Assembly (NCBI GenBank): GCA_965231125.1
Contig: OZ246414.1
Coordinates: forward strand, 757,440-821,439
Source of the DNA: an uncultured Gammaproteobacteria bacterium
Lineage (GTDB): Bacteria > Patescibacteriota > Microgenomatia > Woykebacterales > RBG-16-39-9b
Length of the DNA stretch: 64,000 nt
Direction: 5' to 3'
Shown: piece after piece, positions 1 to 64,000 of the stretch
Layout: every line of letters begins with the position of its first letter
How positions within the stretch are numbered: position 1 is the stretch's first letter
The notes under the pieces: model-generated
Seen by the model: the letters and a program-made list of their open reading frames with translations, nothing else
Told to the model about the DNA's origin: nothing
The model's database searches: none
Program-made: the position numbers and the translations under genes

Positions 1-2
1 CC

Positions 3-197
3 GGGAAATATTTTTACGCAGATTATTGCACGGGCGAAGTGTTCATGGCCGAACAAAAAGAGGGCAAATGGGAAGCGACGGTAGTTTTAGACACACCATA
101 CCAGATTACTACTTTTGGCCAAGACGGGGCTGGTGAGCTTTACTTAGCGGATTTCGCCACCGGCAGCATTTACCTAATTCAAGACATAGCTAATTAA
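3..197 (+). CDS. 3' end of a gene truncated by the window edge; C-terminus resembles the beta-propeller sugar dehydrogenase (glucose/sorbosone dehydrogenase) family
   Basis: Frame 3 is open from the window edge to TAA at 195-197. Its translation ends ...YADYCTGEVF...FGQDGAGELYLADFATGSIYLIQDIAN. The xDGxLYxxD...G.IYRI ending is typical of that family. Confidence 0.35.
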   Translation, partial: GKYFYADYCTGEVFMAEQKEGKWEATVVLDTPYQITTFGQDGAGELYLADFATGSIYLIQDIAN

Positions 198-230
198 ATA
201 GATGGAAATAAGGCAACTAAAAATTATTAC

Positions 231-240
231 GGGGGGGGGG
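231..240. repeat. G10 homopolymer tract
   Basis: gggggggggg at 231-240 in an otherwise AT-rich intergenic stretch, 34 nt past the stop of the truncated upstream gene. Confidence 0.9.
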
Positions 241-464
241 TCAGAACCTGATAAAGAGCCAGCCGGAGTTCTAGTTAGGTTTAGCGGAAAGTCTTTTGTT
301 GTAAATTATCAATATAGTAAAGATAACGAAGAGATTATGGACCAAGTCCTACCAACCTTCAGGTTCGATTAATACTTCGACAGGCTCAGAACAAGACTCT
401 CACTACAAGCACAGATTCCTCGACTGGTACGAGCTTTAGCATGTAAACCGGGGGTTTACAGAGG

Positions 465-1235
465 CTAATCAAACGAAGCCAGATTTTCAGGGGTTGCTTC
501 CATTATAGCTACCACCTTGTAGGCAACTGCATCTGGATTTTGGGCCCATACAACCGCAACCTTCTGGAGAAAAATTATCTCCTCCTGGCCACTTTTGTAG
601 ATAGGTACCCCGCCCTCTGGCAGAAGCGAGTCATCTATCCCCACGAGAGAGAGTTCTCCATTAGTCTGACCATTTGGCGCTTTGCCGAATAGCACTTGTG
701 TGTAGCTTACGTGCGGCGCTGGTCCAAACTGGCAAACAAAACACAAATCAACCCGACCGACAACTACCAGATCTGCGTTTTCATTCGGGTGGTTGAGGGG
801 TGCACCGGACCAAGATTTAGGTGTCGGGGTTGGGGTTAGAGTTTGTGTAAGTGTAGAATTAGGAATGGTTCCACTAATTGGATCAGTTGTGGTCGAGGTT
901 TGTAGAGGCGTTGAATTTTGATCGCCAGTTGACGGACTTGAAATGTCTGGTGCAGCGGATAAGTTTTCAGGTGAACTATTGAGATTGTTGGCTGAAACCT
1001 CTGCTGGCTGATTTTGCAAACTTTGTGGTCTGCTCGCTTGGGTATTTTGCGCAGTTTGGTTGCCGCTAGCAAAGACGATGCTACCTAAAACCAACAATAA
1101 AGTAGCCGCTACGAAGGTAGCTTTGAGCTGTTTTGAAAAAAATCTAATTTTAGAAATTAAACTTGATATCATAAATAGTTCAAAAAAACTACTGCTTTTG
1201 GTGCAGTAGTAATTTTTATAGGGCCAATATATCAA
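465..1235 (-). CDS. hypothetical exported protein with an N-terminal hydrophobic anchor and a low-complexity S/T/P/N/Q-rich linker
   Basis: 256-aa ORF. A TM/signal segment (ATFVAATLLLVLGSIVFA) is followed by a long low-complexity STPQN linker and a C-terminal globular part. No family recognised. Confidence 0.45.
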   Translation of the reverse strand: MIYWPYKNYYCTKSSSFFELFMISSLISKIRFFSKQLKATFVAATLLLVLGSIVFASGNQTAQNTQASRPQSLQNQPAEVSANNLNSSPENLSAAPDISSPSTGDQNSTPLQTSTTTDPISGTIPNSTLTQTLTPTPTPKSWSGAPLNHPNENADLVVVGRVDLCFVCQFGPAPHVSYTQVLFGKAPNGQTNGELSLVGIDDSLLPEGGVPIYKSGQEEIIFLQKVAVVWAQNPDAVAYKVVAIMEATPENLASFD

Positions 1236-1387
1236 AGTAGTTCAAACTTGTCAACACTCAAATTGCCGCCTGTCGCATTCCTTGTAACCTACATCCTATA
1301 ACGCTTCAACCCCAGGGGTTGAAGATTGCAGGATGCTCAAACAGAAACTACCAAATTACTTCCTCAAGATGACAGGGTAGAATATCC

Positions 1388-1421
1388 CACTTTGCGTGCT
1401 GCGACCACTTCGTGGTCTAAG
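1388..1421. repeat. partial inverted copy of the 75-nt intergenic palindromic repeat (family A)
   Basis: gcgtgctgcgaccacttcgtggtctaa is the reverse complement of ttagaccacgaagtggtcgcagcacgc, which starts the full copies at 18061 and 36440. Confidence 0.6.
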
Positions 1422-1500
1422 TCCTCACAAAGTTAGGACGCAAAGTGCTTTACATTTTTAGTCGTCACGAAGTGAAGACGCAAAACGCTTTAGCGTTTTA
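1421..1500. repeat. two imperfect tandem ~40-bp direct repeats, each with a short hairpin
   Basis: gtcctcacaaagttaggacgcaaagtgctttacattttt is followed directly by agtcgtcacgaagtgaagacgcaaaacgctttagcgtttta. Confidence 0.55.
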
Positions 1501-1734
1501 CTTACCCTGCATGCTTTGCATTTCCATCCAAAGCACCATAAAGGCGCAAAGACCAACTATTAAGTAGACAATATTTTCAACTGCTGGCCAGTTGCCAAGA
1601 ATTAAATTAATAACGTTGAGATTTGTATTGAGAAAATACCCCAGGGCAACTAAACTCCAGTTGAGTCCACCGATAACAAGAATCCAAACACCCCACTTTT
1701 TTTCCATGCCCATTTTTTGCTCACCTCCCTTCAT
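1498..1734 (-). CDS. DUF378-family small membrane protein
   Basis: 78 aa with two TM helices and the GGLNWSLVALGYF motif characteristic of DUF378. Confidence 0.5.
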   Translation of the reverse strand: MKGGEQKMGMEKKWGVWILVIGGLNWSLVALGYFLNTNLNVINLILGNWPAVENIVYLIVGLCAFMVLWMEMQSMQGK

Positions 1735-1749
1735 TACTATTTAAGCGAG

Positions 1750-2475
1750 CTATTTAAATGGATTTGATGTACCAAGACGATTGTTTGCCGGCCTTGATAA
1801 GTACTTTATGTTGCTCATTATTGAGTTAACTAAATCTTTCTCTTGAAGGGTAAGTGATACAATTTCACCCGGAGTAACCGAAGCTGAAGACGCACCAAGA
1901 GGAACTTCTAAAGTTAGGTCGCCTTCCAGAGCGTTGTCGCCTTGAGTTATAGTAACATCCGTGACAGCCACTAGTCTATCCGCATTTTTGTAACTTGCGA
2001 TAAATTTGAGGATATTATCAAAATTACCAATTACTACAATTGATAACTTGTAAGATTTATTAGAAGTTTGATTTGGCACCTGGGTAGCAGGAGTTGCTTG
2101 AGTACTAGATGAAGGCACTCCGCTACTGGAAACATTAGTTTCTACATCCTTAACTTTAACACCAGCGGACTGGGCCAAAACCTCGTTTAGAGTTACTAAC
2201 TTTAAGGTATCCTGGGTACCTGGGATGTATTTATTTATAAACGACGAAACTTCTTGAATCTCAGATTTATCTAAACTTTTTGCTGCTGAAATCCCATCTT
2301 CCAACTGCTTTACATTTTGTTTAAGACCACTGTTCTCGGAACTCGTTTCAAAGTATGAAGTAAGTCTTGGGTAAATCAAAAAATAAATTATCGAGACGCT
2401 AAAAACAAGCGTCACCAAAATGCTAATTGCAATAAAAAATGAAGTCTTTTTAAAAATTTTCTTTAATTCTTTCAT
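1750..2475 (-). CDS. pilO: PilO-like type IV pilus assembly protein
   Basis: 241 aa with an N-terminal TM, then a coiled-coil/periplasmic domain. Overlaps the upstream PilN-like gene by 4 nt, indicating translational coupling. The position and architecture match PilO. Confidence 0.45.
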   Translation of the reverse strand: MKELKKIFKKTSFFIAISILVTLVFSVSIIYFLIYPRLTSYFETSSENSGLKQNVKQLEDGISAAKSLDKSEIQEVSSFINKYIPGTQDTLKLVTLNEVLAQSAGVKVKDVETNVSSSGVPSSSTQATPATQVPNQTSNKSYKLSIVVIGNFDNILKFIASYKNADRLVAVTDVTITQGDNALEGDLTLEVPLGASSASVTPGEIVSLTLQEKDLVNSIMSNIKYLSRPANNRLGTSNPFK

Positions 2476-3023
2476 TTCAGCTTAAAACTAAAAATAAAGT
2501 CGTACGAGGCTGCTCCCAACTTTGAAATACCTACAATCTTAGGGGAATCAAAATCTTGCTTATTTTCATTTAAGTAATTAAGCGACTGATAAACTATTGC
2601 TGGTCTTTGAGCCTCCCCCTCTAGTTGAACTGAACCATCACCCGTAACTGAAAGGGTCTTCACCCTTATTCCGACTGGCAATGAATCTTGAATTTTTTTA
2701 ACTCTAGCTTCTTGAGCTGGATGAGTGCTTAAAAAACTTTGGTAAAGGCTAATCTTTCCCTTTGCGGCTTTTAGAGTAGCGGCTGGGGTGGATACCTCTT
2801 GCCATTCTAAGTTATCGGCTGAAAGCTGATATTGGAGCTTTTTTTGTTGGGATTTTTCTTTATTGTCGACGAGGAATACACCTACATATGCCAAAACTTC
2901 ACCGGCCAGTATTGCTGCCAAAACAACTAGAACAGCTGATCGGATTTTTTTAGTTCGTAACTTCTGCTCCTCTTCGGGTATTAAGTTTATATCGGAAGAC
3001 TTGCCAAATAATCCAAACAGCAT
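2472..3023 (-). CDS. pilN: PilN-like type IV pilus assembly protein
   Basis: 183 aa. The N-terminal INLIPEEE matches the conserved INLLP PilM-binding motif of PilN, followed by a single TM and a periplasmic domain. Confidence 0.55.
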   Translation of the reverse strand: MLFGLFGKSSDINLIPEEEQKLRTKKIRSAVLVVLAAILAGEVLAYVGVFLVDNKEKSQQKKLQYQLSADNLEWQEVSTPAATLKAAKGKISLYQSFLSTHPAQEARVKKIQDSLPVGIRVKTLSVTGDGSVQLEGEAQRPAIVYQSLNYLNENKQDFDSPKIVGISKLGAASYDFIFSFKLK

Positions 3024-3032
3024 AGGCAGTTT

Positions 3033-3195
3033 TAATAAACTTCCGAGGGCTAAAACCCTCGGTATTGTTCTTTAAGTTTACACGAGCGCAGAAAACCCTT
3101 GAAAGTCTAACTTACATTTCCCCTCAGAAGTGTGTAATCACTCTTAGCATTCATCCCCACTTTAAGAAAGTGGATTTTCTGCTAGCGATTATAAC
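3033..3195. repeat. 163-bp intergenic repeat family B, copy 1 (exact duplicate of 55949-56111)
   Basis: The two copies are identical by eye over about 163 bp. It contains the hairpins ccgagggctaaaaccctcgg and cactttaagaaagtg. Its minus-strand end carries a perfect TATAAT (gttataatcgctagc). Confidence 0.85.
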
Positions 3196-3235
3196 AATTT
3201 AATCGTAGCACCTCTACCTCACTCGCACAAGAGCT

Positions 3236-5059
3236 TTAATAAATTTCCTTCCAACTAGTTATTTCAAAGCCGCCGCCGGGGCCTGACGAAAAGCCACTGT
3301 CGGCAAACCCGCTCGTGTAGTTCACAGTAGCATTTTGATCGATGGCGAGCTTATAACCGGTTATTTGACCAGAACCAGCCCTATTTTTTAAATGAATCTC
3401 TCCCTTTGGTGCGTAAAGAATTACAAGCCCTGCATTATTCGATAAATCCAAGGCAGCATTACTGGCTGTACAAGGCAAACCAGAAGGGCTAATGCTGGTA
3501 TTACCATCACAATCGTTTGTTGTTATCAACATAAAGTAACTACTAGGTTGGCCAGAACCAGAAAATTGGACATTAGTTCCTAAATCCACGTAGCCGTCAG
3601 AAAGCAAAATTCCTCCTTCTGATCCGTACGATGGGTCTAAATTCAAGATTGCCCCACCACCAACTTGGATATTACCATGCACCCAGACAGTACCAGTCAG
3701 AGTAAAGTTATGACCAACCGGTATAGTAAAGTCACCCGTGATTTCCTTTGGCCCCAAACTTGAGGATGTGCCTGATGGTGTATAGTCGCCACTTATAGTC
3801 CCACCGTCCTTAGCCTGACTCTTAAAATCGGAAATATTGGCATCTGAAAGCGGGAAACTTTGAGGGGCAGGTACAGCTTGAGATGTATCGCAAGGTTTGT
3901 TGTTTCCAGAACCGACTTTACAATAATTATTACCAGCGATGGTAGAGCCATCCACCTCATACGCCTTTGCATCACCCACCCCGGCAGTACCGACTTCTAT
4001 ACTATTGATTAAATTTTGGACCCCGCTAAGTGAAAGTTTGAAGTAACCATCTAAGCCGGTATTAGACCACGGGCCGGCGGAATACTGGCCTATCTTTGCT
4101 AAACCAGAAGTGTAGGAATTATTCGCCGCCCAAACGTAATATTTACTTGAGCTATTGCTCCCATCTAAAACTAGCCAGTAAGTTATCCCTGTTGAAAGCT
4201 GTGGATTAGAAGTGAAGTTTACCGTAACCCAACCATAACTCGTACTCACACTTGAGTCATTCAAAGAACCACTTGCATATGTTGTTGACCCGGGATTTCC
4301 AGAAGAATTATTTGTTATTCTAACTGTCACATTCGAAGGATTACCAACTTTCTTTATATAAAGATCAACACTTTTTGCCTGATCCGTAGTTGAAACTTGA
4401 AAACTTTGGCCCGTATCTTCGGAGGAGTTGTTGTCGCCAAAGGTAATTGAGCTACCCGGTATAGCTGGAGTGGAATTGTCTTGATCCACGCTACCAATAC
4501 CAGTAGCCGCAAAGGCGGATCCTGTTATTACCGATTTGGTCACACCACCACTAATGCTCCCATTTGAATAAACGTTGCCATCTATTGTTGAATTATTCAA
4601 CATCACCACTCCTCCATAACCAACTTGGACTCCATAGTTAAACGAGACTTTATTTGAGTGGGCGGTTGCATTTAGATCTACTTCTATCTCACGCACCCTG
4701 CCATCTACGTCTGCCTTAGAAGTAACCACTGTGGCCGACAGCGGACCACTAATGTTCACGGCAGTACTTCCTCCGCCAACGCTAAGAGTGTAACTTGCGC
4801 TGTACTTCATCCGATTTTTCAATCTTAGAACTGCATCCTCGGCGCCCGACTCGGCAACGTAATAACTTTGGGCAGATTTTACAACGTTATTAACCTTTTT
4901 AATTTCGTTAAAGGTTAAAAGGCCGACGGCGGCGGCAAGTACAGCTGCTGCCGACAAAACCACTGCAATTGTCGCCAGTGTCACCTGCCCTCCCTCTGGC
5001 AGTACTTTGATAAATGATCGTTTGATTTTATCCGTAGCTTTGAAACTTTTGATTATCAT
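3236..5059 (-). CDS. large Gly/Ser/Thr/Asn-rich surface protein with an N-terminal hydrophobic anchor, encoded within the minor-pilin operon
   Basis: 607-aa ORF. The N-terminal TM is VTLATIAVVLSAAAVLAAAVGLL, followed by G/S/T/N-rich beta-rich sequence. It lies immediately downstream of three prepilin-type genes. Confidence 0.4.
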   Translation of the reverse strand: MIIKSFKATDKIKRSFIKVLPEGGQVTLATIAVVLSAAAVLAAAVGLLTFNEIKKVNNVVKSAQSYYVAESGAEDAVLRLKNRMKYSASYTLSVGGGSTAVNISGPLSATVVTSKADVDGRVREIEVDLNATAHSNKVSFNYGVQVGYGGVVMLNNSTIDGNVYSNGSISGGVTKSVITGSAFAATGIGSVDQDNSTPAIPGSSITFGDNNSSEDTGQSFQVSTTDQAKSVDLYIKKVGNPSNVTVRITNNSSGNPGSTTYASGSLNDSSVSTSYGWVTVNFTSNPQLSTGITYWLVLDGSNSSSKYYVWAANNSYTSGLAKIGQYSAGPWSNTGLDGYFKLSLSGVQNLINSIEVGTAGVGDAKAYEVDGSTIAGNNYCKVGSGNNKPCDTSQAVPAPQSFPLSDANISDFKSQAKDGGTISGDYTPSGTSSSLGPKEITGDFTIPVGHNFTLTGTVWVHGNIQVGGGAILNLDPSYGSEGGILLSDGYVDLGTNVQFSGSGQPSSYFMLITTNDCDGNTSISPSGLPCTASNAALDLSNNAGLVILYAPKGEIHLKNRAGSGQITGYKLAIDQNATVNYTSGFADSGFSSGPGGGFEITSWKEIY

Positions 5060-5082
5060 TTTTTATCGCTATCTACTAGTGG

Positions 5083-5628
5083 CTAATACGACCTCAGCGA
5101 CGCCGTCGACGTTAAACTAATCGGTGTCTTCGGCCCAAAAAACGCATCTTTATACTCCACTGTTAAATTTATCTGAACATCTTTACTGCCTGAGGCAGAT
5201 AAATTTGTAAAACCTAAATTAGTCACCTTAACTTTCTGAGATGTAACCGCAGCGGTAGCAACCCCCTCTTTCTTTTCATAAAGCACTCCGTCATCAATGT
5301 AGAAATCTACGTAAGTTGTATCTTCATCCGCCGGTAAATCTTGAGTCGTTTCAAGAGAAAGTTGCCCAGGATTTGTACTAAAAACACTGGTCGGTGTATA
5401 AATAGCGGTTGCGTGACGAGCCTCAAAACTCATTACATCCATAGCCCGATTAGCATTATCCAAAGCTTCTCTACTTCTTCTACCAGTTTCGGCCAAGTTA
5501 CTAATTTGAATAAAAAATGTACTAGCTACTACACCGATAATCACAAAAAGTCCTGCGTAAACCAAAATCTCAATCAACGTAAACCCAGTATTTTTACTTG
5601 ATACTTGATACTTGATACTTGATACCAT
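5083..5628 (-). CDS. type IV pilin/pseudopilin with prepilin-type N-terminal cleavage/methylation domain
   Basis: N-terminus ...KNTGFTLIEILVYAGLFVIIGVVAS: the G/FTLIE class-III signal with Glu at +5 and a hydrophobic helix. Confidence 0.7.
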   Translation of the reverse strand: MVSSIKYQVSSKNTGFTLIEILVYAGLFVIIGVVASTFFIQISNLAETGRRSREALDNANRAMDVMSFEARHATAIYTPTSVFSTNPGQLSLETTQDLPADEDTTYVDFYIDDGVLYEKKEGVATAAVTSQKVKVTNLGFTNLSASGSKDVQINLTVEYKDAFFGPKTPISLTSTASLRSY

Positions 5629-5631
5629 TTT

Positions 5632-6129
5632 CTAGTTTCCTAAGAAATTAGTTACATAGCTTGTTAAAGTTACATTCTTTGTCTGTTGATTTTCCTTCCA
5701 GTTAACCGTCACAGTTACTTTTTTTGTATTTGGGTCGGCTGTACCAGAAGAAGCAATATCATCATTTGCATCTCGGTTTACGCTGGCTAAAACTACCGTC
5801 CGAGTGTACAGATTTTTTACTAAACCAGGATTGGTGGTTGACAATGTCCATTTGTTAGCCGAAATTACTGGATAATAAGTTGTTCCCGGGCTTAAAGTGA
5901 CAATATTGCTAGTCCAACTTGCGTCCCGTAAAGACCGTACTGCTTCCATCCCTTCCTCGGCCAATGAGGTTGCTTGACTACTTCGAGAAACTTGAAAAAT
6001 AATCCCTCGAGAAGAAAGTAAAAAAGAAAAAATCCCGACGAAAGCAACCGCTATAACGGCCGAAACAATAAGAATCTCAATTAAACCAAAACCTTTTTTC
6101 TGTTTTATTGCTTTAAACTCGCTTCTCAT
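5632..6129 (-). CDS. type IV pilin/pseudopilin (prepilin-type N-terminal domain)
   Basis: N-terminus ...KKGFGLIEILIVSAVIAVAFVGIFS, a prepilin peptidase site. The gene is 3 nt from the next pilin gene. Confidence 0.7.
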   Translation of the reverse strand: MRSEFKAIKQKKGFGLIEILIVSAVIAVAFVGIFSFLLSSRGIIFQVSRSSQATSLAEEGMEAVRSLRDASWTSNIVTLSPGTTYYPVISANKWTLSTTNPGLVKNLYTRTVVLASVNRDANDDIASSGTADPNTKKVTVTVNWKENQQTKNVTLTSYVTNFLGN

Positions 6130-6181
6130 GACAAATTCAACTAATTCACCAATTAACTAATCATCTAATCCACTATGTTAA

Positions 6182-7096
6182 CTACTGCACACTCATAGTT
6201 CCACCAAAACTTCCCACAGTGGCCGCGCCGGCAGCTGTATAGGAAACAATTCCCTTGCCATCAATCGAGATTTGGACGGCTTTAGTGTTTTTTTGTCTAT
6301 CTCGGTGCACACTAAGCAAAGTGTTAGTTGCGTCCAGCGAGTGGGTGTGAATCCGCGGTGTTTGGCTTGAGCCATTAACATCAATGCTACCGCTCCAATC
6401 AAACACAGTTTTGCCGGAGTTAAAATACGGTGCCATTGAAATATTTTGCGTCACATCTGGATTTGGCGGGTCGCTGAATACTAGGGTAAGTGTGGACGAA
6501 CTCTGGATACTCCAGCCAAGATTGAAATGTAAGTGGCGAGTGTCTGTTATCCTTGTACCGGCTGGTGCGGAAGAGCCCTGAAGAGAAGCTTCACCAAGAA
6601 AGTTTACAGTAATAGTTGCGATCTTCGCTGTATCTAATGTTGATCGAATAACAACATTTCCAGAATCGGCAGTTGTGCCCTTGACCCGATCGAAAACAAC
6701 GTCAGTGGCACCGCCGGCTAGATTTATTTGGTAAATCTCCACCCTAGATAAATTATATACCTTATTGCTCGAGTCGGCTGAGTTATAAGTCGTCCCTTTA
6801 AAGAAAACGTATTTGCTTGTCTCAAAGTGGACACCATAGCTCGTCTCATTTTCCGAGGCAAGCGTGCGGTTTTGAGCCAGTTGAAGTGTGCTTATTATTT
6901 GCTGGGCAGTGGAATCTACGTCAACTTGTTTGGAAAATATTCTGAAGCCAGCGAAGGCAATAGCCATTAGAATGGCCAAAATACCAGTGGCTACCAAAAG
7001 TTCAATTAAAGTGAAACCTTTTGCAAATTTTGTTTTGATGGTAGGCAGAGGCAGCATAAATCTTAATCTATACCTTAATCTTACACCTACTATCAA
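6182..7096 (-). CDS. type IV pilin-like protein (prepilin-type N-terminal domain); the true start is probably the internal Met near 7057
   Basis: ...MLPLPTIKTKFAKGFTLIELLVATGILAILMAIAF carries the prepilin motif GFTLIEL. The longest ORF adds 13 N-terminal residues that are probably not translated. Confidence 0.65.
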   Translation of the reverse strand: MIVGVRLRYRLRFMLPLPTIKTKFAKGFTLIELLVATGILAILMAIAFAGFRIFSKQVDVDSTAQQIISTLQLAQNRTLASENETSYGVHFETSKYVFFKGTTYNSADSSNKVYNLSRVEIYQINLAGGATDVVFDRVKGTTADSGNVVIRSTLDTAKIATITVNFLGEASLQGSSAPAGTRITDTRHLHFNLGWSIQSSSTLTLVFSDPPNPDVTQNISMAPYFNSGKTVFDWSGSIDVNGSSQTPRIHTHSLDATNTLLSVHRDRQKNTKAVQISIDGKGIVSYTAAGAATVGSFGGTMSVQ

Positions 7097-7142
7097 CCTT
7101 GGGCAACCGAAAGTAAATTGACAATAATCTTCCCTTTCTTTT

Positions 7143-8630
7143 TTATCCGATAATCTTTTTCAACTTCGGGCCAGAATCAGTATCAACCACTTCGAAGCCT
7201 TTTTGCGCAATTTCTTTTCGCAACTGGTCGGCTCTTGCAAAATTATTTTCTTTTCTCGCCAATTCTCTCTCCTTCACTAACTTGTTAACTTTTTCCGGCG
7301 CGACGGCCGCCTCGGTTGCTACTTTTTCAAGATCTAGACCAAGCACCTCGTCAAATTTAAATAAACTTTTTAGTTTTGCGCTGGGCGGGTAGTTGCTGCC
7401 GACTAGTTCCCAAACAATAGCCAAGGCTTTTGGGGTATCCAAATCACTGTTTACGGCTTCTTGAAATCGACTTTCATATTCAGCACAGCCAATTTTTGCG
7501 GCGGATTCCGAGGCGTAGCCGGAAACTTCACGGTAAAGATTGTTTAAGGCAGTTTGCGCCGCCTCCAAACTCCTCCAAGTAAAATTTAGTCGGCTTTTAT
7601 AATGAGCAGTGAGGCATAAATAACGAAACGATAAAGGCTGGTACCCCTTGCTAATTATATCTTCCAGAGTATAAAAATTGTTTGCACTTCTCGCCATCTT
7701 TTGTCCGTCAACTGTCAAAAATCCGCCGTGAAACCAAAGCTTCACAAACTTTTTCCCGGTCGCTCCCTCACTTTGCGCGATTTCATCTTCATGGTGCGGA
7801 AAAACAAGGTCTTCGCCACCGGTGTGAATGTCGATGGTTCGGCTTGCCTCGGCGCTGAACTTCCCACCTTTGAATGCATCTGTCAAATACCGCAGAGCCA
7901 TTGCCGAACACTCAATGTGCCAACCGGGAAAGCCTTTCCCCCACGGGCTATTCCACATCATTGCTCGATCATCCTTAGCTTTTTTCCAAAGAGCGAAATC
8001 CGCGGTATCTTTTTTGTCGGTTTCGGCGGAGACTCGCACCGCCTTTAACAAATCCCCCATCTTATCCAAAGTATTTCCCGAAAGCTGACCATAATTCTTA
8101 AACTTTTTCACGTTGAAGTAAATCGTTCGGGAGCCGTCATCTCTCTCACGCTTTGCGCCGCCTTCGGCGTCTAAAACATTCCCCTCTGCTTCGTAAGCCA
8201 GGCCATTATCGATAAGCTTTTTAATAAGCTCGATCATTTCCTTAATGTTATCTGTCGCCTTAGGATTTTCGTCTGCTCTCTCGATATTGAGCTTTTTCTG
8301 GTCTTCCTCGTACGCTTTGGTGTAAATAGCCGCTATTTCAGCTGGTGTCTTTCCTTCTTTAATCGCTTCGTTAACAATCGGGTCGTACGCTTCGTCGGCA
8401 CCAGTTGTGCGCATGTGGCCAACGTCCGTAATATTTTTGACGTGAAAAGTTTGGATACCATTGTACTTCAAAGTCCGCAAAAGAATATCCACACTTACGT
8501 AAGTGCGTAAATTGCCAATGTGGACATTGCGGTACACAGTCGGCCCACAACTGTAAATGGTTGTCGGTTTGCCCCCCGCAAACTTTTCTTTTTTCCGGCT
8601 CAACGTGTTGGTGAGAATGACATTCGCCAT
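7143..8630 (-). CDS. cysS: cysteinyl-tRNA synthetase
   Basis: 495 aa. The CGPTVY and HIGN (HIGH-class) motifs are near the N-terminus. KMARS is a KMSKS-like variant. GWHIECS is a CysRS zinc-site motif. Confidence 0.9.
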   Translation of the reverse strand: MANVILTNTLSRKKEKFAGGKPTTIYSCGPTVYRNVHIGNLRTYVSVDILLRTLKYNGIQTFHVKNITDVGHMRTTGADEAYDPIVNEAIKEGKTPAEIAAIYTKAYEEDQKKLNIERADENPKATDNIKEMIELIKKLIDNGLAYEAEGNVLDAEGGAKRERDDGSRTIYFNVKKFKNYGQLSGNTLDKMGDLLKAVRVSAETDKKDTADFALWKKAKDDRAMMWNSPWGKGFPGWHIECSAMALRYLTDAFKGGKFSAEASRTIDIHTGGEDLVFPHHEDEIAQSEGATGKKFVKLWFHGGFLTVDGQKMARSANNFYTLEDIISKGYQPLSFRYLCLTAHYKSRLNFTWRSLEAAQTALNNLYREVSGYASESAAKIGCAEYESRFQEAVNSDLDTPKALAIVWELVGSNYPPSAKLKSLFKFDEVLGLDLEKVATEAAVAPEKVNKLVKERELARKENNFARADQLRKEIAQKGFEVVDTDSGPKLKKIIG

Positions 8631-8765
8631 GGCCTAAATTGTATCACACACTTGGTGTGTCAATAAAATGCTTAGCTAGGCAGAAGTTGCCTAGCGCAGC
8701 GCGCGAGAATACCTGAGAAACCAAAAAGCTTGCAGGTTTCGAAGTTATGGAGCGAGCTATAGGGT

Positions 8766-9098
8766 TTGTGGTATAATGTCCTAGTCAAAATAGACTTCAA
8801 TTGCACCTGTAAAATCTATCTGAAAGAAAGGACCGATATGAAGAAAAGCGACATCCGGTTTCTAGTCATCACTACGGTGATTGGCGCTACGTGCTTGGCG
8901 CTTGGCATCGCGACTGCCGTCGTGACGGGCCCGACTGACTATTTAAGTAAGTGGGCGAGTTGGGAGCAGAATTTCACTTGGCAGCAAGTTGCAGCCACGG
9001 AAGCCATTTGCATCGGAGCTGCATTTCTAACTATCGTGGCGGGGCTTCTCTGGCTAGAGAATGACCAGCCAAGAAACAACCACAACCACGCCAGCTAA
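8766..9098 (+). CDS. small membrane protein (hypothetical); the likely start is the internal MKKSD near 8838
   Basis: Two predicted TM helices. A GA-rich stretch sits before the internal ATG. No family recognised. Confidence 0.3.
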   Translation: MWYNVLVKIDFNCTCKIYLKERTDMKKSDIRFLVITTVIGATCLALGIATAVVTGPTDYLSKWASWEQNFTWQQVAATEAICIGAAFLTIVAGLLWLENDQPRNNHNHAS

Positions 9099-9140
9099 CG
9101 CTGGTTAGGAAAGGAGAGCAATGGATCTGCAAGACCACGG

Positions 9141-9356
9141 GTGGAACAGGCTTTGAACACCTGGTCAATGTTGTTTACGTCGCTGGTCATAGTCATCACT
9201 CTCAGCATCGGAATACTATTGATGATGAGTGGCGCAGGTAGCTTGGGGGTAGACTTCCCAACCCCAGCCTACATCGCTCTTGGGTCAATAACAGTTCTGA
9301 TTACCCTCGTGACTGGGTGGATCAACCGCCCCCGCCGAAATGGGACTAGTAAGTAA
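9141..9356 (+). CDS. small membrane protein (hypothetical)
   Basis: 71 aa with two TM helices. aggaaaggagag is upstream. Followed by a rho-independent terminator. Confidence 0.3.
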   Translation: MEQALNTWSMLFTSLVIVITLSIGILLMMSGAGSLGVDFPTPAYIALGSITVLITLVTGWINRPRRNGTSK

Positions 9357-9363
9357 GTCGTAG

Positions 9364-9404
9364 GTGCCGTGAGGAAAATCTTTTCCCGCGGCACTTCTTT
9401 TTTC
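9364..9404 (+). terminator. rho-independent terminator
   Basis: gtgccgtgagg...cccgcggcac stem followed by ttctttttt. Confidence 0.5.
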
Positions 9405-9444
9405 CATTTACTCCTACCATTCACTACTCACCATTCACCAATGA

Positions 9445-9954
9445 CTATTGACCAGATTTCTTTTTCTTCGTCGGAAAATTCAAGGGGACGTTGCCTCTCT
9501 GGGTCACATGCGTCTCAAGCCTTTCAATAAGAGAGCGCATTGTTTCAAGATCAGCGTGCAAAGAATCAAAGTCCTCCTGAATGTCTTCCAATTCTTCTTC
9601 AAGGTCTTCCCTAGCCTCTTCTTCTTCTTGGTCTTCCTCTTCGGCCCGTTCCTCCGCAATTTCCATTTGCCTGTTTTGGTTTACCAAAATAAAGGTGGAA
9701 AGGAAAATTGCCTCAAGAGAAACTGCTAAGGTGAGAAGACCGTAGGGAAAGGGGTCTCCAATTTTGTGGGCGAAAATTAGCCAAGCTATAAACCAGACTA
9801 CGTGAATGTAAACGAAAAACATACTACCGGAAAACTTAGTGATGAAGTCGGCAATTTTCGTTTCGGCTTCACGAATTTTTCTGCCAAAAAGTGTAAACAT
9901 GCATTCACCCCCTTTCCGAACAACAAAGTTTACCAACAAAAAACACACCCTCAC
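9445..9954 (-). CDS. DUF1003-like membrane protein with two TM helices and an acidic coiled-coil C-terminus
   Basis: FFVYIHVVWFIAWLIF...LTLAVSLEAIFLSTFILVNQNR is followed by an E/D-rich coiled coil. The start is probably the internal MFTLFGRK. Confidence 0.45.
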   Translation of the reverse strand: MRVCFLLVNFVVRKGGECMFTLFGRKIREAETKIADFITKFSGSMFFVYIHVVWFIAWLIFAHKIGDPFPYGLLTLAVSLEAIFLSTFILVNQNRQMEIAEERAEEEDQEEEEAREDLEEELEDIQEDFDSLHADLETMRSLIERLETHVTQRGNVPLNFPTKKKKSGQ

Positions 9955-11439
9955 TCAAGGCGTGGCAAAAAACATTCCACAAAGCCTGCAGTATTTAGAT
10001 GTGTTCTTACACTATACGCCTAATAAAAAGGAAAATCAACCCCGCTGTGTTATCCCGAACTAGTTTCTGGATCTCTCATAGCTTCACTCTTCGAGATGAT
10101 GGCTGACGATTGGAAGGGTCGAGGGGTGGAGCAAAAAACTGCACCCCTCGACATAGGACCGCTGAAGATGCAGATGGCTCGTCAGATCTACATCTAAAGC
10201 GGAGAGGTTGGCCAACCGCTTGCGAGAATGACTGGTGGTCGGTTAACCAACCTAGTCAACCACACCTGAGTTAGGACGCTAACGTTCCTGGTGTGGTTCG
10301 GTTACAAACTTTTCAACGGGAGGGCGATGGCGGTACGAACCGATTCTAAGTCTCAGGGAACGTAGACTTTCTCCTGGAGGTCCTGGGAGTTGAATCAGCC
10401 GACCACCATCACCGCCCTACAGAACAAACCGACTGGGCCCTCGCCTTATGTGCGCCCTATCGAATTGCTCACGAAAAAATAAATACAGTAAGTTCTCTCC
10501 TCTAAATAAAACATATTCTCTTTTTACCGACGTGTCAAGCGATTGATTGTTTGTTGGAAAATTGAAAATGGTCCCTAAAAAGGTGGAGGAGAAGTAGAGG
10601 GGTCCAACTAGTGCTGGTAGGGGACGGCGCTTTCTTCTCCTCCGGGGTTGCTACACCAGGTTCGTGGGGAAGCATGAACCTAGCGATAGCCAAGTTTGGT
10701 GACTAAGAATGTCTGGCTGACAATCCTAGCCGTTGCACGTATTTTGACCTCCTACCGAGAAGTTCATTCACTTCCCAATTCACGCGCCTTCTTCCTTCAT
10801 TCAAATGCATCACCCCTTTCTCCAAAAAGAGAGTTTGACGATGAGGGAGGGGACTCACTGTGGAAAAACCATCAGCGGTTCATCGTCATTGTTCAAACCG
10901 TTGCAGCGCTTATGCGGGACTGGATACCGGCGGTGGTTGCCGTGATACAACTATACTCCAACTTACAACCGCTATGGCGATCGTACAGCCAGAGACCTGC
11001 AACCTTGCCCCTCCCCTTTCAAGGTGCAATAGATAAAATTTAAACTTTCTTTTGGAAAAAGTCAAATGAAGTAGAGGAAAAAAATTTGGGCTAGGGAAAA
11101 CTATCCTGTTTTACCCTAGCCCGACCGGTTAGACTCGTCACCTCCGCAACTTAAGTCAGGTTACGAAGAACTCTCCATGTAGTCCGCTTAGGCCTTCTGG
11201 TCGCCAGAAGCGAACCGGGATTCGGGAACAGCTCGGGCAGCACCCCCCACGCCGATCCTTCTTGATGTTGATAACGACAATTCATATGTTCGTCATCCTT
11301 TCACAATCGAAAAGCACACGCCACTAGCGTATGCACCGTTGGGATTGCTCTTTTCTGCCCTCCTTTCTCATTTGCTCACTGCAGGTTTACTTAACCCACT
11401 GAATTCTAAGTTACAGCTTTTTTAGGGAAAAATCAATAG

Positions 11440-11474
11440 CTTAAGCATATAGTCGTAGACTATGCTTAAGCGCA
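11440..11474. other. perfect 11-bp stem hairpin in an ORF-free region
   Basis: gcttaagcata tagtcgtagac tatgcttaagc. The adjacent cccgccagctggcggg is a second perfect palindrome. Confidence 0.6.
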
Positions 11475-12037
11475 GGATCCGCAATACCTGGCCCGCCAGC
11501 TGGCGGGGCAAAAGGTATGAGGATTCTATAGGAAGGATAAGGCAAGGGAAGTGCTTCGAAGGTAAAGCCCTACCCTTGCCAGTTGCTTGGGCTCGTTTTT
11601 TTTTTTGCTCCACGCAGCAGACCTAACTAAGTATTACCTTGTCCTCACTCCCTTCCGTCAATTTGGTAAAAGTGTGTTCCCCTTCACGTCACACACTGTA
11701 TTTGGCTGGCAGCCGGAGAGGTTAGTAGCAAGCTGCCCCGTGCCTCATGTCGCCGTGGATAACGGGATGTCGGCGTCGCTGTACCCGATTCAGTAAGGGC
11801 TCGTTGTCACACCTTTTGAATTTAGCCGGCACAAGACCCTCTCCTCAATGCTACTGCCTCGACCAACCGCCCTAATGATAGATCGAATTTATGAAAAAAT
11901 CAAGAGTATTGGTGTACATTCTAACAACACAATCAGTCATTCTGGCTTGTCCAGAATCAGGTTGGTTTAGACGCGGATTCTGGAATCACTCCGACAAGTC
12001 ATACTAGCCTTCGCTCACCAGAATGACAAAAGTTGGT

Positions 12038-12475
12038 TTAGGAAAGCCTCTTCTTAACCAGAGAACTAACAACACCCATGTCGGCTTTTCCCTTTAACTC
12101 TCCGGAAAGTTTACCCATCACTTTTCCCATGTCGGTAATGCTTGAAGCTGATAGATCTTTCACTGTTTTATCAACCAATTGTTCTATTTCTGTTTCGCTT
12201 AATTGTTCAGGAAGATATTCTTGAAGAATGGAAAGTTCTTTCTGCTCTTTCTCTGCCAGGTCTACTCGCCCACCCTTTTCAAATCCTTCAATAGATTCTT
12301 TTCTTTGTTTTATTTGCCTCTGGACAGCACTGACAATATCTTCGTCGGAAAGTTCTTGCCTTTTTTCAATTTTAGCGTTGTGCAAAGCGGCAAGTAAAAA
12401 GCGGAGCGTAGAAAGCCGTAGTTCCTCTTTATTTTTCATAGCTTGCCTCATGTCTTCCTGAATTTTTTCTAGCAT
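12038..12475 (-). CDS. yqeY: GatB/YqeY domain protein
   Basis: 145 aa. The pattern MLEKIQEDMRQAMKNKEELRLSTLRFLLAALHNAKIE...ILQEYLPEQLSE is typical of the family. Confidence 0.75.
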   Translation of the reverse strand: MLEKIQEDMRQAMKNKEELRLSTLRFLLAALHNAKIEKRQELSDEDIVSAVQRQIKQRKESIEGFEKGGRVDLAEKEQKELSILQEYLPEQLSETEIEQLVDKTVKDLSASSITDMGKVMGKLSGELKGKADMGVVSSLVKKRLS

Positions 12476-12488
12476 ATTTCAAAGTATA

Positions 12489-13046
12489 TCAAATTTCGCT
12501 CTCAATTTTCTTGAGAACTTTTTCTATTTTCAAATAAAACTGCGTTAAGTTTTTGGTGTTAGTAATTGAAAAATCGGCCATTTGCATAACCTTCCGAGTC
12601 TCTTGGCCATATTCGTTTTTCTCATCTAAATCCCGCTCTTCCATCTTTAAAAATCCCTCCCAGGTTTTTGGGTCGCGGCTGCTGCCGCGGATTTTCATTG
12701 CTTTGAAACGGGCTTTTTTATTTCGATCAACGGAAATTAAGGAAGAGCCGCCTTTACCTCGGAAAAATTCCACTTCACCCCTATTTCTTAACCCGTCGAT
12801 TACCACTTTTTTAGATTTCGATTTGTTAATTTTTTCCCAAACTTCTCTCGCCAAAATATCCGTACCAAATTTTTTTCTTAACTGGTTGCCTAGATCTTGC
12901 CGCGTGGCGCGTGAAGGAGGGTTCTTCAAATGATGTTTCTCGAGAATGATGTCAGAGAGTTTGTAGTAATCAAAACCTCTAGAAACTAAATATTCGACTG
13001 CGGTGCTTTTCCCCGCACCCAACGTGCCAACCACTCCTATAATCAT
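12489..13046 (-). CDS. P-loop nucleotide/nucleoside kinase (dephospho-CoA kinase / NMP kinase-like)
   Basis: N-terminal Walker A MIIGVVGTLGAGKSTAVEYL. The ~185-aa size fits a small kinase. Exact specificity not determinable. Confidence 0.45.
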   Translation of the reverse strand: MIIGVVGTLGAGKSTAVEYLVSRGFDYYKLSDIILEKHHLKNPPSRATRQDLGNQLRKKFGTDILAREVWEKINKSKSKKVVIDGLRNRGEVEFFRGKGGSSLISVDRNKKARFKAMKIRGSSRDPKTWEGFLKMEERDLDEKNEYGQETRKVMQMADFSITNTKNLTQFYLKIEKVLKKIESEI

Positions 13047-13126
13047 AGATCAACTCAGATATGAACTCCTAACTCTAAATTCTGCATTCTTCATTCCCAT
13101 TTATCACTTATTACTTGTTACTTATT

Positions 13127-13720
13127 TTAGTATTCTCTTCTTCCTTCGATCGCGCGGGAAAGGGTTACTTCGTCGGCGTATTCTACATCGCCACCGACCG
13201 GAAGTCCATGGGCAAGTCGCGTGACGCGTACGCCAAGAGGAGAAATAAGTTTTTGGATGTACATCGCGGTGGATTCTCCCTCAACGGAAGGGTTTGTCGC
13301 CAAAATAATTTCTTTAACGCCGTCTTTTAGACGAGGGAAAAGTTCTTTAATGTGGAGTTCCTCCGGGCCAATATTGTCCAAGGGTGCGATCGCCCCGTGA
13401 AGAACGTGGTAAAGGCCTGTGTAGCTGTGCGAGCGTTCCAGAGCCAAAACATCCAAAGGCTCCTCCACTATCATTATTTGGGAGCGGTCGCGGCCGGCCG
13501 AGGCACAGACAGAGCAAGGGTTTTCCTCGGCAATGTTAAAACAAGTGGTACAAATAATGGTTTTTTCTTTCAGCTCAGAAATGGCAGCCGCTAGTACATC
13601 TGAACGTTCTTTTGGGGCGTGAAGTAAAAAATAAGTAAGCCGTTGCGCGCTCTTTGGCCCAATTCCCGGAAGTTTTTCAAATTCGGCAATTACGGCCTCA
13701 ACTGATTTGGGAATTCTCAT
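13127..13720 (-). CDS. recR: recombination protein RecR
   Basis: 197 aa. Helix-hairpin-helix GIGPKSAQRL, Cys4 zinc finger CTTCFNIAEENPCSVC, and a Toprim-like C-terminus. Confidence 0.9.
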   Translation of the reverse strand: MRIPKSVEAVIAEFEKLPGIGPKSAQRLTYFLLHAPKERSDVLAAAISELKEKTIICTTCFNIAEENPCSVCASAGRDRSQIMIVEEPLDVLALERSHSYTGLYHVLHGAIAPLDNIGPEELHIKELFPRLKDGVKEIILATNPSVEGESTAMYIQKLISPLGVRVTRLAHGLPVGGDVEYADEVTLSRAIEGRREY

Positions 13721-13795
13721 TATAAATATTTTACCACATCAAAAAGAAAGCGCCCAAGGGAAAAATCTTGGACGCTCGCGACAACACTGCGATGT

Positions 13796-14377
13796 TCACG
13801 GCTTCGTAACTAGACTGTTGTAGAATTTTAACACTATAACAATCAGTCCGATGGTGCCAAGAACCACCAGGATAAGATTACCGGGTGGAGACCAATAGGT
13901 CCCGAATGTTCCAAAAAGGGCTCGATCGGTCGTAATCTTGATAGCGCTGCCAGCGCCTACGGCATTTCCGGGGATCTCCACGCTGTCCACCGACCTACCA
14001 AATCCGGACTTGTAGATCGTTTCGGTTGAGATGTAGTAGTCTACACCATCGCCAGGCGGAGCGATTGCGAATTTTGTCAAGTACACCTTCGCATCGGTGT
14101 AGGACAAAGTTACCACCCTGGGCTTGAGATTCTTACTGGCAAACTCCGCTGGTTTAAGCCTCTGGCTAATTCCATCGCTAGGAAAAGTTACATCGTTGCT
14201 GATTGCATACGGAATCCCCTGAATGTCTGGGCGCTTGATACTCACCTCGGCCTTACCTGTCTTTGGGAAAACCTGCCACCCGGAAATCCCACCCAAGACC
14301 AGCAACAAAACCACTGTGATCACCCGCCCAGTACGGACAAAAAATGGGTCAACCTCGGAAAGTGTCGTTGCGTTCAT
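13796..14377 (-). CDS. hypothetical exported/membrane-anchored protein (G+C higher than neighbours)
   Basis: 193 aa with an N-terminal TM helix. Also a C-terminal hydrophobic segment GNLILVVLGTIGLIVIVL. Confidence 0.35.
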   Translation of the reverse strand: MNATTLSEVDPFFVRTGRVITVVLLLVLGGISGWQVFPKTGKAEVSIKRPDIQGIPYAISNDVTFPSDGISQRLKPAEFASKNLKPRVVTLSYTDAKVYLTKFAIAPPGDGVDYYISTETIYKSGFGRSVDSVEIPGNAVGAGSAIKITTDRALFGTFGTYWSPPGNLILVVLGTIGLIVIVLKFYNSLVTKP

Positions 14378-14513
14378 CTCCCCTTCTTTCTAGACGTGAA
14401 AACGCCAAGCGATTGGAACTCTTCCTTTTGTGGGTAATTATACCATTGAAAAGCAAAGTGGAGAAATAATTGAAGAAAAAGTGAGGGCGTCCTGACAAAA
14501 GTCAAAAGACGCC

Positions 14514-14963
14514 CTAGGTTAGTACTCGTGGGCCAAGTTGCCTTTCGATCTCGACGCTAAGCTTTTCCAAACTCACATCGAAACCCGCAATAAGCGAAAC
14601 TCCAAGGCCCCGGTCGTTGATTATTAAGCCGAGCAAAAGGTAGGCCGGGCTAATTTTCCCGCCAAAACGTTCTGCTTCTTGGCCGGCGTACTGTATACTT
14701 TTCCAAACAGCCGGCGAAGGTCTTATTTCTCCCGGAGCAGTCTGACCGTTACGATCTAACTTGCCAAGCCTCTTGCGCACCTGCCTGAGCTGGACGCCTG
14801 CCTCAGTGAGAACTTTTTCCGGCAAGCTCCCCTCCTGGCGCAGTAAAGCGACCAGCAAGTTTTCGGTCCGAACGCGGCCGTTACCAACTCGGCGGGCCTC
14901 CTTTTCGGCAAACTGCAAGGTGACACACGCCTCTTCGTCGAAGTTGTCAAGATTTACTTGCAT
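14514..14963 (-). CDS. Clp N-terminal (Clp_N) repeat domain protein
   Basis: Two Clp R-domain repeats (...TENLLVALLRQEGSLPEKVLTEAGV... and ...PAYLLLGLIINDRGLGVSLIAGFDV...). G+C higher than flanks. Confidence 0.5.
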   Translation of the reverse strand: MQVNLDNFDEEACVTLQFAEKEARRVGNGRVRTENLLVALLRQEGSLPEKVLTEAGVQLRQVRKRLGKLDRNGQTAPGEIRPSPAVWKSIQYAGQEAERFGGKISPAYLLLGLIINDRGLGVSLIAGFDVSLEKLSVEIERQLGPRVLT

Positions 14964-15876
14964 GACTAACCTTCGGTTTTAGGAAAAGGCTTGCCGCTTG
15001 CATCCACTCGCCTGGGGACCCGAGAATTCGCTGGATTGCGTGCTGTCCCAACTGCTCTGTTACCCGACGGACATCTGCCTCCTGGTCATCCGTCCAGTTG
15101 CAAGGAAACGGAGAAGCGTCTAAATCCAGCGTTGCGGTTTCTGGATCCCAATCTAGCTCGAGTGTGTAGATTTTGGCCTGGTACTTTCTGGCAAGTCGCG
15201 CCGGAAACGTAACTACACCGACTTCAGCATTACCCACTTGGCAAACAACGTCGTCCGGCCTTGGGTCACGAAAGATGTCAATCAAAACCATAGTGACATC
15301 TCCCAACAAAAGGCGTTGCTCGGCTCTTTCGGAAGTTCCCCTGCCCCTGATGTGCTCCAGATGCGCACCGTGATACTCTCGCGAACGGTCGAAAATCCGA
15401 CCTACAAAACGGATGGATTCGACCACAACCGTAAGATTCAGATCGAGTTCTTTTATTTTTGGTGCAGCTGCGTCGAAACGGCCAACATGGTTGGCCACTA
15501 AAACGATCGGTTGTCCAGCTTTGTGGAGTCTCGATACCTCGAACATGCCCAAACCAACCCGGACTGTATCTTTGAACAGATCTGGATCCTTGTGGAAAAG
15601 CACAAAAGTGCAATCTTCAGCAATTGTGCGCGCCACTTGTCTCGCTTGTTCGCGAATCTCATCACCATCTAAATCGGGCCGCAGTAGCGAAAGGTTTTTT
15701 TCAATCTGGCGCCGCCTTCGTCGCCAAATCCTAAATATCCGATCGGCCCAAACCCGAGCTTTAGTGAGCCTCTTTCTTCCCCTGGCAGTAAAAAGGAAGA
15801 ATAAAGCCACCAACACTACTACTATCACAAAGGCAAGCTCCAAAAAGCCCACCAATTTGCGGATCCTCCCAGTCAT
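14947..15876 (-). CDS. lysophospholipid/lipid A-type acyltransferase (LPLAT superfamily)
   Basis: 309 aa. N-terminal TM, then an HX4D-like motif VANHVGRFD and the general layout of LpxL/HtrB-PlsC acyltransferases. G+C higher than flanks. Confidence 0.45.
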   Translation of the reverse strand: MTGRIRKLVGFLELAFVIVVVLVALFFLFTARGRKRLTKARVWADRIFRIWRRRRRQIEKNLSLLRPDLDGDEIREQARQVARTIAEDCTFVLFHKDPDLFKDTVRVGLGMFEVSRLHKAGQPIVLVANHVGRFDAAAPKIKELDLNLTVVVESIRFVGRIFDRSREYHGAHLEHIRGRGTSERAEQRLLLGDVTMVLIDIFRDPRPDDVVCQVGNAEVGVVTFPARLARKYQAKIYTLELDWDPETATLDLDASPFPCNWTDDQEADVRRVTEQLGQHAIQRILGSPGEWMQAASLFLKPKVSHASKS

Positions 15877-15966
15877 GATTTCTCCTCCCTTTATGAATCC
15901 ATTGGATTTGCATTATTATCTTGGCTAGTAGCCAAGATATTATCAATTTTTTGGGAAAAAGAAAAC

Positions 15967-16248
15967 TCAGCCTTTTAGAAGGTCTTGAAGGCCGCCGAGA
16001 CCGCCCATCATGCCTTGCATTTTTTTGGCGGCCACTTTTTGGGCTTCGTCCATGGCTTTATTAATCGCGTCTTTCAGTTTATCCGGCTCAATATCCGCTG
16101 GGTAAGAAAGATTCAAGATTTTTTGCGCGCCATTAATTTTTACTTTTACGTCCCCGTGCTCCACTTCGATAATTTCAGTTTCCAGCTCTTTTTTCATCTG
16201 GTCCGCCTGCTTTTTTAAATCATACATTTGTTTTAATTTGTCAAACAT
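15967..16248 (-). CDS. ybaB: YbaB/EbfC nucleoid-associated protein
   Basis: 93 aa, MFDKLKQMYDLKKQADQMKKELE...GMMGGLGGLQDLL. Directly downstream of dnaX, as in many bacteria. Confidence 0.85.
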   Translation of the reverse strand: MFDKLKQMYDLKKQADQMKKELETEIIEVEHGDVKVKINGAQKILNLSYPADIEPDKLKDAINKAMDEAQKVAAKKMQGMMGGLGGLQDLLKG

Positions 16249-16269
16249 TTTCCTCCTAAAATAATTTTG

Positions 16270-17982
16270 TTAATCTAATTTTCCAAATATCCCGGCAGGG
16301 TCTACTTCGTCTCTGGTTTCTAGCTTCGGCTCTTGCTCCACCTTTTTCGGTCTCTCAACTAGTACCGATTTTATTTTAACAGAAGTCTGCAACTGCTTTT
16401 CCAATATCGCTTCCAGAATAGAACGATATTTTGGTTCTTCCACCATGTCTTTATGAAATCGGTAGGAAAATTTTAGAAAAAGGGTGTCTTCTTCCACTCT
16501 GTCCGGGATGGCGGCGCGGAGAAATATTTCTAAAGATTTATTTTGGCTGCGAATTTCTTTTAAAATAGCCGGCCACGCATCCTTAACTTTTTTTAAAATC
16601 TTCTCTTCGGAAACTTCTGTTTTCTTGCCGTTAAAACTGTCATCCTGAACTTTATAGTCCGAAGGACGCAAGCTCTGCTTATTCAGGATCTGCTTCTCAC
16701 TCTTGCGAGAACCACTCGACTTAATTTTTTTTTGTTCTTCCTTTGCTCGATTCCTTAATAGCTTGATCGCTGGCTCTTCCTTCTCCTCTGTCCCTTTTGC
16801 TTGCCCCGCGGAGCCCTGGCGAAGTGGGGTCTCCTTCCCAAATTGCTCTCCTGATGGCTCGATTGCTCGATCACTTTCTACCTGAAAATCGCAGGCTTCA
16901 ACCAAAGCAAGTTCAAGTGGAAGCTGGGGAATAGTCGCCATCGCTAGCTCTTCAATAGCTTTCGTGAATAGACCAATTAATTTATTCAATCTTCCACTGT
17001 TTATTTGATTAGACAGCAAAATAATATTAGAATAAACTTCTGGGTTTACGTCTTTAACCAACTCTTCCCCTAGTCCATTTTTGATAAGCAATATTTTCCG
17101 TAATATTTCGATAATTGCCTCGTTTAGAACTCGTACATTACCGCCACCATTGATAAAATCATCGAGCCACAAAAGCGCCTCTTTAATTTTACGCCCCTCG
17201 GTAGCCTCCAAAAGCTCTAGAACTTGGGAAATATCTTTTTTCCCAAGCAGTTCCAAAACTTCTTCCTTAGTAGCCAGCGGGTTTACTCCGGCCACCTTTT
17301 CTAAAAGCACTTCGGCATCGCGAAAGGCGCCATCACCGGCTTTGGCAATTTCGGTAAGTGCCTCTGCCCCAATTTTCCAACCTTCGGCTTTGACTTCTTT
17401 TTCTAACTTTTCCTGGATACTTGCCGCCTTTGGGCGGACAAAATTAAAACGCTGCGATCGGGAAATAATAGTTCCCGGTAGTTTATGAGGCTCGGTTGTC
17501 GCCAAAATAAAAACGGCGTGGGCCGGCGGCTCTTCTAAAGTTTTTAGCAAAGCGTTGAAAGCTTCGGCCGTAAGCATGTGGGCTTCGTCAATTATGTAAA
17601 CTTTGTAACGGCCGGAACTCGGGGACAGCTTAATTTTTTCGCGCAGTTCCCGCACATCGTCAATACCACGGTTGGAAGCGGCGTCAATTTCAATCAAATC
17701 TAGAAACCGGCCGGCAGCGATCGCCTCGCAATTTTCGCATTTGCCACATGGTTCTCCAAATTTTTCTTCACCCTTTCCCCTGCCCCCTAAACCCTTGCAG
17801 TTCAAAGCTTTCGCGAGAATTCTTGCGGTTGAAGTTTTCCCGGTTCCTTTTGGGCCGGAAAAAAGATAGGCGTGGTGGATTTTTCCGGATTCAAGTTGTT
17901 TAACTAAAGTTTCGGTTACCTGCGGCTGGCCAACAACTTCGGAAAGTTTTTGCGGTCGGTATTTGCGGTATAAAACATCCAT
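16270..17982 (-). CDS. dnaX: DNA polymerase III subunit gamma/tau
   Basis: 570 aa. N-terminus MDVLYRKYRPQKLSEVVGQ. Walker A GPKGTGKTSTARILAKALNC. Zinc module CGKCENCEAI. DEAH-like IIDEAHMLT. Confidence 0.9.
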   Translation of the reverse strand: MDVLYRKYRPQKLSEVVGQPQVTETLVKQLESGKIHHAYLFSGPKGTGKTSTARILAKALNCKGLGGRGKGEEKFGEPCGKCENCEAIAAGRFLDLIEIDAASNRGIDDVRELREKIKLSPSSGRYKVYIIDEAHMLTAEAFNALLKTLEEPPAHAVFILATTEPHKLPGTIISRSQRFNFVRPKAASIQEKLEKEVKAEGWKIGAEALTEIAKAGDGAFRDAEVLLEKVAGVNPLATKEEVLELLGKKDISQVLELLEATEGRKIKEALLWLDDFINGGGNVRVLNEAIIEILRKILLIKNGLGEELVKDVNPEVYSNIILLSNQINSGRLNKLIGLFTKAIEELAMATIPQLPLELALVEACDFQVESDRAIEPSGEQFGKETPLRQGSAGQAKGTEEKEEPAIKLLRNRAKEEQKKIKSSGSRKSEKQILNKQSLRPSDYKVQDDSFNGKKTEVSEEKILKKVKDAWPAILKEIRSQNKSLEIFLRAAIPDRVEEDTLFLKFSYRFHKDMVEEPKYRSILEAILEKQLQTSVKIKSVLVERPKKVEQEPKLETRDEVDPAGIFGKLD

Positions 17983-18060
17983 TGGTTAGAGTATTTTACC
18001 TGCATTTTCTTTGGTTGACAATCCGCTCTTGTCAACTTGACACATGATATTTGGCTACTT

Positions 18061-18135
18061 TTAGTCCACGAAGTGGTCGCAGCACGCGGAGTATTCGGCT
18101 TCGGCACAAGGTGCGGAAGGCGTAGAATACGAGCG
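18061..18135. repeat. 75-nt intergenic palindromic repeat family A, full copy
   Basis: ttagtccacgaagtggtcgcagcacgcggagtattcggcttcggcacaaggtgcggaaggcgtagaatacgagcg is near-identical to 36440-36514 (a few mismatches). It contains a GACCAC/GTGGTC hairpin and further imperfect stems. Confidence 0.8.
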
Positions 18136-18151
18136 TGCTATACTTGAATTA

Positions 18152-18517
18152 ATGACCGTCGAGGAAGCGTTTACCAAAAGACTTCACAACGTTCCGGTAA
18201 CTACTAGTGGCATAGTTATAAAAATTCTGGCTGATGACAACGGTGAAACCCCTCACCAACGGTTTATTATTGAGCTGCACCGCGGCCATACGCTGTTAGT
18301 CGCGCACAATCTTCTCCGGGCTTACCGGGTGCCCGTGAAACTCGGCGATAAAGTCGAAATTCACGGCACTTACGTTTGGAATAAATACGGTGGCATTGTT
18401 CACAACACCCATCATTACGGCGGCGAGTGCGTGGGCGGCACATGCGACCCTCACGAAGACGGCTACATAAATTTCTTTGGATTAAAAAAACCCAACGTAG
18501 AAAAAATTGCCTCTTAA
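18152..18517 (+). CDS. DUF3465-family protein
   Basis: 121 aa. HQRFIIEL, LLVAHN and GGIVHNTHHYGG match the conserved blocks of DUF3465. Confidence 0.55.
   Translation: MTVEEAFTKRLHNVPVTTSGIVIKILADDNGETPHQRFIIELHRGHTLLVAHNLLRAYRVPVKLGDKVEIHGTYVWNKYGGIVHNTHHYGGECVGGTCDPHEDGYINFFGLKKPNVEKIAS
18439..18489. repeat. 51-bp direct repeat, copy 1 (inside the 3' end of the DUF3465 CDS)
   Basis: cacatgcgaccctcacgaagacggctacataaatttctttggattaaaaaa recurs exactly at 20284-20334. Confidence 0.85.
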
Positions 18518-18652
18518 AAGTGAGAGCCCCGATTTTAGGTTAAACCGAGGGCTCGATCACTCTCTTTCTTGCTATAGTAGTTTGTTTTGAGTTCTCTTCC
18601 CTTCTGCCTGGTTAGAGAGACGGATCCAGTACTGGTGATTCTTGTTACATTT

Positions 18653-19216
18653 CTAGCAGCTCCAAACTCCCTCCCAGCTGCTGCCTCCCCCGTGACACTC
18701 ACATTTGCAGAGGGTGAGACGCTCGACCAAAGCCTTGCCTCGTGCCGTTGTTACCAGGTCGAAGAAGGGTCTGTCTATCCAGGACAGTACTATCAGCAAA
18801 CACTCTCGACAAGCGAGACTATCCTCCCAACCGAAACGACCACTTCTTCTGGCCTCGGTGTGACGGGCCTCTTTATGGAAGGATAAGACCCAGTCAAAGA
18901 TCGCTAGGTCGTATTCGCGCACCACTTCTCCGAAGCACTTCGGGCAAAAGCTGACCTCTTCTCCACTACTAAGTTCGACGGTCTCAATTTCACAGAGACC
19001 TGGATGGCTGGCTTTCTCCAGGACCCACTGATAATCATCAGGAAACTCCTCCTTACTGATAACCAGAAGGCAGGCGCTGCAGACGCGAACTTGATCGCCA
19101 AGAAAGAGACACTTCGTCGGGGCACCTCCAGAACAATCTTTGGCTATCTGTACGTTGCACCAGTCCCCACCTTTCGCAAGCTTAACTACTTCGTCCAAAG
19201 TATCTTCCTTCCTCAA
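18653..19216 (-). CDS. cysteine-rich hypothetical protein (multiple CxxC pairs), paralog 1
   Basis: 187 aa. DWC..IAK.C, GDQVRVCSACL, FCPKCFGE, ACRECLL and LVTTARGKALVE are shared with the adjacent paralog. Confidence 0.45.
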   Translation of the reverse strand: MRKEDTLDEVVKLAKGGDWCNVQIAKDCSGGAPTKCLFLGDQVRVCSACLLVISKEEFPDDYQWVLEKASHPGLCEIETVELSSGEEVSFCPKCFGEVVREYDLAIFDWVLSFHKEARHTEARRSGRFGWEDSLACRECLLIVLSWIDRPFFDLVTTARGKALVERLTLCKCECHGGGSSWEGVWSC

Positions 19217-19817
19217 AACTCTCTACCAACGCTTTACCGCGGACTGTTGTCACCAGACTGAAGAAAGTCGGATCTACTTTCCACAAAGCCAACAGTAGGC
19301 AGTCTCGGCAAGCCCGAAGAGACAGTTCTGTATCATCCAGACCACCCTTTGGCTCGGTGTGATGGTTCTCGTCGTGATACGACAAGACCCAATCAAGAGC
19401 GGCCGGATCTTGGCTTAGAAGTACCTTACGTAGGCACCCCGGACAGAAGGTTACTTCTTCGTTGCCAACGTCCGCTGTAACTCTCTTACAAGAGCCTTCA
19501 TGACTAGTTCCCTTTAAGGTCCATTCCTCATCATCGTTAAGATCTTGAAGACAAGGGTCGCAGATTCGCACTTGCCCGTCGAGAAGAATGCACGGTGCAG
19601 GTATACCAACCTTCCCAGGACAATACTTAGCTATTTTTAAGGTGCACCAATCTGAACCTCCTTCGAACTCAACCTTTTCTCCCATGGATCTCCTCCTAGG
19701 CCAATTTTGGCCAAAAAAATACCCCCAAGATGGGGGTCGCAGAACCGAGTATTCACCTGTTGCTGGTGGTCTCATTCTGAGTTTTAATTCTAACACAAGC
19801 AAAGGAGGCTTTGTCAA
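19182..19817 (-). CDS. cysteine-rich hypothetical protein, paralog 2 of 18653-19216
   Basis: 211 aa. DWC.LKIAKYC, DGQVRICDPCL, FCPGCLRKV, ACRDCLL and LVTTVRGKALVE align with paralog 1 along the whole length. Confidence 0.45.
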   Translation of the reverse strand: MTKPPLLVLELKLRMRPPATGEYSVLRPPSWGYFFGQNWPRRRSMGEKVEFEGGSDWCTLKIAKYCPGKVGIPAPCILLDGQVRICDPCLQDLNDDEEWTLKGTSHEGSCKRVTADVGNEEVTFCPGCLRKVLLSQDPAALDWVLSYHDENHHTEPKGGLDDTELSLRACRDCLLLALWKVDPTFFSLVTTVRGKALVESFEEGRYFGRSS

Positions 19818-19919
19818 GACAAACTTTGAAAAAGAAAGCCCCGAAACGAAAAGAGCTTGAGTAATAATTTATTTGAGTAATTTAACCTTGGGTACAGCGA
19901 TTAATTGCAATACCCAAGG

Positions 19920-20225
19920 TTACCTAGCCACTCCCTTTATCAGTAATAAAGGAAAGGCAACAGCTGCAAGAAAACACACTAGTGCGATTGAAACCTCGAT
20001 CACCCTATTTTCCCATTCATCAAAGTTTAGAATGTCTCTGGCGAGTCTTCCCCACCACCAGAAAAAGGCCCCTGTTAAACCAACCCAGAAAATTAAGAAA
20101 GCTAGCCCCAACGGCACTGGATAAACCACCAACAACCGAAGGAGCAACCCCGTAACCAGTATGACCAGGAGAAGACCAACCCCAGCTAGTAAGACCTTCA
20201 AAGGTCCCGTATTGAAGAAAATCAT
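19920..20225 (-). CDS. small membrane protein (hypothetical)
   Basis: 101 aa with three hydrophobic helices and W-rich loops. Confidence 0.3.
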   Translation of the reverse strand: MIFFNTGPLKVLLAGVGLLLVILVTGLLLRLLVVYPVPLGLAFLIFWVGLTGAFFWWWGRLARDILNFDEWENRVIEVSIALVCFLAAVAFPLLLIKGVAR

Positions 20226-20283
20226 CTCGCCTCCTTAAAACCGTTTCGCCTCTGACTAACTTCCAACTTACCGTTTATTTTAA

Positions 20284-20334
20284 CACATGCGACCCTCACG
20301 AAGACGGCTACATAAATTTCTTTGGATTAAAAAA
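20284..20334. repeat. 51-bp direct repeat, copy 2 (displaced original 3' end of DUF3465)
   Basis: Exact match to 18439-18489. In the DUF3465 frame it would read ...TCDPHEDGYINFFGLKKSTTA-stop. Confidence 0.85.
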
Positions 20335-20414
20335 GTCTACTACTGCCTGAAAACATTTAGAGCCCCGAGAAAAGGCGTTCCTCGAGGCTCTTTTACTAAC
20401 CTACTTTCACCTGG

Positions 20415-20657
20415 TCAAGGTATTAGCCAGACCAATATTGCTGGTATCACGACTAACAACCCGAGAGAGTAGATCAGAAACCCGGTGCCTTTCATGGCAT
20501 TACTAATCCCAACAGTCGGTACATACCCCGACGCAAGGAAGAATATTAGTCCAAGGACAACCACCGGGATCCCCACAGCAAGAGCTCCAACCACCTCTCT
20601 TCTATTCTTTCTTGCTAGCCTCATCGAGTTCGTCTCAAAGGCGATTTCTCGTGCCAT
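20415..20657 (-). CDS. small membrane protein (hypothetical)
   Basis: 80 aa with two TM helices. Confidence 0.3.
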   Translation of the reverse strand: MAREIAFETNSMRLARKNRREVVGALAVGIPVVVLGLIFFLASGYVPTVGISNAMKGTGFLIYSLGLLVVIPAILVWLIP

Positions 20658-20831
20658 TACACTCCTTCGGAAATTAATCTCTATCCTCTAAGCTGAGTTT
20701 AATCAATTTGGGCTTTGGTGTCAAATAAATTTCTTAGTTACCTTTTGCTGTTTTTAATTCTCCAACTGCTTGGTGAAGTAGTTGAACATCTATTTCGAAG
20801 AATGAAGCCTCGCAACAAAATGCTACGAGGC

Positions 20832-21131
20832 CTAAACGAAACGGTCCAGTGCAAGAAAAATTGTGGCGAAGACAAAAGACGCCACCAAGTACACCGTGAC
20901 TCGGGTATCTTTCTTTGTCTTCAAGATGTCGAGCAAGTAAGCACCAACTAGGAAACAAAGCAGCGCTATCCCCCAACTCGGTACTACGAGAACCCAGTAG
21001 GGAAATTTTAGTGTTTCTATCCTCCCGATTCCCCACAAAGCTACTTGTACACTGCCAAAGATCACGATCGCCCAGTGAACCACCCCCGGCCTGGATGGTT
21101 CAGATGAGGTGGGCGGTTTGGCTGCCGTCAT
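20832..21131 (-). CDS. small membrane protein (hypothetical)
   Basis: 99 aa with three TM helices. It ends 10 nt before the MBL hydrolase start. Confidence 0.35.
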   Translation of the reverse strand: MTAAKPPTSSEPSRPGVVHWAIVIFGSVQVALWGIGRIETLKFPYWVLVVPSWGIALLCFLVGAYLLDILKTKKDTRVTVYLVASFVFATIFLALDRFV

Positions 21132-21140
21132 TTCTCCCTC

Positions 21141-21818
21141 CTAACCATTTTCTTGATCCTCGATCCAGCTTCTAACCGAGTAGTTATTGAAACGCTCGTA
21201 ACGAATCGTGGTTGCCTTTTGGTGACCGGGTTGGACGATCGTTTCGTCAGGCAGTTGAAAGAGCTTTTCGGCGATGCTGCGCATCTCTGTGTCGAAATCG
21301 CCAGGCCTAGTAATTCCGACTGCTCCAGCAAAAAGCGTATCTCCGCTGAAGAGCACATTTACATCTGGGCAGAATAGGCAGATGCTGCCGGGCGTGTGCC
21401 CTGGAGTCTCCAACACCAGCAACTGCAGACCTTCAACTTCAATTAGGTCTCCCTCTTGAGGGTGAAAATCCGGCTGGCGAATCGGTTGTGTCTTGCCGAC
21501 TGCACTTGGCGACCTGTTATGAGCCTTAGTGAGAAGCGGTAGATCAGCCCGATGCAGAAGGAATGGTGCCGCGGTCTTTTCCACTATTTCATTGACACCA
21601 ATCACGTGGTCGAAATGACCATGTGTTGACACAATCCTTTTGATAACCACACCGAGATCTGCTGCTAAACTTAGTATTTTATCAGCTTGTTCGGTCCGAA
21701 AATTAAAAGGATCGATACAGATTGCCTCGCGACTCGCCCGAGAACCAATTATGTAGCAGTTGGTCATGTAACCAACTACAACCTTACCGAAAGCAAGCTC
21801 GCTGACTTCTTCGGTCAT
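21141..21818 (-). CDS. MBL-fold metallo-hydrolase (glyoxalase II-like)
   Basis: 225 aa. HxHxDH motif STHGHFDHVIG. Also ETPGHTPGSICLF and a C-terminal QPGHQ. Confidence 0.8.
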   Translation of the reverse strand: MTEEVSELAFGKVVVGYMTNCYIIGSRASREAICIDPFNFRTEQADKILSLAADLGVVIKRIVSTHGHFDHVIGVNEIVEKTAAPFLLHRADLPLLTKAHNRSPSAVGKTQPIRQPDFHPQEGDLIEVEGLQLLVLETPGHTPGSICLFCPDVNVLFSGDTLFAGAVGITRPGDFDTEMRSIAEKLFQLPDETIVQPGHQKATTIRYERFNNYSVRSWIEDQENG

Positions 21819-22003
21819 TTCTTATCTCCTTTCTCTTCCACCGGCTTGGGTTCTCTTTCAGTCTGCCGACGCGTCATGTATATGAAGTCGATCTTCGTGA
21901 AGCTCTTACACTTCGAGCAGATCACGGGATGCCCATCGCAACTACCCGTCTCGTGACAGCTGCATGTGCACATCTCTTTCCTTTTTGGCACAACCTCCTC
22001 CAT
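21815..22003 (-). CDS. small Cys-rich protein (putative metal-binding)
   Basis: 62 aa, ...CTCSCHETGSCDGHPVICSKCKSF. Overlaps the MBL hydrolase start by 4 nt. Confidence 0.3.
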   Translation of the reverse strand: MEEVVPKRKEMCTCSCHETGSCDGHPVICSKCKSFTKIDFIYMTRRQTEREPKPVEEKGDKK

Positions 22004-22028
22004 TTCTGAGAACCTTCGAAATATTATA

Positions 22029-24005
22029 TCATGCCTTCAGTTCCTCAACTGCTTGGGAAAGTAGCTGGACGTAGAGCTCGAAACCAACCAGGGCGATGTT
22101 ACCGGACTGTTGTACTCCAAGCAAATTCCCCGCGCCGCGAATTTCCAGATCTTTCTTGGCGATTTTAAAACCAGCGCCAAGTTCCTTGGCCTGCGCCATT
22201 GTTACTAGGCGTTCCAGCGCATCACCGGCCGGCACGTAACCTTTGGGGTAAAAAAGGTAGGCATAAGCTTGCTGGCTACTTCGACCTACTCGACCGCGCA
22301 ATTGATACAGATCGGCCAAACCAAACTTTTGGGCGTTCTCGATGATTATTGTGTTGACATTGGGCATGTCCAAACCAGAACCAATAATAGTAGTGCAAAC
22401 TAAAACATCCGCCGCGCAACTATAAAACTCCTCCATCACCATCTCTAGATTTTGACTTTTTACTTTTACCTTTTGACTTATCTTATCCATCTGTCCGTGA
22501 GCAAAAACCACTTTCGCCTTGGGAATCAGTTGCTGAATTTCTAAAGCCTTCCCCGCAATCCCGGCAATATTGTTGTAAACATAATAGACTTGGCCTCCCC
22601 TACTTAATTCATTCTCGATCGCCTCTTTAATTTTTTCTGGCTGATACACCTCAACAAAAGTTTTTATTGGCAGCCGTCCTGCCGGAGCCGTATTTAAAGT
22701 TGAAACGTCGCGAATTTTTGTCAGGGCCATATGAAGAGTCCGAGGGATCGGAGTCGCACTCATGCTTAAAATGTCCACTTGTTCCCGCGCTTTTTTAAGT
22801 TTTTCTTTGGCGGCTACTCCAAAACGGTGTTCCTCATCAATTATTAAAAGCCCCAGGTTTTTGAATTCGACATCGCTACTTAGTAGACGGTGAGTTCCGA
22901 CAACAATATCCGCCTTCCCCATCTTCAAATTTTTCAAAGTCTTATTTTGTTCTTCTTCATCTTTAAAGCGAGAAAGCATTTCCACTTCAACGGGAAATGC
23001 GGCTAGACGATTTTTAAAAATATGGTAGTGTTGCTCCGCTAAGATAGTTGTGGGCACAAGAACGGCTACTTGCTTACTTTCTTGAACCACTTTAAAAGCG
23101 GCTCGCACGGCAATTTCGGTTTTACCAAAACCGACGTCCCCAACCAGCAATCTATCCATCGGTTTATCAGACTCCAGGTCCTTCTTAATTTCGCCAGTCG
23201 CTCTTATCTGATCTCTCGTCTCATCAAACTCAAAACTTTCTTCAAGCTCTCTTTGCCAAGGAGTGTCCGGAGCGTGTTTTGGACGTTTCAAAGTTTCTCT
23301 TTTGGCGTAAAGAGCAAGGAGTTCCTTGGCAATGTCGACGATGGACTCTCTTACTTTTTGTTTAGTGCGTTCCCAAGCACCGGTGCCAAGATAGGAAAGG
23401 GGTGGCTTTCTGCCCGGCGTGCCGATGTATTTGGTAACCCGCTCGATTTGATCTATTGGAACATAAAGCCGGTCACCTTTTGCGTATTCCAAAATTAAAT
23501 AAGTTTTACCGGCATTTTTTTCTATCTCGCGGTACTCGACATTAATAAACTTGCCGATACCGTGATCGATATGGACAACGAAGTCCCCTTTTTCTATTTC
23601 CGAAAGGAAAAGCCTCTGTGTCTCTCCGATTTGCTTTTTGACCCATTTCGGTGCAAAAGCCGGCGTGGATTTATAAGGGATAATAAACAAACTGTTCAAG
23701 CGTTTTATTTTTTCGCCGGTTAGAGAATTGAACAAGTATATTCCTTCAATTTTATCGCCGATTAAATCGATTCTTGCGGGAACCTTGTAACGCTCCAGCC
23801 ACAGATCGACAAGCCCGCCACGGGTTGAAAATTGCCCTTGTTGGTAAGCGTTGCCAGTACCAACAGACTCATAACCAAATTCAACTAATTTTTCAGAAAG
23901 TTCGCGGGGCAAGATTTTTTGGCCTACGGAAATAGTGTATCCTCCCAAACTCGTTTTCGAGGGGTTTTGTGCGTCGGCTCTCTTGATTGTTTTTGAGCGA
24001 GCCAC
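22029..24005 (-). CDS. mfd: transcription-repair coupling factor, short form (CarD/TRCF domain + SF2 helicase)
   Basis: 658 aa. CarD-like RNAP-interacting block [15 protein letters not shown]...[19 protein letters not shown]. Helicase motif [17 protein letters not shown]. Motif [12 protein letters not shown]. Motif [11 protein letters not shown]. It lacks the long UvrB-like N-terminus of canonical Mfd. Confidence 0.75.
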
Positions 24006-24320
24006 TTGCCTTATAGTACACTATCAAGTAAAATTCGACAAAAGAAAGGAGGATAAACTTGGAGAGACGTTATGTCGCGGCTGCTGTTGCAATTCCTTTC
24101 ATCATAGTAGCGTTGTTTTGTTTTTCCATGGTAGGACAACTCACCTACGACATTCAATACCATGTTGTCACCAAATACGATACCCGTTATCTACTCGGAA
24201 TCTTTTCCTTTCTAGGGGTTGTATCGTTTTTAGTGACAATTGAAACCTTGCACATAGCCTTCACGGGAAGAGGGTGGGTTTCGAGGAAAATAATAGGGTG
24301 ACTAATCGGGCCACTGTAAG

Positions 24321-24890
24321 TTAATTCTTCGGTGGCTCTTCTTTTAGCCAGTCTGCGATTAAATCAACTGCTTTTTGAAGGGCCTGCCGCAGTTTTTCTT
24401 TTTCGCCACCGGAAAACTTTTGCAAAACCCAAGCATCTAGTTCCTGCCTGCCGGCAGGAAGGTCCAAATTGCCGTGGACTTCTGGGTCTGGCCGACCGAC
24501 GCCAACCCGAACGCGGTTGAACCCATCGGTTTTTAAAGAATCCATGATGGATTCCACTCCTCGGTGACCGGCAGCACCGCGGGCAAACTGCTTCTTTATT
24601 TCACCAAAAGCAAGATCCACATCATCGTGCACCACTAAAACATTTTCCGGTTTTATTTTGTAAAAGCGGACAATATTGGCCACTGGCCCACCAGAACGGT
24701 TCATAAAAGTCTGCGGCTTGAGCAAAAGGCGTTCCTTATCCAAATAATATAAAATTGCACCCAGCTTTTTGTTTACGTGAGGCGACGCAACATACTTCCT
24801 GATAATTTCATCAATCACCATGAAACCAACATTATGCCGGCTCTGCGCGTACCGCTCACCCGGATTTCCCAATCCAACTACAATCTTCAT
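24321..24890 (-). CDS. pth: peptidyl-tRNA hydrolase
   Basis: 189 aa. MKIVVGLGNPGERYAQSRHNVGF and the conserved HNG/D layout. Confidence 0.9.
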   Translation of the reverse strand: MKIVVGLGNPGERYAQSRHNVGFMVIDEIIRKYVASPHVNKKLGAILYYLDKERLLLKPQTFMNRSGGPVANIVRFYKIKPENVLVVHDDVDLAFGEIKKQFARGAAGHRGVESIMDSLKTDGFNRVRVGVGRPDPEVHGNLDLPAGRQELDAWVLQKFSGGEKEKLRQALQKAVDLIADWLKEEPPKN

Positions 24891-24939
24891 CGTAAATTTA
24901 GATTAACAGTTTAGTAAGAATCTTTGCAAGAAAGGTGAG

Positions 24940-25425
24940 TTATTTTATTATCTCCGGGATTGCTTTCGGGGAAAGACTCGCGAGAATGGCGTCTTCAAGT
25001 TTTTCCATTGCGTTTGCTTCTTCACCTTTTTCGTGATCATAACCAAGCAAGTGCATCAGGCCATGCACAACCAAAAGATTTGCCATATCATCTACAAGAG
25101 TGTTTTCTTTCGCGGCTCTATCCAAAAGCTGGGGATAAGAAATTAGAATCTCGCCCAAGTTTAAATATTTTTGGTCTGGCGGGTTTACAAAATCACGTGG
25201 TCGGGAATTGTCCAAAGTGTAGGGAAAAGCTAAAACATCGGTTGGGGCATCGATACCGCGAAACTGCATGTTCATATCCTTCATTTTCCTGTCGCCAATT
25301 ATCGAAATGCTAACTTCCACTTTGCCCTTCACTTTCATAAATTCTAAAGTTTTTATGCAAGCCCGTGCCAGTTGTGCACGGCGGAGTGGATAATGAGGTT
25401 CAACGTAAACGTCTACTTTAAACAT
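24940..25425 (-). CDS. ybeY: rRNA maturation endoribonuclease YbeY
   Basis: 161 aa. Zinc motif HGLMHLLGYDH. Confidence 0.85.
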   Translation of the reverse strand: MFKVDVYVEPHYPLRRAQLARACIKTLEFMKVKGKVEVSISIIGDRKMKDMNMQFRGIDAPTDVLAFPYTLDNSRPRDFVNPPDQKYLNLGEILISYPQLLDRAAKENTLVDDMANLLVVHGLMHLLGYDHEKGEEANAMEKLEDAILASLSPKAIPEIIK

Positions 25426-25510
25426 AATTTAGAATTTAGAGTTTAGAATTAAGAATTAAATAACTTTGTGGGCAGGGGGAACTAACAACAAGCTAATCTG
25501 AAAAATAACT

Positions 25511-25720
25511 CTACTCGTACTGTTGTCGAAGTTTGGATTTTCTTTCTCGAGCAGATTTTTCCCGTTTGCGAACTACCGAAGGTTTTTCGTAAAATTCGCG
25601 CTTTTTTAGTTCGTTCAAAATCCCTTCGGCTAAAACTTTTTTATTAAATTTTCGAATGAGGACATCCACTGATTCACCCTCTTGCGCTTTAACCTTGGCC
25701 ATAAATTTGTAAAAAAACAC
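25511..25720 (-). CDS. rpsU: 30S ribosomal protein S21; the likely start is the second Met near 25702
   Basis: ...MAKVKAQEGESVDVLIRKFNKKV...KREFYEKPSVVRKREKSAR is a typical bS21. Confidence 0.8.
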   Translation of the reverse strand: MFFYKFMAKVKAQEGESVDVLIRKFNKKVLAEGILNELKKREFYEKPSVVRKREKSARERKSKLRQQYE

Positions 25721-25735
25721 CCCCAGACTTTAGAT

Positions 25736-26053
25736 TCAGTCTCCTAAAATGTGCCAATGCAAATGTGGTACATGTTGGCGTTTTCCACCATTTAAAACTA
25801 GTTGATAACCACCCTGCAATTTTTGCCCCTCTATAATTGTTTGTACCACTTTTACCATTTTTGTCAACAGCTCAAAATGATTGTTAGATAAATCTAAAAA
25901 GCTATTTACGTGCACACGCGGAACAACTAAAAAATGCACTCTTGCTTTTGGATTTACATCCTTAAAAACAACCACATCTTTGTCTTCGTAGACAAAATCC
26001 GTCAGAATTTCTTTATCAATTATCCTACAGAAAAGACATTCATTCTTTGACAT
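25736..26053 (-). CDS. HIT-family (histidine triad) hydrolase
   Basis: 105 aa with the C-terminal HVPHLHWHI histidine-triad motif. Confidence 0.85.
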   Translation of the reverse strand: MSKNECLFCRIIDKEILTDFVYEDKDVVVFKDVNPKARVHFLVVPRVHVNSFLDLSNNHFELLTKMVKVVQTIIEGQKLQGGYQLVLNGGKRQHVPHLHWHILGD

Positions 26054-26071
26054 ACTAAAAAGCTAAGTCTA

Positions 26072-26163
26072 TCCAATTTTTGAGGCTTCACTGGCACAAG
26101 CGCCGATGACTATACTTATAACTTGACTTAATTCGCGCGGATTTGAAGCCGAAAAAATTGTTG
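26072..26163. repeat. 92-bp intergenic repeat family C, copy 1 (exact duplicate of 31564-31655)
   Basis: tccaatttttgaggcttcactggcacaagcgccgatgactatacttataacttgacttaattcgcgcggatttgaagccgaaaaaattgttg is identical in both copies. Each sits between a minus-strand stop and the next minus-strand start. Confidence 0.85.
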
Positions 26164-26169
26164 ATAGTC

Positions 26170-27108
26170 TTAGCGTTTCATACCACCTTTCAACTCATCT
26201 AGTATCTTATACGGAACTTTTAAATAAAATCCTTCAAAGCCTAAGTTCTTCCCAGCACTTCCAAATCCGTGAAAATCACTACCACCGGTAATTAATAAAT
26301 TATATTTTTTGGCTGCCTCTGTAAAGTGGCGGACGCACTCCCTTGTATCTTCTTCGTTTTCTCGATGCGCCAAAGCTTCTACTCCATCAATACCGTCTTT
26401 AACTAAAGCGTCAAAGCCTTTGTCGTCGAACACCAACCGCCCGGCAACTTTTTCAACTAAAGTCCAACAAGGGTGCGCGACTATCGCTACGCCACCGGCT
26501 TTGTGAATCAAATTTATTGCCTCTTTAGGCGTCAGTGCTTTTCTTGGTTCGTAAGCGGCCCCACCGGGAGTTAAATAGCGGCGGATAAATTCTCCCGTGG
26601 ATGGAATGGCGCCAAATTCCTTTTTTAGCTTTTCTTTATTTTCAGCGTCATTAATTACCACCCACGCAATGTGCGGCGCAACTATTGTGCCAGAGGCTAG
26701 AGACTTCACGTCACCAAAATTTATTTGGTACCCTAAACCCACTAGATTTTTAACTACTTTTTTGGACCGCTCTTCCCGGCCGGCGCGAATCTTTGCTAAA
26801 GACTTTTGAAGTTTTGGTTCTTTATAATCTATAAAATAGCCCAGAATATGGTGTTCGGATTCAGGCTCTGGGTGAGCAGTGATTTCTACTGCCGGTACTA
26901 TCTCGATTCTAAGTTTTTTACCAACCTTCCCCGCCTCCTCAATGCCAACAGTATTTTCATGATCTGCAATGGCCACGGCCGAAAGTCCAATTTCACTTGC
27001 CTTTTTAACCAACTCGCCCGGCGTCAAAACACCATCTGAGTGAATCGTATGGGTGTGCAGATCAATATTTCGATTGTCCTTAAGTTTAGTGATAGTGTTT
27101 TTAACCAT
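26170..27108 (-). CDS. PHP-domain phosphoesterase (TrpH/YciV-like)
   Basis: 312 aa. N-terminal IDLHTHTIHSDG PHP motif and further His/Asp metal ligands. Confidence 0.8.
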   Translation of the reverse strand: MVKNTITKLKDNRNIDLHTHTIHSDGVLTPGELVKKASEIGLSAVAIADHENTVGIEEAGKVGKKLRIEIVPAVEITAHPEPESEHHILGYFIDYKEPKLQKSLAKIRAGREERSKKVVKNLVGLGYQINFGDVKSLASGTIVAPHIAWVVINDAENKEKLKKEFGAIPSTGEFIRRYLTPGGAAYEPRKALTPKEAINLIHKAGGVAIVAHPCWTLVEKVAGRLVFDDKGFDALVKDGIDGVEALAHRENEEDTRECVRHFTEAAKKYNLLITGGSDFHGFGSAGKNLGFEGFYLKVPYKILDELKGGMKR

Positions 27109-27253
27109 CAGGGGATTTTACTACTTTTAGCAAAAGAAGACAAATGTGGTAAAATGCACGCAAAGAGAGGTCTTGCCTGATAATCTATTAATCCAAGTCG
27201 GAAAAGGAGGGACAGGTGACTTCGGATGATATGGATGTCCGCCAAACTACTTT

Positions 27254-27466
27254 TTGGTACACAGTCCGAAGTGGCACAATAGGCGGTTTTTGGATTCGGC
27301 AAATGTAGTCCAGCAGCAAGAATTTCCTAAACCGGTATCCCTAGTACTAATGGTAGTGGTCACTAGCGCATTTGGGCTAATTCTTGCCTGCTTAGGAGCA
27401 GCTGCTGGCTCAATAATAGGCTTTGGCATCGCAGTTGCTAATTTCCGCTACAACCATAGCAGGTGA
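27254..27466 (+). CDS. small membrane ORF (hypothetical), ends 2 nt before a G9 tract
   Basis: 70 aa with one strong TM (PVSLVLMVVVTSAFGLILACLGAAAGSIIGFGIAVA). Weak as a gene call. Confidence 0.25.
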   Translation: MVHSPKWHNRRFLDSANVVQQQEFPKPVSLVLMVVVTSAFGLILACLGAAAGSIIGFGIAVANFRYNHSR

Positions 27467-27467
27467 A

Positions 27468-27476
27468 GGGGGGGGG
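27468..27476. repeat. G9 homopolymer tract
   Basis: ggggggggg immediately after TGA at 27464-27466. A further TM-like ORF continues in a different frame across and beyond the tract. Confidence 0.9.
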
Positions 27477-27628
27477 TTTGCTGTGTTGCACCTTGCCATC
27501 ACTAGTTCCAATGCTCTAACCATTAGCGCAGTGGCAGCAGCGGTTCTTATACTGATGTTTGTCTTTGGAGAGCATTGGGAATGATACCCAAACTTACTAA
27601 GAAAAGGTGAGAGGAGGTTTCAAGAAAA

Positions 27629-27787
27629 ATGGAGGACCCAGACCGAGCAGCGGCGATTCAGACATTAAGAAACACTTTCGGTTGGGGCTGCTACCCGCCC
27701 TTTGCCGACTGGATGAATAAGCTGCTGCCTAAAATCCAAAGGCGCGGTTCGAATAAAAAGAAGGAGGGAGGAAAAGGTTGTCCCTAG
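27629..27787 (+). CDS. small ORF (52 aa) with a strong SD, not in the supplied ORF track (below 60 aa)
   Basis: gagaggagg sits 9 nt before ATG. Translation MEDPDRAAAIQTLRNTFGWGCYPPFADWMNKLLPKIQRRGSNKKKEGGKGCP. Hypothetical. Confidence 0.25.
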   Translation: MEDPDRAAAIQTLRNTFGWGCYPPFADWMNKLLPKIQRRGSNKKKEGGKGCP

Positions 27788-28008
27788 GAATAGCTCGTCG
27801 GCAGTGGCTAGTGGTGCTTATCACACCACTAATACTACCTGCCTTGACACTCATCCCGCTGCTCAACTCAGCACCAAACTCAGTGTCTTGGTGGTTCTTA
27901 ATAATCTACCTACCGTCCATGGCGCTGTTTGTCGGTACTGCGTTTTATTGCATGGCGAGGTTCCCGAAATGGCTCGCCGAAGATGTCTTTGGAAGGCACA
28001 AACATTAA
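27778..28008 (+). CDS. small membrane protein (hypothetical), TTG start with aaggaggga SD
   Basis: 76 aa with two TM helices (LVVLITPLILPALTLIPLL and WWFLIIYLPSMALFVGTAFY). Confidence 0.3.
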   Translation: MSLGIARRQWLVVLITPLILPALTLIPLLNSAPNSVSWWFLIIYLPSMALFVGTAFYCMARFPKWLAEDVFGRHKH

Positions 28009-28057
28009 CAACTATCAGCGTCGGTGGTTCGAAGTTTATTCGCGCCACCGACTCTTT

Positions 28058-28468
28058 TTAACGATTCAACCATCGAGCGCGAGCTTTACCACGCCACGTT
28101 AGCGGTGGAACATGTTTTAGCACAGCGTTTAATTTTTCCTCAAATTCCCTCGCATTTTCCATCTCAGCTAGCTTCTGCAAACCAACCTCAACACCCCTTT
28201 TGTACGCAAGTTGATGCTTCATCGAGTTAATTGTTGTCTTACTTACTTTTAAGATATCTCTAATATCGCTTGAGCTAAAACCCCGCTTTAACATCCACAT
28301 TAAAAATAGTCTTTTGGAAAGCATTAATTTTTCTTCGGGGGTTAAGAAATCCGTGAGGAAAATCTTTATTTCTTCCTCATTATCTAACTCAGCAACTAAA
28401 GAGGTGAAAAAATCGACTAACTGTCTGTGGACATCTTTCTCAACTGGAATCCTGGAAACTCTCGGCAT
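28058..28468 (-). CDS. TrpR-related YerC/YecD-like DNA-binding protein
   Basis: 136 aa with a central helix-turn-helix-like segment (...LMLSKRLFLMWMLKRGFSSSDIRDILKVSKTTINSMKHQL...). Size and pattern are consistent with the TrpR-like family common in small-genome bacteria. Confidence 0.4.
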   Translation of the reverse strand: MPRVSRIPVEKDVHRQLVDFFTSLVAELDNEEEIKIFLTDFLTPEEKLMLSKRLFLMWMLKRGFSSSDIRDILKVSKTTINSMKHQLAYKRGVEVGLQKLAEMENAREFEEKLNAVLKHVPPLTWRGKARARWLNR

Positions 28469-28530
28469 TAGTCCAGTATACTGGTATATTGGACTCCTGT
28501 CAATTTAAATATTTTATAAATCAGTGCGCC

Positions 28531-29796
28531 CTAATCCAAAATGGTGGAAATTTTAATAAGTTTTGCAGAATTCTCGGAGCGTTTTTTTACTTCGACAGAA
28601 TCTTCTTTAATAGTCTTCTCGCTTACTACCCAACGCTCGGGAATTCCGATAAGGTCCGCATCAGCAAGTTTCACTCCAGCCGATTCTTCTCGGTCGTCGT
28701 AAAGTACTTCGACGCCTTTTTTACTCAGTTTTTCAAAAATTTCATCCGCTTTTATACGAGCCTCCCCATCACCTAAGTTAATTAAATGAATTTCGTAAGG
28801 AGCAACCGACTGCGGCCAGATTATACCTGCCTCGTCGCTACTAACTTCGACAATTGCCGCCATTGAGCGAGTGATACCAATTCCGTAACTTCCTAAAAAC
28901 ACTGGTTTTTCTTTACCGTCTTTATTAGTGAATTTGAAACCCATCTGCTTGCTCATCGAATCCCCAAAACGGAAAATGTTACCAACCTCAATTGCGCGGC
29001 CCTCGTAGACAATGTGGTCGTGTCCAGAACCAGCACATTTTGGGCATTTGTCTCCAGCCGCAACAGTCGCAATCTCTTTATTTTGAGCAAAGCCACAACC
29101 TTTACCTTTGCAATAAAAAATCGTGTCTTCGCCACCTTCCGCAAGCACCTGAAACTCATGGGTGTGCTCTTTGGTAAAAACTCCTCCGGCCGCTTCAGTG
29201 TAGATTGTCGGCAGCCCCAGTCTGTCAAAGATTTTTTTATACGCTTTGGCCACCGTCTCGTAATACTCATCCAGTTCTTCTTTGCTTTTGGTGAATGAGT
29301 AAAGATCTTTCATTAAAAATTCTCGGCCCCGGATTAACCCACTTCTCGGCCTTGGCTCGTCTCGAAACTTTGTTTGGATTTGGTAAAGGTACGTTGGTAA
29401 ATCTTTGTAGGAGGAGACTCTTTCGCGAGCCAAAGCAATCATCGCCTCTTCGTGAGTAAAACCAAGACCAATTTCTTTTTCGGACGAGTCTTTTAGCTGG
29501 TACATGACTCCTTTCAATTTTTCCCAACGCCCAGTTTCTTCCCAAAGCTCGTGCGGCTGCAGAACACTCATGTAAACTTCTTGTCCGCCAACAGAGTTCA
29601 TTCCGTCCCGCACAACCCTCTTTATCTTTTCGATAACTCGGACCCCGAGCGGAAGAATTTCATAGACCCCGGCCATACGTTTATTGATAAAACCAGCCTT
29701 GGCTAAAAATTTTGCGTTTTTTGATGTTTCTTCAGAAGGAAAACTGCGGACGGTTTTTCCAAAAAGTTTGCTGTAGCGGATCTGTGAGTCTTGCAT
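28531..29796 (-). CDS. proS: prolyl-tRNA synthetase (short form without large editing insertion)
   Basis: 421 aa. Class II motif 2 FRDEPRPRSGLIRGREFLMKD. Motif 3 region GSYGIGITR. The zinc-binding CxxC pair is found in archaeal/eukaryotic-like ProRS. Confidence 0.9.
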   Translation of the reverse strand: MQDSQIRYSKLFGKTVRSFPSEETSKNAKFLAKAGFINKRMAGVYEILPLGVRVIEKIKRVVRDGMNSVGGQEVYMSVLQPHELWEETGRWEKLKGVMYQLKDSSEKEIGLGFTHEEAMIALARERVSSYKDLPTYLYQIQTKFRDEPRPRSGLIRGREFLMKDLYSFTKSKEELDEYYETVAKAYKKIFDRLGLPTIYTEAAGGVFTKEHTHEFQVLAEGGEDTIFYCKGKGCGFAQNKEIATVAAGDKCPKCAGSGHDHIVYEGRAIEVGNIFRFGDSMSKQMGFKFTNKDGKEKPVFLGSYGIGITRSMAAIVEVSSDEAGIIWPQSVAPYEIHLINLGDGEARIKADEIFEKLSKKGVEVLYDDREESAGVKLADADLIGIPERWVVSEKTIKEDSVEVKKRSENSAKLIKISTILD

Positions 29797-29849
29797 CTAT
29801 AACATTTAACCGCAAGGCCAGCGAAAAAGCAAGCAACTAAAAATGAGGC

Positions 29850-30983
29850 TTAAAAATAGTTGTGGATGTTAATAATGTCATTAAAGGCTACCAAAATAAA
29901 AAGAACAATTAGAAGAATAAAAAAGGCTCCGTGAATTACCCGTTCCAGCCTCGGGTTAATTTTTTTTCCAAACAAGGCTTCAGCCAGTATAAAATAAAAT
30001 CGGCCGCCGTCCAAAGCCGGAATCGGCAGTATATTTATAAACGACAGAACCAAACTGATTAGAGCCACAAGACTAATGATAGTGAAAGTTGCCGCCAGGC
30101 CGCCCAAACCAAGGAATTTGGCAAGTAGTGTAACAATCGCTATTGGGCCGGCGACATTCTTTGCTATAGGCGCAGCGGACTTTTCTTGGACCGATTTCCC
30201 AACCAAGCCGGAAATACCCACTATCTGAAATTGCAATGTATTGGCGGCCTGCATAAAACCGGCGAAGGCTTTCTCTGCGGGTCTGTCGAAACTTACCTGG
30301 GTAAAATCTCCGGCAAGAGCAACTCCGATGGCGCCCTGCCCCTTAGGCGGGCTAATTCGAGGAATAAGTTTTACGGCTCGTGTATTATTTTCCTTGATAT
30401 TTTGTAAGTCTAAGCTGACTTCTTCGCCAAGATGTTTTGAGATTAAATCTTTAAGAGCTACGGAATTTTCAATTGCTACGCCATCAAGAGATAAAATCTT
30501 GTCACCTTGCTTGACCCCGGCAAAATAGGCCGGGGAATCCTTATCGACATCGGCCACAAAAGTGTAATTTTGCTCTTCTCCGAATAGATAATGAATTTTA
30601 ATATCTGGTTGCTGCGTCGTTAATTTAAAACCATTAAATCCTAAAAGAATATAAAAAAGAAAAACAGCAAAAAGAAAATTAATTACAACGCCAGAGACAA
30701 CAACTATCAACCGAATCCACGGCGATTTTTTTTGAAAACTTGCTGGATCGTCACTCTCTTCTTCCTCGCCAAGAAGCCGCACAAAACCTCCGGCTGGTAT
30801 CCAGTTTATCGAGTAAACCGTCTCGCCGATTTTTTTACCCCAGGCCTTGGGCGGGAACCCAAAACCAAATTCCAAAACTTTTATACCAAAGATTTTTGCG
30901 GCAGTGAAATGCCCTAATTCGTGAATGAAAACGAGAAAAAGAAGAATTAATATTCCGACAATAATCGCGACAGCAATAGCCAT
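29850..30983 (-). CDS. rseP: RseP-like site-2 protease (M50 family) with PDZ domain
   Basis: 377 aa. HELGH in the first TM (FIHELGHFTAAKIFGIKV). Central PDZ (GDKILSLDGVAIEN). C-terminal LDGG motif. Confidence 0.85.
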   Translation of the reverse strand: MAIAVAIIVGILILLFLVFIHELGHFTAAKIFGIKVLEFGFGFPPKAWGKKIGETVYSINWIPAGGFVRLLGEEEESDDPASFQKKSPWIRLIVVVSGVVINFLFAVFLFYILLGFNGFKLTTQQPDIKIHYLFGEEQNYTFVADVDKDSPAYFAGVKQGDKILSLDGVAIENSVALKDLISKHLGEEVSLDLQNIKENNTRAVKLIPRISPPKGQGAIGVALAGDFTQVSFDRPAEKAFAGFMQAANTLQFQIVGISGLVGKSVQEKSAAPIAKNVAGPIAIVTLLAKFLGLGGLAATFTIISLVALISLVLSFINILPIPALDGGRFYFILAEALFGKKINPRLERVIHGAFFILLIVLFILVAFNDIINIHNYF

Positions 30984-31537
30984 TAGATCTGACTAAGTTC
31001 CGTTTCTTTAGATTTTAAAATAGATTCAATCTCTTTACCCACCTCATCTGTAACTTTTTGGACTTGCTCGTGCAACCTGTGTTTTTCGTCTTCCGATATT
31101 TCCTTGGATTTTTCTTTTTTATCAATATCTCCCATCGCCTCGTGGCGGACCGAACGAACCGCCACTCGAGCAGTTTCCACCTTTTCGTGAACCAACCTTG
31201 TTAGCTCTTTTCGTCTTTCTTCTGTTAATGCCGGTACCGGCACGCGGATAACGCCACCTTCCTCAATTGGATTTAGACCCATCCCCGCTTCACGAATAGA
31301 TTTAACAATCGAAGCAACGTTACCAGCATCCCAAGCTTGGACAATTAAAAGTCTAGGTTCCGGGGCATTGATAGAGGCAACGTCGCGGATGGCCATGGTA
31401 GATCCATAGGCTTCCACTTTGACCTGTTCAATTAAAGAAGGAACCGCACGCCCCGTCCGAACACTAGTCAGCTCTTGCTTAAGATGCTCAACCACCTTTT
31501 CCATTTTTTGCTTTGTGTCGGAAATTAATTGTTCCAT
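30983..31537 (-). CDS. frr: ribosome recycling factor
   Basis: 184 aa, typical RRF sequence (...VRTGRAVPSLIEQVKVEAYGSTMAIRDVASI...). Confidence 0.9.
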   Translation of the reverse strand: MEQLISDTKQKMEKVVEHLKQELTSVRTGRAVPSLIEQVKVEAYGSTMAIRDVASINAPEPRLLIVQAWDAGNVASIVKSIREAGMGLNPIEEGGVIRVPVPALTEERRKELTRLVHEKVETARVAVRSVRHEAMGDIDKKEKSKEISEDEKHRLHEQVQKVTDEVGKEIESILKSKETELSQI

Positions 31538-31563
31538 TATTAAGTAAGAGCCTGTCCAATTTT

Positions 31564-31655
31564 TGAGGCTTCACTGGCACAAGCGCCGATGACTATACTT
31601 ATAACTTGACTTAATTCGCGCGGATTTGAAGCCGAAAAAATTGTTGGCAGGCGAC
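31564..31655. repeat. 92-bp intergenic repeat family C, copy 2
   Basis: Exact match to 26072-26163. Lies between the tsf stop and the frr start. Confidence 0.85.
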
Positions 31656-31664
31656 TACTTCTAA

Positions 31665-32123
31665 TCACTCTCCAAGTGAAAATCTAGCAATTCTCTTAAT
31701 CTGAACATTTTCTCCAGTTTTCGTAATCACCTCGTCAACCAAATTTTTCACTGTCTTGCCAGGATCGCGAATGTATTCTTGCTTTAAAAGTTCTTCTTCG
31801 GTTGCGGGGTTCATTGCCGCCACCTGCATTGAGAGTTCTCTCGCCAGATTTTTGAATTCCTCGGTCTTGGCGACAAAATCCGTCTCGCAAGCTAAATATA
31901 CCATTGAACCCACTTTTCCGCCAGTGTGGACATAAGTTTCAATAACCCCCTGGGCTGTCTGACGCTCGGCCTTTTTAGCCACAATTTCGGCACCACGCGA
32001 TTTTATAATTTCTTTTGCCTTTTCAAAATTTCCCTCTGCCTCCATCAAGGCACGGCGGGCGTCCATCACACCTGCGCCAGTTTCGTCTCGTAGTTTTTTA
32101 ACTTGTTCGGCTGATATATCCAT
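31665..32123 (-). CDS. tsf: elongation factor Ts (short form)
   Basis: 152 aa. N-terminal UBA-like MDISAEQVKKLRDETGAGVMDARRALMEAEGNFEKA. Dimerisation core LACETDFVAKTEEF. Confidence 0.8.
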   Translation of the reverse strand: MDISAEQVKKLRDETGAGVMDARRALMEAEGNFEKAKEIIKSRGAEIVAKKAERQTAQGVIETYVHTGGKVGSMVYLACETDFVAKTEEFKNLARELSMQVAAMNPATEEELLKQEYIRDPGKTVKNLVDEVITKTGENVQIKRIARFSLGE

Positions 32124-32125
32124 AA

Positions 32126-32893
32126 TTATGAAGTTTCAACTGCCTGCCTCTTGGCTTCTTTCGCCTCTGCCCTCTCCTTCTCTTTTGTATCTTTATCTAA
32201 TTTTTTCTCAAAAATTCTGTGGCCTTCTTCGATCGCATCAGCAACCGCCTTAACAATTATAGAAATGGATTTTATAGCGTCGTCATTGGCCGGAATTGGG
32301 TAAGTTACTTTGGTTGGATCGGCATTTGTATCCACGATTGCGGCGACAGGAACTCCCATTTTTGAGGCTTCTCGCACGGCGTTGTCTTCCTTTCTAGAAT
32401 CCACAACAAACAAAGCATCCGGCAACTTTTCTAAACTGCGCACCCCGCCAATAAATTCTTTAAGTTTGGCAATTTCCTTTTGGATCAAAAGTTGTTCTTT
32501 TTTTGTTAGGCCCAAGCTTTGCGCCTCTTTTAACTCTTCTTCAAGTTTTGGAAGTTTTTGAATAGTTTTTTGGACCGATTCCCAGTTGGTTAAAATCCCC
32601 CCAACCCAGCGATGGGTTAAATAAAGCGCGCCTACTCTTTCTGCTTCACCTTTGACGATTTCGGCTGCTTGTTTTTTGGTGGCAACAAAAATTACTGTCC
32701 CGCCGCGGCTGGCAATTTCTTTCAAAAATTCAGCCGCTTCTTTCAGCCGCGTCTCCGTCTGTTCCAAATCAATAATATGAATTCCCTCTTTCGAGGAAAA
32801 TATGTAGCTGCCCATTTTTGGGTTCCACCGTTTGGTTTGGTGGCCAAAATGCGCCCCTGCTTCCAAAAGATCTTTTAAAGTTGGTAACTTCAT
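32126..32893 (-). CDS. rpsB: 30S ribosomal protein S2
   Basis: 255 aa. LLEAGAHFGHQTKRWNPKM is the uS2 signature. Confidence 0.9.
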   Translation of the reverse strand: MKLPTLKDLLEAGAHFGHQTKRWNPKMGSYIFSSKEGIHIIDLEQTETRLKEAAEFLKEIASRGGTVIFVATKKQAAEIVKGEAERVGALYLTHRWVGGILTNWESVQKTIQKLPKLEEELKEAQSLGLTKKEQLLIQKEIAKLKEFIGGVRSLEKLPDALFVVDSRKEDNAVREASKMGVPVAAIVDTNADPTKVTYPIPANDDAIKSISIIVKAVADAIEEGHRIFEKKLDKDTKEKERAEAKEAKRQAVETS

Positions 32894-33077
32894 AAACTGA
32901 AAACGCCCTTTTTGACCTCCGCCTAGAATGTCGCCTGTCTTGTTAAATAAGAAACGAGGCGCAGGGTGTAAACGCTAGACGTGTGAACTAGAAATTTTAG
33001 TATATCAAGTTTTGTCAAGTAGATACAGCTTGATAAGATTGGGCAAAGTAAGAGTCGTAGAGGGGTTATCCATAAAA

Positions 33078-33452
33078 TTACAAATAACCCCTCTTTCTCA
33101 TGACTGCGATTGCCTGAGCTGTAGCAGGTGCCAGATTGAGAGTTTCCGGCTCATTAGTCCACATCAACTCAGCGAGCTCTGTCCCAAGCGTAAACTTGCC
33201 TCTAAAAGCCACCCTATAGACAATTAGCATTATCAGATACCCACTACTTGGAGCAAAGTCTCGATATATTCCTATAAGCGAAGTCCCCGTTACTTTTAGC
33301 CCCGACAATTCTTCATTTATCTCTCGAACCAAACCGTACTCTGGAGTTTCGTCCTCCTTCAACTTACCTCCAGGAAAGATCCATGTATCGTCTTTCCTAA
33401 CAAGTAAGATTTCTCCCTTACGGATAATTGCCGCACCAACGACAAGTTCCAC
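33078..33452 (-). CDS. NUDIX hydrolase
   Basis: 124 aa. Nudix box GGKLKEDETPEYGLVREINEELSG (GX5EX7REUXEEXGU). Confidence 0.75.
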   Translation of the reverse strand: MELVVGAAIIRKGEILLVRKDDTWIFPGGKLKEDETPEYGLVREINEELSGLKVTGTSLIGIYRDFAPSSGYLIMLIVYRVAFRGKFTLGTELAELMWTNEPETLNLAPATAQAIAVMRKRGYL

Positions 33453-33640
33453 AGCAGCCCTCTCCTTTCTTGGTAACTGTTACCTCCCCACCTTAGGAAG
33501 GTAAGCTGGACCCGAAAACCCACCTTAGGTAATCAGGTGCAACTGTCTTCCTACGATGCGCGGATTATAGCGCTATAGGTTCAAAAAGTCAATCCTCCAC
33601 CCCAATAGTCCAATATACCAGTATATTGGACTTAATGAGG

Positions 33641-34300
33641 TTAAATCATGTGTCGTTTTTTTAAAACTTTTAAAATTTCTTTGTGAATTTTTTCTTTGGG
33701 CCGCATAAGCCCGTTTTTACTTACACAATTTATCCTCGCCCAATGTTTGAACCCGCTAGCGAGTTTTTCGTACATCTGCCCGGATTTATCTAAAAATTCG
33801 CTGTCTTTTTCGTGAAGGTCTTGCCGGCCTCGTTTTTTTGTAAGAGCCTTCGAAGCAGAAGTCGGCACATGCAGGTAGATAACCAGATCTTCTTTGGGAA
33901 TTTTATTTATTTTATACTCAAGCTCTGTAACCCACTTTAAAAAATCCTCTTGCGCGTCTTCTGGTAGCTTCGCCGCTTGATGAGCCATGTTGGAAGTGGC
34001 GTAGCGGTTTGCCAAAATTATTTTGCCCTCGCGAAGCCACGCGTTCATTTCCCTTTTTGCACTCGCTCTGTCCAAAGCGTAAGCAAGAGAAATTAAATAA
34101 GGGCTAACGGAGTTTACTTCTCCGAACTCTCCGGCTAGATATTTTGCCACAGTCCTCGCGTGAAAACTTTCCGCGTAGCGGGGAAAATCGATTGTTTCAA
34201 CTGAGTAATTATTTTTCTCTAAGTAGTGTTTTAAGATTGAAAGCTGGGTAGTTTTCCCACTACCATCCGTGCCTTCAATAACTATTAATTTTCCTCTCAT
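33641..34300 (-). CDS. tmk: thymidylate kinase
   Basis: 219 aa. MRGKLIVIEGTDGSGKTTQ P-loop and DFPRY motif. Confidence 0.85.
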   Translation of the reverse strand: MRGKLIVIEGTDGSGKTTQLSILKHYLEKNNYSVETIDFPRYAESFHARTVAKYLAGEFGEVNSVSPYLISLAYALDRASAKREMNAWLREGKIILANRYATSNMAHQAAKLPEDAQEDFLKWVTELEYKINKIPKEDLVIYLHVPTSASKALTKKRGRQDLHEKDSEFLDKSGQMYEKLASGFKHWARINCVSKNGLMRPKEKIHKEILKVLKKRHMI

Positions 34301-34353
34301 GGGTGGATTTTACTTGAAAAATTAAGAGTATTCAAGAAGTTGGGATAACTAAG

Positions 34354-35298
34354 TTAAAACCCTCCGACGACGGTTACTTCGGCTTTTATAGAAGGGTGGG
34401 GATCGTAGTTTTCGATTTCAATATCTTCAAATTTAAAATCATCAATGCTCTTTATTTCTGGGTTGAGCTTTAGAGTTGGAAATTGCTTTGGCTCTCGTGT
34501 CAGCTGCTCTTTCACAGCGTCAAAATGATTTTCGTAAATATGGACATCACCCCAAGCCAAAATAAATTCACCAACTGCTAGGCCCGCCACTTGAGCAATC
34601 ATATGAGTAAGCAATGAATAACTGGCAATGTTAAACGGCACGCCTAAGAAAACGTCCGCGCTTCTCATGTAAAGCTCCAGCGAAAGCCGGTTCTTGTCAT
34701 CAACATTCAGGTGGAAAAACGTGTGACAAGCCGGCAGTACCACGGATTGTCCGGGAAGAGCCATCTCGTAAATATACTCTGGGTTCCAAGCCGAAACTAA
34801 AATGTGCTTTCTTTGCGGTGTCTTTTTAAGTTTTTCAATTGCCCAGGCAAGCTGGTCTATTTTTCGTCCATCGGAAGCTTTCCAAGCTCTCCAATTCACT
34901 CCGTAAACTGGCCCTAAATCACCCCATTTTTTTGCAAATTTACTGTCACTCTTTATTTTCTGGATAAATTCTTCTTGGGTCATTTCTTGAACCTCACCAT
35001 TTTCCATTTTCTTACCATAACCTTTATAAGCCCACTCGTTCCATATGTGCACGTCTCTGTCTACCAAATATTTTATGTTCGGATCACCCTTCAAAAACCA
35101 CAGGAGCTCATGGGTTATGCCTCTCATAAAAACTTTTTTGGTTGTTAGCAACGGAAAACCTTGGGAAAGATCAAAACGAATCATTCGGCCGAAGACACTT
35201 CTAATCCCAATACCGGAGTTGAATTCACGTTTAAGGTGCCCATTCTTAAGAATGTCTTTTAACAGATCTAGGTATTGTTGTTCCGGATGATCTTTCAT
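34354..35298 (-). CDS. thyA: thymidylate synthase (ThyA type)
   Basis: 314 aa. Catalytic-Cys motif LPACHTFFHLNV. Also RSADVFLGVPFNIASYSLLTHMIA and GDVHIY. Confidence 0.9.
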   Translation of the reverse strand: MKDHPEQQYLDLLKDILKNGHLKREFNSGIGIRSVFGRMIRFDLSQGFPLLTTKKVFMRGITHELLWFLKGDPNIKYLVDRDVHIWNEWAYKGYGKKMENGEVQEMTQEEFIQKIKSDSKFAKKWGDLGPVYGVNWRAWKASDGRKIDQLAWAIEKLKKTPQRKHILVSAWNPEYIYEMALPGQSVVLPACHTFFHLNVDDKNRLSLELYMRSADVFLGVPFNIASYSLLTHMIAQVAGLAVGEFILAWGDVHIYENHFDAVKEQLTREPKQFPTLKLNPEIKSIDDFKFEDIEIENYDPHPSIKAEVTVVGGF

Positions 35299-35326
35299 TT
35301 TTTACTTTTTACTTTTGCCTTTTTAC

Positions 35327-35866
35327 TTAAACCTGTTTCTCTTCCCCTTTCGTCGTCACTCGACCGCCTTGCCATTGGCCTCGATAAGCGGCGCCTTTGC
35401 CCGCAATTTCGTAGAAAATTATGTGGGCCACTCTGGCACCAAGTTCTACTTTAAAAGAGGAGCTTCCCATATTCTTCAGACCGAAAGTCAAAATTCCTTT
35501 ATATCCTGGAGCAACTTGCGTCGACAGTAACCAGACGCCACTACGCAACAGCGTAGAGCGCGGATACGGAATAGCGACTACATTTTCCGGCAAATTTATT
35601 TTCTCGACTGTCTGCATCAAGTAAAACTTTTCCGGTTTTATTGTGAACGTGGAGGAGGCTTCTGGATCATATTTGGCGACGGATTCGTGATCCACAGTAT
35701 TACGCTTTTCCAGACCGAGGAAAGTCTCACCCTTGATTTTGAAAAGTTCGCCCAGCCGAAAATCCAGCCCGGCTCCTTCTGGGTTTTCGAGATCCCGCTC
35801 ACCCAAACCCTCAACGAGTTTAACCTCTTTGATTAAATTTTTAATAGTTTCTTGGCTTAAAACCAT
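35327..35866 (-). CDS. dUTPase/dCTP-deaminase superfamily protein (dUTPase-like paralog 2)
   Basis: 179 aa. YPRSTLLRSGV (dUTPase motif 2-like), APGYKG (motif 3-like), RVAHIIF (motif 4-like), and a Gly-rich C-terminal tail. It lacks the Dcd catalytic Glu equivalent. Confidence 0.5.
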   Translation of the reverse strand: MVLSQETIKNLIKEVKLVEGLGERDLENPEGAGLDFRLGELFKIKGETFLGLEKRNTVDHESVAKYDPEASSTFTIKPEKFYLMQTVEKINLPENVVAIPYPRSTLLRSGVWLLSTQVAPGYKGILTFGLKNMGSSSFKVELGARVAHIIFYEIAGKGAAYRGQWQGGRVTTKGEEKQV

Positions 35867-35936
35867 AATTTACCTCTTCTGTCATTCTCGCGAAAGCGAG
35901 GATCTGGATTCTCAGTCAAGCCGAGAATGACAAAAT

Positions 35937-36410
35937 TTAAAGTTTACTTGCCTCGGGTTTTGTATGGTCGTATCTTGAACTGTACCCCGAAACCGATTTA
36001 TCAACTTCCTCAAAAATTATCTGGCAGATTGAAAGTCCACTTTTAAGCAAAATAGGTTTGCGCGAAAGGTTTTTCAAAGTTAGTATTGGCCGGCCGGAAT
36101 AATTTGGCGGCAAAAGATCCGCTTCAAAAATAGTTAGAACACCAAGACGAGCCAAGGATGATTTGGACACTAGCCTACCGATTAAGTTCCCAGGAAGAGT
36201 TACTTTTTCGGCGGTATTGGTGAGCAAAAACTCATCCAGCGAAAAATGGTAGTCGGAGAGATCCACCTCTTCTCCAGAATCAGGTAGAAGGGCGGTCTGC
36301 CCCAGATGCAAATCCACACTTACAAAACGGACGTTGTCCGCTTCGTACGGATCGATTTTTAATTTTCCTTCTTTTATTAAATTTTTGATGGTTTCCCCAG
36401 ATAATACCAT
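35937..36410 (-). CDS. dUTPase/dCTP-deaminase superfamily protein (dUTPase-like paralog 1)
   Basis: 157 aa. The N-terminus MVLSGETIKNLIKEGKLKIDP parallels that of Dcd. VSKSSLARLGV, PPNYSGRP and SICQIIF are dUTPase-like motifs. Confidence 0.5.
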   Translation of the reverse strand: MVLSGETIKNLIKEGKLKIDPYEADNVRFVSVDLHLGQTALLPDSGEEVDLSDYHFSLDEFLLTNTAEKVTLPGNLIGRLVSKSSLARLGVLTIFEADLLPPNYSGRPILTLKNLSRKPILLKSGLSICQIIFEEVDKSVSGYSSRYDHTKPEASKL

Positions 36411-36439
36411 GGTTAATCAGTTAATCCGCTTGCCCGACA

Positions 36440-36514
36440 TTAGACCACAAAGTGGTCGCAGCACGCGGAGTATTCGGCTTCGGCACGAAGTGCGGAAGGC
36501 ATAGAATACGAGCG
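36440..36514. repeat. 75-nt intergenic palindromic repeat family A, full copy
   Basis: Near-identical to 18061-18135. Lies between the dUTPase-like paralog start and the dcd stop. Confidence 0.8.
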
Positions 36515-36516
36515 GG

Positions 36517-37116
36517 CTATTTTACCTCCTTGAGTTTCTTCTGGGCTGAAAACTCTTCTCCCAACTTACTAGCGATTGGGGTCTTCTGACCAATGTACTT
36601 GGCCCCTTTTCTTTTTCGATAAGGATTTTCAACTGGGGAAGAAACTTGTTCGAAAGTGAAAGAACAGATTCTCATACCAGGATAAAGTGCCACCGGCATT
36701 ACGCCAATATTTCCCAGTTCCATCACTGGTCTCCCTTTCCACCCCGGGTCGAAACGGGCGGCAGTTGAATGAACTATAATTCCCAAACGACCCAGACTAC
36801 TGCGACCCTCGAGCCGTCCCAGCAAATCATCAGAAATCGAAAGATCCTCCACCGTTGTCGCCAAGCAAAACTCTCCCGGCCGCATAATAAAAGCTTCGTT
36901 TTTGCCAACAACTATTTCTTTCATGATCTCGCCGGCGGCAGACATATTCCTTGGATCTATATAAGGGTACTTAGAATGGTTAAAAATCTTAAAGGTGCTG
37001 CCTAAGTGAAAATCGATTGAACAACTACCGAGTTGTACAGAAAGGTTGGGCTGCGGAGTAATCTTAATTTTTCCTTCTTTAATTGACTTGCGTATGTCCG
37101 TATCAGAAAGAATCAT
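36517..37116 (-). CDS. dcd: dCTP deaminase
   Basis: 199 aa, colinear with E. coli Dcd. Shared blocks include IDFHLG, GRLEGRSSLGRLGIIVH, DPGWKGRPVMELGN (catalytic Glu present) and YPGMRICSFTFE. Confidence 0.8.
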   Translation of the reverse strand: MILSDTDIRKSIKEGKIKITPQPNLSVQLGSCSIDFHLGSTFKIFNHSKYPYIDPRNMSAAGEIMKEIVVGKNEAFIMRPGEFCLATTVEDLSISDDLLGRLEGRSSLGRLGIIVHSTAARFDPGWKGRPVMELGNIGVMPVALYPGMRICSFTFEQVSSPVENPYRKRKGAKYIGQKTPIASKLGEEFSAQKKLKEVK

Positions 37117-37242
37117 TTGGATTTTTATATTAACAACGGATTAAATTAATAACAAGAGGATCAAAATAGGTCAGAAAAAGTAGGAGCCACGCGGGAGTGC
37201 GGAACGTGGCCCCTATACAATCGCGATCTTGTCTATAGGAGG

Positions 37243-37677
37243 CTAAGGATCCCTCGGGGTGCTGAATAGGGTGAGGACTTGTGACACCTCGAAGGACGGT
37301 CCATCCCCTACCACCAGAAGATCGGCGTCTTCGTCTGTAAGAGCTTCCGCCTTCTTTGATAGAGCGTCGTGGCGCTTGTTCATCTCCTTACCCTTGAAAC
37401 GGTTAACATGGCACCAGACGCGGGCTGGGTGTTCTGGGTGTCCGTGTAGAGAAAGGCACAATTTGTGTGGAACAGACGCCGGCCGCAGGCCGCGTATCCG
37501 TCCAAAGGGTATGTCGCGCACCTCCCCACACGCCCTGACCGCTATGTAATCCAGCCTTTCAACGACCGGAAGTTCGCTCAAAGTGTTAACCTCCTCGTTA
37601 TCTCCCGTGATAAGCACTCCCTCATGGCTTGAACAGCCTGATTTGTCTATTATATATAAACAAATCACACCATTCAA
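37243..37677 (-). CDS. hypothetical protein (G+C higher than flanks)
   Basis: 144 aa ORF with no recognisable family. Gene status uncertain. Confidence 0.25.
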   Translation of the reverse strand: MNGVICLYIIDKSGCSSHEGVLITGDNEEVNTLSELPVVERLDYIAVRACGEVRDIPFGRIRGLRPASVPHKLCLSLHGHPEHPARVWCHVNRFKGKEMNKRHDALSKKAEALTDEDADLLVVGDGPSFEVSQVLTLFSTPRDP

Positions 37678-37721
37678 GCAAGCAACTTATACTCTAAGAA
37701 TTTTACAGGATGATGTCAAAT

Positions 37722-37768
37722 TTTAGAAAAAATTGCGGGGTGAAGTTTTCGAATTTTCTTCACCCCGC
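37722..37768 (-). terminator. rho-independent terminator for the small membrane gene at 37776-37979
   Basis: Perfect 11-bp stem gcggggtgaag / cttcaccccgc. On the minus strand it is followed by ttttttct. Confidence 0.55.
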
Positions 37769-37775
37769 TTCTGCT

Positions 37776-37979
37776 TCAGATTTCGGACCGTGCCACCACC
37801 ACAGACAAAAAGGCGAAAAATATCGCCAAAAGGAACGCCGTGACAACATCCGCCCTCATCCAGGCCTGTGAATCGTGCACAATTGTTGTCTCACCAGCGA
37901 GTGCCAAAGCACTCAGAACACCAATGATAAGATAACCAGCTGCGCCAAGAGCTGATATAGCCACTCCCCATGTCTTCAT
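37776..37979 (-). CDS. small membrane protein (hypothetical)
   Basis: 67 aa with two TM helices. An additional unlisted ~44-aa TM ORF lies just upstream on the same strand (~38001-38135). Confidence 0.35.
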   Translation of the reverse strand: MKTWGVAISALGAAGYLIIGVLSALALAGETTIVHDSQAWMRADVVTAFLLAIFFAFLSVVVARSEI

Positions 37980-38276
37980 CGACCCCTCCTTTCTGTCAAT
38001 TACTTTCCTTGACTTGCTTCTTGTAGCGCCTGCGCTGCATGGGTTATCCCGTGAAACCCAGGCGTGTTAAAGGCCAGCACTGCGAGGACGATGAAAATCA
38101 CCAGTGCGCTGACCAACGCTAGTCTTGCAAACATCTCTCTCCCCCTCTTTTTTTAGTAGGATCTCGCGACCCCCTCTCTAAAAATTTTAGACAAAATTGC
38201 TAGAGAGGAGGGCCGGACAATTTCTGCTGAAAGCAGTGTCCGGCCCACGACCTGTTTTGGGAGGCAGGTCTTTTCG

Positions 38277-38888
38277 TTACGTTGTTACCTTGTACCGCGA
38301 CCCGAAGGGTGAACGGAACCTTGGTAACGGTATTCGAACCCAGATGCGGTCTCGGAACAAGAACGCAGTTATGGCTAGTAGAACTGCCATCACAATTCCT
38401 GCTCCGAATGAGTAAATGAGAAACCCCGGGGGGCTTCCTCCACTCTTCGCCATCTGTTCACCAGCTCCAACCGACGCCTGCGTAATCGCAGAAGTCAGCG
38501 GAGGCGGTAGGACTGTAGCCGATTCGCCGGTGAGCGCTGGGTAGCGGAACAATTGATGCCGCCCGGCATCCACAGTCGAAAAAGCTTGGGTCCATGTGAC
38601 CGGCAACCAGTAGGTGTCCCCCGCGACGATGATTGGATCGCCAGACGCAGAGAAGTGGATTTGCGGATTGACCGCAACCAACTCCTCGCACCTTTGCGCG
38701 AACCCGTCGTAGAAGACCTCTTCCGCTAGTCCCCAGCAACTGTTTCCAGGCTGCGCCTGGAAGTACCAGGGACTCGGATTAACCGGTACCGTTTGGGCGG
38801 CGCTTCCTCGGGCGCCAAAGAAAATCTGGGTCGCTACAAGCAACACCAGAATTCCCACCCCGCCAATCATGTGGCGGTTTCGCCGCAT
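38277..38888 (-). CDS. hypothetical exported protein with N-terminal signal/TM and C-terminal TM anchor (G+C higher than flanks)
   Basis: 203 aa. N-terminal IGGVGILVLLVATQIFFGA. C-terminal GFLIYSFGAGIVMAVLLAITAFLF. Confidence 0.4.
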   Translation of the reverse strand: MRRNRHMIGGVGILVLLVATQIFFGARGSAAQTVPVNPSPWYFQAQPGNSCWGLAEEVFYDGFAQRCEELVAVNPQIHFSASGDPIIVAGDTYWLPVTWTQAFSTVDAGRHQLFRYPALTGESATVLPPPLTSAITQASVGAGEQMAKSGGSPPGFLIYSFGAGIVMAVLLAITAFLFRDRIWVRIPLPRFRSPFGSRYKVTT

Positions 38889-39063
38889 GTGTTACCTCCT
38901 TGATAAGCGGCCTGACGATGTGACCTTCCTCCCAAAACTGCCCACAAACTTTTGTGTTCAGATTTGGAAGGAAGAATTTTTTACCCAATGTCTTTATTAT
39001 ATCCCGCTAAAGCGTGATGTAATTCTCGTTACTCTCGAATTATAGCAGAAATTAGTCCTATAG

Positions 39064-41208
39064 TCAAGTCGTACTGGATTCTGGGGTAGCAGGCTCCGGG
39101 GTTGTGTTTTGTAGAGCTGGATTCTTCCAACTCATCCATTTACATTTGGGGTAACCACTGCAACCGTAAAACGGTCGACCGCGGCGGGTTTTGCGTAAGA
39201 CTACTGCGTCGCCGGACTCTGGACAAACTGCATCTATTTTTTCTTCAAAAGATTTTGTGAATTTATGCTCAGGAAATTTTTCGCAAGCAAGGAACTTGCC
39301 GAACCGGCCGTAGCGAATTACCAGCGGGTGTCCTTCTGGACATTTTTCATCTGTAAGCTCGGCAAAAACTTTAACTCTTTCCGCTTGTTCCTCAACCTCA
39401 TCTAAATGTTCTGAAAAAGGTTTGTAAAACTCTCGAATCGTCGGCACCCACTGCCGCTGCCCATGCGCAATTTCGTCCAACTCATCCTCCATGCCGGCGG
39501 TAAAACCGTAGTCAAGTTCCTGCGGAAAATTCTTGACCAGAAAATCGGAAACGGCCGCTCCAAGCGGCGTCGGCCGCAACTTTCTTTCTTCCCTATCAAC
39601 ATAATTTCGTTCTAAAATTGTCGAGATGATTGGTGCGTAAGTACTCGGCCGGCCAATCCCTCGCTCTTCCAAAGCTTTTATAAGAGATGCTTCCGTGTAT
39701 CTTGGTGGCGGCTCGGTGAAATGTTGGGTCGGGATCAACTTAACCAAATCTAGATCAGTATCAATCGGCAACGGTGGAACAAGTTTTTCTTCGTCACCAA
39801 CCGCCTCGCCTTCTTCCCGACCGTAAACTTTGAGCCACCCCGGAAATTTCACAATTGACCCAACCGCTCTAAAAAGATAATTTTTTTCCTTTTGACTTTT
39901 TACTTTTGCATTTATTTCCAAAGTAACTTGGTCATAAACAGCTTCTGCCATTTGCCCGGCGACAAACCTTTTCCAAACGAGACTGTATAATTTTTTATGA
40001 TCATTTGGCATTTTTAATTTGTCGCTTGAAATTGCAATGCCCGTCGGCCGGATCGCTTCGTGAGCTTCCTGAGCTAACTTTGACTTTGTTTTGTAAACTC
40101 GAGGTACCCCTGGTAAATATTCTTTTCCATAATTTTCCTGAATAAACTTGCGGGCGGAGGAAAGAGCGATTGGCGCAAGGTTAACAGAATCGGTTCGGTG
40201 ATAAGTTATCAAACCTTCCTCGTAAAGATCTTGAGCAAGCTTCATTGTCTTTTTGGTGGTAAACCCAAAATTGTTCGCGGCCGCCTGAGTCATAGTAGAA
40301 GTAGTGAAAGGCGGATAGGGATATTTTTTAACGTCTTTTTGTTCTTGATTCGTAACTTCCCACTTAGTGTCCTTTGATTCCAAATCACTAACAATTTCTT
40401 TCGATTCCTTTTCGTTCTTAACCTCAGCCTTTTTATCCGCTATCCTAACCAACTCCGCCCCAAATTCATTTGTCCCTTCTGTTCCTTTTGTCGCCTTTGT
40501 CGCGCGAAGCAAAGCTTCAATACTCCAATACTCATCTGGTTTAAACTGCTCTATCTCCCGTTCGCGTTCCACGATTAGACGAACCGCGACGGATTGTACT
40601 CGACCAGCCGAAAGCCCTTTCTTAACTTTTTTCCAGAGAAGGGGTGAAAGTTTATAGCCTACCAAACGGTCCAAAACACGGCGCGCAGTTTGGGCGTCAA
40701 CTAATTGCAAATCAACGTCTCTTGGGCTTTTGAGAGCCGCCAGAATGGCCTCTTTTGTTATTTCGTGGAAAACAATCCGTCTGAATTTTGAATTTTGAAT
40801 TTTGAATGCAGAATTTACTTCAGAAGCTTTTTCTTTCTTTTTTTCATTCTTTAGTTCGTTAGAACGCAAGCTTCGCTTAATTCCTAATTCTGAATTCTGA
40901 ATTCCGCCTGTTAAGGCGGCGATATGCCACGCAATCGCTTCCCCTTCTCTATCAGGGTCGGTCGCCAAAATAATTATTTCGGATTTTTCTGCCAAATGTT
41001 TTAGGCCTTCAACAATTTTTCTTTTATCTTTGGGGATAACGTAGTCTGGTTCAAAATTGTGATCCACATCCACACCAAGTTTGGATTTTGGCAAATCCCG
41101 CACGTGACCCATTGAAGCTTCAATTTGAAAATCCTTATCAAGAAAACGGGAAAGGGTGCGCGCTTTGGTTGGGCTTTCAACAATTACTAAATTTTTAGCC
41201 ATCGCCAT
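39064..41208 (-). CDS. topA: DNA topoisomerase I
   Basis: 714 aa. Toprim N-terminus MAMAKNLVIVESPTKARTLSRFL...ATDPDREGEAIAWH. Active-site Tyr region. C-terminal Cys4 zinc ribbons (CPEGHP...C..C and YGCSGYPKC). Confidence 0.9.
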   Translation of the reverse strand: MAMAKNLVIVESPTKARTLSRFLDKDFQIEASMGHVRDLPKSKLGVDVDHNFEPDYVIPKDKRKIVEGLKHLAEKSEIIILATDPDREGEAIAWHIAALTGGIQNSELGIKRSLRSNELKNEKKKEKASEVNSAFKIQNSKFRRIVFHEITKEAILAALKSPRDVDLQLVDAQTARRVLDRLVGYKLSPLLWKKVKKGLSAGRVQSVAVRLIVEREREIEQFKPDEYWSIEALLRATKATKGTEGTNEFGAELVRIADKKAEVKNEKESKEIVSDLESKDTKWEVTNQEQKDVKKYPYPPFTTSTMTQAAANNFGFTTKKTMKLAQDLYEEGLITYHRTDSVNLAPIALSSARKFIQENYGKEYLPGVPRVYKTKSKLAQEAHEAIRPTGIAISSDKLKMPNDHKKLYSLVWKRFVAGQMAEAVYDQVTLEINAKVKSQKEKNYLFRAVGSIVKFPGWLKVYGREEGEAVGDEEKLVPPLPIDTDLDLVKLIPTQHFTEPPPRYTEASLIKALEERGIGRPSTYAPIISTILERNYVDREERKLRPTPLGAAVSDFLVKNFPQELDYGFTAGMEDELDEIAHGQRQWVPTIREFYKPFSEHLDEVEEQAERVKVFAELTDEKCPEGHPLVIRYGRFGKFLACEKFPEHKFTKSFEEKIDAVCPESGDAVVLRKTRRGRPFYGCSGYPKCKWMSWKNPALQNTTPEPATPESSTT
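40780..40910. repeat. short tandem repeats inside topA coding sequence
   Basis: (aattttga)x3 at ~40783-40817 and (attctga)x2 at ~40881-40906. They encode a low-complexity KIQNSKFR.../IQNSELGIK insertion. Confidence 0.6.
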
Positions 41209-41244
41209 AAACTATAGCATTCCAAGTAAATAAATAAAAATTTA

Positions 41245-41270
41245 GAATGCTGCGACCACATGTGGTCTAA
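41245..41270. repeat. partial inverted copy of repeat family A
   Basis: gaatgctgcgaccacatgtggtctaa is the reverse complement of ttagaccacatgtggtcgcagcattc. Confidence 0.55.
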
Positions 41271-41320
41271 CCAAACATTGCAAATTAAAAGGCCCGCCGG
41301 AGCAGCAGCGAGCCTTCAAC

Positions 41321-41881
41321 TTAATGACCTACAACAGCTTCCCAGGCTTTATTTTGTTGCTCGATAAAGCGGTCGAGTCGGTAAAAGACTGAGCAGAGCA
41401 AGTAGGCGTAGCGACGATTTTGCACGATTTCGTTGGCAACTCGTTGGTACAATCGAGCGTAGTGCTGCATCTGACGAAATCCAGTAGGAGGCCTTGCCAG
41501 GTAACGGCCTGTCTCGCTTCGCTGAAAGGCAGCAACTGGCACGTCGGTGCTCGCCCAAGGGGGAACGCTCTCCCCCCATCTGGATAAGATTTCTCTTAGA
41601 GCTATGGAGCGTTGCCCTGTCGATGACCCCAGAAGGGCTATTTCCAACCCAGTTTCTCTTTCGTAGTCGTTGCTGGGCTGGCTTGATCGGTAGATCACCT
41701 GGAGAAGGGATTCGTTGTGGTCCGTGTCGACCATAGCGTTGTACAGTTCGATCGTTGTTCGTAGCCCTCCGTGCGGGTACAAAGTACACTGCGGTATTAC
41801 CTCGATGAGAGAGCGGATGAAAAGTTGTCCCCATGGAATCCTCTCAAACCGCTCGACCGTTAACGCTTGTTTTTTGGGCAT
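41321..41881 (-). CDS. hypothetical protein (G+C higher than flanks)
   Basis: 186 aa with no recognisable family. Lies between topA and dprA. Confidence 0.35.
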   Translation of the reverse strand: MPKKQALTVERFERIPWGQLFIRSLIEVIPQCTLYPHGGLRTTIELYNAMVDTDHNESLLQVIYRSSQPSNDYERETGLEIALLGSSTGQRSIALREILSRWGESVPPWASTDVPVAAFQRSETGRYLARPPTGFRQMQHYARLYQRVANEIVQNRRYAYLLCSVFYRLDRFIEQQNKAWEAVVGH

Positions 41882-42053
41882 TTCTCTCCTTCCAATCGCC
41901 TAGGCTTTGCCATCGGCTATGGTATTTGTTATTCCCTGCTCGGAATAAGTGAAACCATTTTAACATAGAGTCAAAACCACTTGACTAGATCTTGACTGCT
42001 TGCTAGACTACTTTGTCGTATCGGGTAGGGATCTGGAAGAACCGGGAGGGTAA

Positions 42054-42461
42054 ATGTCAGCTTCCGCAAAAAGAGTTGTTCTCGCTTGTGTCGACCCCAG
42101 AATCCTGGATGTGCTCTACAGAAAAGCCAAGGAGGGTTTGGATGGAAATAAGCTAATCTTGTTAACCGAGCCTGGGGCGGCCATTTACTTCCAAATTTGT
42201 CTACCTAGGCTGGAGATGGCGGTGAATGTTCTTGGTGCAGATGAAGTGTGGCTAGTCCAACACGAGGATTGCCAGGGCTGTATCAAGAGATACGGCGAAG
42301 AAAAGAAAGATATGCATCTTCATCACCTTAACAAAGCCGGCTTGTACATCTCCGAGAATTTCCCAAGTGTGACGAGACTGCGACTCTTTTACATGGCCCT
42401 GGTTTCGGATGACGAATGGACTTTTGAAGAAATCCGAGATCATGTACCGGCCCGGATTTAG
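42054..42461 (+). CDS. hypothetical protein with a beta-carbonic-anhydrase-like CxDxR...HxxC pattern (weak)
   Basis: 135 aa. VVLACVDPRI (CxDxR) ... HEDCQGC (HxxC). One of the few plus-strand genes. G+C higher than flanks. Confidence 0.3.
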   Translation: MSASAKRVVLACVDPRILDVLYRKAKEGLDGNKLILLTEPGAAIYFQICLPRLEMAVNVLGADEVWLVQHEDCQGCIKRYGEEKKDMHLHHLNKAGLYISENFPSVTRLRLFYMALVSDDEWTFEEIRDHVPARI

Positions 42462-42584
42462 TGACCACTACGTGGTGTTTCATACGAGACACCACGTTTT
42501 CTTTTTCCAAAAGAAAACGCCGCGTCCAAATAAAATGTCAATCGCTCCGCGCTTAGCAATTCTCACTTCGTTCGAATTGTCAAT

Positions 42585-43670
42585 CTAGCGGTTCAGGGAA
42601 AAATTTCCGGCGCCTTGCGATTTTACTTTACCTTTTATCTCCATTAAAGAAATTAGGGAACCGATTTTTGCAGTGGGAAAGCCAGAGGCTCGAGCAATCT
42701 CGTCGATATGAACTACTCCACTTTCTAAAAGATCAATGATCTTTTGTTCCTCTTCGCTGTCCCCTTTTATTTCTTTTGATTCTGAATTCTTCATTCTCAT
42801 TTCTAAATTCAGCTCCTCAAGTATGTCATTAACGTTCGTAACAAGTTTTGCTCCTTGTTTTATTAAGGAAGACGGCCCGGCGGAAAACTTGGAATAAATT
42901 GGTCCGGGCACGGCAAAAACTTCCCGGCCTTGCTCTCCCGCAAGTCCAGCGGTGATTAAGGACCCAGAATCCTCCCCTGCCTCAGTCACGAGAACTCCGA
43001 GAGATAAACCGCTGATAATACGGTTGCGGGCGGGGAAATTCCCTGGTCGCGGATCCATACCAAGAGGAAACTCACTTATGACGGCGCCATAACCGCCTTC
43101 AATTTCTTTTGCCAAAGCCTCGTTTTCACGTGGATAAACCCGATCGACACCACCCCCAAGAACCGCAATGGTTTTGCCGCTGTTCCCAACTGCCACTCGG
43201 TGCGCGTGCGAATCCACCCCCAGCGCCAGCCCAGAAACTATGGTGAAACTCGCGGCGACTAAATCGCGAACCAAAACTTCAGTCACTTCCCGACCGTAAC
43301 CGGTCATCTTCCTCGTCCCCACAACACCAATAGTTTTACCCTCTTTTGGCAACTGCCCGCGGACGTACAAAACTGGTGGAGGATCCGCAATTTCTTTCAA
43401 AAGTTTTGGGTAAGTTTCATCTTCAATTGTTACCAAACTGATTTTTTTATCAATAATTTCTTCTAGATACTTTTCGGGATTAGTGTTCTTGCGGAAATTT
43501 AAAAAGGTTTCGGCGGTCTTGGGCCCGAGAATTTTTACAAGATTTCTTTCATTTTCTTCCCAAACGGCTCGGGCACTTTTGGCAAATTTCAAAAGAATTT
43601 TAAATTTCGCTGGCCCAATCCCAGGAGCAGCCGCCAAAGCAACGTAATATGGTAAATCTGTTTTTATCAT
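42585..43670 (-). CDS. dprA: DNA processing protein DprA (Smf)
   Basis: 361 aa. Rossmann-like core GVVGTRKMTGYGREVTE...IVSGLALGVDSHAHRVA. Its C-terminal wHTH resembles that of DprA. Confidence 0.85.
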   Translation of the reverse strand: MIKTDLPYYVALAAAPGIGPAKFKILLKFAKSARAVWEENERNLVKILGPKTAETFLNFRKNTNPEKYLEEIIDKKISLVTIEDETYPKLLKEIADPPPVLYVRGQLPKEGKTIGVVGTRKMTGYGREVTEVLVRDLVAASFTIVSGLALGVDSHAHRVAVGNSGKTIAVLGGGVDRVYPRENEALAKEIEGGYGAVISEFPLGMDPRPGNFPARNRIISGLSLGVLVTEAGEDSGSLITAGLAGEQGREVFAVPGPIYSKFSAGPSSLIKQGAKLVTNVNDILEELNLEMRMKNSESKEIKGDSEEEQKIIDLLESGVVHIDEIARASGFPTAKIGSLISLMEIKGKVKSQGAGNFSLNR

Positions 43671-43888
43671 TTCAGAAAGTTAATGCATTCGGCAGTTGTA
43701 AGATATGTTTGTTTAATTATGCTGTTCAAAGTGCCTCTCTTTAGAGGTTTATTGTGGAAGGGTAAGGTGACCCTTAGTTTATCTTTTTTGTAAAGTCTAT
43801 GGCTTCCTTTTTGCCTGACAAAGCTAAAACCGGCAGAAAGTAAAACTTTTTCTGCCTCCCTTGGCTTAACTTGCGGCGTTTTGGTCAT
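43667..43888 (-). CDS. hicA: HicA-family toxin (mRNA interferase)
   Basis: 73 aa, ...LLSAGFSFVRQKGSHRLYKK.... Overlaps hicB by 4 nt. Confidence 0.7.
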   Translation of the reverse strand: MTKTPQVKPREAEKVLLSAGFSFVRQKGSHRLYKKDKLRVTLPFHNKPLKRGTLNSIIKQTYLTTAECINFLK

Positions 43889-44124
43889 GCTTCAATTTCG
43901 ATAGGAGAGACTACTACTGGCTCTTGCTCGCTGGGGATTTTCTCATTGCTTGCTCTTAAATCATCTAAGTAAAGCGTGGCGGCTTCTTTTATGTTTTTTA
44001 ATGCGTCCTCAAAAGTTTCGCCCTCAGAAATACATCCAGGCAATGCTGGTATAGAGACTGCATAACCACCATCTTCACTGGCCTCAAAGACCGCCGTATA
44101 TTTAAAAACCTTTTCATTCCTCAT
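43885..44124 (-). CDS. hicB: HicB-family antitoxin (UPF0150)
   Basis: 79 aa, ...YTAVFEASEDGGYAVSIPALPGCISEGETFEDALKNIKEA.... Confidence 0.7.
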   Translation of the reverse strand: MRNEKVFKYTAVFEASEDGGYAVSIPALPGCISEGETFEDALKNIKEAATLYLDDLRASNEKIPSEQEPVVVSPIEIEA

Positions 44125-44194
44125 GTAAGCAAAGAATATATTATTGGAAAATTTTAGTCAAGAAAATTTAGTTAGCTAATCTAACAACCTAATA

Positions 44195-45331
44195 CTACCT
44201 ATCCACCGCATCTGCACCAACATTGACAGTACCAGAGACGGTTTGTCCGGAGGTAGGGTTAGTTATGTTAACAGTTGGTGCAAGAGTATCACCAGCTGCT
44301 GGACAAGTAAATCCTGCCGCATTGAGGGCTCCACAGGCATCAAGCCTTCCCCAGCCATAAGTTGAATCCCAACCAGGTGTTCCTAGATCCACGGCACTGT
44401 TGTAGATTGCCTGGACAGCAGCAGCTGGTGAGACTCCTTTGGAAAGTAAGAGCCCCAGCACACCAGACACGAGGGAGGAAGCCGGATACGTACCTGAGAC
44501 ATAACCATAGCCTCCAAAGTTTGTCGCAGCCATAATGTTAACACCCGGCGCCGTCAGGTCAATCGCTGCGCCTCGGCCCGAGAACGAGAGAACGCTATCT
44601 GTCTGGTCGGTAGCACCGACAGCCACAACGTTGGCTAGACGGGCCGGATAGGCAACAGTGTAGTCAGCGTTGCCGGTTGGCGCCACAACAATTACGCCTT
44701 TGCTGACGGCGTAGCTGACCGCTGCCTCTAGTTCAGGCAAAGTCGTGTCATACCCCCGGGTAACGATAACATCGGCGCCATGGTCCGTCGCCCAAGTGAT
44801 GCCTTCGGCAAGGTCAGTTAGGGTACACGTATTGGTAGATTCGACACATACTGTTACCGGCATAATCTTGCAGTTCCAACAGACTCCGGCTATGCCGATG
44901 CTGTTATTAGTGGCGGCAGCAGCTACCCCCGCCACCGCGGTTCCTTGATTGTAGCCTGTGCCTCTGTCGTCGGTATCACCACCGCTGACGGTGTTGATTC
45001 CGGGTACCAGCTTCCCCGCTAGGTCCGGGTGTTCCTGATCGACCCCGGTGTTGAGGACGGCGATGACTACGTCGCTAGTACCCGTTGTGATGTCCCAGGC
45101 AGCTGGTGCCCGGATCTTGTCAAGAGCCCACTGGTACCCAGCTTGAAAGTAGGGGTCGTTCGGTGTGGTCGCGGCTCTAGAGGTTGGTTCTCGACTCTGT
45201 TGGACTAAAGTAACGGTGAAAGGGATAGATAAGAAAATGATTAGAGTACCAATAATACTCAAGAGATGTCTTTTGTCTTTTAGATTAATTTCTTCTTTTA
45301 GGTAACTCATCTGGGCAAGCACTCTCATCAA
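44195..45331 (-). CDS. subtilisin-like (S8) pseudo-protease, exported, with shared N-terminal anchor and truncated Ig-like C-terminal tail
   Basis: 378 aa with an S8 fold (VIAVLNTGVDQEHPDL...NQGTAVAGVAAAATNNSIGIAGV...SGTYPASSLVSGVLGLLLS). The catalytic Asp/His/Ser positions read N/A/Y. The N-terminus is identical to that of the gene at 52696-54177. It ends PTVNITNPTSGQTVSGTVNVGADAVDR. Confidence 0.75.
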   Translation of the reverse strand: MMRVLAQMSYLKEEINLKDKRHLLSIIGTLIIFLSIPFTVTLVQQSREPTSRAATTPNDPYFQAGYQWALDKIRAPAAWDITTGTSDVVIAVLNTGVDQEHPDLAGKLVPGINTVSGGDTDDRGTGYNQGTAVAGVAAAATNNSIGIAGVCWNCKIMPVTVCVESTNTCTLTDLAEGITWATDHGADVIVTRGYDTTLPELEAAVSYAVSKGVIVVAPTGNADYTVAYPARLANVVAVGATDQTDSVLSFSGRGAAIDLTAPGVNIMAATNFGGYGYVSGTYPASSLVSGVLGLLLSKGVSPAAAVQAIYNSAVDLGTPGWDSTYGWGRLDACGALNAAGFTCPAAGDTLAPTVNITNPTSGQTVSGTVNVGADAVDR

Positions 45332-45360
45332 GTAAATTATATACCTAGTTAATTATCCGT
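45126..45360. repeat. 235-bp exact duplication, copy 1 (3' tail of metzincin gene + 17-nt spacer + first ~68 codons of S8 gene)
   Basis: Identical by eye to 53972-54206. Confidence 0.85.
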
Positions 45361-47334
45361 CGCACTAACCCCCACGTTAACTGTCCCCGAAACGGTTTGG
45401 TTGTTGGTTGGATTAGTGATGTTAACTGTGGGAGGAACGGTATCTCCACCCGATGCGAGGACTCCATAGCTAATCGTTTTTGAGCTAAAACTATTTGAGT
45501 TGGAGCCGTTCGTCGCGGTCACAATTGCGTCGTAAATATTACCGACGATGGCGCTGGCCGGTGAAGTGAGCGCCAGGGTTGAAGTGCTGGTTGCTCCCGG
45601 AGCCAATGAAAGTAGTATATTGGGCGTGAAACTAGCCGTAAAACCGATTTGCAGCAGATAATATAACGAGAAGGTTGAAGAGCCGCACTCGGGGCTATCA
45701 TTATTAGTAACCGTCACGGAATAGTTTAAAGTTGATCCGGCTTCACCCCAGGCAATTGTCGGCGAGACTACCATTGTTGGAGGCACTCTAGAGCAACCGA
45801 CGACCGTGGGGATTTGGATATCAAGACTAACTTGGCTGGCGCTGATCGAGGCAATTTGGACTGTGATTCCTTTGTCGCTATCCTCAAAGACGCTGCCGAC
45901 TTTTAATTGCGCATCTGGAAATTTGGTCGATGGTGAGGCGTCAATTAACTGAGTGTCTCCGCCACTAGCAGATTTTGGAGCGTAGTGGATCAAAACGCCG
46001 GACAGCTCGGGTCGGTACTCAAAATAAAGCCAGTTAATGATGTTACCGCCAGCGGTTTTGTCGCGCGGAATCTTGATGATTTTTGGACCACTCGACCCGT
46101 AATAATCACTGAGCGTATAAGTACCGCTTGAGCCGACCTGAAGGCTATCACCAGAAACAAAAAAGAACATTTTTTCTTTGTGATAAGCATTGTGTTGGTT
46201 ATTGCTACCTCCCATAATTGAGTACCAATCACCATATTCATCTGAAGTACAGCCACTAGTTTTGATGCTGACCCCGCTGCAGTCATAGTAATTGGCGTGT
46301 AAAGCTCCAAAATTGTGCCCGAGTTCATGACCGACAATGTGTAAACTAAAGTTGGTCGCGCCATTTATCCAAGAAGTACCGCCGCCTTGAACACTACTAA
46401 GAGTCGCCAACCCACTAAAACCACAGTCGCTCATATAAGGAAAAACTACCATTAATTTTCGATAGGCAGCCAAGTTTTCACCCGCGGCGGTAGCCGCTTG
46501 AGTGGCTAGAGAGTAAATTTGCGAAGTATTACAGGTTGCAGGCAGGTTGACAGTGTAACCGGCTGCTTTGCCAGAAAAGCGCATCTTGCCGTAGGAGTTA
46601 TCTTGATAAAAAGTGCTGACCTGGGAAAAAACAACCGATTGAGCACTAGCTACGCTAACAGTATTATTTAAAACCATCACCAAAATTGTTTGATCCAGTA
46701 CCCCCAAGACTGCGCCTTTTACCTGATCCTCCCCAGAGACTTTTTCGACCGCAACCTCTTGACCAATTTTAATACCGGAAACTTTTACCTCTTCGTTGGC
46801 CAAACTAATGAGGGCATCAACATTCTCCTGAGATGGGTAAAGGTTGAATCCAGTTCCGTTAGATTTTAATTTGTAGTAAAATCCTCCCTTTTTTCTCTCA
46901 AAATCATCCCAGTGGGAAACTCCCAGGTTTCCCTCTAGAGTAACCTGCTCTTCGGTATTGACTTGAATTTCAGAGGGTAAAATCCCCTTGGCTTTCTGAT
47001 CAAAGGCAACTCTTACTGCCAGGTCAGGATCTTTTTTAATTAAAGTGGCCATCTTCTCTTTTCTTTGCTCGGAAAGATCAACCATCTTTGCTAGCACTTG
47101 AGGTTTCCGATTGCTAGAAGATTCTCGGTATTTTGAATTTTCTTGAACGAGCTGCCTCGTTAATTGTAAAAGCAGTTCCTTGTCCGAAAGTATCGCAGCT
47201 CTACCGCTGGGTTCTCTTGAGCTCAAGGTCAAGACGACGGTGATTGGTATCGAAAGAAAGATAAAGAAAGTGGCCGCAAGGACAAGCAGATGTTTTTTAT
47301 TTTTTAAATCAACCGGTTCTTTTAGATGATTCAT
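45349..47334 (-). CDS. exported metzincin-type zinc metalloprotease with beta-sandwich (CARDB-like) domain and truncated Ig-like C-terminal tail
   Basis: 661 aa. The HEXXHXXGXXH motif HIVGHELGHNFGALHAN is intact. The N-terminal anchor KKHLLVLAATFFIFLSIPITVVLTLSSREPSGRAA belongs to the shared family. It ends PTVNITNPTNNQTVSGTVNVGVSATDN. Confidence 0.65.
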   Translation of the reverse strand: MNHLKEPVDLKNKKHLLVLAATFFIFLSIPITVVLTLSSREPSGRAAILSDKELLLQLTRQLVQENSKYRESSSNRKPQVLAKMVDLSEQRKEKMATLIKKDPDLAVRVAFDQKAKGILPSEIQVNTEEQVTLEGNLGVSHWDDFERKKGGFYYKLKSNGTGFNLYPSQENVDALISLANEEVKVSGIKIGQEVAVEKVSGEDQVKGAVLGVLDQTILVMVLNNTVSVASAQSVVFSQVSTFYQDNSYGKMRFSGKAAGYTVNLPATCNTSQIYSLATQAATAAGENLAAYRKLMVVFPYMSDCGFSGLATLSSVQGGGTSWINGATNFSLHIVGHELGHNFGALHANYYDCSGVSIKTSGCTSDEYGDWYSIMGGSNNQHNAYHKEKMFFFVSGDSLQVGSSGTYTLSDYYGSSGPKIIKIPRDKTAGGNIINWLYFEYRPELSGVLIHYAPKSASGGDTQLIDASPSTKFPDAQLKVGSVFEDSDKGITVQIASISASQVSLDIQIPTVVGCSRVPPTMVVSPTIAWGEAGSTLNYSVTVTNNDSPECGSSTFSLYYLLQIGFTASFTPNILLSLAPGATSTSTLALTSPASAIVGNIYDAIVTATNGSNSNSFSSKTISYGVLASGGDTVPPTVNITNPTNNQTVSGTVNVGVSATDN

Positions 47335-47335
47335 A

Positions 47336-49816
47336 TTATTGATCTACCGCATTGGCATTAACATTAACTGTACCAGAAACTGTTTGACCAGAGATAGGGT
47401 TAGTAAAATTCACGGTTGGGGCTTGAGTATCCGGTGCAGAATAGTTTAGTGGATTTTTGTAAATCATCACTCTTGGCCGGTTGATATCGGTGACATACAA
47501 ATTGTCAGAGCTATCAAAAGTAGCACCAAACGGCATCGAATAGTAATCGTCAAAATACCCGTCCGGCTGAGTTTTGTTCGGATCAAGAGGGTTTAAGTAA
47601 TAACCAAGGAAACGGCCTCCCACGTAACCGTTGTAGCCCGTCACCATATGATTTTGAGAGTCAAAAGCCACTTCCCAAGTGGCGTGTGCCTGGCCGACAT
47701 CAGGGTTTGGAGAACCATACCGTGGAAAAGTTTTGAAGGCAGTCTTATCAAAAATTACGCTGGTGCTGTCGCCAGGAAAATCGCTGGCGCGGAAAACCAA
47801 CAAGCGGAAATTTCCGCGAACCTCCAAGGAGTGGTCGGAAATGTAGGTGTTGCCAAAATTGTCGATCGAGACATGCCCAGGATAACACAAGTAGTTCAGG
47901 GGTGCTTCAACAGGCTTCGAATAAGTGCCGCCACGGTTACAAGCCGTCGAAGTAATATCTGCCTGGCCAAGGACAACATCAATCACAGGGCTGGTTAAAG
48001 GGTCTCGGATCCTAACAACCCGGCTATTGTCAGAATCTACTACCCAGAGAAAAAGCTTACCGCCAATTACCTGAGGCGCAAGTCCCATCAGGCCTTCATA
48101 GTCTTTTAAAACATCCATACTGCCCCCACCCAAAACCGGGATTGGGGCTCCCCCGCCGGCAACAGAGGCAATAGTTTTGATCAAAATTGGCGGTGCCTGG
48201 GTCGCGTCATAAACATAGATACCTTTGTAGGTCTTTGCCCAAACGCGGCCGCTGGCGTCGGCCTTGAGATTTTTTACAATGTTCATGTTGCAATCAATGG
48301 TATTAAAATCGGGCTGAATCAGCACAACATCGGCCGCCCTGCCGTTTGTTAAAGTTGTCAGATCGTTCCAGACCAAAATTCGACAGCCATCAGTCGCGAA
48401 GAGTTTATTGGCCGCAATCGCGACTCCGTGACCAACACCCATTCGTCGCTCATTAAATATTGTTTTGGAATCAAAAAGTTCCCGATCCCAACCACTGGCT
48501 TTGGTAAGAGGGTCCTTGATTAAAAGAACTCCCTGGGTAGGACTGGGAGCAACTAGGTTCCCATTTTTGGCTATTCCGGCACTTCCGGCCATTAGCTGGT
48601 TAGTGAATATATCATGCCTCAAGATTCCATCAAACCCATAAAGTTGTAGATGACCCCCGTTTGTTACCCAAATACCGCTATTCGCACTATCTACCTCAGA
48701 AACAAATCCACCTACACCAACAAAGACTGTGGCCACTCCGCCTATTGTTTGCTGGTCGGTGGTGAACTTTAAGATACGGGTGTTGCCACCGTCAGATACA
48801 TACAAATTGCCGCTGGGATCAAATCTTACTGAGTTGGGGTTAGCCATTTGGTTGATGGCGTTTCCGGGTTTGCCAGGCCCAGTCGTGAAGTTTGGCTGTC
48901 CAAGAACAACATCAGCTGTTTTTGAAATTGTCCCGTCAGCATTCTTTAGGAAACGCAGAACTCGATGGTTACCATTATCCGCCACCCAAAGGTTACCGCT
49001 TGGATCAAGGGCAACACCAGAACCAGAATTACCTGTATTGCTGTAGTCAACCAAACAGAGTGAAGAAGCTGAAGGTGTTGTACTAAGAATCCAAGCGTTC
49101 GTTTTGTTACAATAATTACCAGTAAAATTATCTTGACCAATGGCCTCATCGGCCACTTGATCATTCCAAGCATCATGGTAAATCAAAATCCGATGGTTTT
49201 CCGTATCGGGCACATAAAGGTTTCCACCTTGCGTGTACATACCGATGAAAGCCAGATTCTCAGCTGTGCTGAGCGAATCTTCTTTAACAAAACAAAGACT
49301 CGCGGCGCTGGCCGGGGCTCTGGTGGGATAGTTTTGAAAGCTACTATCTCCATTGCAGGCACTATAATCTGCCAAGTGGCCTTGCTGTCCAAAAACTTTT
49401 TCAGCCGAACAAGTATTGCCGGCAGGAATACAATTATCAAGGTTGAGGGCAATAATTCGACTCTCTCGCGTCGATTGCGCATAAAGTATTCCGAGTTTAG
49501 AAGTTGAATCAGACACTTCTCGATCAACCACCACACCTCCAGGCCGGTCAACCCACTGTGGGTTTACATAGCCCCTGGACAAAACATCCGTAAAATCCCT
49601 TCTTCCAATAATTACATCTGCCCACAAATCTCCAGCTACTCCCCTAATCCCAACGGCTTGAGTCTTGTAACCACGAAATTGGTAAACTAAGACAACTGTT
49701 AAGGGAATACTAATAAGGATGAGTATTGTGCCTGCTAAAGCTAGTAAATCCTTGGCAGTGTAAGGGGGGTTAATTGCTTGGCGGTACTTTTTAACTAGTT
49801 CTGAAACACTTTCCAC
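47336..49816 (-). CDS. exported NHL-repeat beta-propeller protein with shared N-terminal anchor and truncated Ig-like C-terminal tail
   Basis: 826 aa. NHL-type repeats (YVPDTENHRILIY, VADNGNHRVLRF, VSDGGNTRILKF, DSDNSRVVRI). Stop codon 1 nt from the metzincin start. It ends PTVNFTNPISGQTVSGTVNVNANAVDQ. Confidence 0.7.
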   Translation of the reverse strand: MESVSELVKKYRQAINPPYTAKDLLALAGTILILISIPLTVVLVYQFRGYKTQAVGIRGVAGDLWADVIIGRRDFTDVLSRGYVNPQWVDRPGGVVVDREVSDSTSKLGILYAQSTRESRIIALNLDNCIPAGNTCSAEKVFGQQGHLADYSACNGDSSFQNYPTRAPASAASLCFVKEDSLSTAENLAFIGMYTQGGNLYVPDTENHRILIYHDAWNDQVADEAIGQDNFTGNYCNKTNAWILSTTPSASSLCLVDYSNTGNSGSGVALDPSGNLWVADNGNHRVLRFLKNADGTISKTADVVLGQPNFTTGPGKPGNAINQMANPNSVRFDPSGNLYVSDGGNTRILKFTTDQQTIGGVATVFVGVGGFVSEVDSANSGIWVTNGGHLQLYGFDGILRHDIFTNQLMAGSAGIAKNGNLVAPSPTQGVLLIKDPLTKASGWDRELFDSKTIFNERRMGVGHGVAIAANKLFATDGCRILVWNDLTTLTNGRAADVVLIQPDFNTIDCNMNIVKNLKADASGRVWAKTYKGIYVYDATQAPPILIKTIASVAGGGAPIPVLGGGSMDVLKDYEGLMGLAPQVIGGKLFLWVVDSDNSRVVRIRDPLTSPVIDVVLGQADITSTACNRGGTYSKPVEAPLNYLCYPGHVSIDNFGNTYISDHSLEVRGNFRLLVFRASDFPGDSTSVIFDKTAFKTFPRYGSPNPDVGQAHATWEVAFDSQNHMVTGYNGYVGGRFLGYYLNPLDPNKTQPDGYFDDYYSMPFGATFDSSDNLYVTDINRPRVMIYKNPLNYSAPDTQAPTVNFTNPISGQTVSGTVNVNANAVDQ

Positions 49817-49869
49817 AGACAGTTGGGATAATTATCCCCTAACTAGCCCTGGATTGTCAAGCCACGGCC

Positions 49870-52251
49870 TTATGGCTTCACTGTTAATACAAGTCTCGGT
49901 GCGTAAGAGCTACCTTTTTCTTTTGAATAATAGACTGCCCCGTCGGAGGAGGTAGAGGTTACTCTTAAGCTTACAACCCCATCTTTAGTTATTTTTCCAG
50001 TTAGATTTATCGAATACCACTTCCCTGAGGAAACAGACCCCAACGAAGCCCACTTGGACCCTAAGGCGGGCCGGGTGTTCCAGGTCACCGTCTCCTCCTG
50101 CCAGGAAGTGGTTGTAGTTTTGTAGAAATAGCCACCCCGAACGGAGGGGTTCGTGCAGTAAATTTTTAGAACAGCACTTGTTACTGTGTTAGACCCCACG
50201 CCAGAAACCGAGAATTTCATAAGGAAGTTTCTGTAAGCGCTGTAATCGTCTATCAATGAGGTGGATGCACCATACTTAGTTGTTGGGTGGGTTTTATCAA
50301 TCGTGGCGTCATCAGCCGATCTTATGGTAAGAACCTTAAACACCTTATATGTTGCCTGGGCGGAGGCAGAGTAGGCTGGGTTGGAAGAATTAGTTGCAGT
50401 AGCACTTATTGTGTAGGAGCCTACTGCGGCCGAAGAGGAAGATGTAACTTTCAAGGTTGAAGTTGCAGCTGCCCCTGGAGCAAGACTCAATGATGTTGGT
50501 GTGAAGGAAGCAGACCACCCGGCTGGAATGGAACGCGTCAACGAAAAACTTGAACTACCACAGCCGTTGCTATCATTGTTAGTCACTGAAAAAGTGTAAT
50601 TTAGGCTGGTCCCAGCTTTACCAAACTGACTTGCGGGGATAAGGGACACCGTTGGATTTGCCCGGCTGCAAGCTAGCAGAGTTGTCACTGTCAATCCTAG
50701 CGAGGGATCAGAGACGTTGCTGGCGGCGTCGAAGGCTTGAACTGTGTAAACATAACGTGTATTTGGACTGACCGTACTATCACCAAAGGTGGTGGTGGTC
50801 ACGGTAGCGATACGCACCCCGTCGCGATTAACGTAGTAACCGGCGACCCCAACATTATCCGTTGAAGCATTCCAGGCAAGGTTTATTTGGTTAGCGGTAA
50901 CTAGTGTTGCTCTCAGGTTAGTTGGTATACTTGGCTTTTGGGTATCCGCCTGGTTTGGTGTAGTCACTGTGGCAGTATTGGACAAACCGGAAGTGTTTCC
51001 GGCAGCATCGCGCGCACTAGCGTTGTAATGGTAAGTAGTGTTTGGCAAGGCGCTTGTATCCGAGTATGAAGTAGTCGATGTTTGGGCAATTGTTACACCC
51101 TCACGGTTAATCAAATAGGCGGTAACACCAACATTATCTGTCGAAGGGCTCCAGGCTAAATCTACCCTTGTAGCCGAGATAGCTGTGGCGGTAAGGTTTG
51201 TGGGCGTAGTTGGAGGTATAGTGTCTAGCACTACATAAGTTGCGCTCGCGCTGGCTGTTTTGGTATTATCGACCTGGTTTGTTGCTTTAGCTGTAACTGT
51301 AAAATTACCGATGGCGGCGGAAGCAGACGAAGTGACCTTGAAAGTTGAGGTGCCGGCTGCCCCTGGAGCAAGACTCAATGATGTCGGTGTAAAGGTAGCG
51401 CTCCAGCCAGCCGGGATAGTTTGGGCTAAGGAAAATGTCGAGCTGGCGCAACTGGCACTGTCTTGGTTGGTCACGGAGAAAGTGTAGTTTAGACTAGTCC
51501 CAGGCCCACCAGATTGACTGGCTGGTGAAAGGGAGACCAGCGGGTTTGACCTGGTACAAGGAGCAACGTTATTGACATTCACAGAGACGGCTGCGGAGGT
51601 GGCTATATTCGCAGGATTTGCATTATCATAAGCTTTAGCAGAAAGAGTATGGCTGCCATTCGCTACGGTAGTAGAATCCCAGCTAGTACTGTAAGGAGAA
51701 GTTGTATCTGTACCAATCAGGGTGGTTGTATCGCGATAAAATTCAACCTTTTGAATACCAGCGGTATCGGAAGCATTAGCAGAAACTGTAACCGCTACCC
51801 CCGAAACTGTTGCACCGTTTGTGGGTGCGGTTACTGAAACCGACGGCGCGGTATTATCCACTGTAACCGTCGCTGAAGCTTGGCCGACATTAACTGGGCT
51901 GGCATTATCATAAGCTTTAGCCAGAATTGTATGAGACCCATCACCAATTGTTTTAGTGTCCCAAGAATAGTTGTAGGGACTAGTTGTATCAGTGCTCTTC
52001 AAGGCCCCATCAATGTAAAATTCGACTTTACTAACCCCGGTAGCTGCGGCTAAAACTTCCGCAATCAGCTTCCCCTCTTTTAGTTTTTTAATTGTAAGTG
52101 TCGGGTTGAGGGCTTTGTTGGTTTCTCTGCGCCCCTCACTTAAAAAGTTAGCAGCGACCAAAGACAATAAAATTACCGCCAGGAGAACTGCTAGACGGAG
52201 TCTTCTTTTTAAATTAACTTTTCCTTTTAATCTCGGCATCGGCAGATTCAT
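49870..52251 (-). CDS. exported multi-domain surface protein (Ig-like and fibronectin-III-like domains, duplicated beta-sandwich domain)
   Basis: 793 aa with a signal-like N-terminus. Two full Ig-like domains (...PSVSVTAPTNGATVSGVAVTVSANASDTAGIQKVEFY...). FN3-like segments (...LTATAISATRVDLAWSPSTDNVGVTAY...). An internally duplicated ~90-aa domain is also present in the metzincin. Confidence 0.6.
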   Translation of the reverse strand: MNLPMPRLKGKVNLKRRLRLAVLLAVILLSLVAANFLSEGRRETNKALNPTLTIKKLKEGKLIAEVLAAATGVSKVEFYIDGALKSTDTTSPYNYSWDTKTIGDGSHTILAKAYDNASPVNVGQASATVTVDNTAPSVSVTAPTNGATVSGVAVTVSANASDTAGIQKVEFYRDTTTLIGTDTTSPYSTSWDSTTVANGSHTLSAKAYDNANPANIATSAAVSVNVNNVAPCTRSNPLVSLSPASQSGGPGTSLNYTFSVTNQDSASCASSTFSLAQTIPAGWSATFTPTSLSLAPGAAGTSTFKVTSSASAAIGNFTVTAKATNQVDNTKTASASATYVVLDTIPPTTPTNLTATAISATRVDLAWSPSTDNVGVTAYLINREGVTIAQTSTTSYSDTSALPNTTYHYNASARDAAGNTSGLSNTATVTTPNQADTQKPSIPTNLRATLVTANQINLAWNASTDNVGVAGYYVNRDGVRIATVTTTTFGDSTVSPNTRYVYTVQAFDAASNVSDPSLGLTVTTLLACSRANPTVSLIPASQFGKAGTSLNYTFSVTNNDSNGCGSSSFSLTRSIPAGWSASFTPTSLSLAPGAAATSTLKVTSSSSAAVGSYTISATATNSSNPAYSASAQATYKVFKVLTIRSADDATIDKTHPTTKYGASTSLIDDYSAYRNFLMKFSVSGVGSNTVTSAVLKIYCTNPSVRGGYFYKTTTTSWQEETVTWNTRPALGSKWASLGSVSSGKWYSINLTGKITKDGVVSLRVTSTSSDGAVYYSKEKGSSYAPRLVLTVKP

Positions 52252-52262
52252 AAATTAATTTT

Positions 52263-52676
52263 TCATTTCACAACCACACTACCGTTAGTAGTTGGGTGGA
52301 GCTGATCGTGATACCCAAAAGTGCCACTCTTCTCAAACGTAAACGTGTAAATCTCGCCTTTTTTCAAAGGTTTTTTAGCATCAAATCCGGCAAGACCATT
52401 GTTGATCGGGTAAGGATTAGAGGCCGGCTGATGAGCCTTTGAGTCTTCATTAATCCAACCCACGGTTTCGCCCTTATTAATTAAAATTGTTTGGGGGTTG
52501 AAACCATTCTTGGTAATAGTTACGAAGGCGGTCGGTGCCGGCTTTTTGGGTAGTGCCGGGCCAAGCTTCAAATGACCTCTGGAAATTAATAGTGCAATAA
52601 TTAAAGCTAAACCGAGGATAATTACTACAACTAATTTTTGTTGTTTTTCCACTATTAAAATTATCTTATTTATCAT
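52263..52676 (-). CDS. small membrane-anchored cupredoxin-fold-like protein lacking Cys ligand
   Basis: 137 aa. N-terminal TM, then GETVGWINEDSKAHQP...YTFTFEKSGTFGYHDQLHP, reminiscent of the plastocyanin-like fold. No cysteine present. Confidence 0.35.
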   Translation of the reverse strand: MINKIILIVEKQQKLVVVIILGLALIIALLISRGHLKLGPALPKKPAPTAFVTITKNGFNPQTILINKGETVGWINEDSKAHQPASNPYPINNGLAGFDAKKPLKKGEIYTFTFEKSGTFGYHDQLHPTTNGSVVVK

Positions 52677-52695
52677 ATTAGGTTGTCAAGCTCAA

Positions 52696-54177
52696 TTACC
52701 TATCCACCGCATCTGCACCAACATTGACAGTACCAGAGACGGTTTGTCCCCCGGCAGGATTGGTGATGGTTACGCTTGGTGGTAAGGTATCTCCCCCACC
52801 AGTTACGTTAATTGGCAGGGTATCTGTGGCAAAAACTCCGGCTCTTTCAACTCTGACAGCAGCCAGATAGTTGCCGGCAGTCTGGTAGCTACAAAGGTCA
52901 TTAATCTGTTCTGGATTACTATCGGTGGTGAGGTTCGATTCATAAGTGCCATCGTTGGTACAGTCAAAGCGGTAGGTGATTCTGCCTATTGCAGTTCCAC
53001 CAACCGAGGCCTGAATGTCAACTCCATTGAGGGGGGCGGTGCCGGAAACCCCTGCTGATGAGAATGTTTGGCTTGAGAGTACTCTGCCTGAAAGTACAAC
53101 GGAGAGTGTTGGTGGTGGTGGTGGTGGTGGAGCTACACAGGCAAACCCGGCTTTGTTCAGAGCTCCACAGGCATCCAGCCTGCCCCAGCCATAAGTTGAA
53201 TCCCAACCGGCTGTTCCTAAATCTTTGGCTCCTTGATATAAAGCGTTAACAGCTGCAGTTGGTGAAACTCCTTTGGATAGCAGCAACCCCAGCACGCCAG
53301 CCACGTGCGCGGCTGCCAGCGTGTTTGTGGTGGCAACTGGGTAGTAGTACGGCACATGGCCAGTTGACATGATGACCTCGCCCGGCGCTGTGATATCCAG
53401 TTCTGGGCCGCTGCCCGAGTAAGGCGAGATCATGTCGTTTTGATCGGTATTGCCCACCGCCACAACTCCAGGGTAGGCTGCCGGGTAGCGCGCAGGGTTA
53501 TCGACTAAAGCTAAAGGCGCCACCACGATAGCCCCCTTTCCGATAGCGTAGTTAACTGCCGATTCTAGTGCCGTAGATGCTCTGAGTCCCTGATGGACGA
53601 AGAGAACGGATGCTCCGTGGTCTACTGCCCAGCGAATCCCAGTGGCCGTGTAACCATAGTCGTTCAGATCGCTGCATGGAAAATCGCAAACTACGACCGG
53701 CATGAGTCCAACCTGCCAGTTGATCCCGGCGATGCCAACTCCGTTGTTGGTGCTTGCTCCGATAACGCCTGCCTCCATCGAGCCACTCCCGATCGAATCG
53801 TAAGTTGGGGTGCCCGGCTTGAGTACGTTGTATCCAGGGATCAAATTGCTGTTGCTACCGAGATCCTCATTGGGCGTGGTGGTTCCGACCCCGCTGCCGA
53901 GCAGGGCGACTATAACACTGCGGCTGCCGGTGGTGATGTCCCAGGCCTCGGGAGCGTGAATCTTGGTTAGGGCCCACTGGTACCCAGCTTGAAAGTAGGG
54001 GTCGTTCGGTGTGGTCGCGGCTCTAGAGGTTGGTTCTCGACTCTGTTGGACTAAAGTAACGGTGAAAGGGATAGATAAGAAAATGATTAGAGTACCAATA
54101 ATACTCAAGAGATGTCTTTTGTCTTTTAGATTAATTTCTTCTTTTAGGTAACTCATCTGGGCAAGCACTCTCATCAA
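52696..54177 (-). CDS. subtilisin-like (S8) pseudo-protease, paralog 2, with C-terminal extension, poly-Pro linker and truncated Ig-like tail
   Basis: 493 aa. The first ~68 residues are identical to 44195-45331. Catalytic positions read G/M/T. PPPPPPP linker. It ends PSVTITNPAGGQTVSGTVNVGADAVDR. Confidence 0.75.
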   Translation of the reverse strand: MMRVLAQMSYLKEEINLKDKRHLLSIIGTLIIFLSIPFTVTLVQQSREPTSRAATTPNDPYFQAGYQWALTKIHAPEAWDITTGSRSVIVALLGSGVGTTTPNEDLGSNSNLIPGYNVLKPGTPTYDSIGSGSMEAGVIGASTNNGVGIAGINWQVGLMPVVVCDFPCSDLNDYGYTATGIRWAVDHGASVLFVHQGLRASTALESAVNYAIGKGAIVVAPLALVDNPARYPAAYPGVVAVGNTDQNDMISPYSGSGPELDITAPGEVIMSTGHVPYYYPVATTNTLAAAHVAGVLGLLLSKGVSPTAAVNALYQGAKDLGTAGWDSTYGWGRLDACGALNKAGFACVAPPPPPPPTLSVVLSGRVLSSQTFSSAGVSGTAPLNGVDIQASVGGTAIGRITYRFDCTNDGTYESNLTTDSNPEQINDLCSYQTAGNYLAAVRVERAGVFATDTLPINVTGGGDTLPPSVTITNPAGGQTVSGTVNVGADAVDR

Positions 54178-54206
54178 GTAAATTATATACCTAGTTAATT
54201 ATCCGT
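53972..54206. repeat. 235-bp exact duplication, copy 2
   Basis: Identical to 45126-45360, including the promoter-proximal spacer and the 5' coding region. Confidence 0.85.
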
Positions 54207-54317
54207 TGCATTAACATTGACATTAACAGTTCCCGAGACGGTTTGTCCGGAGGTTGGATTGGTTATTTTGGCTGTCCAGTTGGTGAGAGCTGCGGAGTTA
54301 TTTTCTTCCATGGGCAT
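54195..54317 (-). pseudogene. orphan 40-codon remnant encoding only the shared Ig-like C-terminal tail
   Basis: Translates MPMEENNSAALTNWTAKITNPTSGQTVSGTVNVNVNATDN-stop. It sits 17 nt upstream of the S8 paralog start, the same spacing as metzincin to S8 copy 1. No upstream body remains; the guaA stop is 39 nt away. Confidence 0.45.
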
Positions 54318-54356
54318 TTAATTTAATTATGGCCAACCTGAAATCTGTTGTCAAAC

Positions 54357-55883
54357 TTATTCGTATTCTATCGTCGCTGGCGGTTTTTGGGTTATGTCGT
54401 AAACCACCCGGTTTACACCTCTTACCTCATTAACAATCCTACTCGCGATTTTTTCTAAGACGTCTTGTGGAATTTTGAACCAATCAGCTGTCATCCCATC
54501 TACACTAGTTACTGCCCGCAAACTAATTATATACTGATAGGTTCTCGCATCCCCCATCACCCCAACCGTTTTCACTGGTAAAAGAGCAGCGAAGGCTTGC
54601 CAGATTTTGTTGTAAAGCTTGACCGTCTTAAGCTCTTCAATATAAATTGCATCCGCTTGTCGTAAAATCTCAAGACGATCTTGCGTTATTTCGCCTAAAA
54701 CGCGAATTGCCAGCCCCGGTCCGGGAAAAGGATGACGAAAAAGTTCTTCTTTGGAAAGACGCAGCTGCAAGCCCAATTGCCGCACTTCATCTTTATAAAA
54801 AGCAGCTAGCGGCTCAACGATTTTAAACTTAAGTTTCTCCGGCAAAGTTAGATTGTGATGACTTTTAATTTTAGCGGCCTGCTTGGATGAAGCCGCGGAC
54901 TCAACCCTATCTGGATAAATTGTTCCTTGGGCAAAAAAACGAATTTTTTCCTTTTTTTCCAAAGTCTTAGCTACATCTTCAAAAACTTTTATGAAGGTGT
55001 GCCCGATTATTTTTCTTTTACCTTCCGGATCCACCACCCCCTTCAACCTCTTTAGAAAGAGGGCTGACGCATCCACCTTAAGAAAATGTTTGAAACCTCG
55101 TTTCTCGTATATTTTTTCTACCTCGGCAGCTTCATTTTCGCGCAAAAGCCCGTGATCGATAAAAACCGCATGGAGCCTGTCACCGATTGCTTTGTGAAGA
55201 AGATTTGCGGCAACAAGCGAATCCACGCCACCAGAAACGCCAATTAAGACTTTCTCGCCACCAACTTCGCTCCTCAATCTCTCAACTAGCTGACCCTTTA
55301 GATCTTCGATTCGCCAATTCTTTTTTGCGCGACAGATACCAAAAACAAAATTTTTTAAAATCCTCGTACCGTTTTTAGTGTGAACAACTTCCGGGTGAAA
55401 TTGTATTGCATAAATTTTTTTATCAATATTGGAAAATCCACTGACAGGACAAGAAATGCTACTAGCAATAATTTCGAATTTTTGGGGAACTTTTTTTACC
55501 AAATCCCCATGGGAAAGCCAGACAATTTGGCTCTCTTCAAGACCTTTAAACAGCGGGTCGTTCGTCTTCACCTTAACAACTTCTTTTCCGTATTCCCCTT
55601 TTCCCCCAGCACCCACTTGCCCACCCAAGTTTTTTGCGAGAGCCTGTAAACCGTAACAGATACCAAGTATAGGTATGTTGAGACTGAGAATTGAGTTGGA
55701 GAAGGACGGGGCGCCCTTTTCATAAACTGAGGCTGGTCCACCGGAAAGAATTATACCCTCCAAATTATCTATTGTTGATAAAGAGTCTTTAGGGCTAAAA
55801 ATTTCAGCCGCAACATGAAGCTCACGGATACGACGGGCAATAAGATGAGTATACTGACTACCAAAATCGACAACAGCAATCAT
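54357..55883 (-). CDS. guaA: GMP synthase (glutamine-hydrolysing)
   Basis: 508 aa. MIAVVDFGSQYTHLIARRIRELHV. GATase GICYGLQ. ATP-PPase SGGVDS. C-terminal dimerisation domain ending ...IEYE. Confidence 0.9.
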   Translation of the reverse strand: MIAVVDFGSQYTHLIARRIRELHVAAEIFSPKDSLSTIDNLEGIILSGGPASVYEKGAPSFSNSILSLNIPILGICYGLQALAKNLGGQVGAGGKGEYGKEVVKVKTNDPLFKGLEESQIVWLSHGDLVKKVPQKFEIIASSISCPVSGFSNIDKKIYAIQFHPEVVHTKNGTRILKNFVFGICRAKKNWRIEDLKGQLVERLRSEVGGEKVLIGVSGGVDSLVAANLLHKAIGDRLHAVFIDHGLLRENEAAEVEKIYEKRGFKHFLKVDASALFLKRLKGVVDPEGKRKIIGHTFIKVFEDVAKTLEKKEKIRFFAQGTIYPDRVESAASSKQAAKIKSHHNLTLPEKLKFKIVEPLAAFYKDEVRQLGLQLRLSKEELFRHPFPGPGLAIRVLGEITQDRLEILRQADAIYIEELKTVKLYNKIWQAFAALLPVKTVGVMGDARTYQYIISLRAVTSVDGMTADWFKIPQDVLEKIASRIVNEVRGVNRVVYDITQKPPATIEYE

Positions 55884-55948
55884 TTGGAGAGATTATATTT
55901 AATATTTTGCAGCTTAGCAAGGAAACGTTTACTTAGTATTGAGGATCC

Positions 55949-56111
55949 TAATAAACTTCCGAGGGCTAAAACCCTCGGTATTGTTCTTTAAGTTTACACG
56001 AGCGCAGAAAACCCTTGAAAGTCTAACTTACATTTCCCCTCAGAAGTGTGTAATCACTCTTAGCATTCATCCCCACTTTAAGAAAGTGGATTTTCTGCTA
56101 GCGATTATAAC
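55949..56111. repeat. 163-bp intergenic repeat family B, copy 2
   Basis: Exact match to 3033-3195. Lies between the stop of the gene at 56124 and the guaA start. Confidence 0.85.
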
Positions 56112-56123
56112 CCCAATCAATTC

Positions 56124-58193
56124 CTAGGGTACAGTTATTGTTAGAGTTTGGGTGACTGTGTTGACGCCGTCACTGGCTCTTAGCGGTACAAAGTAAGTAG
56201 TGGCTGCTTGACCTAAACTTGGAGTCCATTTAAATTCCCCAGTAATAGAATTTAGAGTTGCACCTGACGGGCCAGTCATACTGTAAGTTATTGAGCTACC
56301 CTCTGGATCGGTGGCGCGGATGAAAAACCAAAGTAACTTACCAACGGCAAGATTATCAGGTGGCCAGTTTAAATTATAATCGTTATTAACTATATCTACA
56401 TCTGCCTGCGTAATTGAACCGTTTGCATTAAGGTCATAAGCGGGGTATAAACTTGCACTTTGTCCAACCTTTTGAACAACTGCTAGTATATCTGCTGAAG
56501 TAACTTTTCCATCACTACCAACAACATCTGGATCAAGAATGATTAGAGTAGGCGCCAAATTAACATTGGACACTGTAACCGCTATCGTCGAGGACACCCC
56601 GGTGTTTCCAGCAGCATCGTAAGCTTTGGCTGAGACATTGTGTAAACCATTAGACAAAGCTCTAGTATTCCAAGCGTAGGTGTATGGGAAGGACAAGTCG
56701 GACCCTTTAAGGAAACCATCAACGTAAAATTCCACTTTTGTGACCCCAATATTATCTGAAGCAGTGGCGGCAATATTTGTTATTCCAGATACAGATGAGC
56801 CATCGGCTGGTGAAGTTATTGAAACCGTTGGGCTGGTTATATCGACGTTATTATACTTTCGAACCCAAATATCATAACCTTGCCCGACACGATATTGACT
56901 GCCGATTACGTAAGTGTTATCCGATTTGTCAGCCACTACATCCGCACCGCTATCGTTTAAACTATCTGGGCTATTGTATGTGCCTTGCCACAAAAGACTT
57001 CCTTTACCAGTCATAACTCTTAACCAAACATCTTTATTTGTTAGGCTCACTTCCTTTTGGCCAATGACAAAAACATTTCCGAGATTGGGATTCTTATCAA
57101 CGTAGACCGAGGCCGCTGACTCGTCCAAATTGTCCGTTGTGCTGCTAACGTTCTGCCAGAGTCTTGTCCCAGCCGAGTTATACATTTGGATAATAGCGTT
57201 TGAATGATAAAGTCCGTCCCCCTCTTTACGGAAGCTCTTACCAGCGACGTAAGCATTTCCTACTAAATCGGTGGCCACACTGTGACCTGCGTCCAAATTA
57301 TTGGAAGGGCTATTGTATCGTTTAATCCACGAAGTTTTCCCGGCGGATGATATCTTTGCTAACCAAAGGTTACCCTTTTGTCCGATGGCGCTTCGGTCTT
57401 CGACACCAGTAGCGTAAATGCTTCCCGCCCCCGTAGCCGCAATGCCGTAGCCTTTATCATTGTTTCCAACTAAACTATTAGTTTTTGAAGGTGTTGGTGA
57501 AGTATATTTCTTTGACCAGACAGGGGTACCAGCTGAAGTATACTTTCGAACCCAAATGTCGTTCCCTTCTTTGGGGTAGTAAAGAAAGCCGATAACATAA
57601 ACATTCCCTGAATTGTCTAAGGCAATATCTTGGCCTTGATCGTTTTTATTGGCCGGGCCGTTCTGCGTCCGGGTCCAAAGTACCGTACCGCTGCTATTAT
57701 ACTTTCGAACCCAAACGTCTAACCTTTTCGTCGAACTCATCGTGGCCGCTCCAACGACATAAATATATCCAGAAGAATTCACAGCTATGTCCGCACCGTA
57801 ATCGTTTTTATTGGCCGGGCCGTTATAGGTTTTAGTCCAAAGTACACCGCCACTTGGATTATATTTGCGCAGCCAAATATCGTAATTACTCCCGTTATAA
57901 ACAGTGCCGACAGCATAAATATTTTTGCTGGAATCAATAGCGACCCCGCTACCCGTATCTTTACCGTTATGGGAGTCGTTATAACTTCTAGTCCAGGCAG
58001 GCTGAAGCAGAAAAGACACCGCGGATGACTGCGCTCGACTTGCTGGTTCTCTGGCCTGATTTGCGAGAAATATGGTGAGAGGAATCGCGGCAAGAATAAT
58101 TAGTGTGCCAATTAACGGAAGAACATCCTTGGAAGTATAAGGAGAGTTTATTGCTTGGCGGTATTTTTGAACTTGCTCTTTTAATGTCTCCAC
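56124..58193 (-). CDS. exported beta-propeller (SBBP-like repeat) protein with full Ig-like domain and C-terminal dockerin-like repeats
   Basis: 689 aa. Shared N-terminal anchor (LIGTLIILAAIPLTIFLANQAREPASRA). Repeated ...YDIWLRKYN.SG..LWT.TYNGPANKNDYG.DIA... units. Full Ig-like domain TVSITSPADGSSVSGITNIAATASDNIGVTKVEFYVDG. Two Ca-binding-like dockerin repeats (DPDVVGSDGKVTSADILAV and DLNANGSITQADVDIV). Confidence 0.6.
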   Translation of the reverse strand: METLKEQVQKYRQAINSPYTSKDVLPLIGTLIILAAIPLTIFLANQAREPASRAQSSAVSFLLQPAWTRSYNDSHNGKDTGSGVAIDSSKNIYAVGTVYNGSNYDIWLRKYNPSGGVLWTKTYNGPANKNDYGADIAVNSSGYIYVVGAATMSSTKRLDVWVRKYNSSGTVLWTRTQNGPANKNDQGQDIALDNSGNVYVIGFLYYPKEGNDIWVRKYTSAGTPVWSKKYTSPTPSKTNSLVGNNDKGYGIAATGAGSIYATGVEDRSAIGQKGNLWLAKISSAGKTSWIKRYNSPSNNLDAGHSVATDLVGNAYVAGKSFRKEGDGLYHSNAIIQMYNSAGTRLWQNVSSTTDNLDESAASVYVDKNPNLGNVFVIGQKEVSLTNKDVWLRVMTGKGSLLWQGTYNSPDSLNDSGADVVADKSDNTYVIGSQYRVGQGYDIWVRKYNNVDITSPTVSITSPADGSSVSGITNIAATASDNIGVTKVEFYVDGFLKGSDLSFPYTYAWNTRALSNGLHNVSAKAYDAAGNTGVSSTIAVTVSNVNLAPTLIILDPDVVGSDGKVTSADILAVVQKVGQSASLYPAYDLNANGSITQADVDIVNNDYNLNWPPDNLAVGKLLWFFIRATDPEGSSITYSMTGPSGATLNSITGEFKWTPSLGQAATTYFVPLRASDGVNTVTQTLTITVP

Positions 58194-58252
58194 GGGCAGC
58201 TCTCTAAATTATCCGTTAATCCCTTCAAATTGTCAAACACTCCAAATCAGTT

Positions 58253-60142
58253 TTAGGGTTTATGGTGAGCAAACCACCAATCAAAAATTTCTTTCGTGGC
58301 GGGGGCGCAAACTTCGGAACCATGACCGGCATTTTCCGCCATCACGGTCACCACAATTTGAGGTTTGTCAAAAGGTGCAAAAGCGGTATACCAAGCGTGG
58401 GGCCTCTGACCACCAGACTCAGCCGTGCCCGTCTTACCAGCGGTTTTTATTTTATAATTCCCAAAAAGCCAACCGACATTTCCATCGCCGATTTGGTCTT
58501 GGTACATCCCCTCTTTGACAATTTTAATCGTCTCTTTCGATAAAAATCCCGAGCGGATAACTTGAGGAGCATCCGTTTTTAAAACTGTCGGCCGGACCAG
58601 CTTGCCACCATTGGCATAAACGGAAGTTACTAATGAGAGTTGAAGAGGTGAGACCATTAAGTTTCCTTGGCCAATAGCCATGTTTAAAGTATCGCCGGGG
58701 TACCAAGGCTGCCGAAAAACTTTCTGCTTCCAACTCTCCGTAGGAAGTAATCCCGGAGTTTCCCCTGGTAAATCAATACCAGTAATAGACCCAATTGAAA
58801 ACTTTCTTGCCATATCTTGAATAACCTTTGGGCCAATCATTTGAGAAAGTTTGAAGAAAAATGTATCGTTAGACCGGGCGATTGCCCGAACCACGTTAAT
58901 CGCGCCTTCAGTTTTATGGTTACTTAGCCAAAGCCAATTATTAAAAATTTGGCTGCCTATTTGCACGTAACCAGTATCTAGAATTTTTGTATCAGGTTTT
59001 ATGCTACCCGATTCAAGCCCAGCGGCAGCTGTGATTAGCTTGAAAGTGGAACCTGATGGATAGGCAGACCCTATTACCCGGTTTATAAGAGGTTTCTCTT
59101 GGTCGTTAATTAGCTTGTTGTATTGAGTCTGTGTTAAACCCTCTTCAAAAAGATTGTCGTTAAAGGAAGGGACTGATACTAAAGCTAAAATTTCGCCGGT
59201 GGTCGGGTTCATCACAACAGCAGAACCAGCTTTTGCGCCGGCGTGCTTCAACCATTTCTTTAGAGTTGTATCTACTTTTTTCTGCAAGCCTAAATCGATA
59301 CTTAAAGTGACGTCCCCTCCGGCAACTGGACTAGTGGTAATCAAACTCCCAACCTTTTTACCAGTTGCATCCACTTTAAGAAGGTTGTAGCCGTCCTCCC
59401 CACGCAAAGTGTTCTCGAATGATTCTTCCACTCCAGACCTCCCAACCCTATCCCCTAGTTGGTACGGCGTGCCCGAAGGATTTCGAAGTTCTTGCTCGGA
59501 AACCTCGCTAGTGTAACCGAGGACAGCGGCTAAAATGGCTCCGTACGGGTATTTTCTCTTAGGGCTTATCTCCACTTCAACTCCCGGCAACCCACTTGTC
59601 TGAAGATTTAAAGCCACATCATGGCTCACACCGGATTTAATGGTCAAGGGGCTGTCGCTAGACCCGGTTTTAAGCTCACGAACAATTTCGGCGGTCGGTA
59701 CATTAATAATCTTTGAAAGTTTTTCCAAAACTGACTCCCTACCCTTTTCTGGAAGAGCAGACCCATCTATTGCTACTCTGAAAGCCGGGACGTTTCTTGC
59801 TAAGATAGCTCCGTTTCGATCGTAAACTACCCCTCGCGGCGCGTGGTCCACTTCCACTCTGTAATGATTGCCCTCGGCTTTTCCTAAAAATTTATCTCCT
59901 TGAATAACTTGCAAGTCAAAGATTCGCGACCCCAAAACAATAAAAAGTAAGGTAAAGATAATAAAAAGGAAAGCTAGTCTCCATCTGGAAACCTCATGGA
60001 AACTATCATCTTTGTTCAAAGCAAAGAAGCTGCCTCCCGACCACTGCTCGGAATCTTTAAGCCTGTGCTTTCCCGCGGGAGTTCTCCTAGCGCCATTTTT
60101 TTCAATACCCTCGGAAAATACCGGGCCTAAATCCTTCCTCAT
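58253..60142 (-). CDS. mrdA: penicillin-binding protein 2 (peptidoglycan D,D-transpeptidase)
   Basis: 629 aa. SXXK active site SGSTFKLITAAAGL. SXN. KTGTAE. Located in an mreBCD context. The N-terminus is probably shorter than the longest ORF. Confidence 0.85.
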   Translation of the reverse strand: MRKDLGPVFSEGIEKNGARRTPAGKHRLKDSEQWSGGSFFALNKDDSFHEVSRWRLAFLFIIFTLLFIVLGSRIFDLQVIQGDKFLGKAEGNHYRVEVDHAPRGVVYDRNGAILARNVPAFRVAIDGSALPEKGRESVLEKLSKIINVPTAEIVRELKTGSSDSPLTIKSGVSHDVALNLQTSGLPGVEVEISPKRKYPYGAILAAVLGYTSEVSEQELRNPSGTPYQLGDRVGRSGVEESFENTLRGEDGYNLLKVDATGKKVGSLITTSPVAGGDVTLSIDLGLQKKVDTTLKKWLKHAGAKAGSAVVMNPTTGEILALVSVPSFNDNLFEEGLTQTQYNKLINDQEKPLINRVIGSAYPSGSTFKLITAAAGLESGSIKPDTKILDTGYVQIGSQIFNNWLWLSNHKTEGAINVVRAIARSNDTFFFKLSQMIGPKVIQDMARKFSIGSITGIDLPGETPGLLPTESWKQKVFRQPWYPGDTLNMAIGQGNLMVSPLQLSLVTSVYANGGKLVRPTVLKTDAPQVIRSGFLSKETIKIVKEGMYQDQIGDGNVGWLFGNYKIKTAGKTGTAESGGQRPHAWYTAFAPFDKPQIVVTVMAENAGHGSEVCAPATKEIFDWWFAHHKP

Positions 60143-60486
60143 ATATATTTAAAGTAGATTAAGTTTAAAAATTTTGTTCCTACCTCCCAAAAAATTAAGC
60201 TTAAAAGAATAATAACAATTTCAATAACTTTTCTATCTGGCAAAAACCTCTTTAACAGAAGAAAAAACAACACTGCTGCCGTAAAACCCATTAAAACTAC
60301 TCCAAAGTAAAAACCACTAAAGATGGCTATAAAGAAGCTTGAAGCTAATATTAAAACTAGGTTTTTGGCGACTCCTTGCCTCGAAACGAAGAATAAAGTA
60401 GCCGCCAAGGCAAAATTAATTGGCAAAATTATAATTTGGGCGGCAGATAAAACTGCAGACAGCAAAGCTTTAACTAAAGTTTTCAT
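60139..60486 (-). CDS. mreD: rod shape-determining protein MreD-like membrane protein
   Basis: 115 aa, multi-TM. Overlaps PBP2 and MreC genes by 4 nt each. Assigned by position and topology. Confidence 0.5.
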   Translation of the reverse strand: MKTLVKALLSAVLSAAQIIILPINFALAATLFFVSRQGVAKNLVLILASSFFIAIFSGFYFGVVLMGFTAAVLFFLLLKRFLPDRKVIEIVIILLSLIFWEVGTKFLNLIYFKYI

Positions 60487-61283
60487 TTTTCCGTTAAAAC
60501 AAATACGCTTGTTAAATTCTCATACAAAATAAGAGGCGTAACAACTGCTTTCTGAAAAAGTTCTTTTTGGACACTTTTAACTTGGCTTACTTTTCCAATC
60601 ACCAAAGAAGACGGCAAATTATCCTCGCCCGTGGTCATTACTAGATCGCCTACTTTTAAAGTATCTCCCTGAACAACGTTTGTTAGCAAAATTTCAGCCC
60701 CAAACTGCCCTTGCACAATACCGTGGACTTTTCTGCTAGTTACAGCCGATATCTTCGTCTGGGGATCCGAAACAAGTTGCACATTAGCAGTCCTTGGTGT
60801 TGTCTGATAAATTCTGCCTAGGAGAATGTTTTGGAGTACAACTACCATTCCCTTTCTTAACCCGGACTTTTCTCCTTTATCAATCAAAAGAAGTTTATTC
60901 GACACGAATGGTGAGAGACCAATTACATCAGCAACAACTAAGTTTTCTTTTTCGGTTGGTAGTGCCCGGATTTGTTTGCGCAGGGCAGAGTTTTGTTCTT
61001 TAAGAAGGGAAATCTGCACGCTCTCGGCAGTAAGAAGCGCGGCTTCTTCGGAGAGTTTCGCGTTTTCGTCTCTCAAGTTTCCAATATCTTTTACTGTCGA
61101 GAGGGTGTTTTTGACATTTCGGCTAGCACTGTATAAGGAGATTTGAACCGGAATTGTAAAATCCTCGACAAGGCCTTTTAATGGGTTAAATAAGCCCCGC
61201 GCTTCGCCGAAGGAGATGATAGCTCCTAGGAGAAATATTATAATAAGGCTTCTGTAGCCGGGCTGCTTAAGAAACTGCCTCAC
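60483..61283 (-). CDS. mreC: rod shape-determining protein MreC
   Basis: 266 aa. N-terminal TM, coiled coil, and a beta-barrel core (...VVADVIGLSPFVSNKLLLIDKGEKSGLRKGMVV...GRIYQTTPRTANVQLVSDP...). Confidence 0.8.
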   Translation of the reverse strand: MRQFLKQPGYRSLIIIFLLGAIISFGEARGLFNPLKGLVEDFTIPVQISLYSASRNVKNTLSTVKDIGNLRDENAKLSEEAALLTAESVQISLLKEQNSALRKQIRALPTEKENLVVADVIGLSPFVSNKLLLIDKGEKSGLRKGMVVVLQNILLGRIYQTTPRTANVQLVSDPQTKISAVTSRKVHGIVQGQFGAEILLTNVVQGDTLKVGDLVMTTGEDNLPSSLVIGKVSQVKSVQKELFQKAVVTPLILYENLTSVFVLTEK

Positions 61284-62335
61284 GTTACCCCTGAAGTAAT
61301 TTTTACTCTTTCAAGTAAGTTTATATCCTCCATTACTTTGCCGGCACCGCGAACTACAGTAGTTAATGGGTCTTCAACTAATATCGCTGGCACTTTGGTT
61401 TCACGAGCAACAAGATCGCCAAGTCCAGAAAGCAAAGAGCCGCCGCCCGTTAGGTAAATCCCTTTTTCGAAAATGTCAGACATAAGTTCTGGCGGAGTCT
61501 CTTCGATAGTGTCTTTAATAACTTGAATAACTGTGCCGATTGTATTGCTCAAGGCCTCACGAATTTCTCCAGAGCCAATTGTAATTGTAGTCGGTAAACC
61601 ACTGGCAATATCGCGACCGCGCATTTGGACTCTCGCTTCTTCTCCAACTGGAAATGCGGAGCCAATATCTATTTTTATTGATTCGGCGGTTTTTTCGCCA
61701 ACCAAAGCGTTGTAGCGGGCTCGGACGTAATTGACTATATCTTGATCCATCTCATCGCCGGCAACTCTTATGGATTTATTGACTACAATTCCACCCAAAG
61801 AAATTACAGCTATTTCGGTAGTGCCGCCACCGATATCTACAATCATGTTACCAGTTGCCTCTTCAATCGGAAGGTTAGCTCCAATTGCTGCCGCCATTGG
61901 TTCCTCAATTAGAAATACTTCCCTAGCTCCCGCGTTTAAAGTGGCCTCTTGAACGGCTCTACGTTCAACTTCTGTAACATCTGAAGGAATTCCGATGACA
62001 ACTCTTGGTCGAGGTATCTTAGGGATGTTGGAGTCACGGTTCTCATGAACTTTATTTATGAAATGCTTCAGAATCGCCTCTGCCGCCTCTAAATCGTTTA
62101 TAACGCCGTCTTTTAGTGGGCTCTGGGCGACAATTGCCGCTGGAGTTTTTCCAACCATTTTCTTCGCCTCTTCGCCAACCGCAAGAACCTGCTTAGTTTT
62201 TTTGTGAAGGGAGATGACAGTCGGCTCGCGGATCATTATTCCTTTTCCGCGCACCAAAACCAAAGTATTGGCAGTTCCGAGATCTATAGCGATGTCGTGG
62301 GAAAAAGTTCCAAAAAATTGATCAAGAATATTCAC
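61280..62335 (-). CDS. mreB: rod shape-determining protein MreB
   Basis: 351 aa. IAIDLGTANTLV; actin-like ATPase motifs; DIGGGTTEIAVIS. Confidence 0.9.
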   Translation of the reverse strand: MNILDQFFGTFSHDIAIDLGTANTLVLVRGKGIMIREPTVISLHKKTKQVLAVGEEAKKMVGKTPAAIVAQSPLKDGVINDLEAAEAILKHFINKVHENRDSNIPKIPRPRVVIGIPSDVTEVERRAVQEATLNAGAREVFLIEEPMAAAIGANLPIEEATGNMIVDIGGGTTEIAVISLGGIVVNKSIRVAGDEMDQDIVNYVRARYNALVGEKTAESIKIDIGSAFPVGEEARVQMRGRDIASGLPTTITIGSGEIREALSNTIGTVIQVIKDTIEETPPELMSDIFEKGIYLTGGGSLLSGLGDLVARETKVPAILVEDPLTTVVRGAGKVMEDINLLERVKITSGVT

Positions 62336-62556
62336 CGGCTGTCCTCCGCATTCAGTCTAACACCGCCAAAAATCATTATCAACAGGTAAATTTTTGAATA
62401 GGGTCTAAACCTACTTTACTACCACCAAAATAGATCAGAATGACGTCCTCCCCGACTGAAGTCGGGGTTGCCGACGTTTTCTCGCCCCGCCGGTCGCGAG
62501 GCTTGAAAATAAATTAAGGTTTAACTACAGTCAGACGTTTGTGCTATTATCGAAGG

Positions 62557-64000
62557 GTGAAAACTGGACAGCTTACGGATACTGTTATTGAATACTCCTT
62601 TTATCTTTTAATTTTCTTCGTCCCGCTTATTTGGCTGCCGGCAAATTACGAGCTTTTTGAATTCAACAAAATCACTCTTACTTATATTTTAGCCTCTGTA
62701 ATTTTCGGAGCTTGGCTTCTTAAGTCTGCTGACGAACGCAAGCTTTATATAAAAAGAACGCCGCTTGATATACCAATTACTCTCTTCTTAATTGGGAATA
62801 TATTAGCTACCGTGGTATCGATGGACCGGCACACTTCTTTCTTTGGTTATTACTCAAGGTTTAACGGCGGTTTGTTATCGACAGTCACTTACATTTTTCT
62901 ATACTACGCATTTGTAACTCACTTCAAGAAAGAAAAGGTAACTACGTTTCTTTTAATTGGCTTTGTTTCAAGTGTTTTGGTGGCGATATACGCTGTCTTG
63001 CAGCACCCCACGCCTCTATTTAGAAATCCAGATGGAACTTTGCGTGGAATTGATGCCGGTTATTGGGCGCAGAATGCGCAGATCCGAGCTTTTTCGACTT
63101 TGGGTCAACCAAATTGGCTTGCCGCATACCTGACAATATTCTTCTTCATCGGCACCTCCCTTCTTTTTATTTTTAAAAGGTTTTGGCAAAAATTTTTAAT
63201 GCTAGTTTCACTCGGGCTAATTTTTCTTGGCTTCACTTTTGCCTATTCAAGAGCGGCAACGCTTGGTCTAGCGTCAGGAGTCTCGGTTTTCTTATTCTTT
63301 TTCTTTGTTAAAAAGGCAACTTTTGTTGACAAAATTAAAACTAGGTTGCTTTTTCTTAGCAGACAACACTTTAAAGTGCCAAAGCTTGGCTCTAACTGGG
63401 TATGGCTTGCCGGAATTGTTTTGGTAGTATTAGTCGTAAATTTTTTCTTCAGCAACGCCTTTTCCAAACGCGGGTTAGCGGTTGAAGTAAATGGTACTAG
63501 TATTACTGAACTAGATATTGAAGGCAAAGATACCGGCCAAATACGCTTACTCGTTTGGAAAGGTGCTTTAGAAATTTTTAAGGATCACCCGATTTTTGGT
63601 TCCGGGGTTGAAACTTTCGACTACGCTTACTATTTTTATCGACCAGTCGCGCACAATGTTACTTCAGAATGGGATTTTTCTTATAATAAGGCTCACAATG
63701 AATATCTAAACTATCTTGCCACTACTGGTCTGGTCGGTACTATCCCCTATTTGTGGATGATTGGACTTTTCCTTTACATTGCCTTTCGGCGAGTCTACGA
63801 ACAGGATTTATCCGAAAAGAAACTCTTACTAGTAACCATCCTCTCTGCATACATAAGTTACTTGGTCCAAAATTTCTTCGGCTTTTCAGTGGTGATAATT
63901 GCCATAATTTTTTATCTTGCGCCAGGCGTTTTCTTTATCTTGGAAGATATAGATCGCGGCTTATGGACAATTGCATCGGAAAAATTTTTCCCCGAACACG
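62557..64000 (+). CDS. O-antigen ligase/polymerase (Wzy_C) family membrane protein, truncated by the window edge
   Basis: The frame is open from 62518 to the window end. Many TM helices. ...SRAATLGLASG... and ...YNKAHNEYLNYLATTGLVGTIPY... match Wzy_C/WaaL-type motifs. GTG at 62557 or TTG at 62539 is a possible start. TTGAAA (62503) and TATTAT (62545) are promoter-like. Confidence 0.5.
   Translation, partial: MKTGQLTDTVIEYSFYLLIFFVPLIWLPANYELFEFNKITLTYILASVIFGAWLLKSADERKLYIKRTPLDIPITLFLIGNILATVVSMDRHTSFFGYYSRFNGGLLSTVTYIFLYYAFVTHFKKEKVTTFLLIGFVSSVLVAIYAVLQHPTPLFRNPDGTLRGIDAGYWAQNAQIRAFSTLGQPNWLAAYLTIFFFIGTSLLFIFKRFWQKFLMLVSLGLIFLGFTFAYSRAATLGLASGVSVFLFFFFVKKATFVDKIKTRLLFLSRQHFKVPKLGSNWVWLAGIVLVVLVVNFFFSNAFSKRGLAVEVNGTSITELDIEGKDTGQIRLLVWKGALEIFKDHPIFGSGVETFDYAYYFYRPVAHNVTSEWDFSYNKAHNEYLNYLATTGLVGTIPYLWMIGLFLYIAFRRVYEQDLSEKKLLLVTILSAYISYLVQNFFGFSVVIIAIIFYLAPGVFFILEDIDRGLWTIASEKFFPEH

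What the first reader, a model, noticed from the sequence alone, without database searches (positions are those of the whole stretch)
44195..54177. Both subtilisin-family genes are predicted pseudo-enzymes
Aligned to the subtilisin BPN' landmark blocks, both genes have substitutions at all three catalytic positions. In 44195-45331 the Asp block reads VLNTGV (D to N), the His block reads NQGTAVAG (H to A) and the Ser block reads GTYPASS (S to Y). In 52696-54177 the same positions are Gly, Met and Thr. The whole catalytic triad is substituted in both paralogs while the S8 fold is conserved. The adjacent metzincin keeps an intact HEXXHXXGXXH. This suggests the subtilase scaffolds have been repurposed, for example as binding modules or adhesins, rather than acting as proteases.
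Basis: partly seen in the sequence, partly recalled or inferred. Interest (0 to 1): 0.6.

Follow-up and report, generated by a model that had tools for sequence, protein, structure and literature searches.

The report
Two catalytically dead subtilase-fold secreted proteins
Two secreted subtilisin-like proteins of a small-genome, Kazan-like bacterium have lost every catalytic residue but are still kept by natural selection. They belong to a wider clade of 'dead' thermitase relatives, for which I found no published description, and they sit in a conserved cluster of cell-surface protein genes.

Summary
Both minus-strand genes (44195-45331 and 52696-54177) are thermitase-like S8 homologues, and their predicted subtilisin fold is confident (TM 0.94 to thermitase for S8a). 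Neither has a catalytic triad. The true equivalents are Asn/Gln/Tyr in S8a and Gly/Ser/Thr in S8b, and S8b has also lost the oxyanion Asn.

These are not decaying genes. The ten closest database homologues also lack the triad, each with different residues. In a rough tree, 33 of 33 tips under the S8a/S8b ancestor are dead. dN/dS between S8a and a 78%-identical homologue carrying the same Asn/Gln/Tyr is 0.18. Variability is concentrated in the active-site cleft, while the rest of the scaffold is as conserved as in active enzymes.

All dead members lack a prodomain: a signal or anchor peptide is joined directly to the mature domain. A Kazan bacterium has the same gene order, with two dead S8 genes, a cupredoxin-like gene and an Ig-rich protein gene.

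Subtilase pseudoproteases are already known (C. difficile CspC and CspA), so this is a new variant of a known kind. What the proteins bind or do is inferred, not shown. A conserved 30-residue half-Ig C-terminal tag shared by four unrelated proteins in the cluster is the most unusual side observation.

The parts
44195..45331 (-). S8a: 378-aa thermitase-like pseudo-subtilase (a more likely start is the ATG at 45310). Layout: leader/TM helix at residues 20-46, S8 domain at about 55-340, C-terminal tag at 347-378. Triad equivalents are Asn94 (45050-45052), Gln129 (44945-44947) and Tyr282 (44486-44488). The oxyanion Asn221 is kept.
52696..54177 (-). S8b: 493-aa pseudo-subtilase. NCBI calls the start at the ATG at 54156, giving P0004 (486 aa). 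It has the same leader, an S8 domain at about 55-345, a poorly modelled insert domain at about 350-462, and the C-terminal tag. Triad equivalents are Gly94 (53896-53898), Ser131 (53785-53787) and Thr286 (53320-53322). The oxyanion position is Leu224.
45349..47334 (-). Metzincin-like metallopeptidase (661 aa) with an intact HELGHNFGALH motif, the same type of leader and the same C-terminal tag.
47336..49816 (-). NHL-repeat beta-propeller protein (826 aa) with an N-terminal anchor and the same C-terminal tag.
49870..52251 (-). Large Ig-rich surface protein (793 aa) with Big_7 x2, NEW3 x2, fn3 x2 and CBM96/DNRLRE domains. It has an N-terminal anchor and no tag. It is a conserved neighbour of dead S8 genes in other loci.
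52263..52676 (-). Cupredoxin-like protein (137 aa) immediately downstream of S8b. In place of the amicyanin copper ligands Cys92 and Met98 it has Asp and Thr. The same adjacency is seen in the Kazan locus and in L099.
54195..54317 (-). 40-aa mini-ORF consisting almost only of the C-terminal tag, lying between guaA and S8b. It is probably the remnant of a former tag-bearing gene.
44195..44293 (-). C-terminal tag coding repeat (family D1). The other copies are at 45349-45447, 47336-47434, 52696-52794 and 54195-54293. The peptide PTVNITNPTxGQTVSGTVNVxxxAxD[RNQ]-stop corresponds to Big_7 profile positions 1-28 of 70.
45040..45339 (-). 5' leader repeat shared with 53886-54185 (90% identity over 300 nt; the first 180 coding nt are identical). 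This looks like a gene-conversion tract between S8a and S8b.

Best explanation
S8a and S8b are exported, non-catalytic proteins built on a thermitase-type subtilase scaffold. They belong to an old clade in which the catalytic His was lost. The Asp, the Ser, the oxyanion Asn and the substrate-binding strands then drifted, while the fold, its high-affinity calcium site and a clade-specific Cys pair stayed under purifying selection.

Shown:
- Loss of the triad.
- Retention of the fold (predicted).
- Selection acting after the loss.
- Absence of a prodomain.
- A conserved chromosomal cluster with an Ig-rich protein and a cupredoxin-like protein, plus beta-propeller and metzincin proteins that carry the same leader and/or the same C-terminal tag.

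Inferred:
- The leader is a Sec signal peptide or signal anchor. A possible signal-peptidase site is SRA|A, immediately before the thermitase-like mature N-terminus TPNDPYF.
- The proteins act outside the cell as structural or ligand-binding subunits of a surface assembly. The variable former active-site cleft is a candidate for a lineage-specific binding surface, and the shared C-terminal half-Ig tag is a candidate for the element that attaches them to partners.
For: Triad loss.

Fold:
- AF2 mean pLDDT is 90.3, and above 95 across the S8 domain of S8a.
- Foldseek to 1thm gives TM 0.94 and rmsd 1.5 A.
- The S8b S8 domain has pLDDT 90-98.

Maintained pseudoenzyme:
- The 10 closest of 120 homologues all lack the triad, with different residues (NQY, GSP, DSR, SVS, GAI, GNH, SE-, SQH). 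The other 110 are all D/H/S.
- About 35 further triad-less representatives occur among the top 150 of a search of 1.84 billion proteins.
- In the NJ tree the MRCA of S8a and S8b subtends 33 tips, all without a full triad and 32 without His.
- dN/dS is 0.18 (dS 0.77) between S8a and P0002, which share Asn/Gln/Tyr, so this divergence post-dates the loss.

Relaxation is local:
- Entropy at cleft positions is 2.36 bits in dead sequences against 1.60 in active ones. At other positions it is 1.52 against 1.70.
- Ca1-site Asn76/Asn77 are 97% conserved. Cys96/Cys102 are 97% in dead sequences against 7% in active ones.

No prodomain: Pfam finds only Peptidase_S8 plus a partial Big_7. Active relatives mostly carry PF22148.

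Synteny:
- Kazan locus L004 has dead S8, cupredoxin, an Ig-rich protein, then a second S8 with His->Leu.
- Big_7/fn3 proteins also neighbour dead S8 genes in L001 and L087.
Against: - No experiment or expression data.
- Export and signal-peptide cleavage were not tested with a dedicated predictor.
- The NJ tree is crude. The sequences were retrieved with a profile built from dead members, so monophyly could be inflated by sampling or long-branch attraction.
- One clade member keeps D/H/N and lacks only the Ser (P0136). A fragment with the same leader keeps D and H (P0013). Independent losses are therefore possible.
- The hypervariable cleft is equally compatible with no function at that site.
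- A binding partner has not been identified.
- The tag is predicted to be unstructured (pLDDT 55-72).
Confidence: 0.72

Rival explanations
1. The two genes are decaying relics: former proteases on their way to being lost, with no current function.
For: All catalytic residues are gone. Residues at those positions differ freely between homologues. A 40-aa tag-only mini-ORF next to S8b shows that gene remnants do occur in this locus.
Against: - The ORFs are full length with no frameshifts or stops, in two independent assemblies.
- dN/dS is 0.18 after the loss.
- Non-cleft positions are as conserved as in active enzymes.
- The clade and its gene neighbourhood are conserved across organisms that are about 55% identical.
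- The gene sits on a 915-kb contig, consistent with a small genome, and small genomes tend to shed unused genes (general knowledge).
Confidence: 0.05
2. They are still peptidases. Either the alignment is shifted or a non-canonical catalytic apparatus is used, as in sedolisins (Ser/Glu/Asp on the same fold) or a Thr nucleophile in S8b.
For: S8a keeps the oxyanion Asn. S8b has Thr at the nucleophile position. Sedolisins show that the fold can host another triad (general knowledge).
Against: - Three independent alignment methods and a 1.5 A structural superposition agree.
- There is no His in the His block of either protein.
- No replacement residue is conserved at any of the three positions across the clade.
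- The substrate-backbone-binding residue Ser125 is also relaxed: 96% conserved in active relatives against 35% in the dead clade.
Confidence: 0.03
3. They are regulatory pseudoproteases in the CspC/CspA sense. They would sense a signal or chaperone an active protease, here the neighbouring metzincin, rather than act as adhesins or structural subunits.
For: CspC and CspA are subtilase pseudoproteases that control an active protease (PMC7200643, PMC12880746). An intact metzincin with the same leader and tag lies next to S8a.
Against: - The metzincin is not a subtilase.
- The metzincin is absent from the sequenced part of the Kazan locus. The conserved neighbours there are the cupredoxin-like and Ig-rich proteins.
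- No prodomain is retained, unlike the Csp proteins.
- NCBIfam CspC and CspBA scores are far below their cut-offs.
Confidence: 0.1

Closest known systems
Thermitase / AK.1 protease (thermitase subfamily of peptidase family S8A)
   Same: - These are the closest sequence and structure relatives: 42% identity, TM 0.94, rmsd 1.5 A.
- The mature N-terminus TPNDPYF is the same.
- The Ca1-site residues are conserved.
- Relatives commonly carry a C-terminal Big_7 domain.
   Different: - All three catalytic residues are replaced, and in S8b the oxyanion Asn as well.
- There is no prodomain.
- The Big_7 domain is truncated to its first 28 positions.
Clostridioides difficile CspC and CspA subtilase pseudoproteases
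   Same: These are S8-fold proteins with a degenerate triad that are retained and functional as non-enzymes (PMC7200643, PMC12880746).
   Different: - The origin within S8 is independent. NF040808 scores 21 bits against a cut-off of 675, and NF040809 scores 34 against 1250.
- The Csp proteins keep a prodomain, are spore proteins of Firmicutes, and regulate the active subtilase CspB.
- Here the proteins are exported, lack a prodomain, and sit in a surface-protein cluster with no active subtilase in the 64-kb window.
Type VII secretion mycosins (TIGR03921)
   Same: This is the best NCBIfam match for both proteins. Mycosins are also membrane-associated S8 proteins.
   Different: - Scores of 158.6 and 123.2 bits are below the 278.75 cut-off.
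- Mycosins are active proteases.
- By my recollection mycosins are anchored by a C-terminal helix. Here the hydrophobic helix is N-terminal.
- No T7SS gene was seen among the ORFs scanned.
Dockerin-cohesin assembly of cellulosomes (functional analogy for the C-terminal tag only)
   Same: A short conserved C-terminal module is shared by unrelated exported proteins encoded next to a large multi-domain protein that lacks the module.
   Different: - There is no sequence relationship.
- The tag is the first two or three strands of a Big_7 Ig domain, not an EF-hand dockerin.
- No receptor domain has been identified and binding is untested.

Membership tests
Peptidase family S8 (subtilases), as homologues | Pfam PF00082 match above the gathering score, and a subtilisin alpha/beta fold | tested here: met
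   134.8 and 71.4 bits against a cut-off of 21.8. AF2 model against 1thm gives TM 0.94. The S8b S8 domain has pLDDT 90-98.
Peptidase family S8, as active peptidases | Catalytic triad Asp32-His64-Ser221 (BPN' numbering) | tested here: not met
   S8a has Asn/Gln/Tyr and S8b has Gly/Ser/Thr. The triad is 100% conserved in 242 active relatives.
Peptidase family S8, as active peptidases | Oxyanion-hole Asn155 | tested here: inconclusive
   Kept in S8a (Asn221) and replaced by Leu224 in S8b. It is Asn in 48% of the dead clade against 99% of active relatives.
Peptidase family S8, as active peptidases | N-terminal propeptide (I9 or PF22148-type intramolecular chaperone) removed by autoprocessing | tested here: not met
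   No prodomain family was hit. The leader helix at residues 20-46 is followed within 10 residues by the mature-domain start TPNDPYF. Most active relatives list PF22148.
CspC / CspA germination pseudoproteases | NCBIfam NF040808 or NF040809 above the cut-off | tested here: not met
   21.4 bits against 675, and 33.9 bits against 1250, for S8a. There was no hit for S8b.
CspC / CspA germination pseudoproteases | Partnership with an active subtilase (CspB) in a spore former | tested here: not met
   No other S8 homologue is present in the 64-kb window. The flanking genes are housekeeping genes of a small-genome bacterium. The rest of the genome could not be examined.
T7SS mycosin (TIGR03921) | Equivalog score above the cut-off | tested here: not met
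   158.6 and 123.2 bits against a cut-off of 278.75.
Big_7 bacterial Ig domain (for the C-terminal tag) | A complete 70-position domain above the gathering score | tested here: not met
   Only profile positions 1-28 or 1-29 match, at 17-21.5 bits against a cut-off of 24.1, and are followed directly by the stop codon. The relative P0008 has the complete domain at the same place.
Type-1 copper cupredoxins (for the neighbour 52263-52676) | His-Cys-His-Met copper ligand set | tested here: not met
   In the alignment to amicyanin, Cys92->Asp and Met98->Thr, while His53 and His95 are kept. The Kazan orthologue also has Asp and lacks the second His at that position.

The most novel reading that the evidence does not exclude
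The ~30-residue C-terminal half-Ig tag is a lineage-specific docking or sorting signal. It consists of Big_7 strands A-B followed by a stop codon. It is carried by the two dead subtilases, the metzincin and the NHL propeller here, and by a CAP-domain protein in a relative. Its peptide sequence is conserved even though synonymous sites are nearly saturated.

The proposed mechanism is that the tag completes or binds an Ig domain of the co-encoded Big_7-rich protein by beta-strand complementation. This would assemble a modular surface complex in Kazan-like CPR bacteria, in which the dead subtilases serve as variable-cleft binding subunits. It would be a cohesin-dockerin-like system built from a split Ig domain.
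Probability: 0.15. Interest if true: 0.75.

Novelty: new variant of a known kind. Interest (0 to 1): 0.45.

Why it matters
Pseudoenzymes on the subtilase fold are so far documented mainly by the C. difficile Csp germination proteins. This finding adds an independent and apparently much larger clade. There are at least 30 clusters at 50% identity, in CPR-like bacteria and in other uncultured bacteria. These proteins are exported, lack a prodomain, and remain under purifying selection with a hypervariable former active-site cleft.

For annotation, these proteins should not be counted as proteases in metabolic reconstructions of CPR genomes. Source names seen here range from 'serine protease' (the dead homologue P0007) to 'hypothetical protein' (P0005).

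For biology, small-genome bacteria of this radiation depend on surface proteins (general knowledge, not tested here). A conserved cluster of tagged surface proteins with two dead subtilases is a concrete candidate for attachment or host-interaction machinery. The shared tag offers a testable handle on how such proteins are assembled.

Tried and rejected
1. Recoding or an alternative genetic code as the reason the Big_7 domain stops after 28 positions. Rejected. The next gene starts 2-40 nt after each stop with its own leader. Long housekeeping ORFs are intact under code 11.
2. Strand complementation by the first Ig domain of the 793-aa protein. By eye that domain has its own A and B strands, so nothing obviously incomplete is available to be completed. 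Not tested structurally.
3. Profile search for the tag across 5.8 billion proteins. The second returned one relevant fragment, P0268.
4. DNA pattern scan of metagenome contigs for the tag. It gave 8 loci, of which only two were relevant: L095, a Kazan-type locus with two tag copies, and L099.
5. Genome-contig scan with the dead-clade alignment. It returned 80 loci, all with intact D/H/N/S enzymes at 47% identity or less. It recovered neither the source genome nor named dead relatives.
6. Exact look-up of S8b (P0004) found no encoding contig on record. The source organism is therefore inferred only from similarity and synteny to a Kazan bacterium.
7. P0013, a fragment with the same leader that keeps Asp and His, was checked as a possible active member nested inside the dead clade. 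It is about 50% identical to dead and active sequences alike, so it is uninformative.
8. Literature search for CPR plus subtilisin pseudoenzymes found nothing specific.
Full report
**1. What is at the coordinates**

The region 44195-54317 is a run of minus-strand genes between dprA plus a HicAB-like pair (42585-44125) and guaA (54357-55883). In the order of transcription it contains:
- a 40-aa mini-ORF (54195-54317);
- S8b (52696-54177);
- a cupredoxin-like protein (52263-52676);
- a 793-aa Big_7/NEW3/fn3/CBM96 protein (49870-52251);
- an NHL-repeat propeller (47336-49816);
- a metzincin-like peptidase with HELGHNFGALH (45349-47334);
- S8a (44195-45331).

The wider window carries housekeeping genes: PBP2, MreB/C, TopA, Mfd, DnaX and CysS. 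The cluster is therefore chromosomal. No other S8 homologue occurs in the 64 kb.

**2. Check of the observation**

Both proteins are clear S8 homologues. Pfam gives 5e-39 and 1e-19. phmmer against thermitase 1thm gives 8e-49 for S8a and 8e-35 for S8b.

Three alignment routes agree on the catalytic positions: phmmer pairwise alignments, MAFFT with subtilisin BPN' and 120 homologues, and an HMM alignment of 358 domains.
- S8a has Asn94 for Asp32, Gln129 for His64 and Tyr282 for Ser221. It keeps the oxyanion Asn (Asn221).
- S8b has Gly94, Ser131 and Thr286. One of the three alignments gives Asn at the Ser221 position because it places a one-residue gap differently. The oxyanion position is Leu224.

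The catalytic residue is the first His: BPN' His64, or thermitase His71 by direct count in the alignment. 'H to A' should therefore read H to Q, and 'Met' should read Ser. The Ala and Met sit at position 67, which is Ala in a third of active enzymes. Neither protein has any His in that block, so the conclusion stands.

AlphaFold models are confident across the S8 domain:
- S8a has mean pLDDT 90.3, above 95 in the domain.
- The S8b domain has pLDDT 90-98.
- The S8a model superposes on thermitase with TM 0.94 and rmsd 1.5 A.

Independent assemblies rule out sequencing artefacts. A JGI metagenome contig is 99.94% identical over window 45262-54206, which covers all of S8b but only the first ~70 nt of S8a. 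For S8a, the JGI protein P0001 reproduces residues 87-378, with the same Asn/Gln/Tyr and one substitution.

**3. Are these decaying genes or maintained pseudoenzymes?**

Among the 120 best homologues in a 5.8-billion-protein collection, the ten closest (45-100% identity) all lack the triad. Their residues differ: NQY, GSP, DSR, SVS, GAI, GNH, SE- and SQH. The other 110 are all D/H/S thermitase-like enzymes, usually with a PF22148 prodomain and a C-terminal Big_7 domain.

A profile of the dead sequences searched against 1.84 billion cluster representatives recovered about 35 more triad-less, single-domain proteins. Nearly all have a signal or anchor peptide fused directly to a TPNDP-type mature start.

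In a neighbour-joining tree of 282 domains rooted on BPN', the last common ancestor of S8a and S8b subtends 33 tips. All 33 lack a full triad and 32 lack the His. S8a and S8b lie on opposite sides of that clade, so they are old paralogues. The tree is crude and the sampling is biased towards dead sequences, so strict monophyly is provisional.

The most direct test is dN/dS between S8a and P0002. P0002 is 78% identical, comes from a different architecture with a Pro/Thr-rich tail, and shares the same Asn/Gln/Tyr. Over the S8 domain dN = 0.136, dS = 0.774 and the ratio is 0.18. Purifying selection has therefore acted on an already dead protein.

Column statistics show that relaxation is local:
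- Active-site and cleft positions have mean entropy 2.36 bits in the dead clade against 1.60 in size-matched samples of active relatives.
- All other positions have 1.52 against 1.70.
- Ser125 of the substrate-binding strand drops from 96% to 35%.
- The Ca1-site Asn76/Asn77 are 97% conserved.
- A Cys96/Cys102 pair (S8a Cys162/Cys169) is present in 97% of dead sequences against 7% of active ones.

**4. Context in other genomes**

The homologue P0005 comes from 'candidate division Kazan bacterium RIFCSPLOWO2_01_FULL_48_13'. Its locus has the same order: a dead S8, a cupredoxin-like gene, a Big_7/NEW3/fn3 protein, then a second S8 whose His64 equivalent is Leu and whose Asn155 equivalent is Gly. 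Big_7/fn3-rich proteins also flank dead S8 genes in two further metagenomic loci.

S8b is recorded on a 915-kb NCBI contig. Together with the Kazan similarity, this suggests a small CPR-type genome. The organism itself could not be named.

**5. Architecture shared by the cluster**

S8a, S8b and the metzincin begin with a conserved leader (LKDKRHLL..IFLSIP.TV.L..SREP.SRA). AlphaFold models it as a helix at residues 20-46. The NHL protein, the 793-aa protein and the 56124 gene product have related leaders.

S8a, S8b, the metzincin, the NHL protein and the mini-ORF all end in the same ~30-residue peptide, PTVNITNPTxGQTVSGTVNVxxxAxD[RNQ], followed by a stop. This peptide corresponds to positions 1-28 of the 70-position Big_7 domain. 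The relative P0008 has the whole Big_7 domain at that place, so the tag derives from a truncated Ig domain.

Among the five copies in the window, synonymous differences are near saturation (pS 0.60) while non-synonymous ones are low (pN 0.19). The peptide itself is therefore conserved, rather than the DNA being a recent copy.

The tag was found only in Kazan-like loci, not in 80 other bacterial S8 loci. One relative carries it on a CAP-domain protein that again precedes the cupredoxin gene. AlphaFold leaves the tag unstructured.

The first 180 nt of S8a and S8b are identical, and identity extends upstream into the preceding gene's tag. The rest of the two genes is 40-58% identical at the DNA level. 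This indicates gene conversion at the 5' junction.

**6. Most likely mechanism**

The supported part is that these are exported, non-catalytic subtilase scaffolds kept by selection. Their role is inferred: structural or ligand-binding subunits of a surface assembly, encoded together with Ig-rich, propeller and metallopeptidase proteins.

The cleft data argue against a common, substrate-like ligand. They are compatible with lineage-specific binding surfaces or with an unused cleft.

Three rivals were considered:
- Decay is contradicted by dN/dS and conservation.
- Cryptic activity is contradicted by the absence of any conserved replacement residues.
- CspC-like regulation of the neighbouring metzincin is possible, but the metzincin is not a conserved neighbour.

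**7. Comparison with what is known**

Subtilase pseudoproteases are established: C. difficile CspC and CspA sense germinants and control the active subtilase CspB (PMC7200643, PMC12880746). The present proteins work like these only in the general sense of being retained dead subtilases. They are not members of that family:
- NCBIfam scores are far below the cut-offs.
- They lack a prodomain.
- They arose within the thermitase-like group.
- They sit in a different cellular context.

The best NCBIfam hit, T7SS mycosin, is also below its cut-off. Full-text searches found no description of such a clade in CPR bacteria. That is absence of evidence within the searchable library only.

**8. Verdict**

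The pseudo-enzyme interpretation is supported and strengthened. The proposed binding function is untested.

Novelty is a new variant of a known kind, and interest is moderate (0.45). The half-Ig C-terminal tag is the feature most worth a dedicated follow-up.

Noticed in passing
window 44195-44293, 45349-45447, 47336-47434, 52696-52794, 54195-54293 (minus strand); also L001-L005, L095, L099: A conserved ~30-residue C-terminal tag (PTVNITNPTxGQTVSGTVNVxxxAxD[RNQ]-stop) ends four otherwise unrelated exported proteins: two dead S8 proteins, the metzincin and the NHL propeller. A relative carries it on a CAP-domain protein. The tag corresponds to the first 28 of 70 positions of a Big_7 Ig domain. 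The peptide is conserved although synonymous sites are nearly saturated (pS 0.60, pN 0.19). It was seen only in Kazan-like loci.
   Followed up: partly
window 54195-54317 (-): A 40-aa ORF between guaA and S8b consists almost entirely of the C-terminal tag. It looks like the remnant of a former tag-bearing gene, which suggests cassette-like turnover at the tag/leader junctions.
   Followed up: partly
window 45040-45360 and 53886-54206 (-): The 5' ends of S8a and S8b, including the upstream intergenic sequence and the last codons of the preceding tag, are 90-100% identical. The rest of the two genes is 40-58% identical at the DNA level. This indicates gene conversion or a recombination junction. 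An independent metagenome contig (L091) breaks at exactly these repeats.
   Followed up: partly
window 52263-52676 (-); L004 1990-2409: The cupredoxin-like protein downstream of S8b aligns to amicyanin, but it has Asp for the copper-ligand Cys92 and Thr for Met98. The Kazan orthologue also lacks the Cys. It may be a second 'dead' scaffold in the same operon. A tag-bearing gene immediately precedes the cupredoxin gene in three loci.
   Followed up: partly
S8a Cys162/Cys169 (window 44846-44848 and 44825-44827); BPN' positions 96/102: A Cys pair flanking the loop that lines the former S2/S4 side of the cleft is present in 97% of dead-clade sequences but in only 7% of active relatives. It is probably a clade-specific disulfide.
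   Followed up: no
window 43700-44125 (-): A small HicB-like/HicA-like toxin-antitoxin pair (assigned by eye from the translation) lies directly downstream of S8a. The Kazan locus has a PemK-type pair next to its dead S8 gene.
   Followed up: no
L091 4391-6870 versus window 47336-49816: In the near-identical JGI contig the NHL gene is called as two ORFs (569 + 260 aa), whereas it is one 826-aa ORF in the window. The two sequences differ by a single indel. This is either a population frameshift variant or an assembly error.
   Followed up: no
P0001 (JGI contig, 343 aa): One database protein joins a NADH-dehydrogenase subunit N-like N-terminus to S8a at residue ~87, with one substitution in the S8a part. 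It is most likely a chimeric metagenome assembly.
   Followed up: no
P0136, P0142, P0147, P0162 (dead-clade members without a CPR-type leader): Several triad-less relatives with ordinary signal peptides end in a Pro/Thr-rich linker and a short basic Cys-x(8-10)-Cys tail (for example CPAGKSKRRRC). This is a different C-terminal module on the same dead scaffold.
   Followed up: no
window 56124-58193 (-): Just beyond guaA lies another exported multi-domain protein (SBBP propeller repeats, Big_7, a dockerin-like segment and He_PIG). Its leader is of the same type as that of the NHL protein, and it has no C-terminal tag.
   Followed up: no
window 1-64000: Almost every ORF of 120 aa or more that is not nested inside a longer one is on the minus strand, and no tRNA gene was found in 64 kb.
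   Followed up: no
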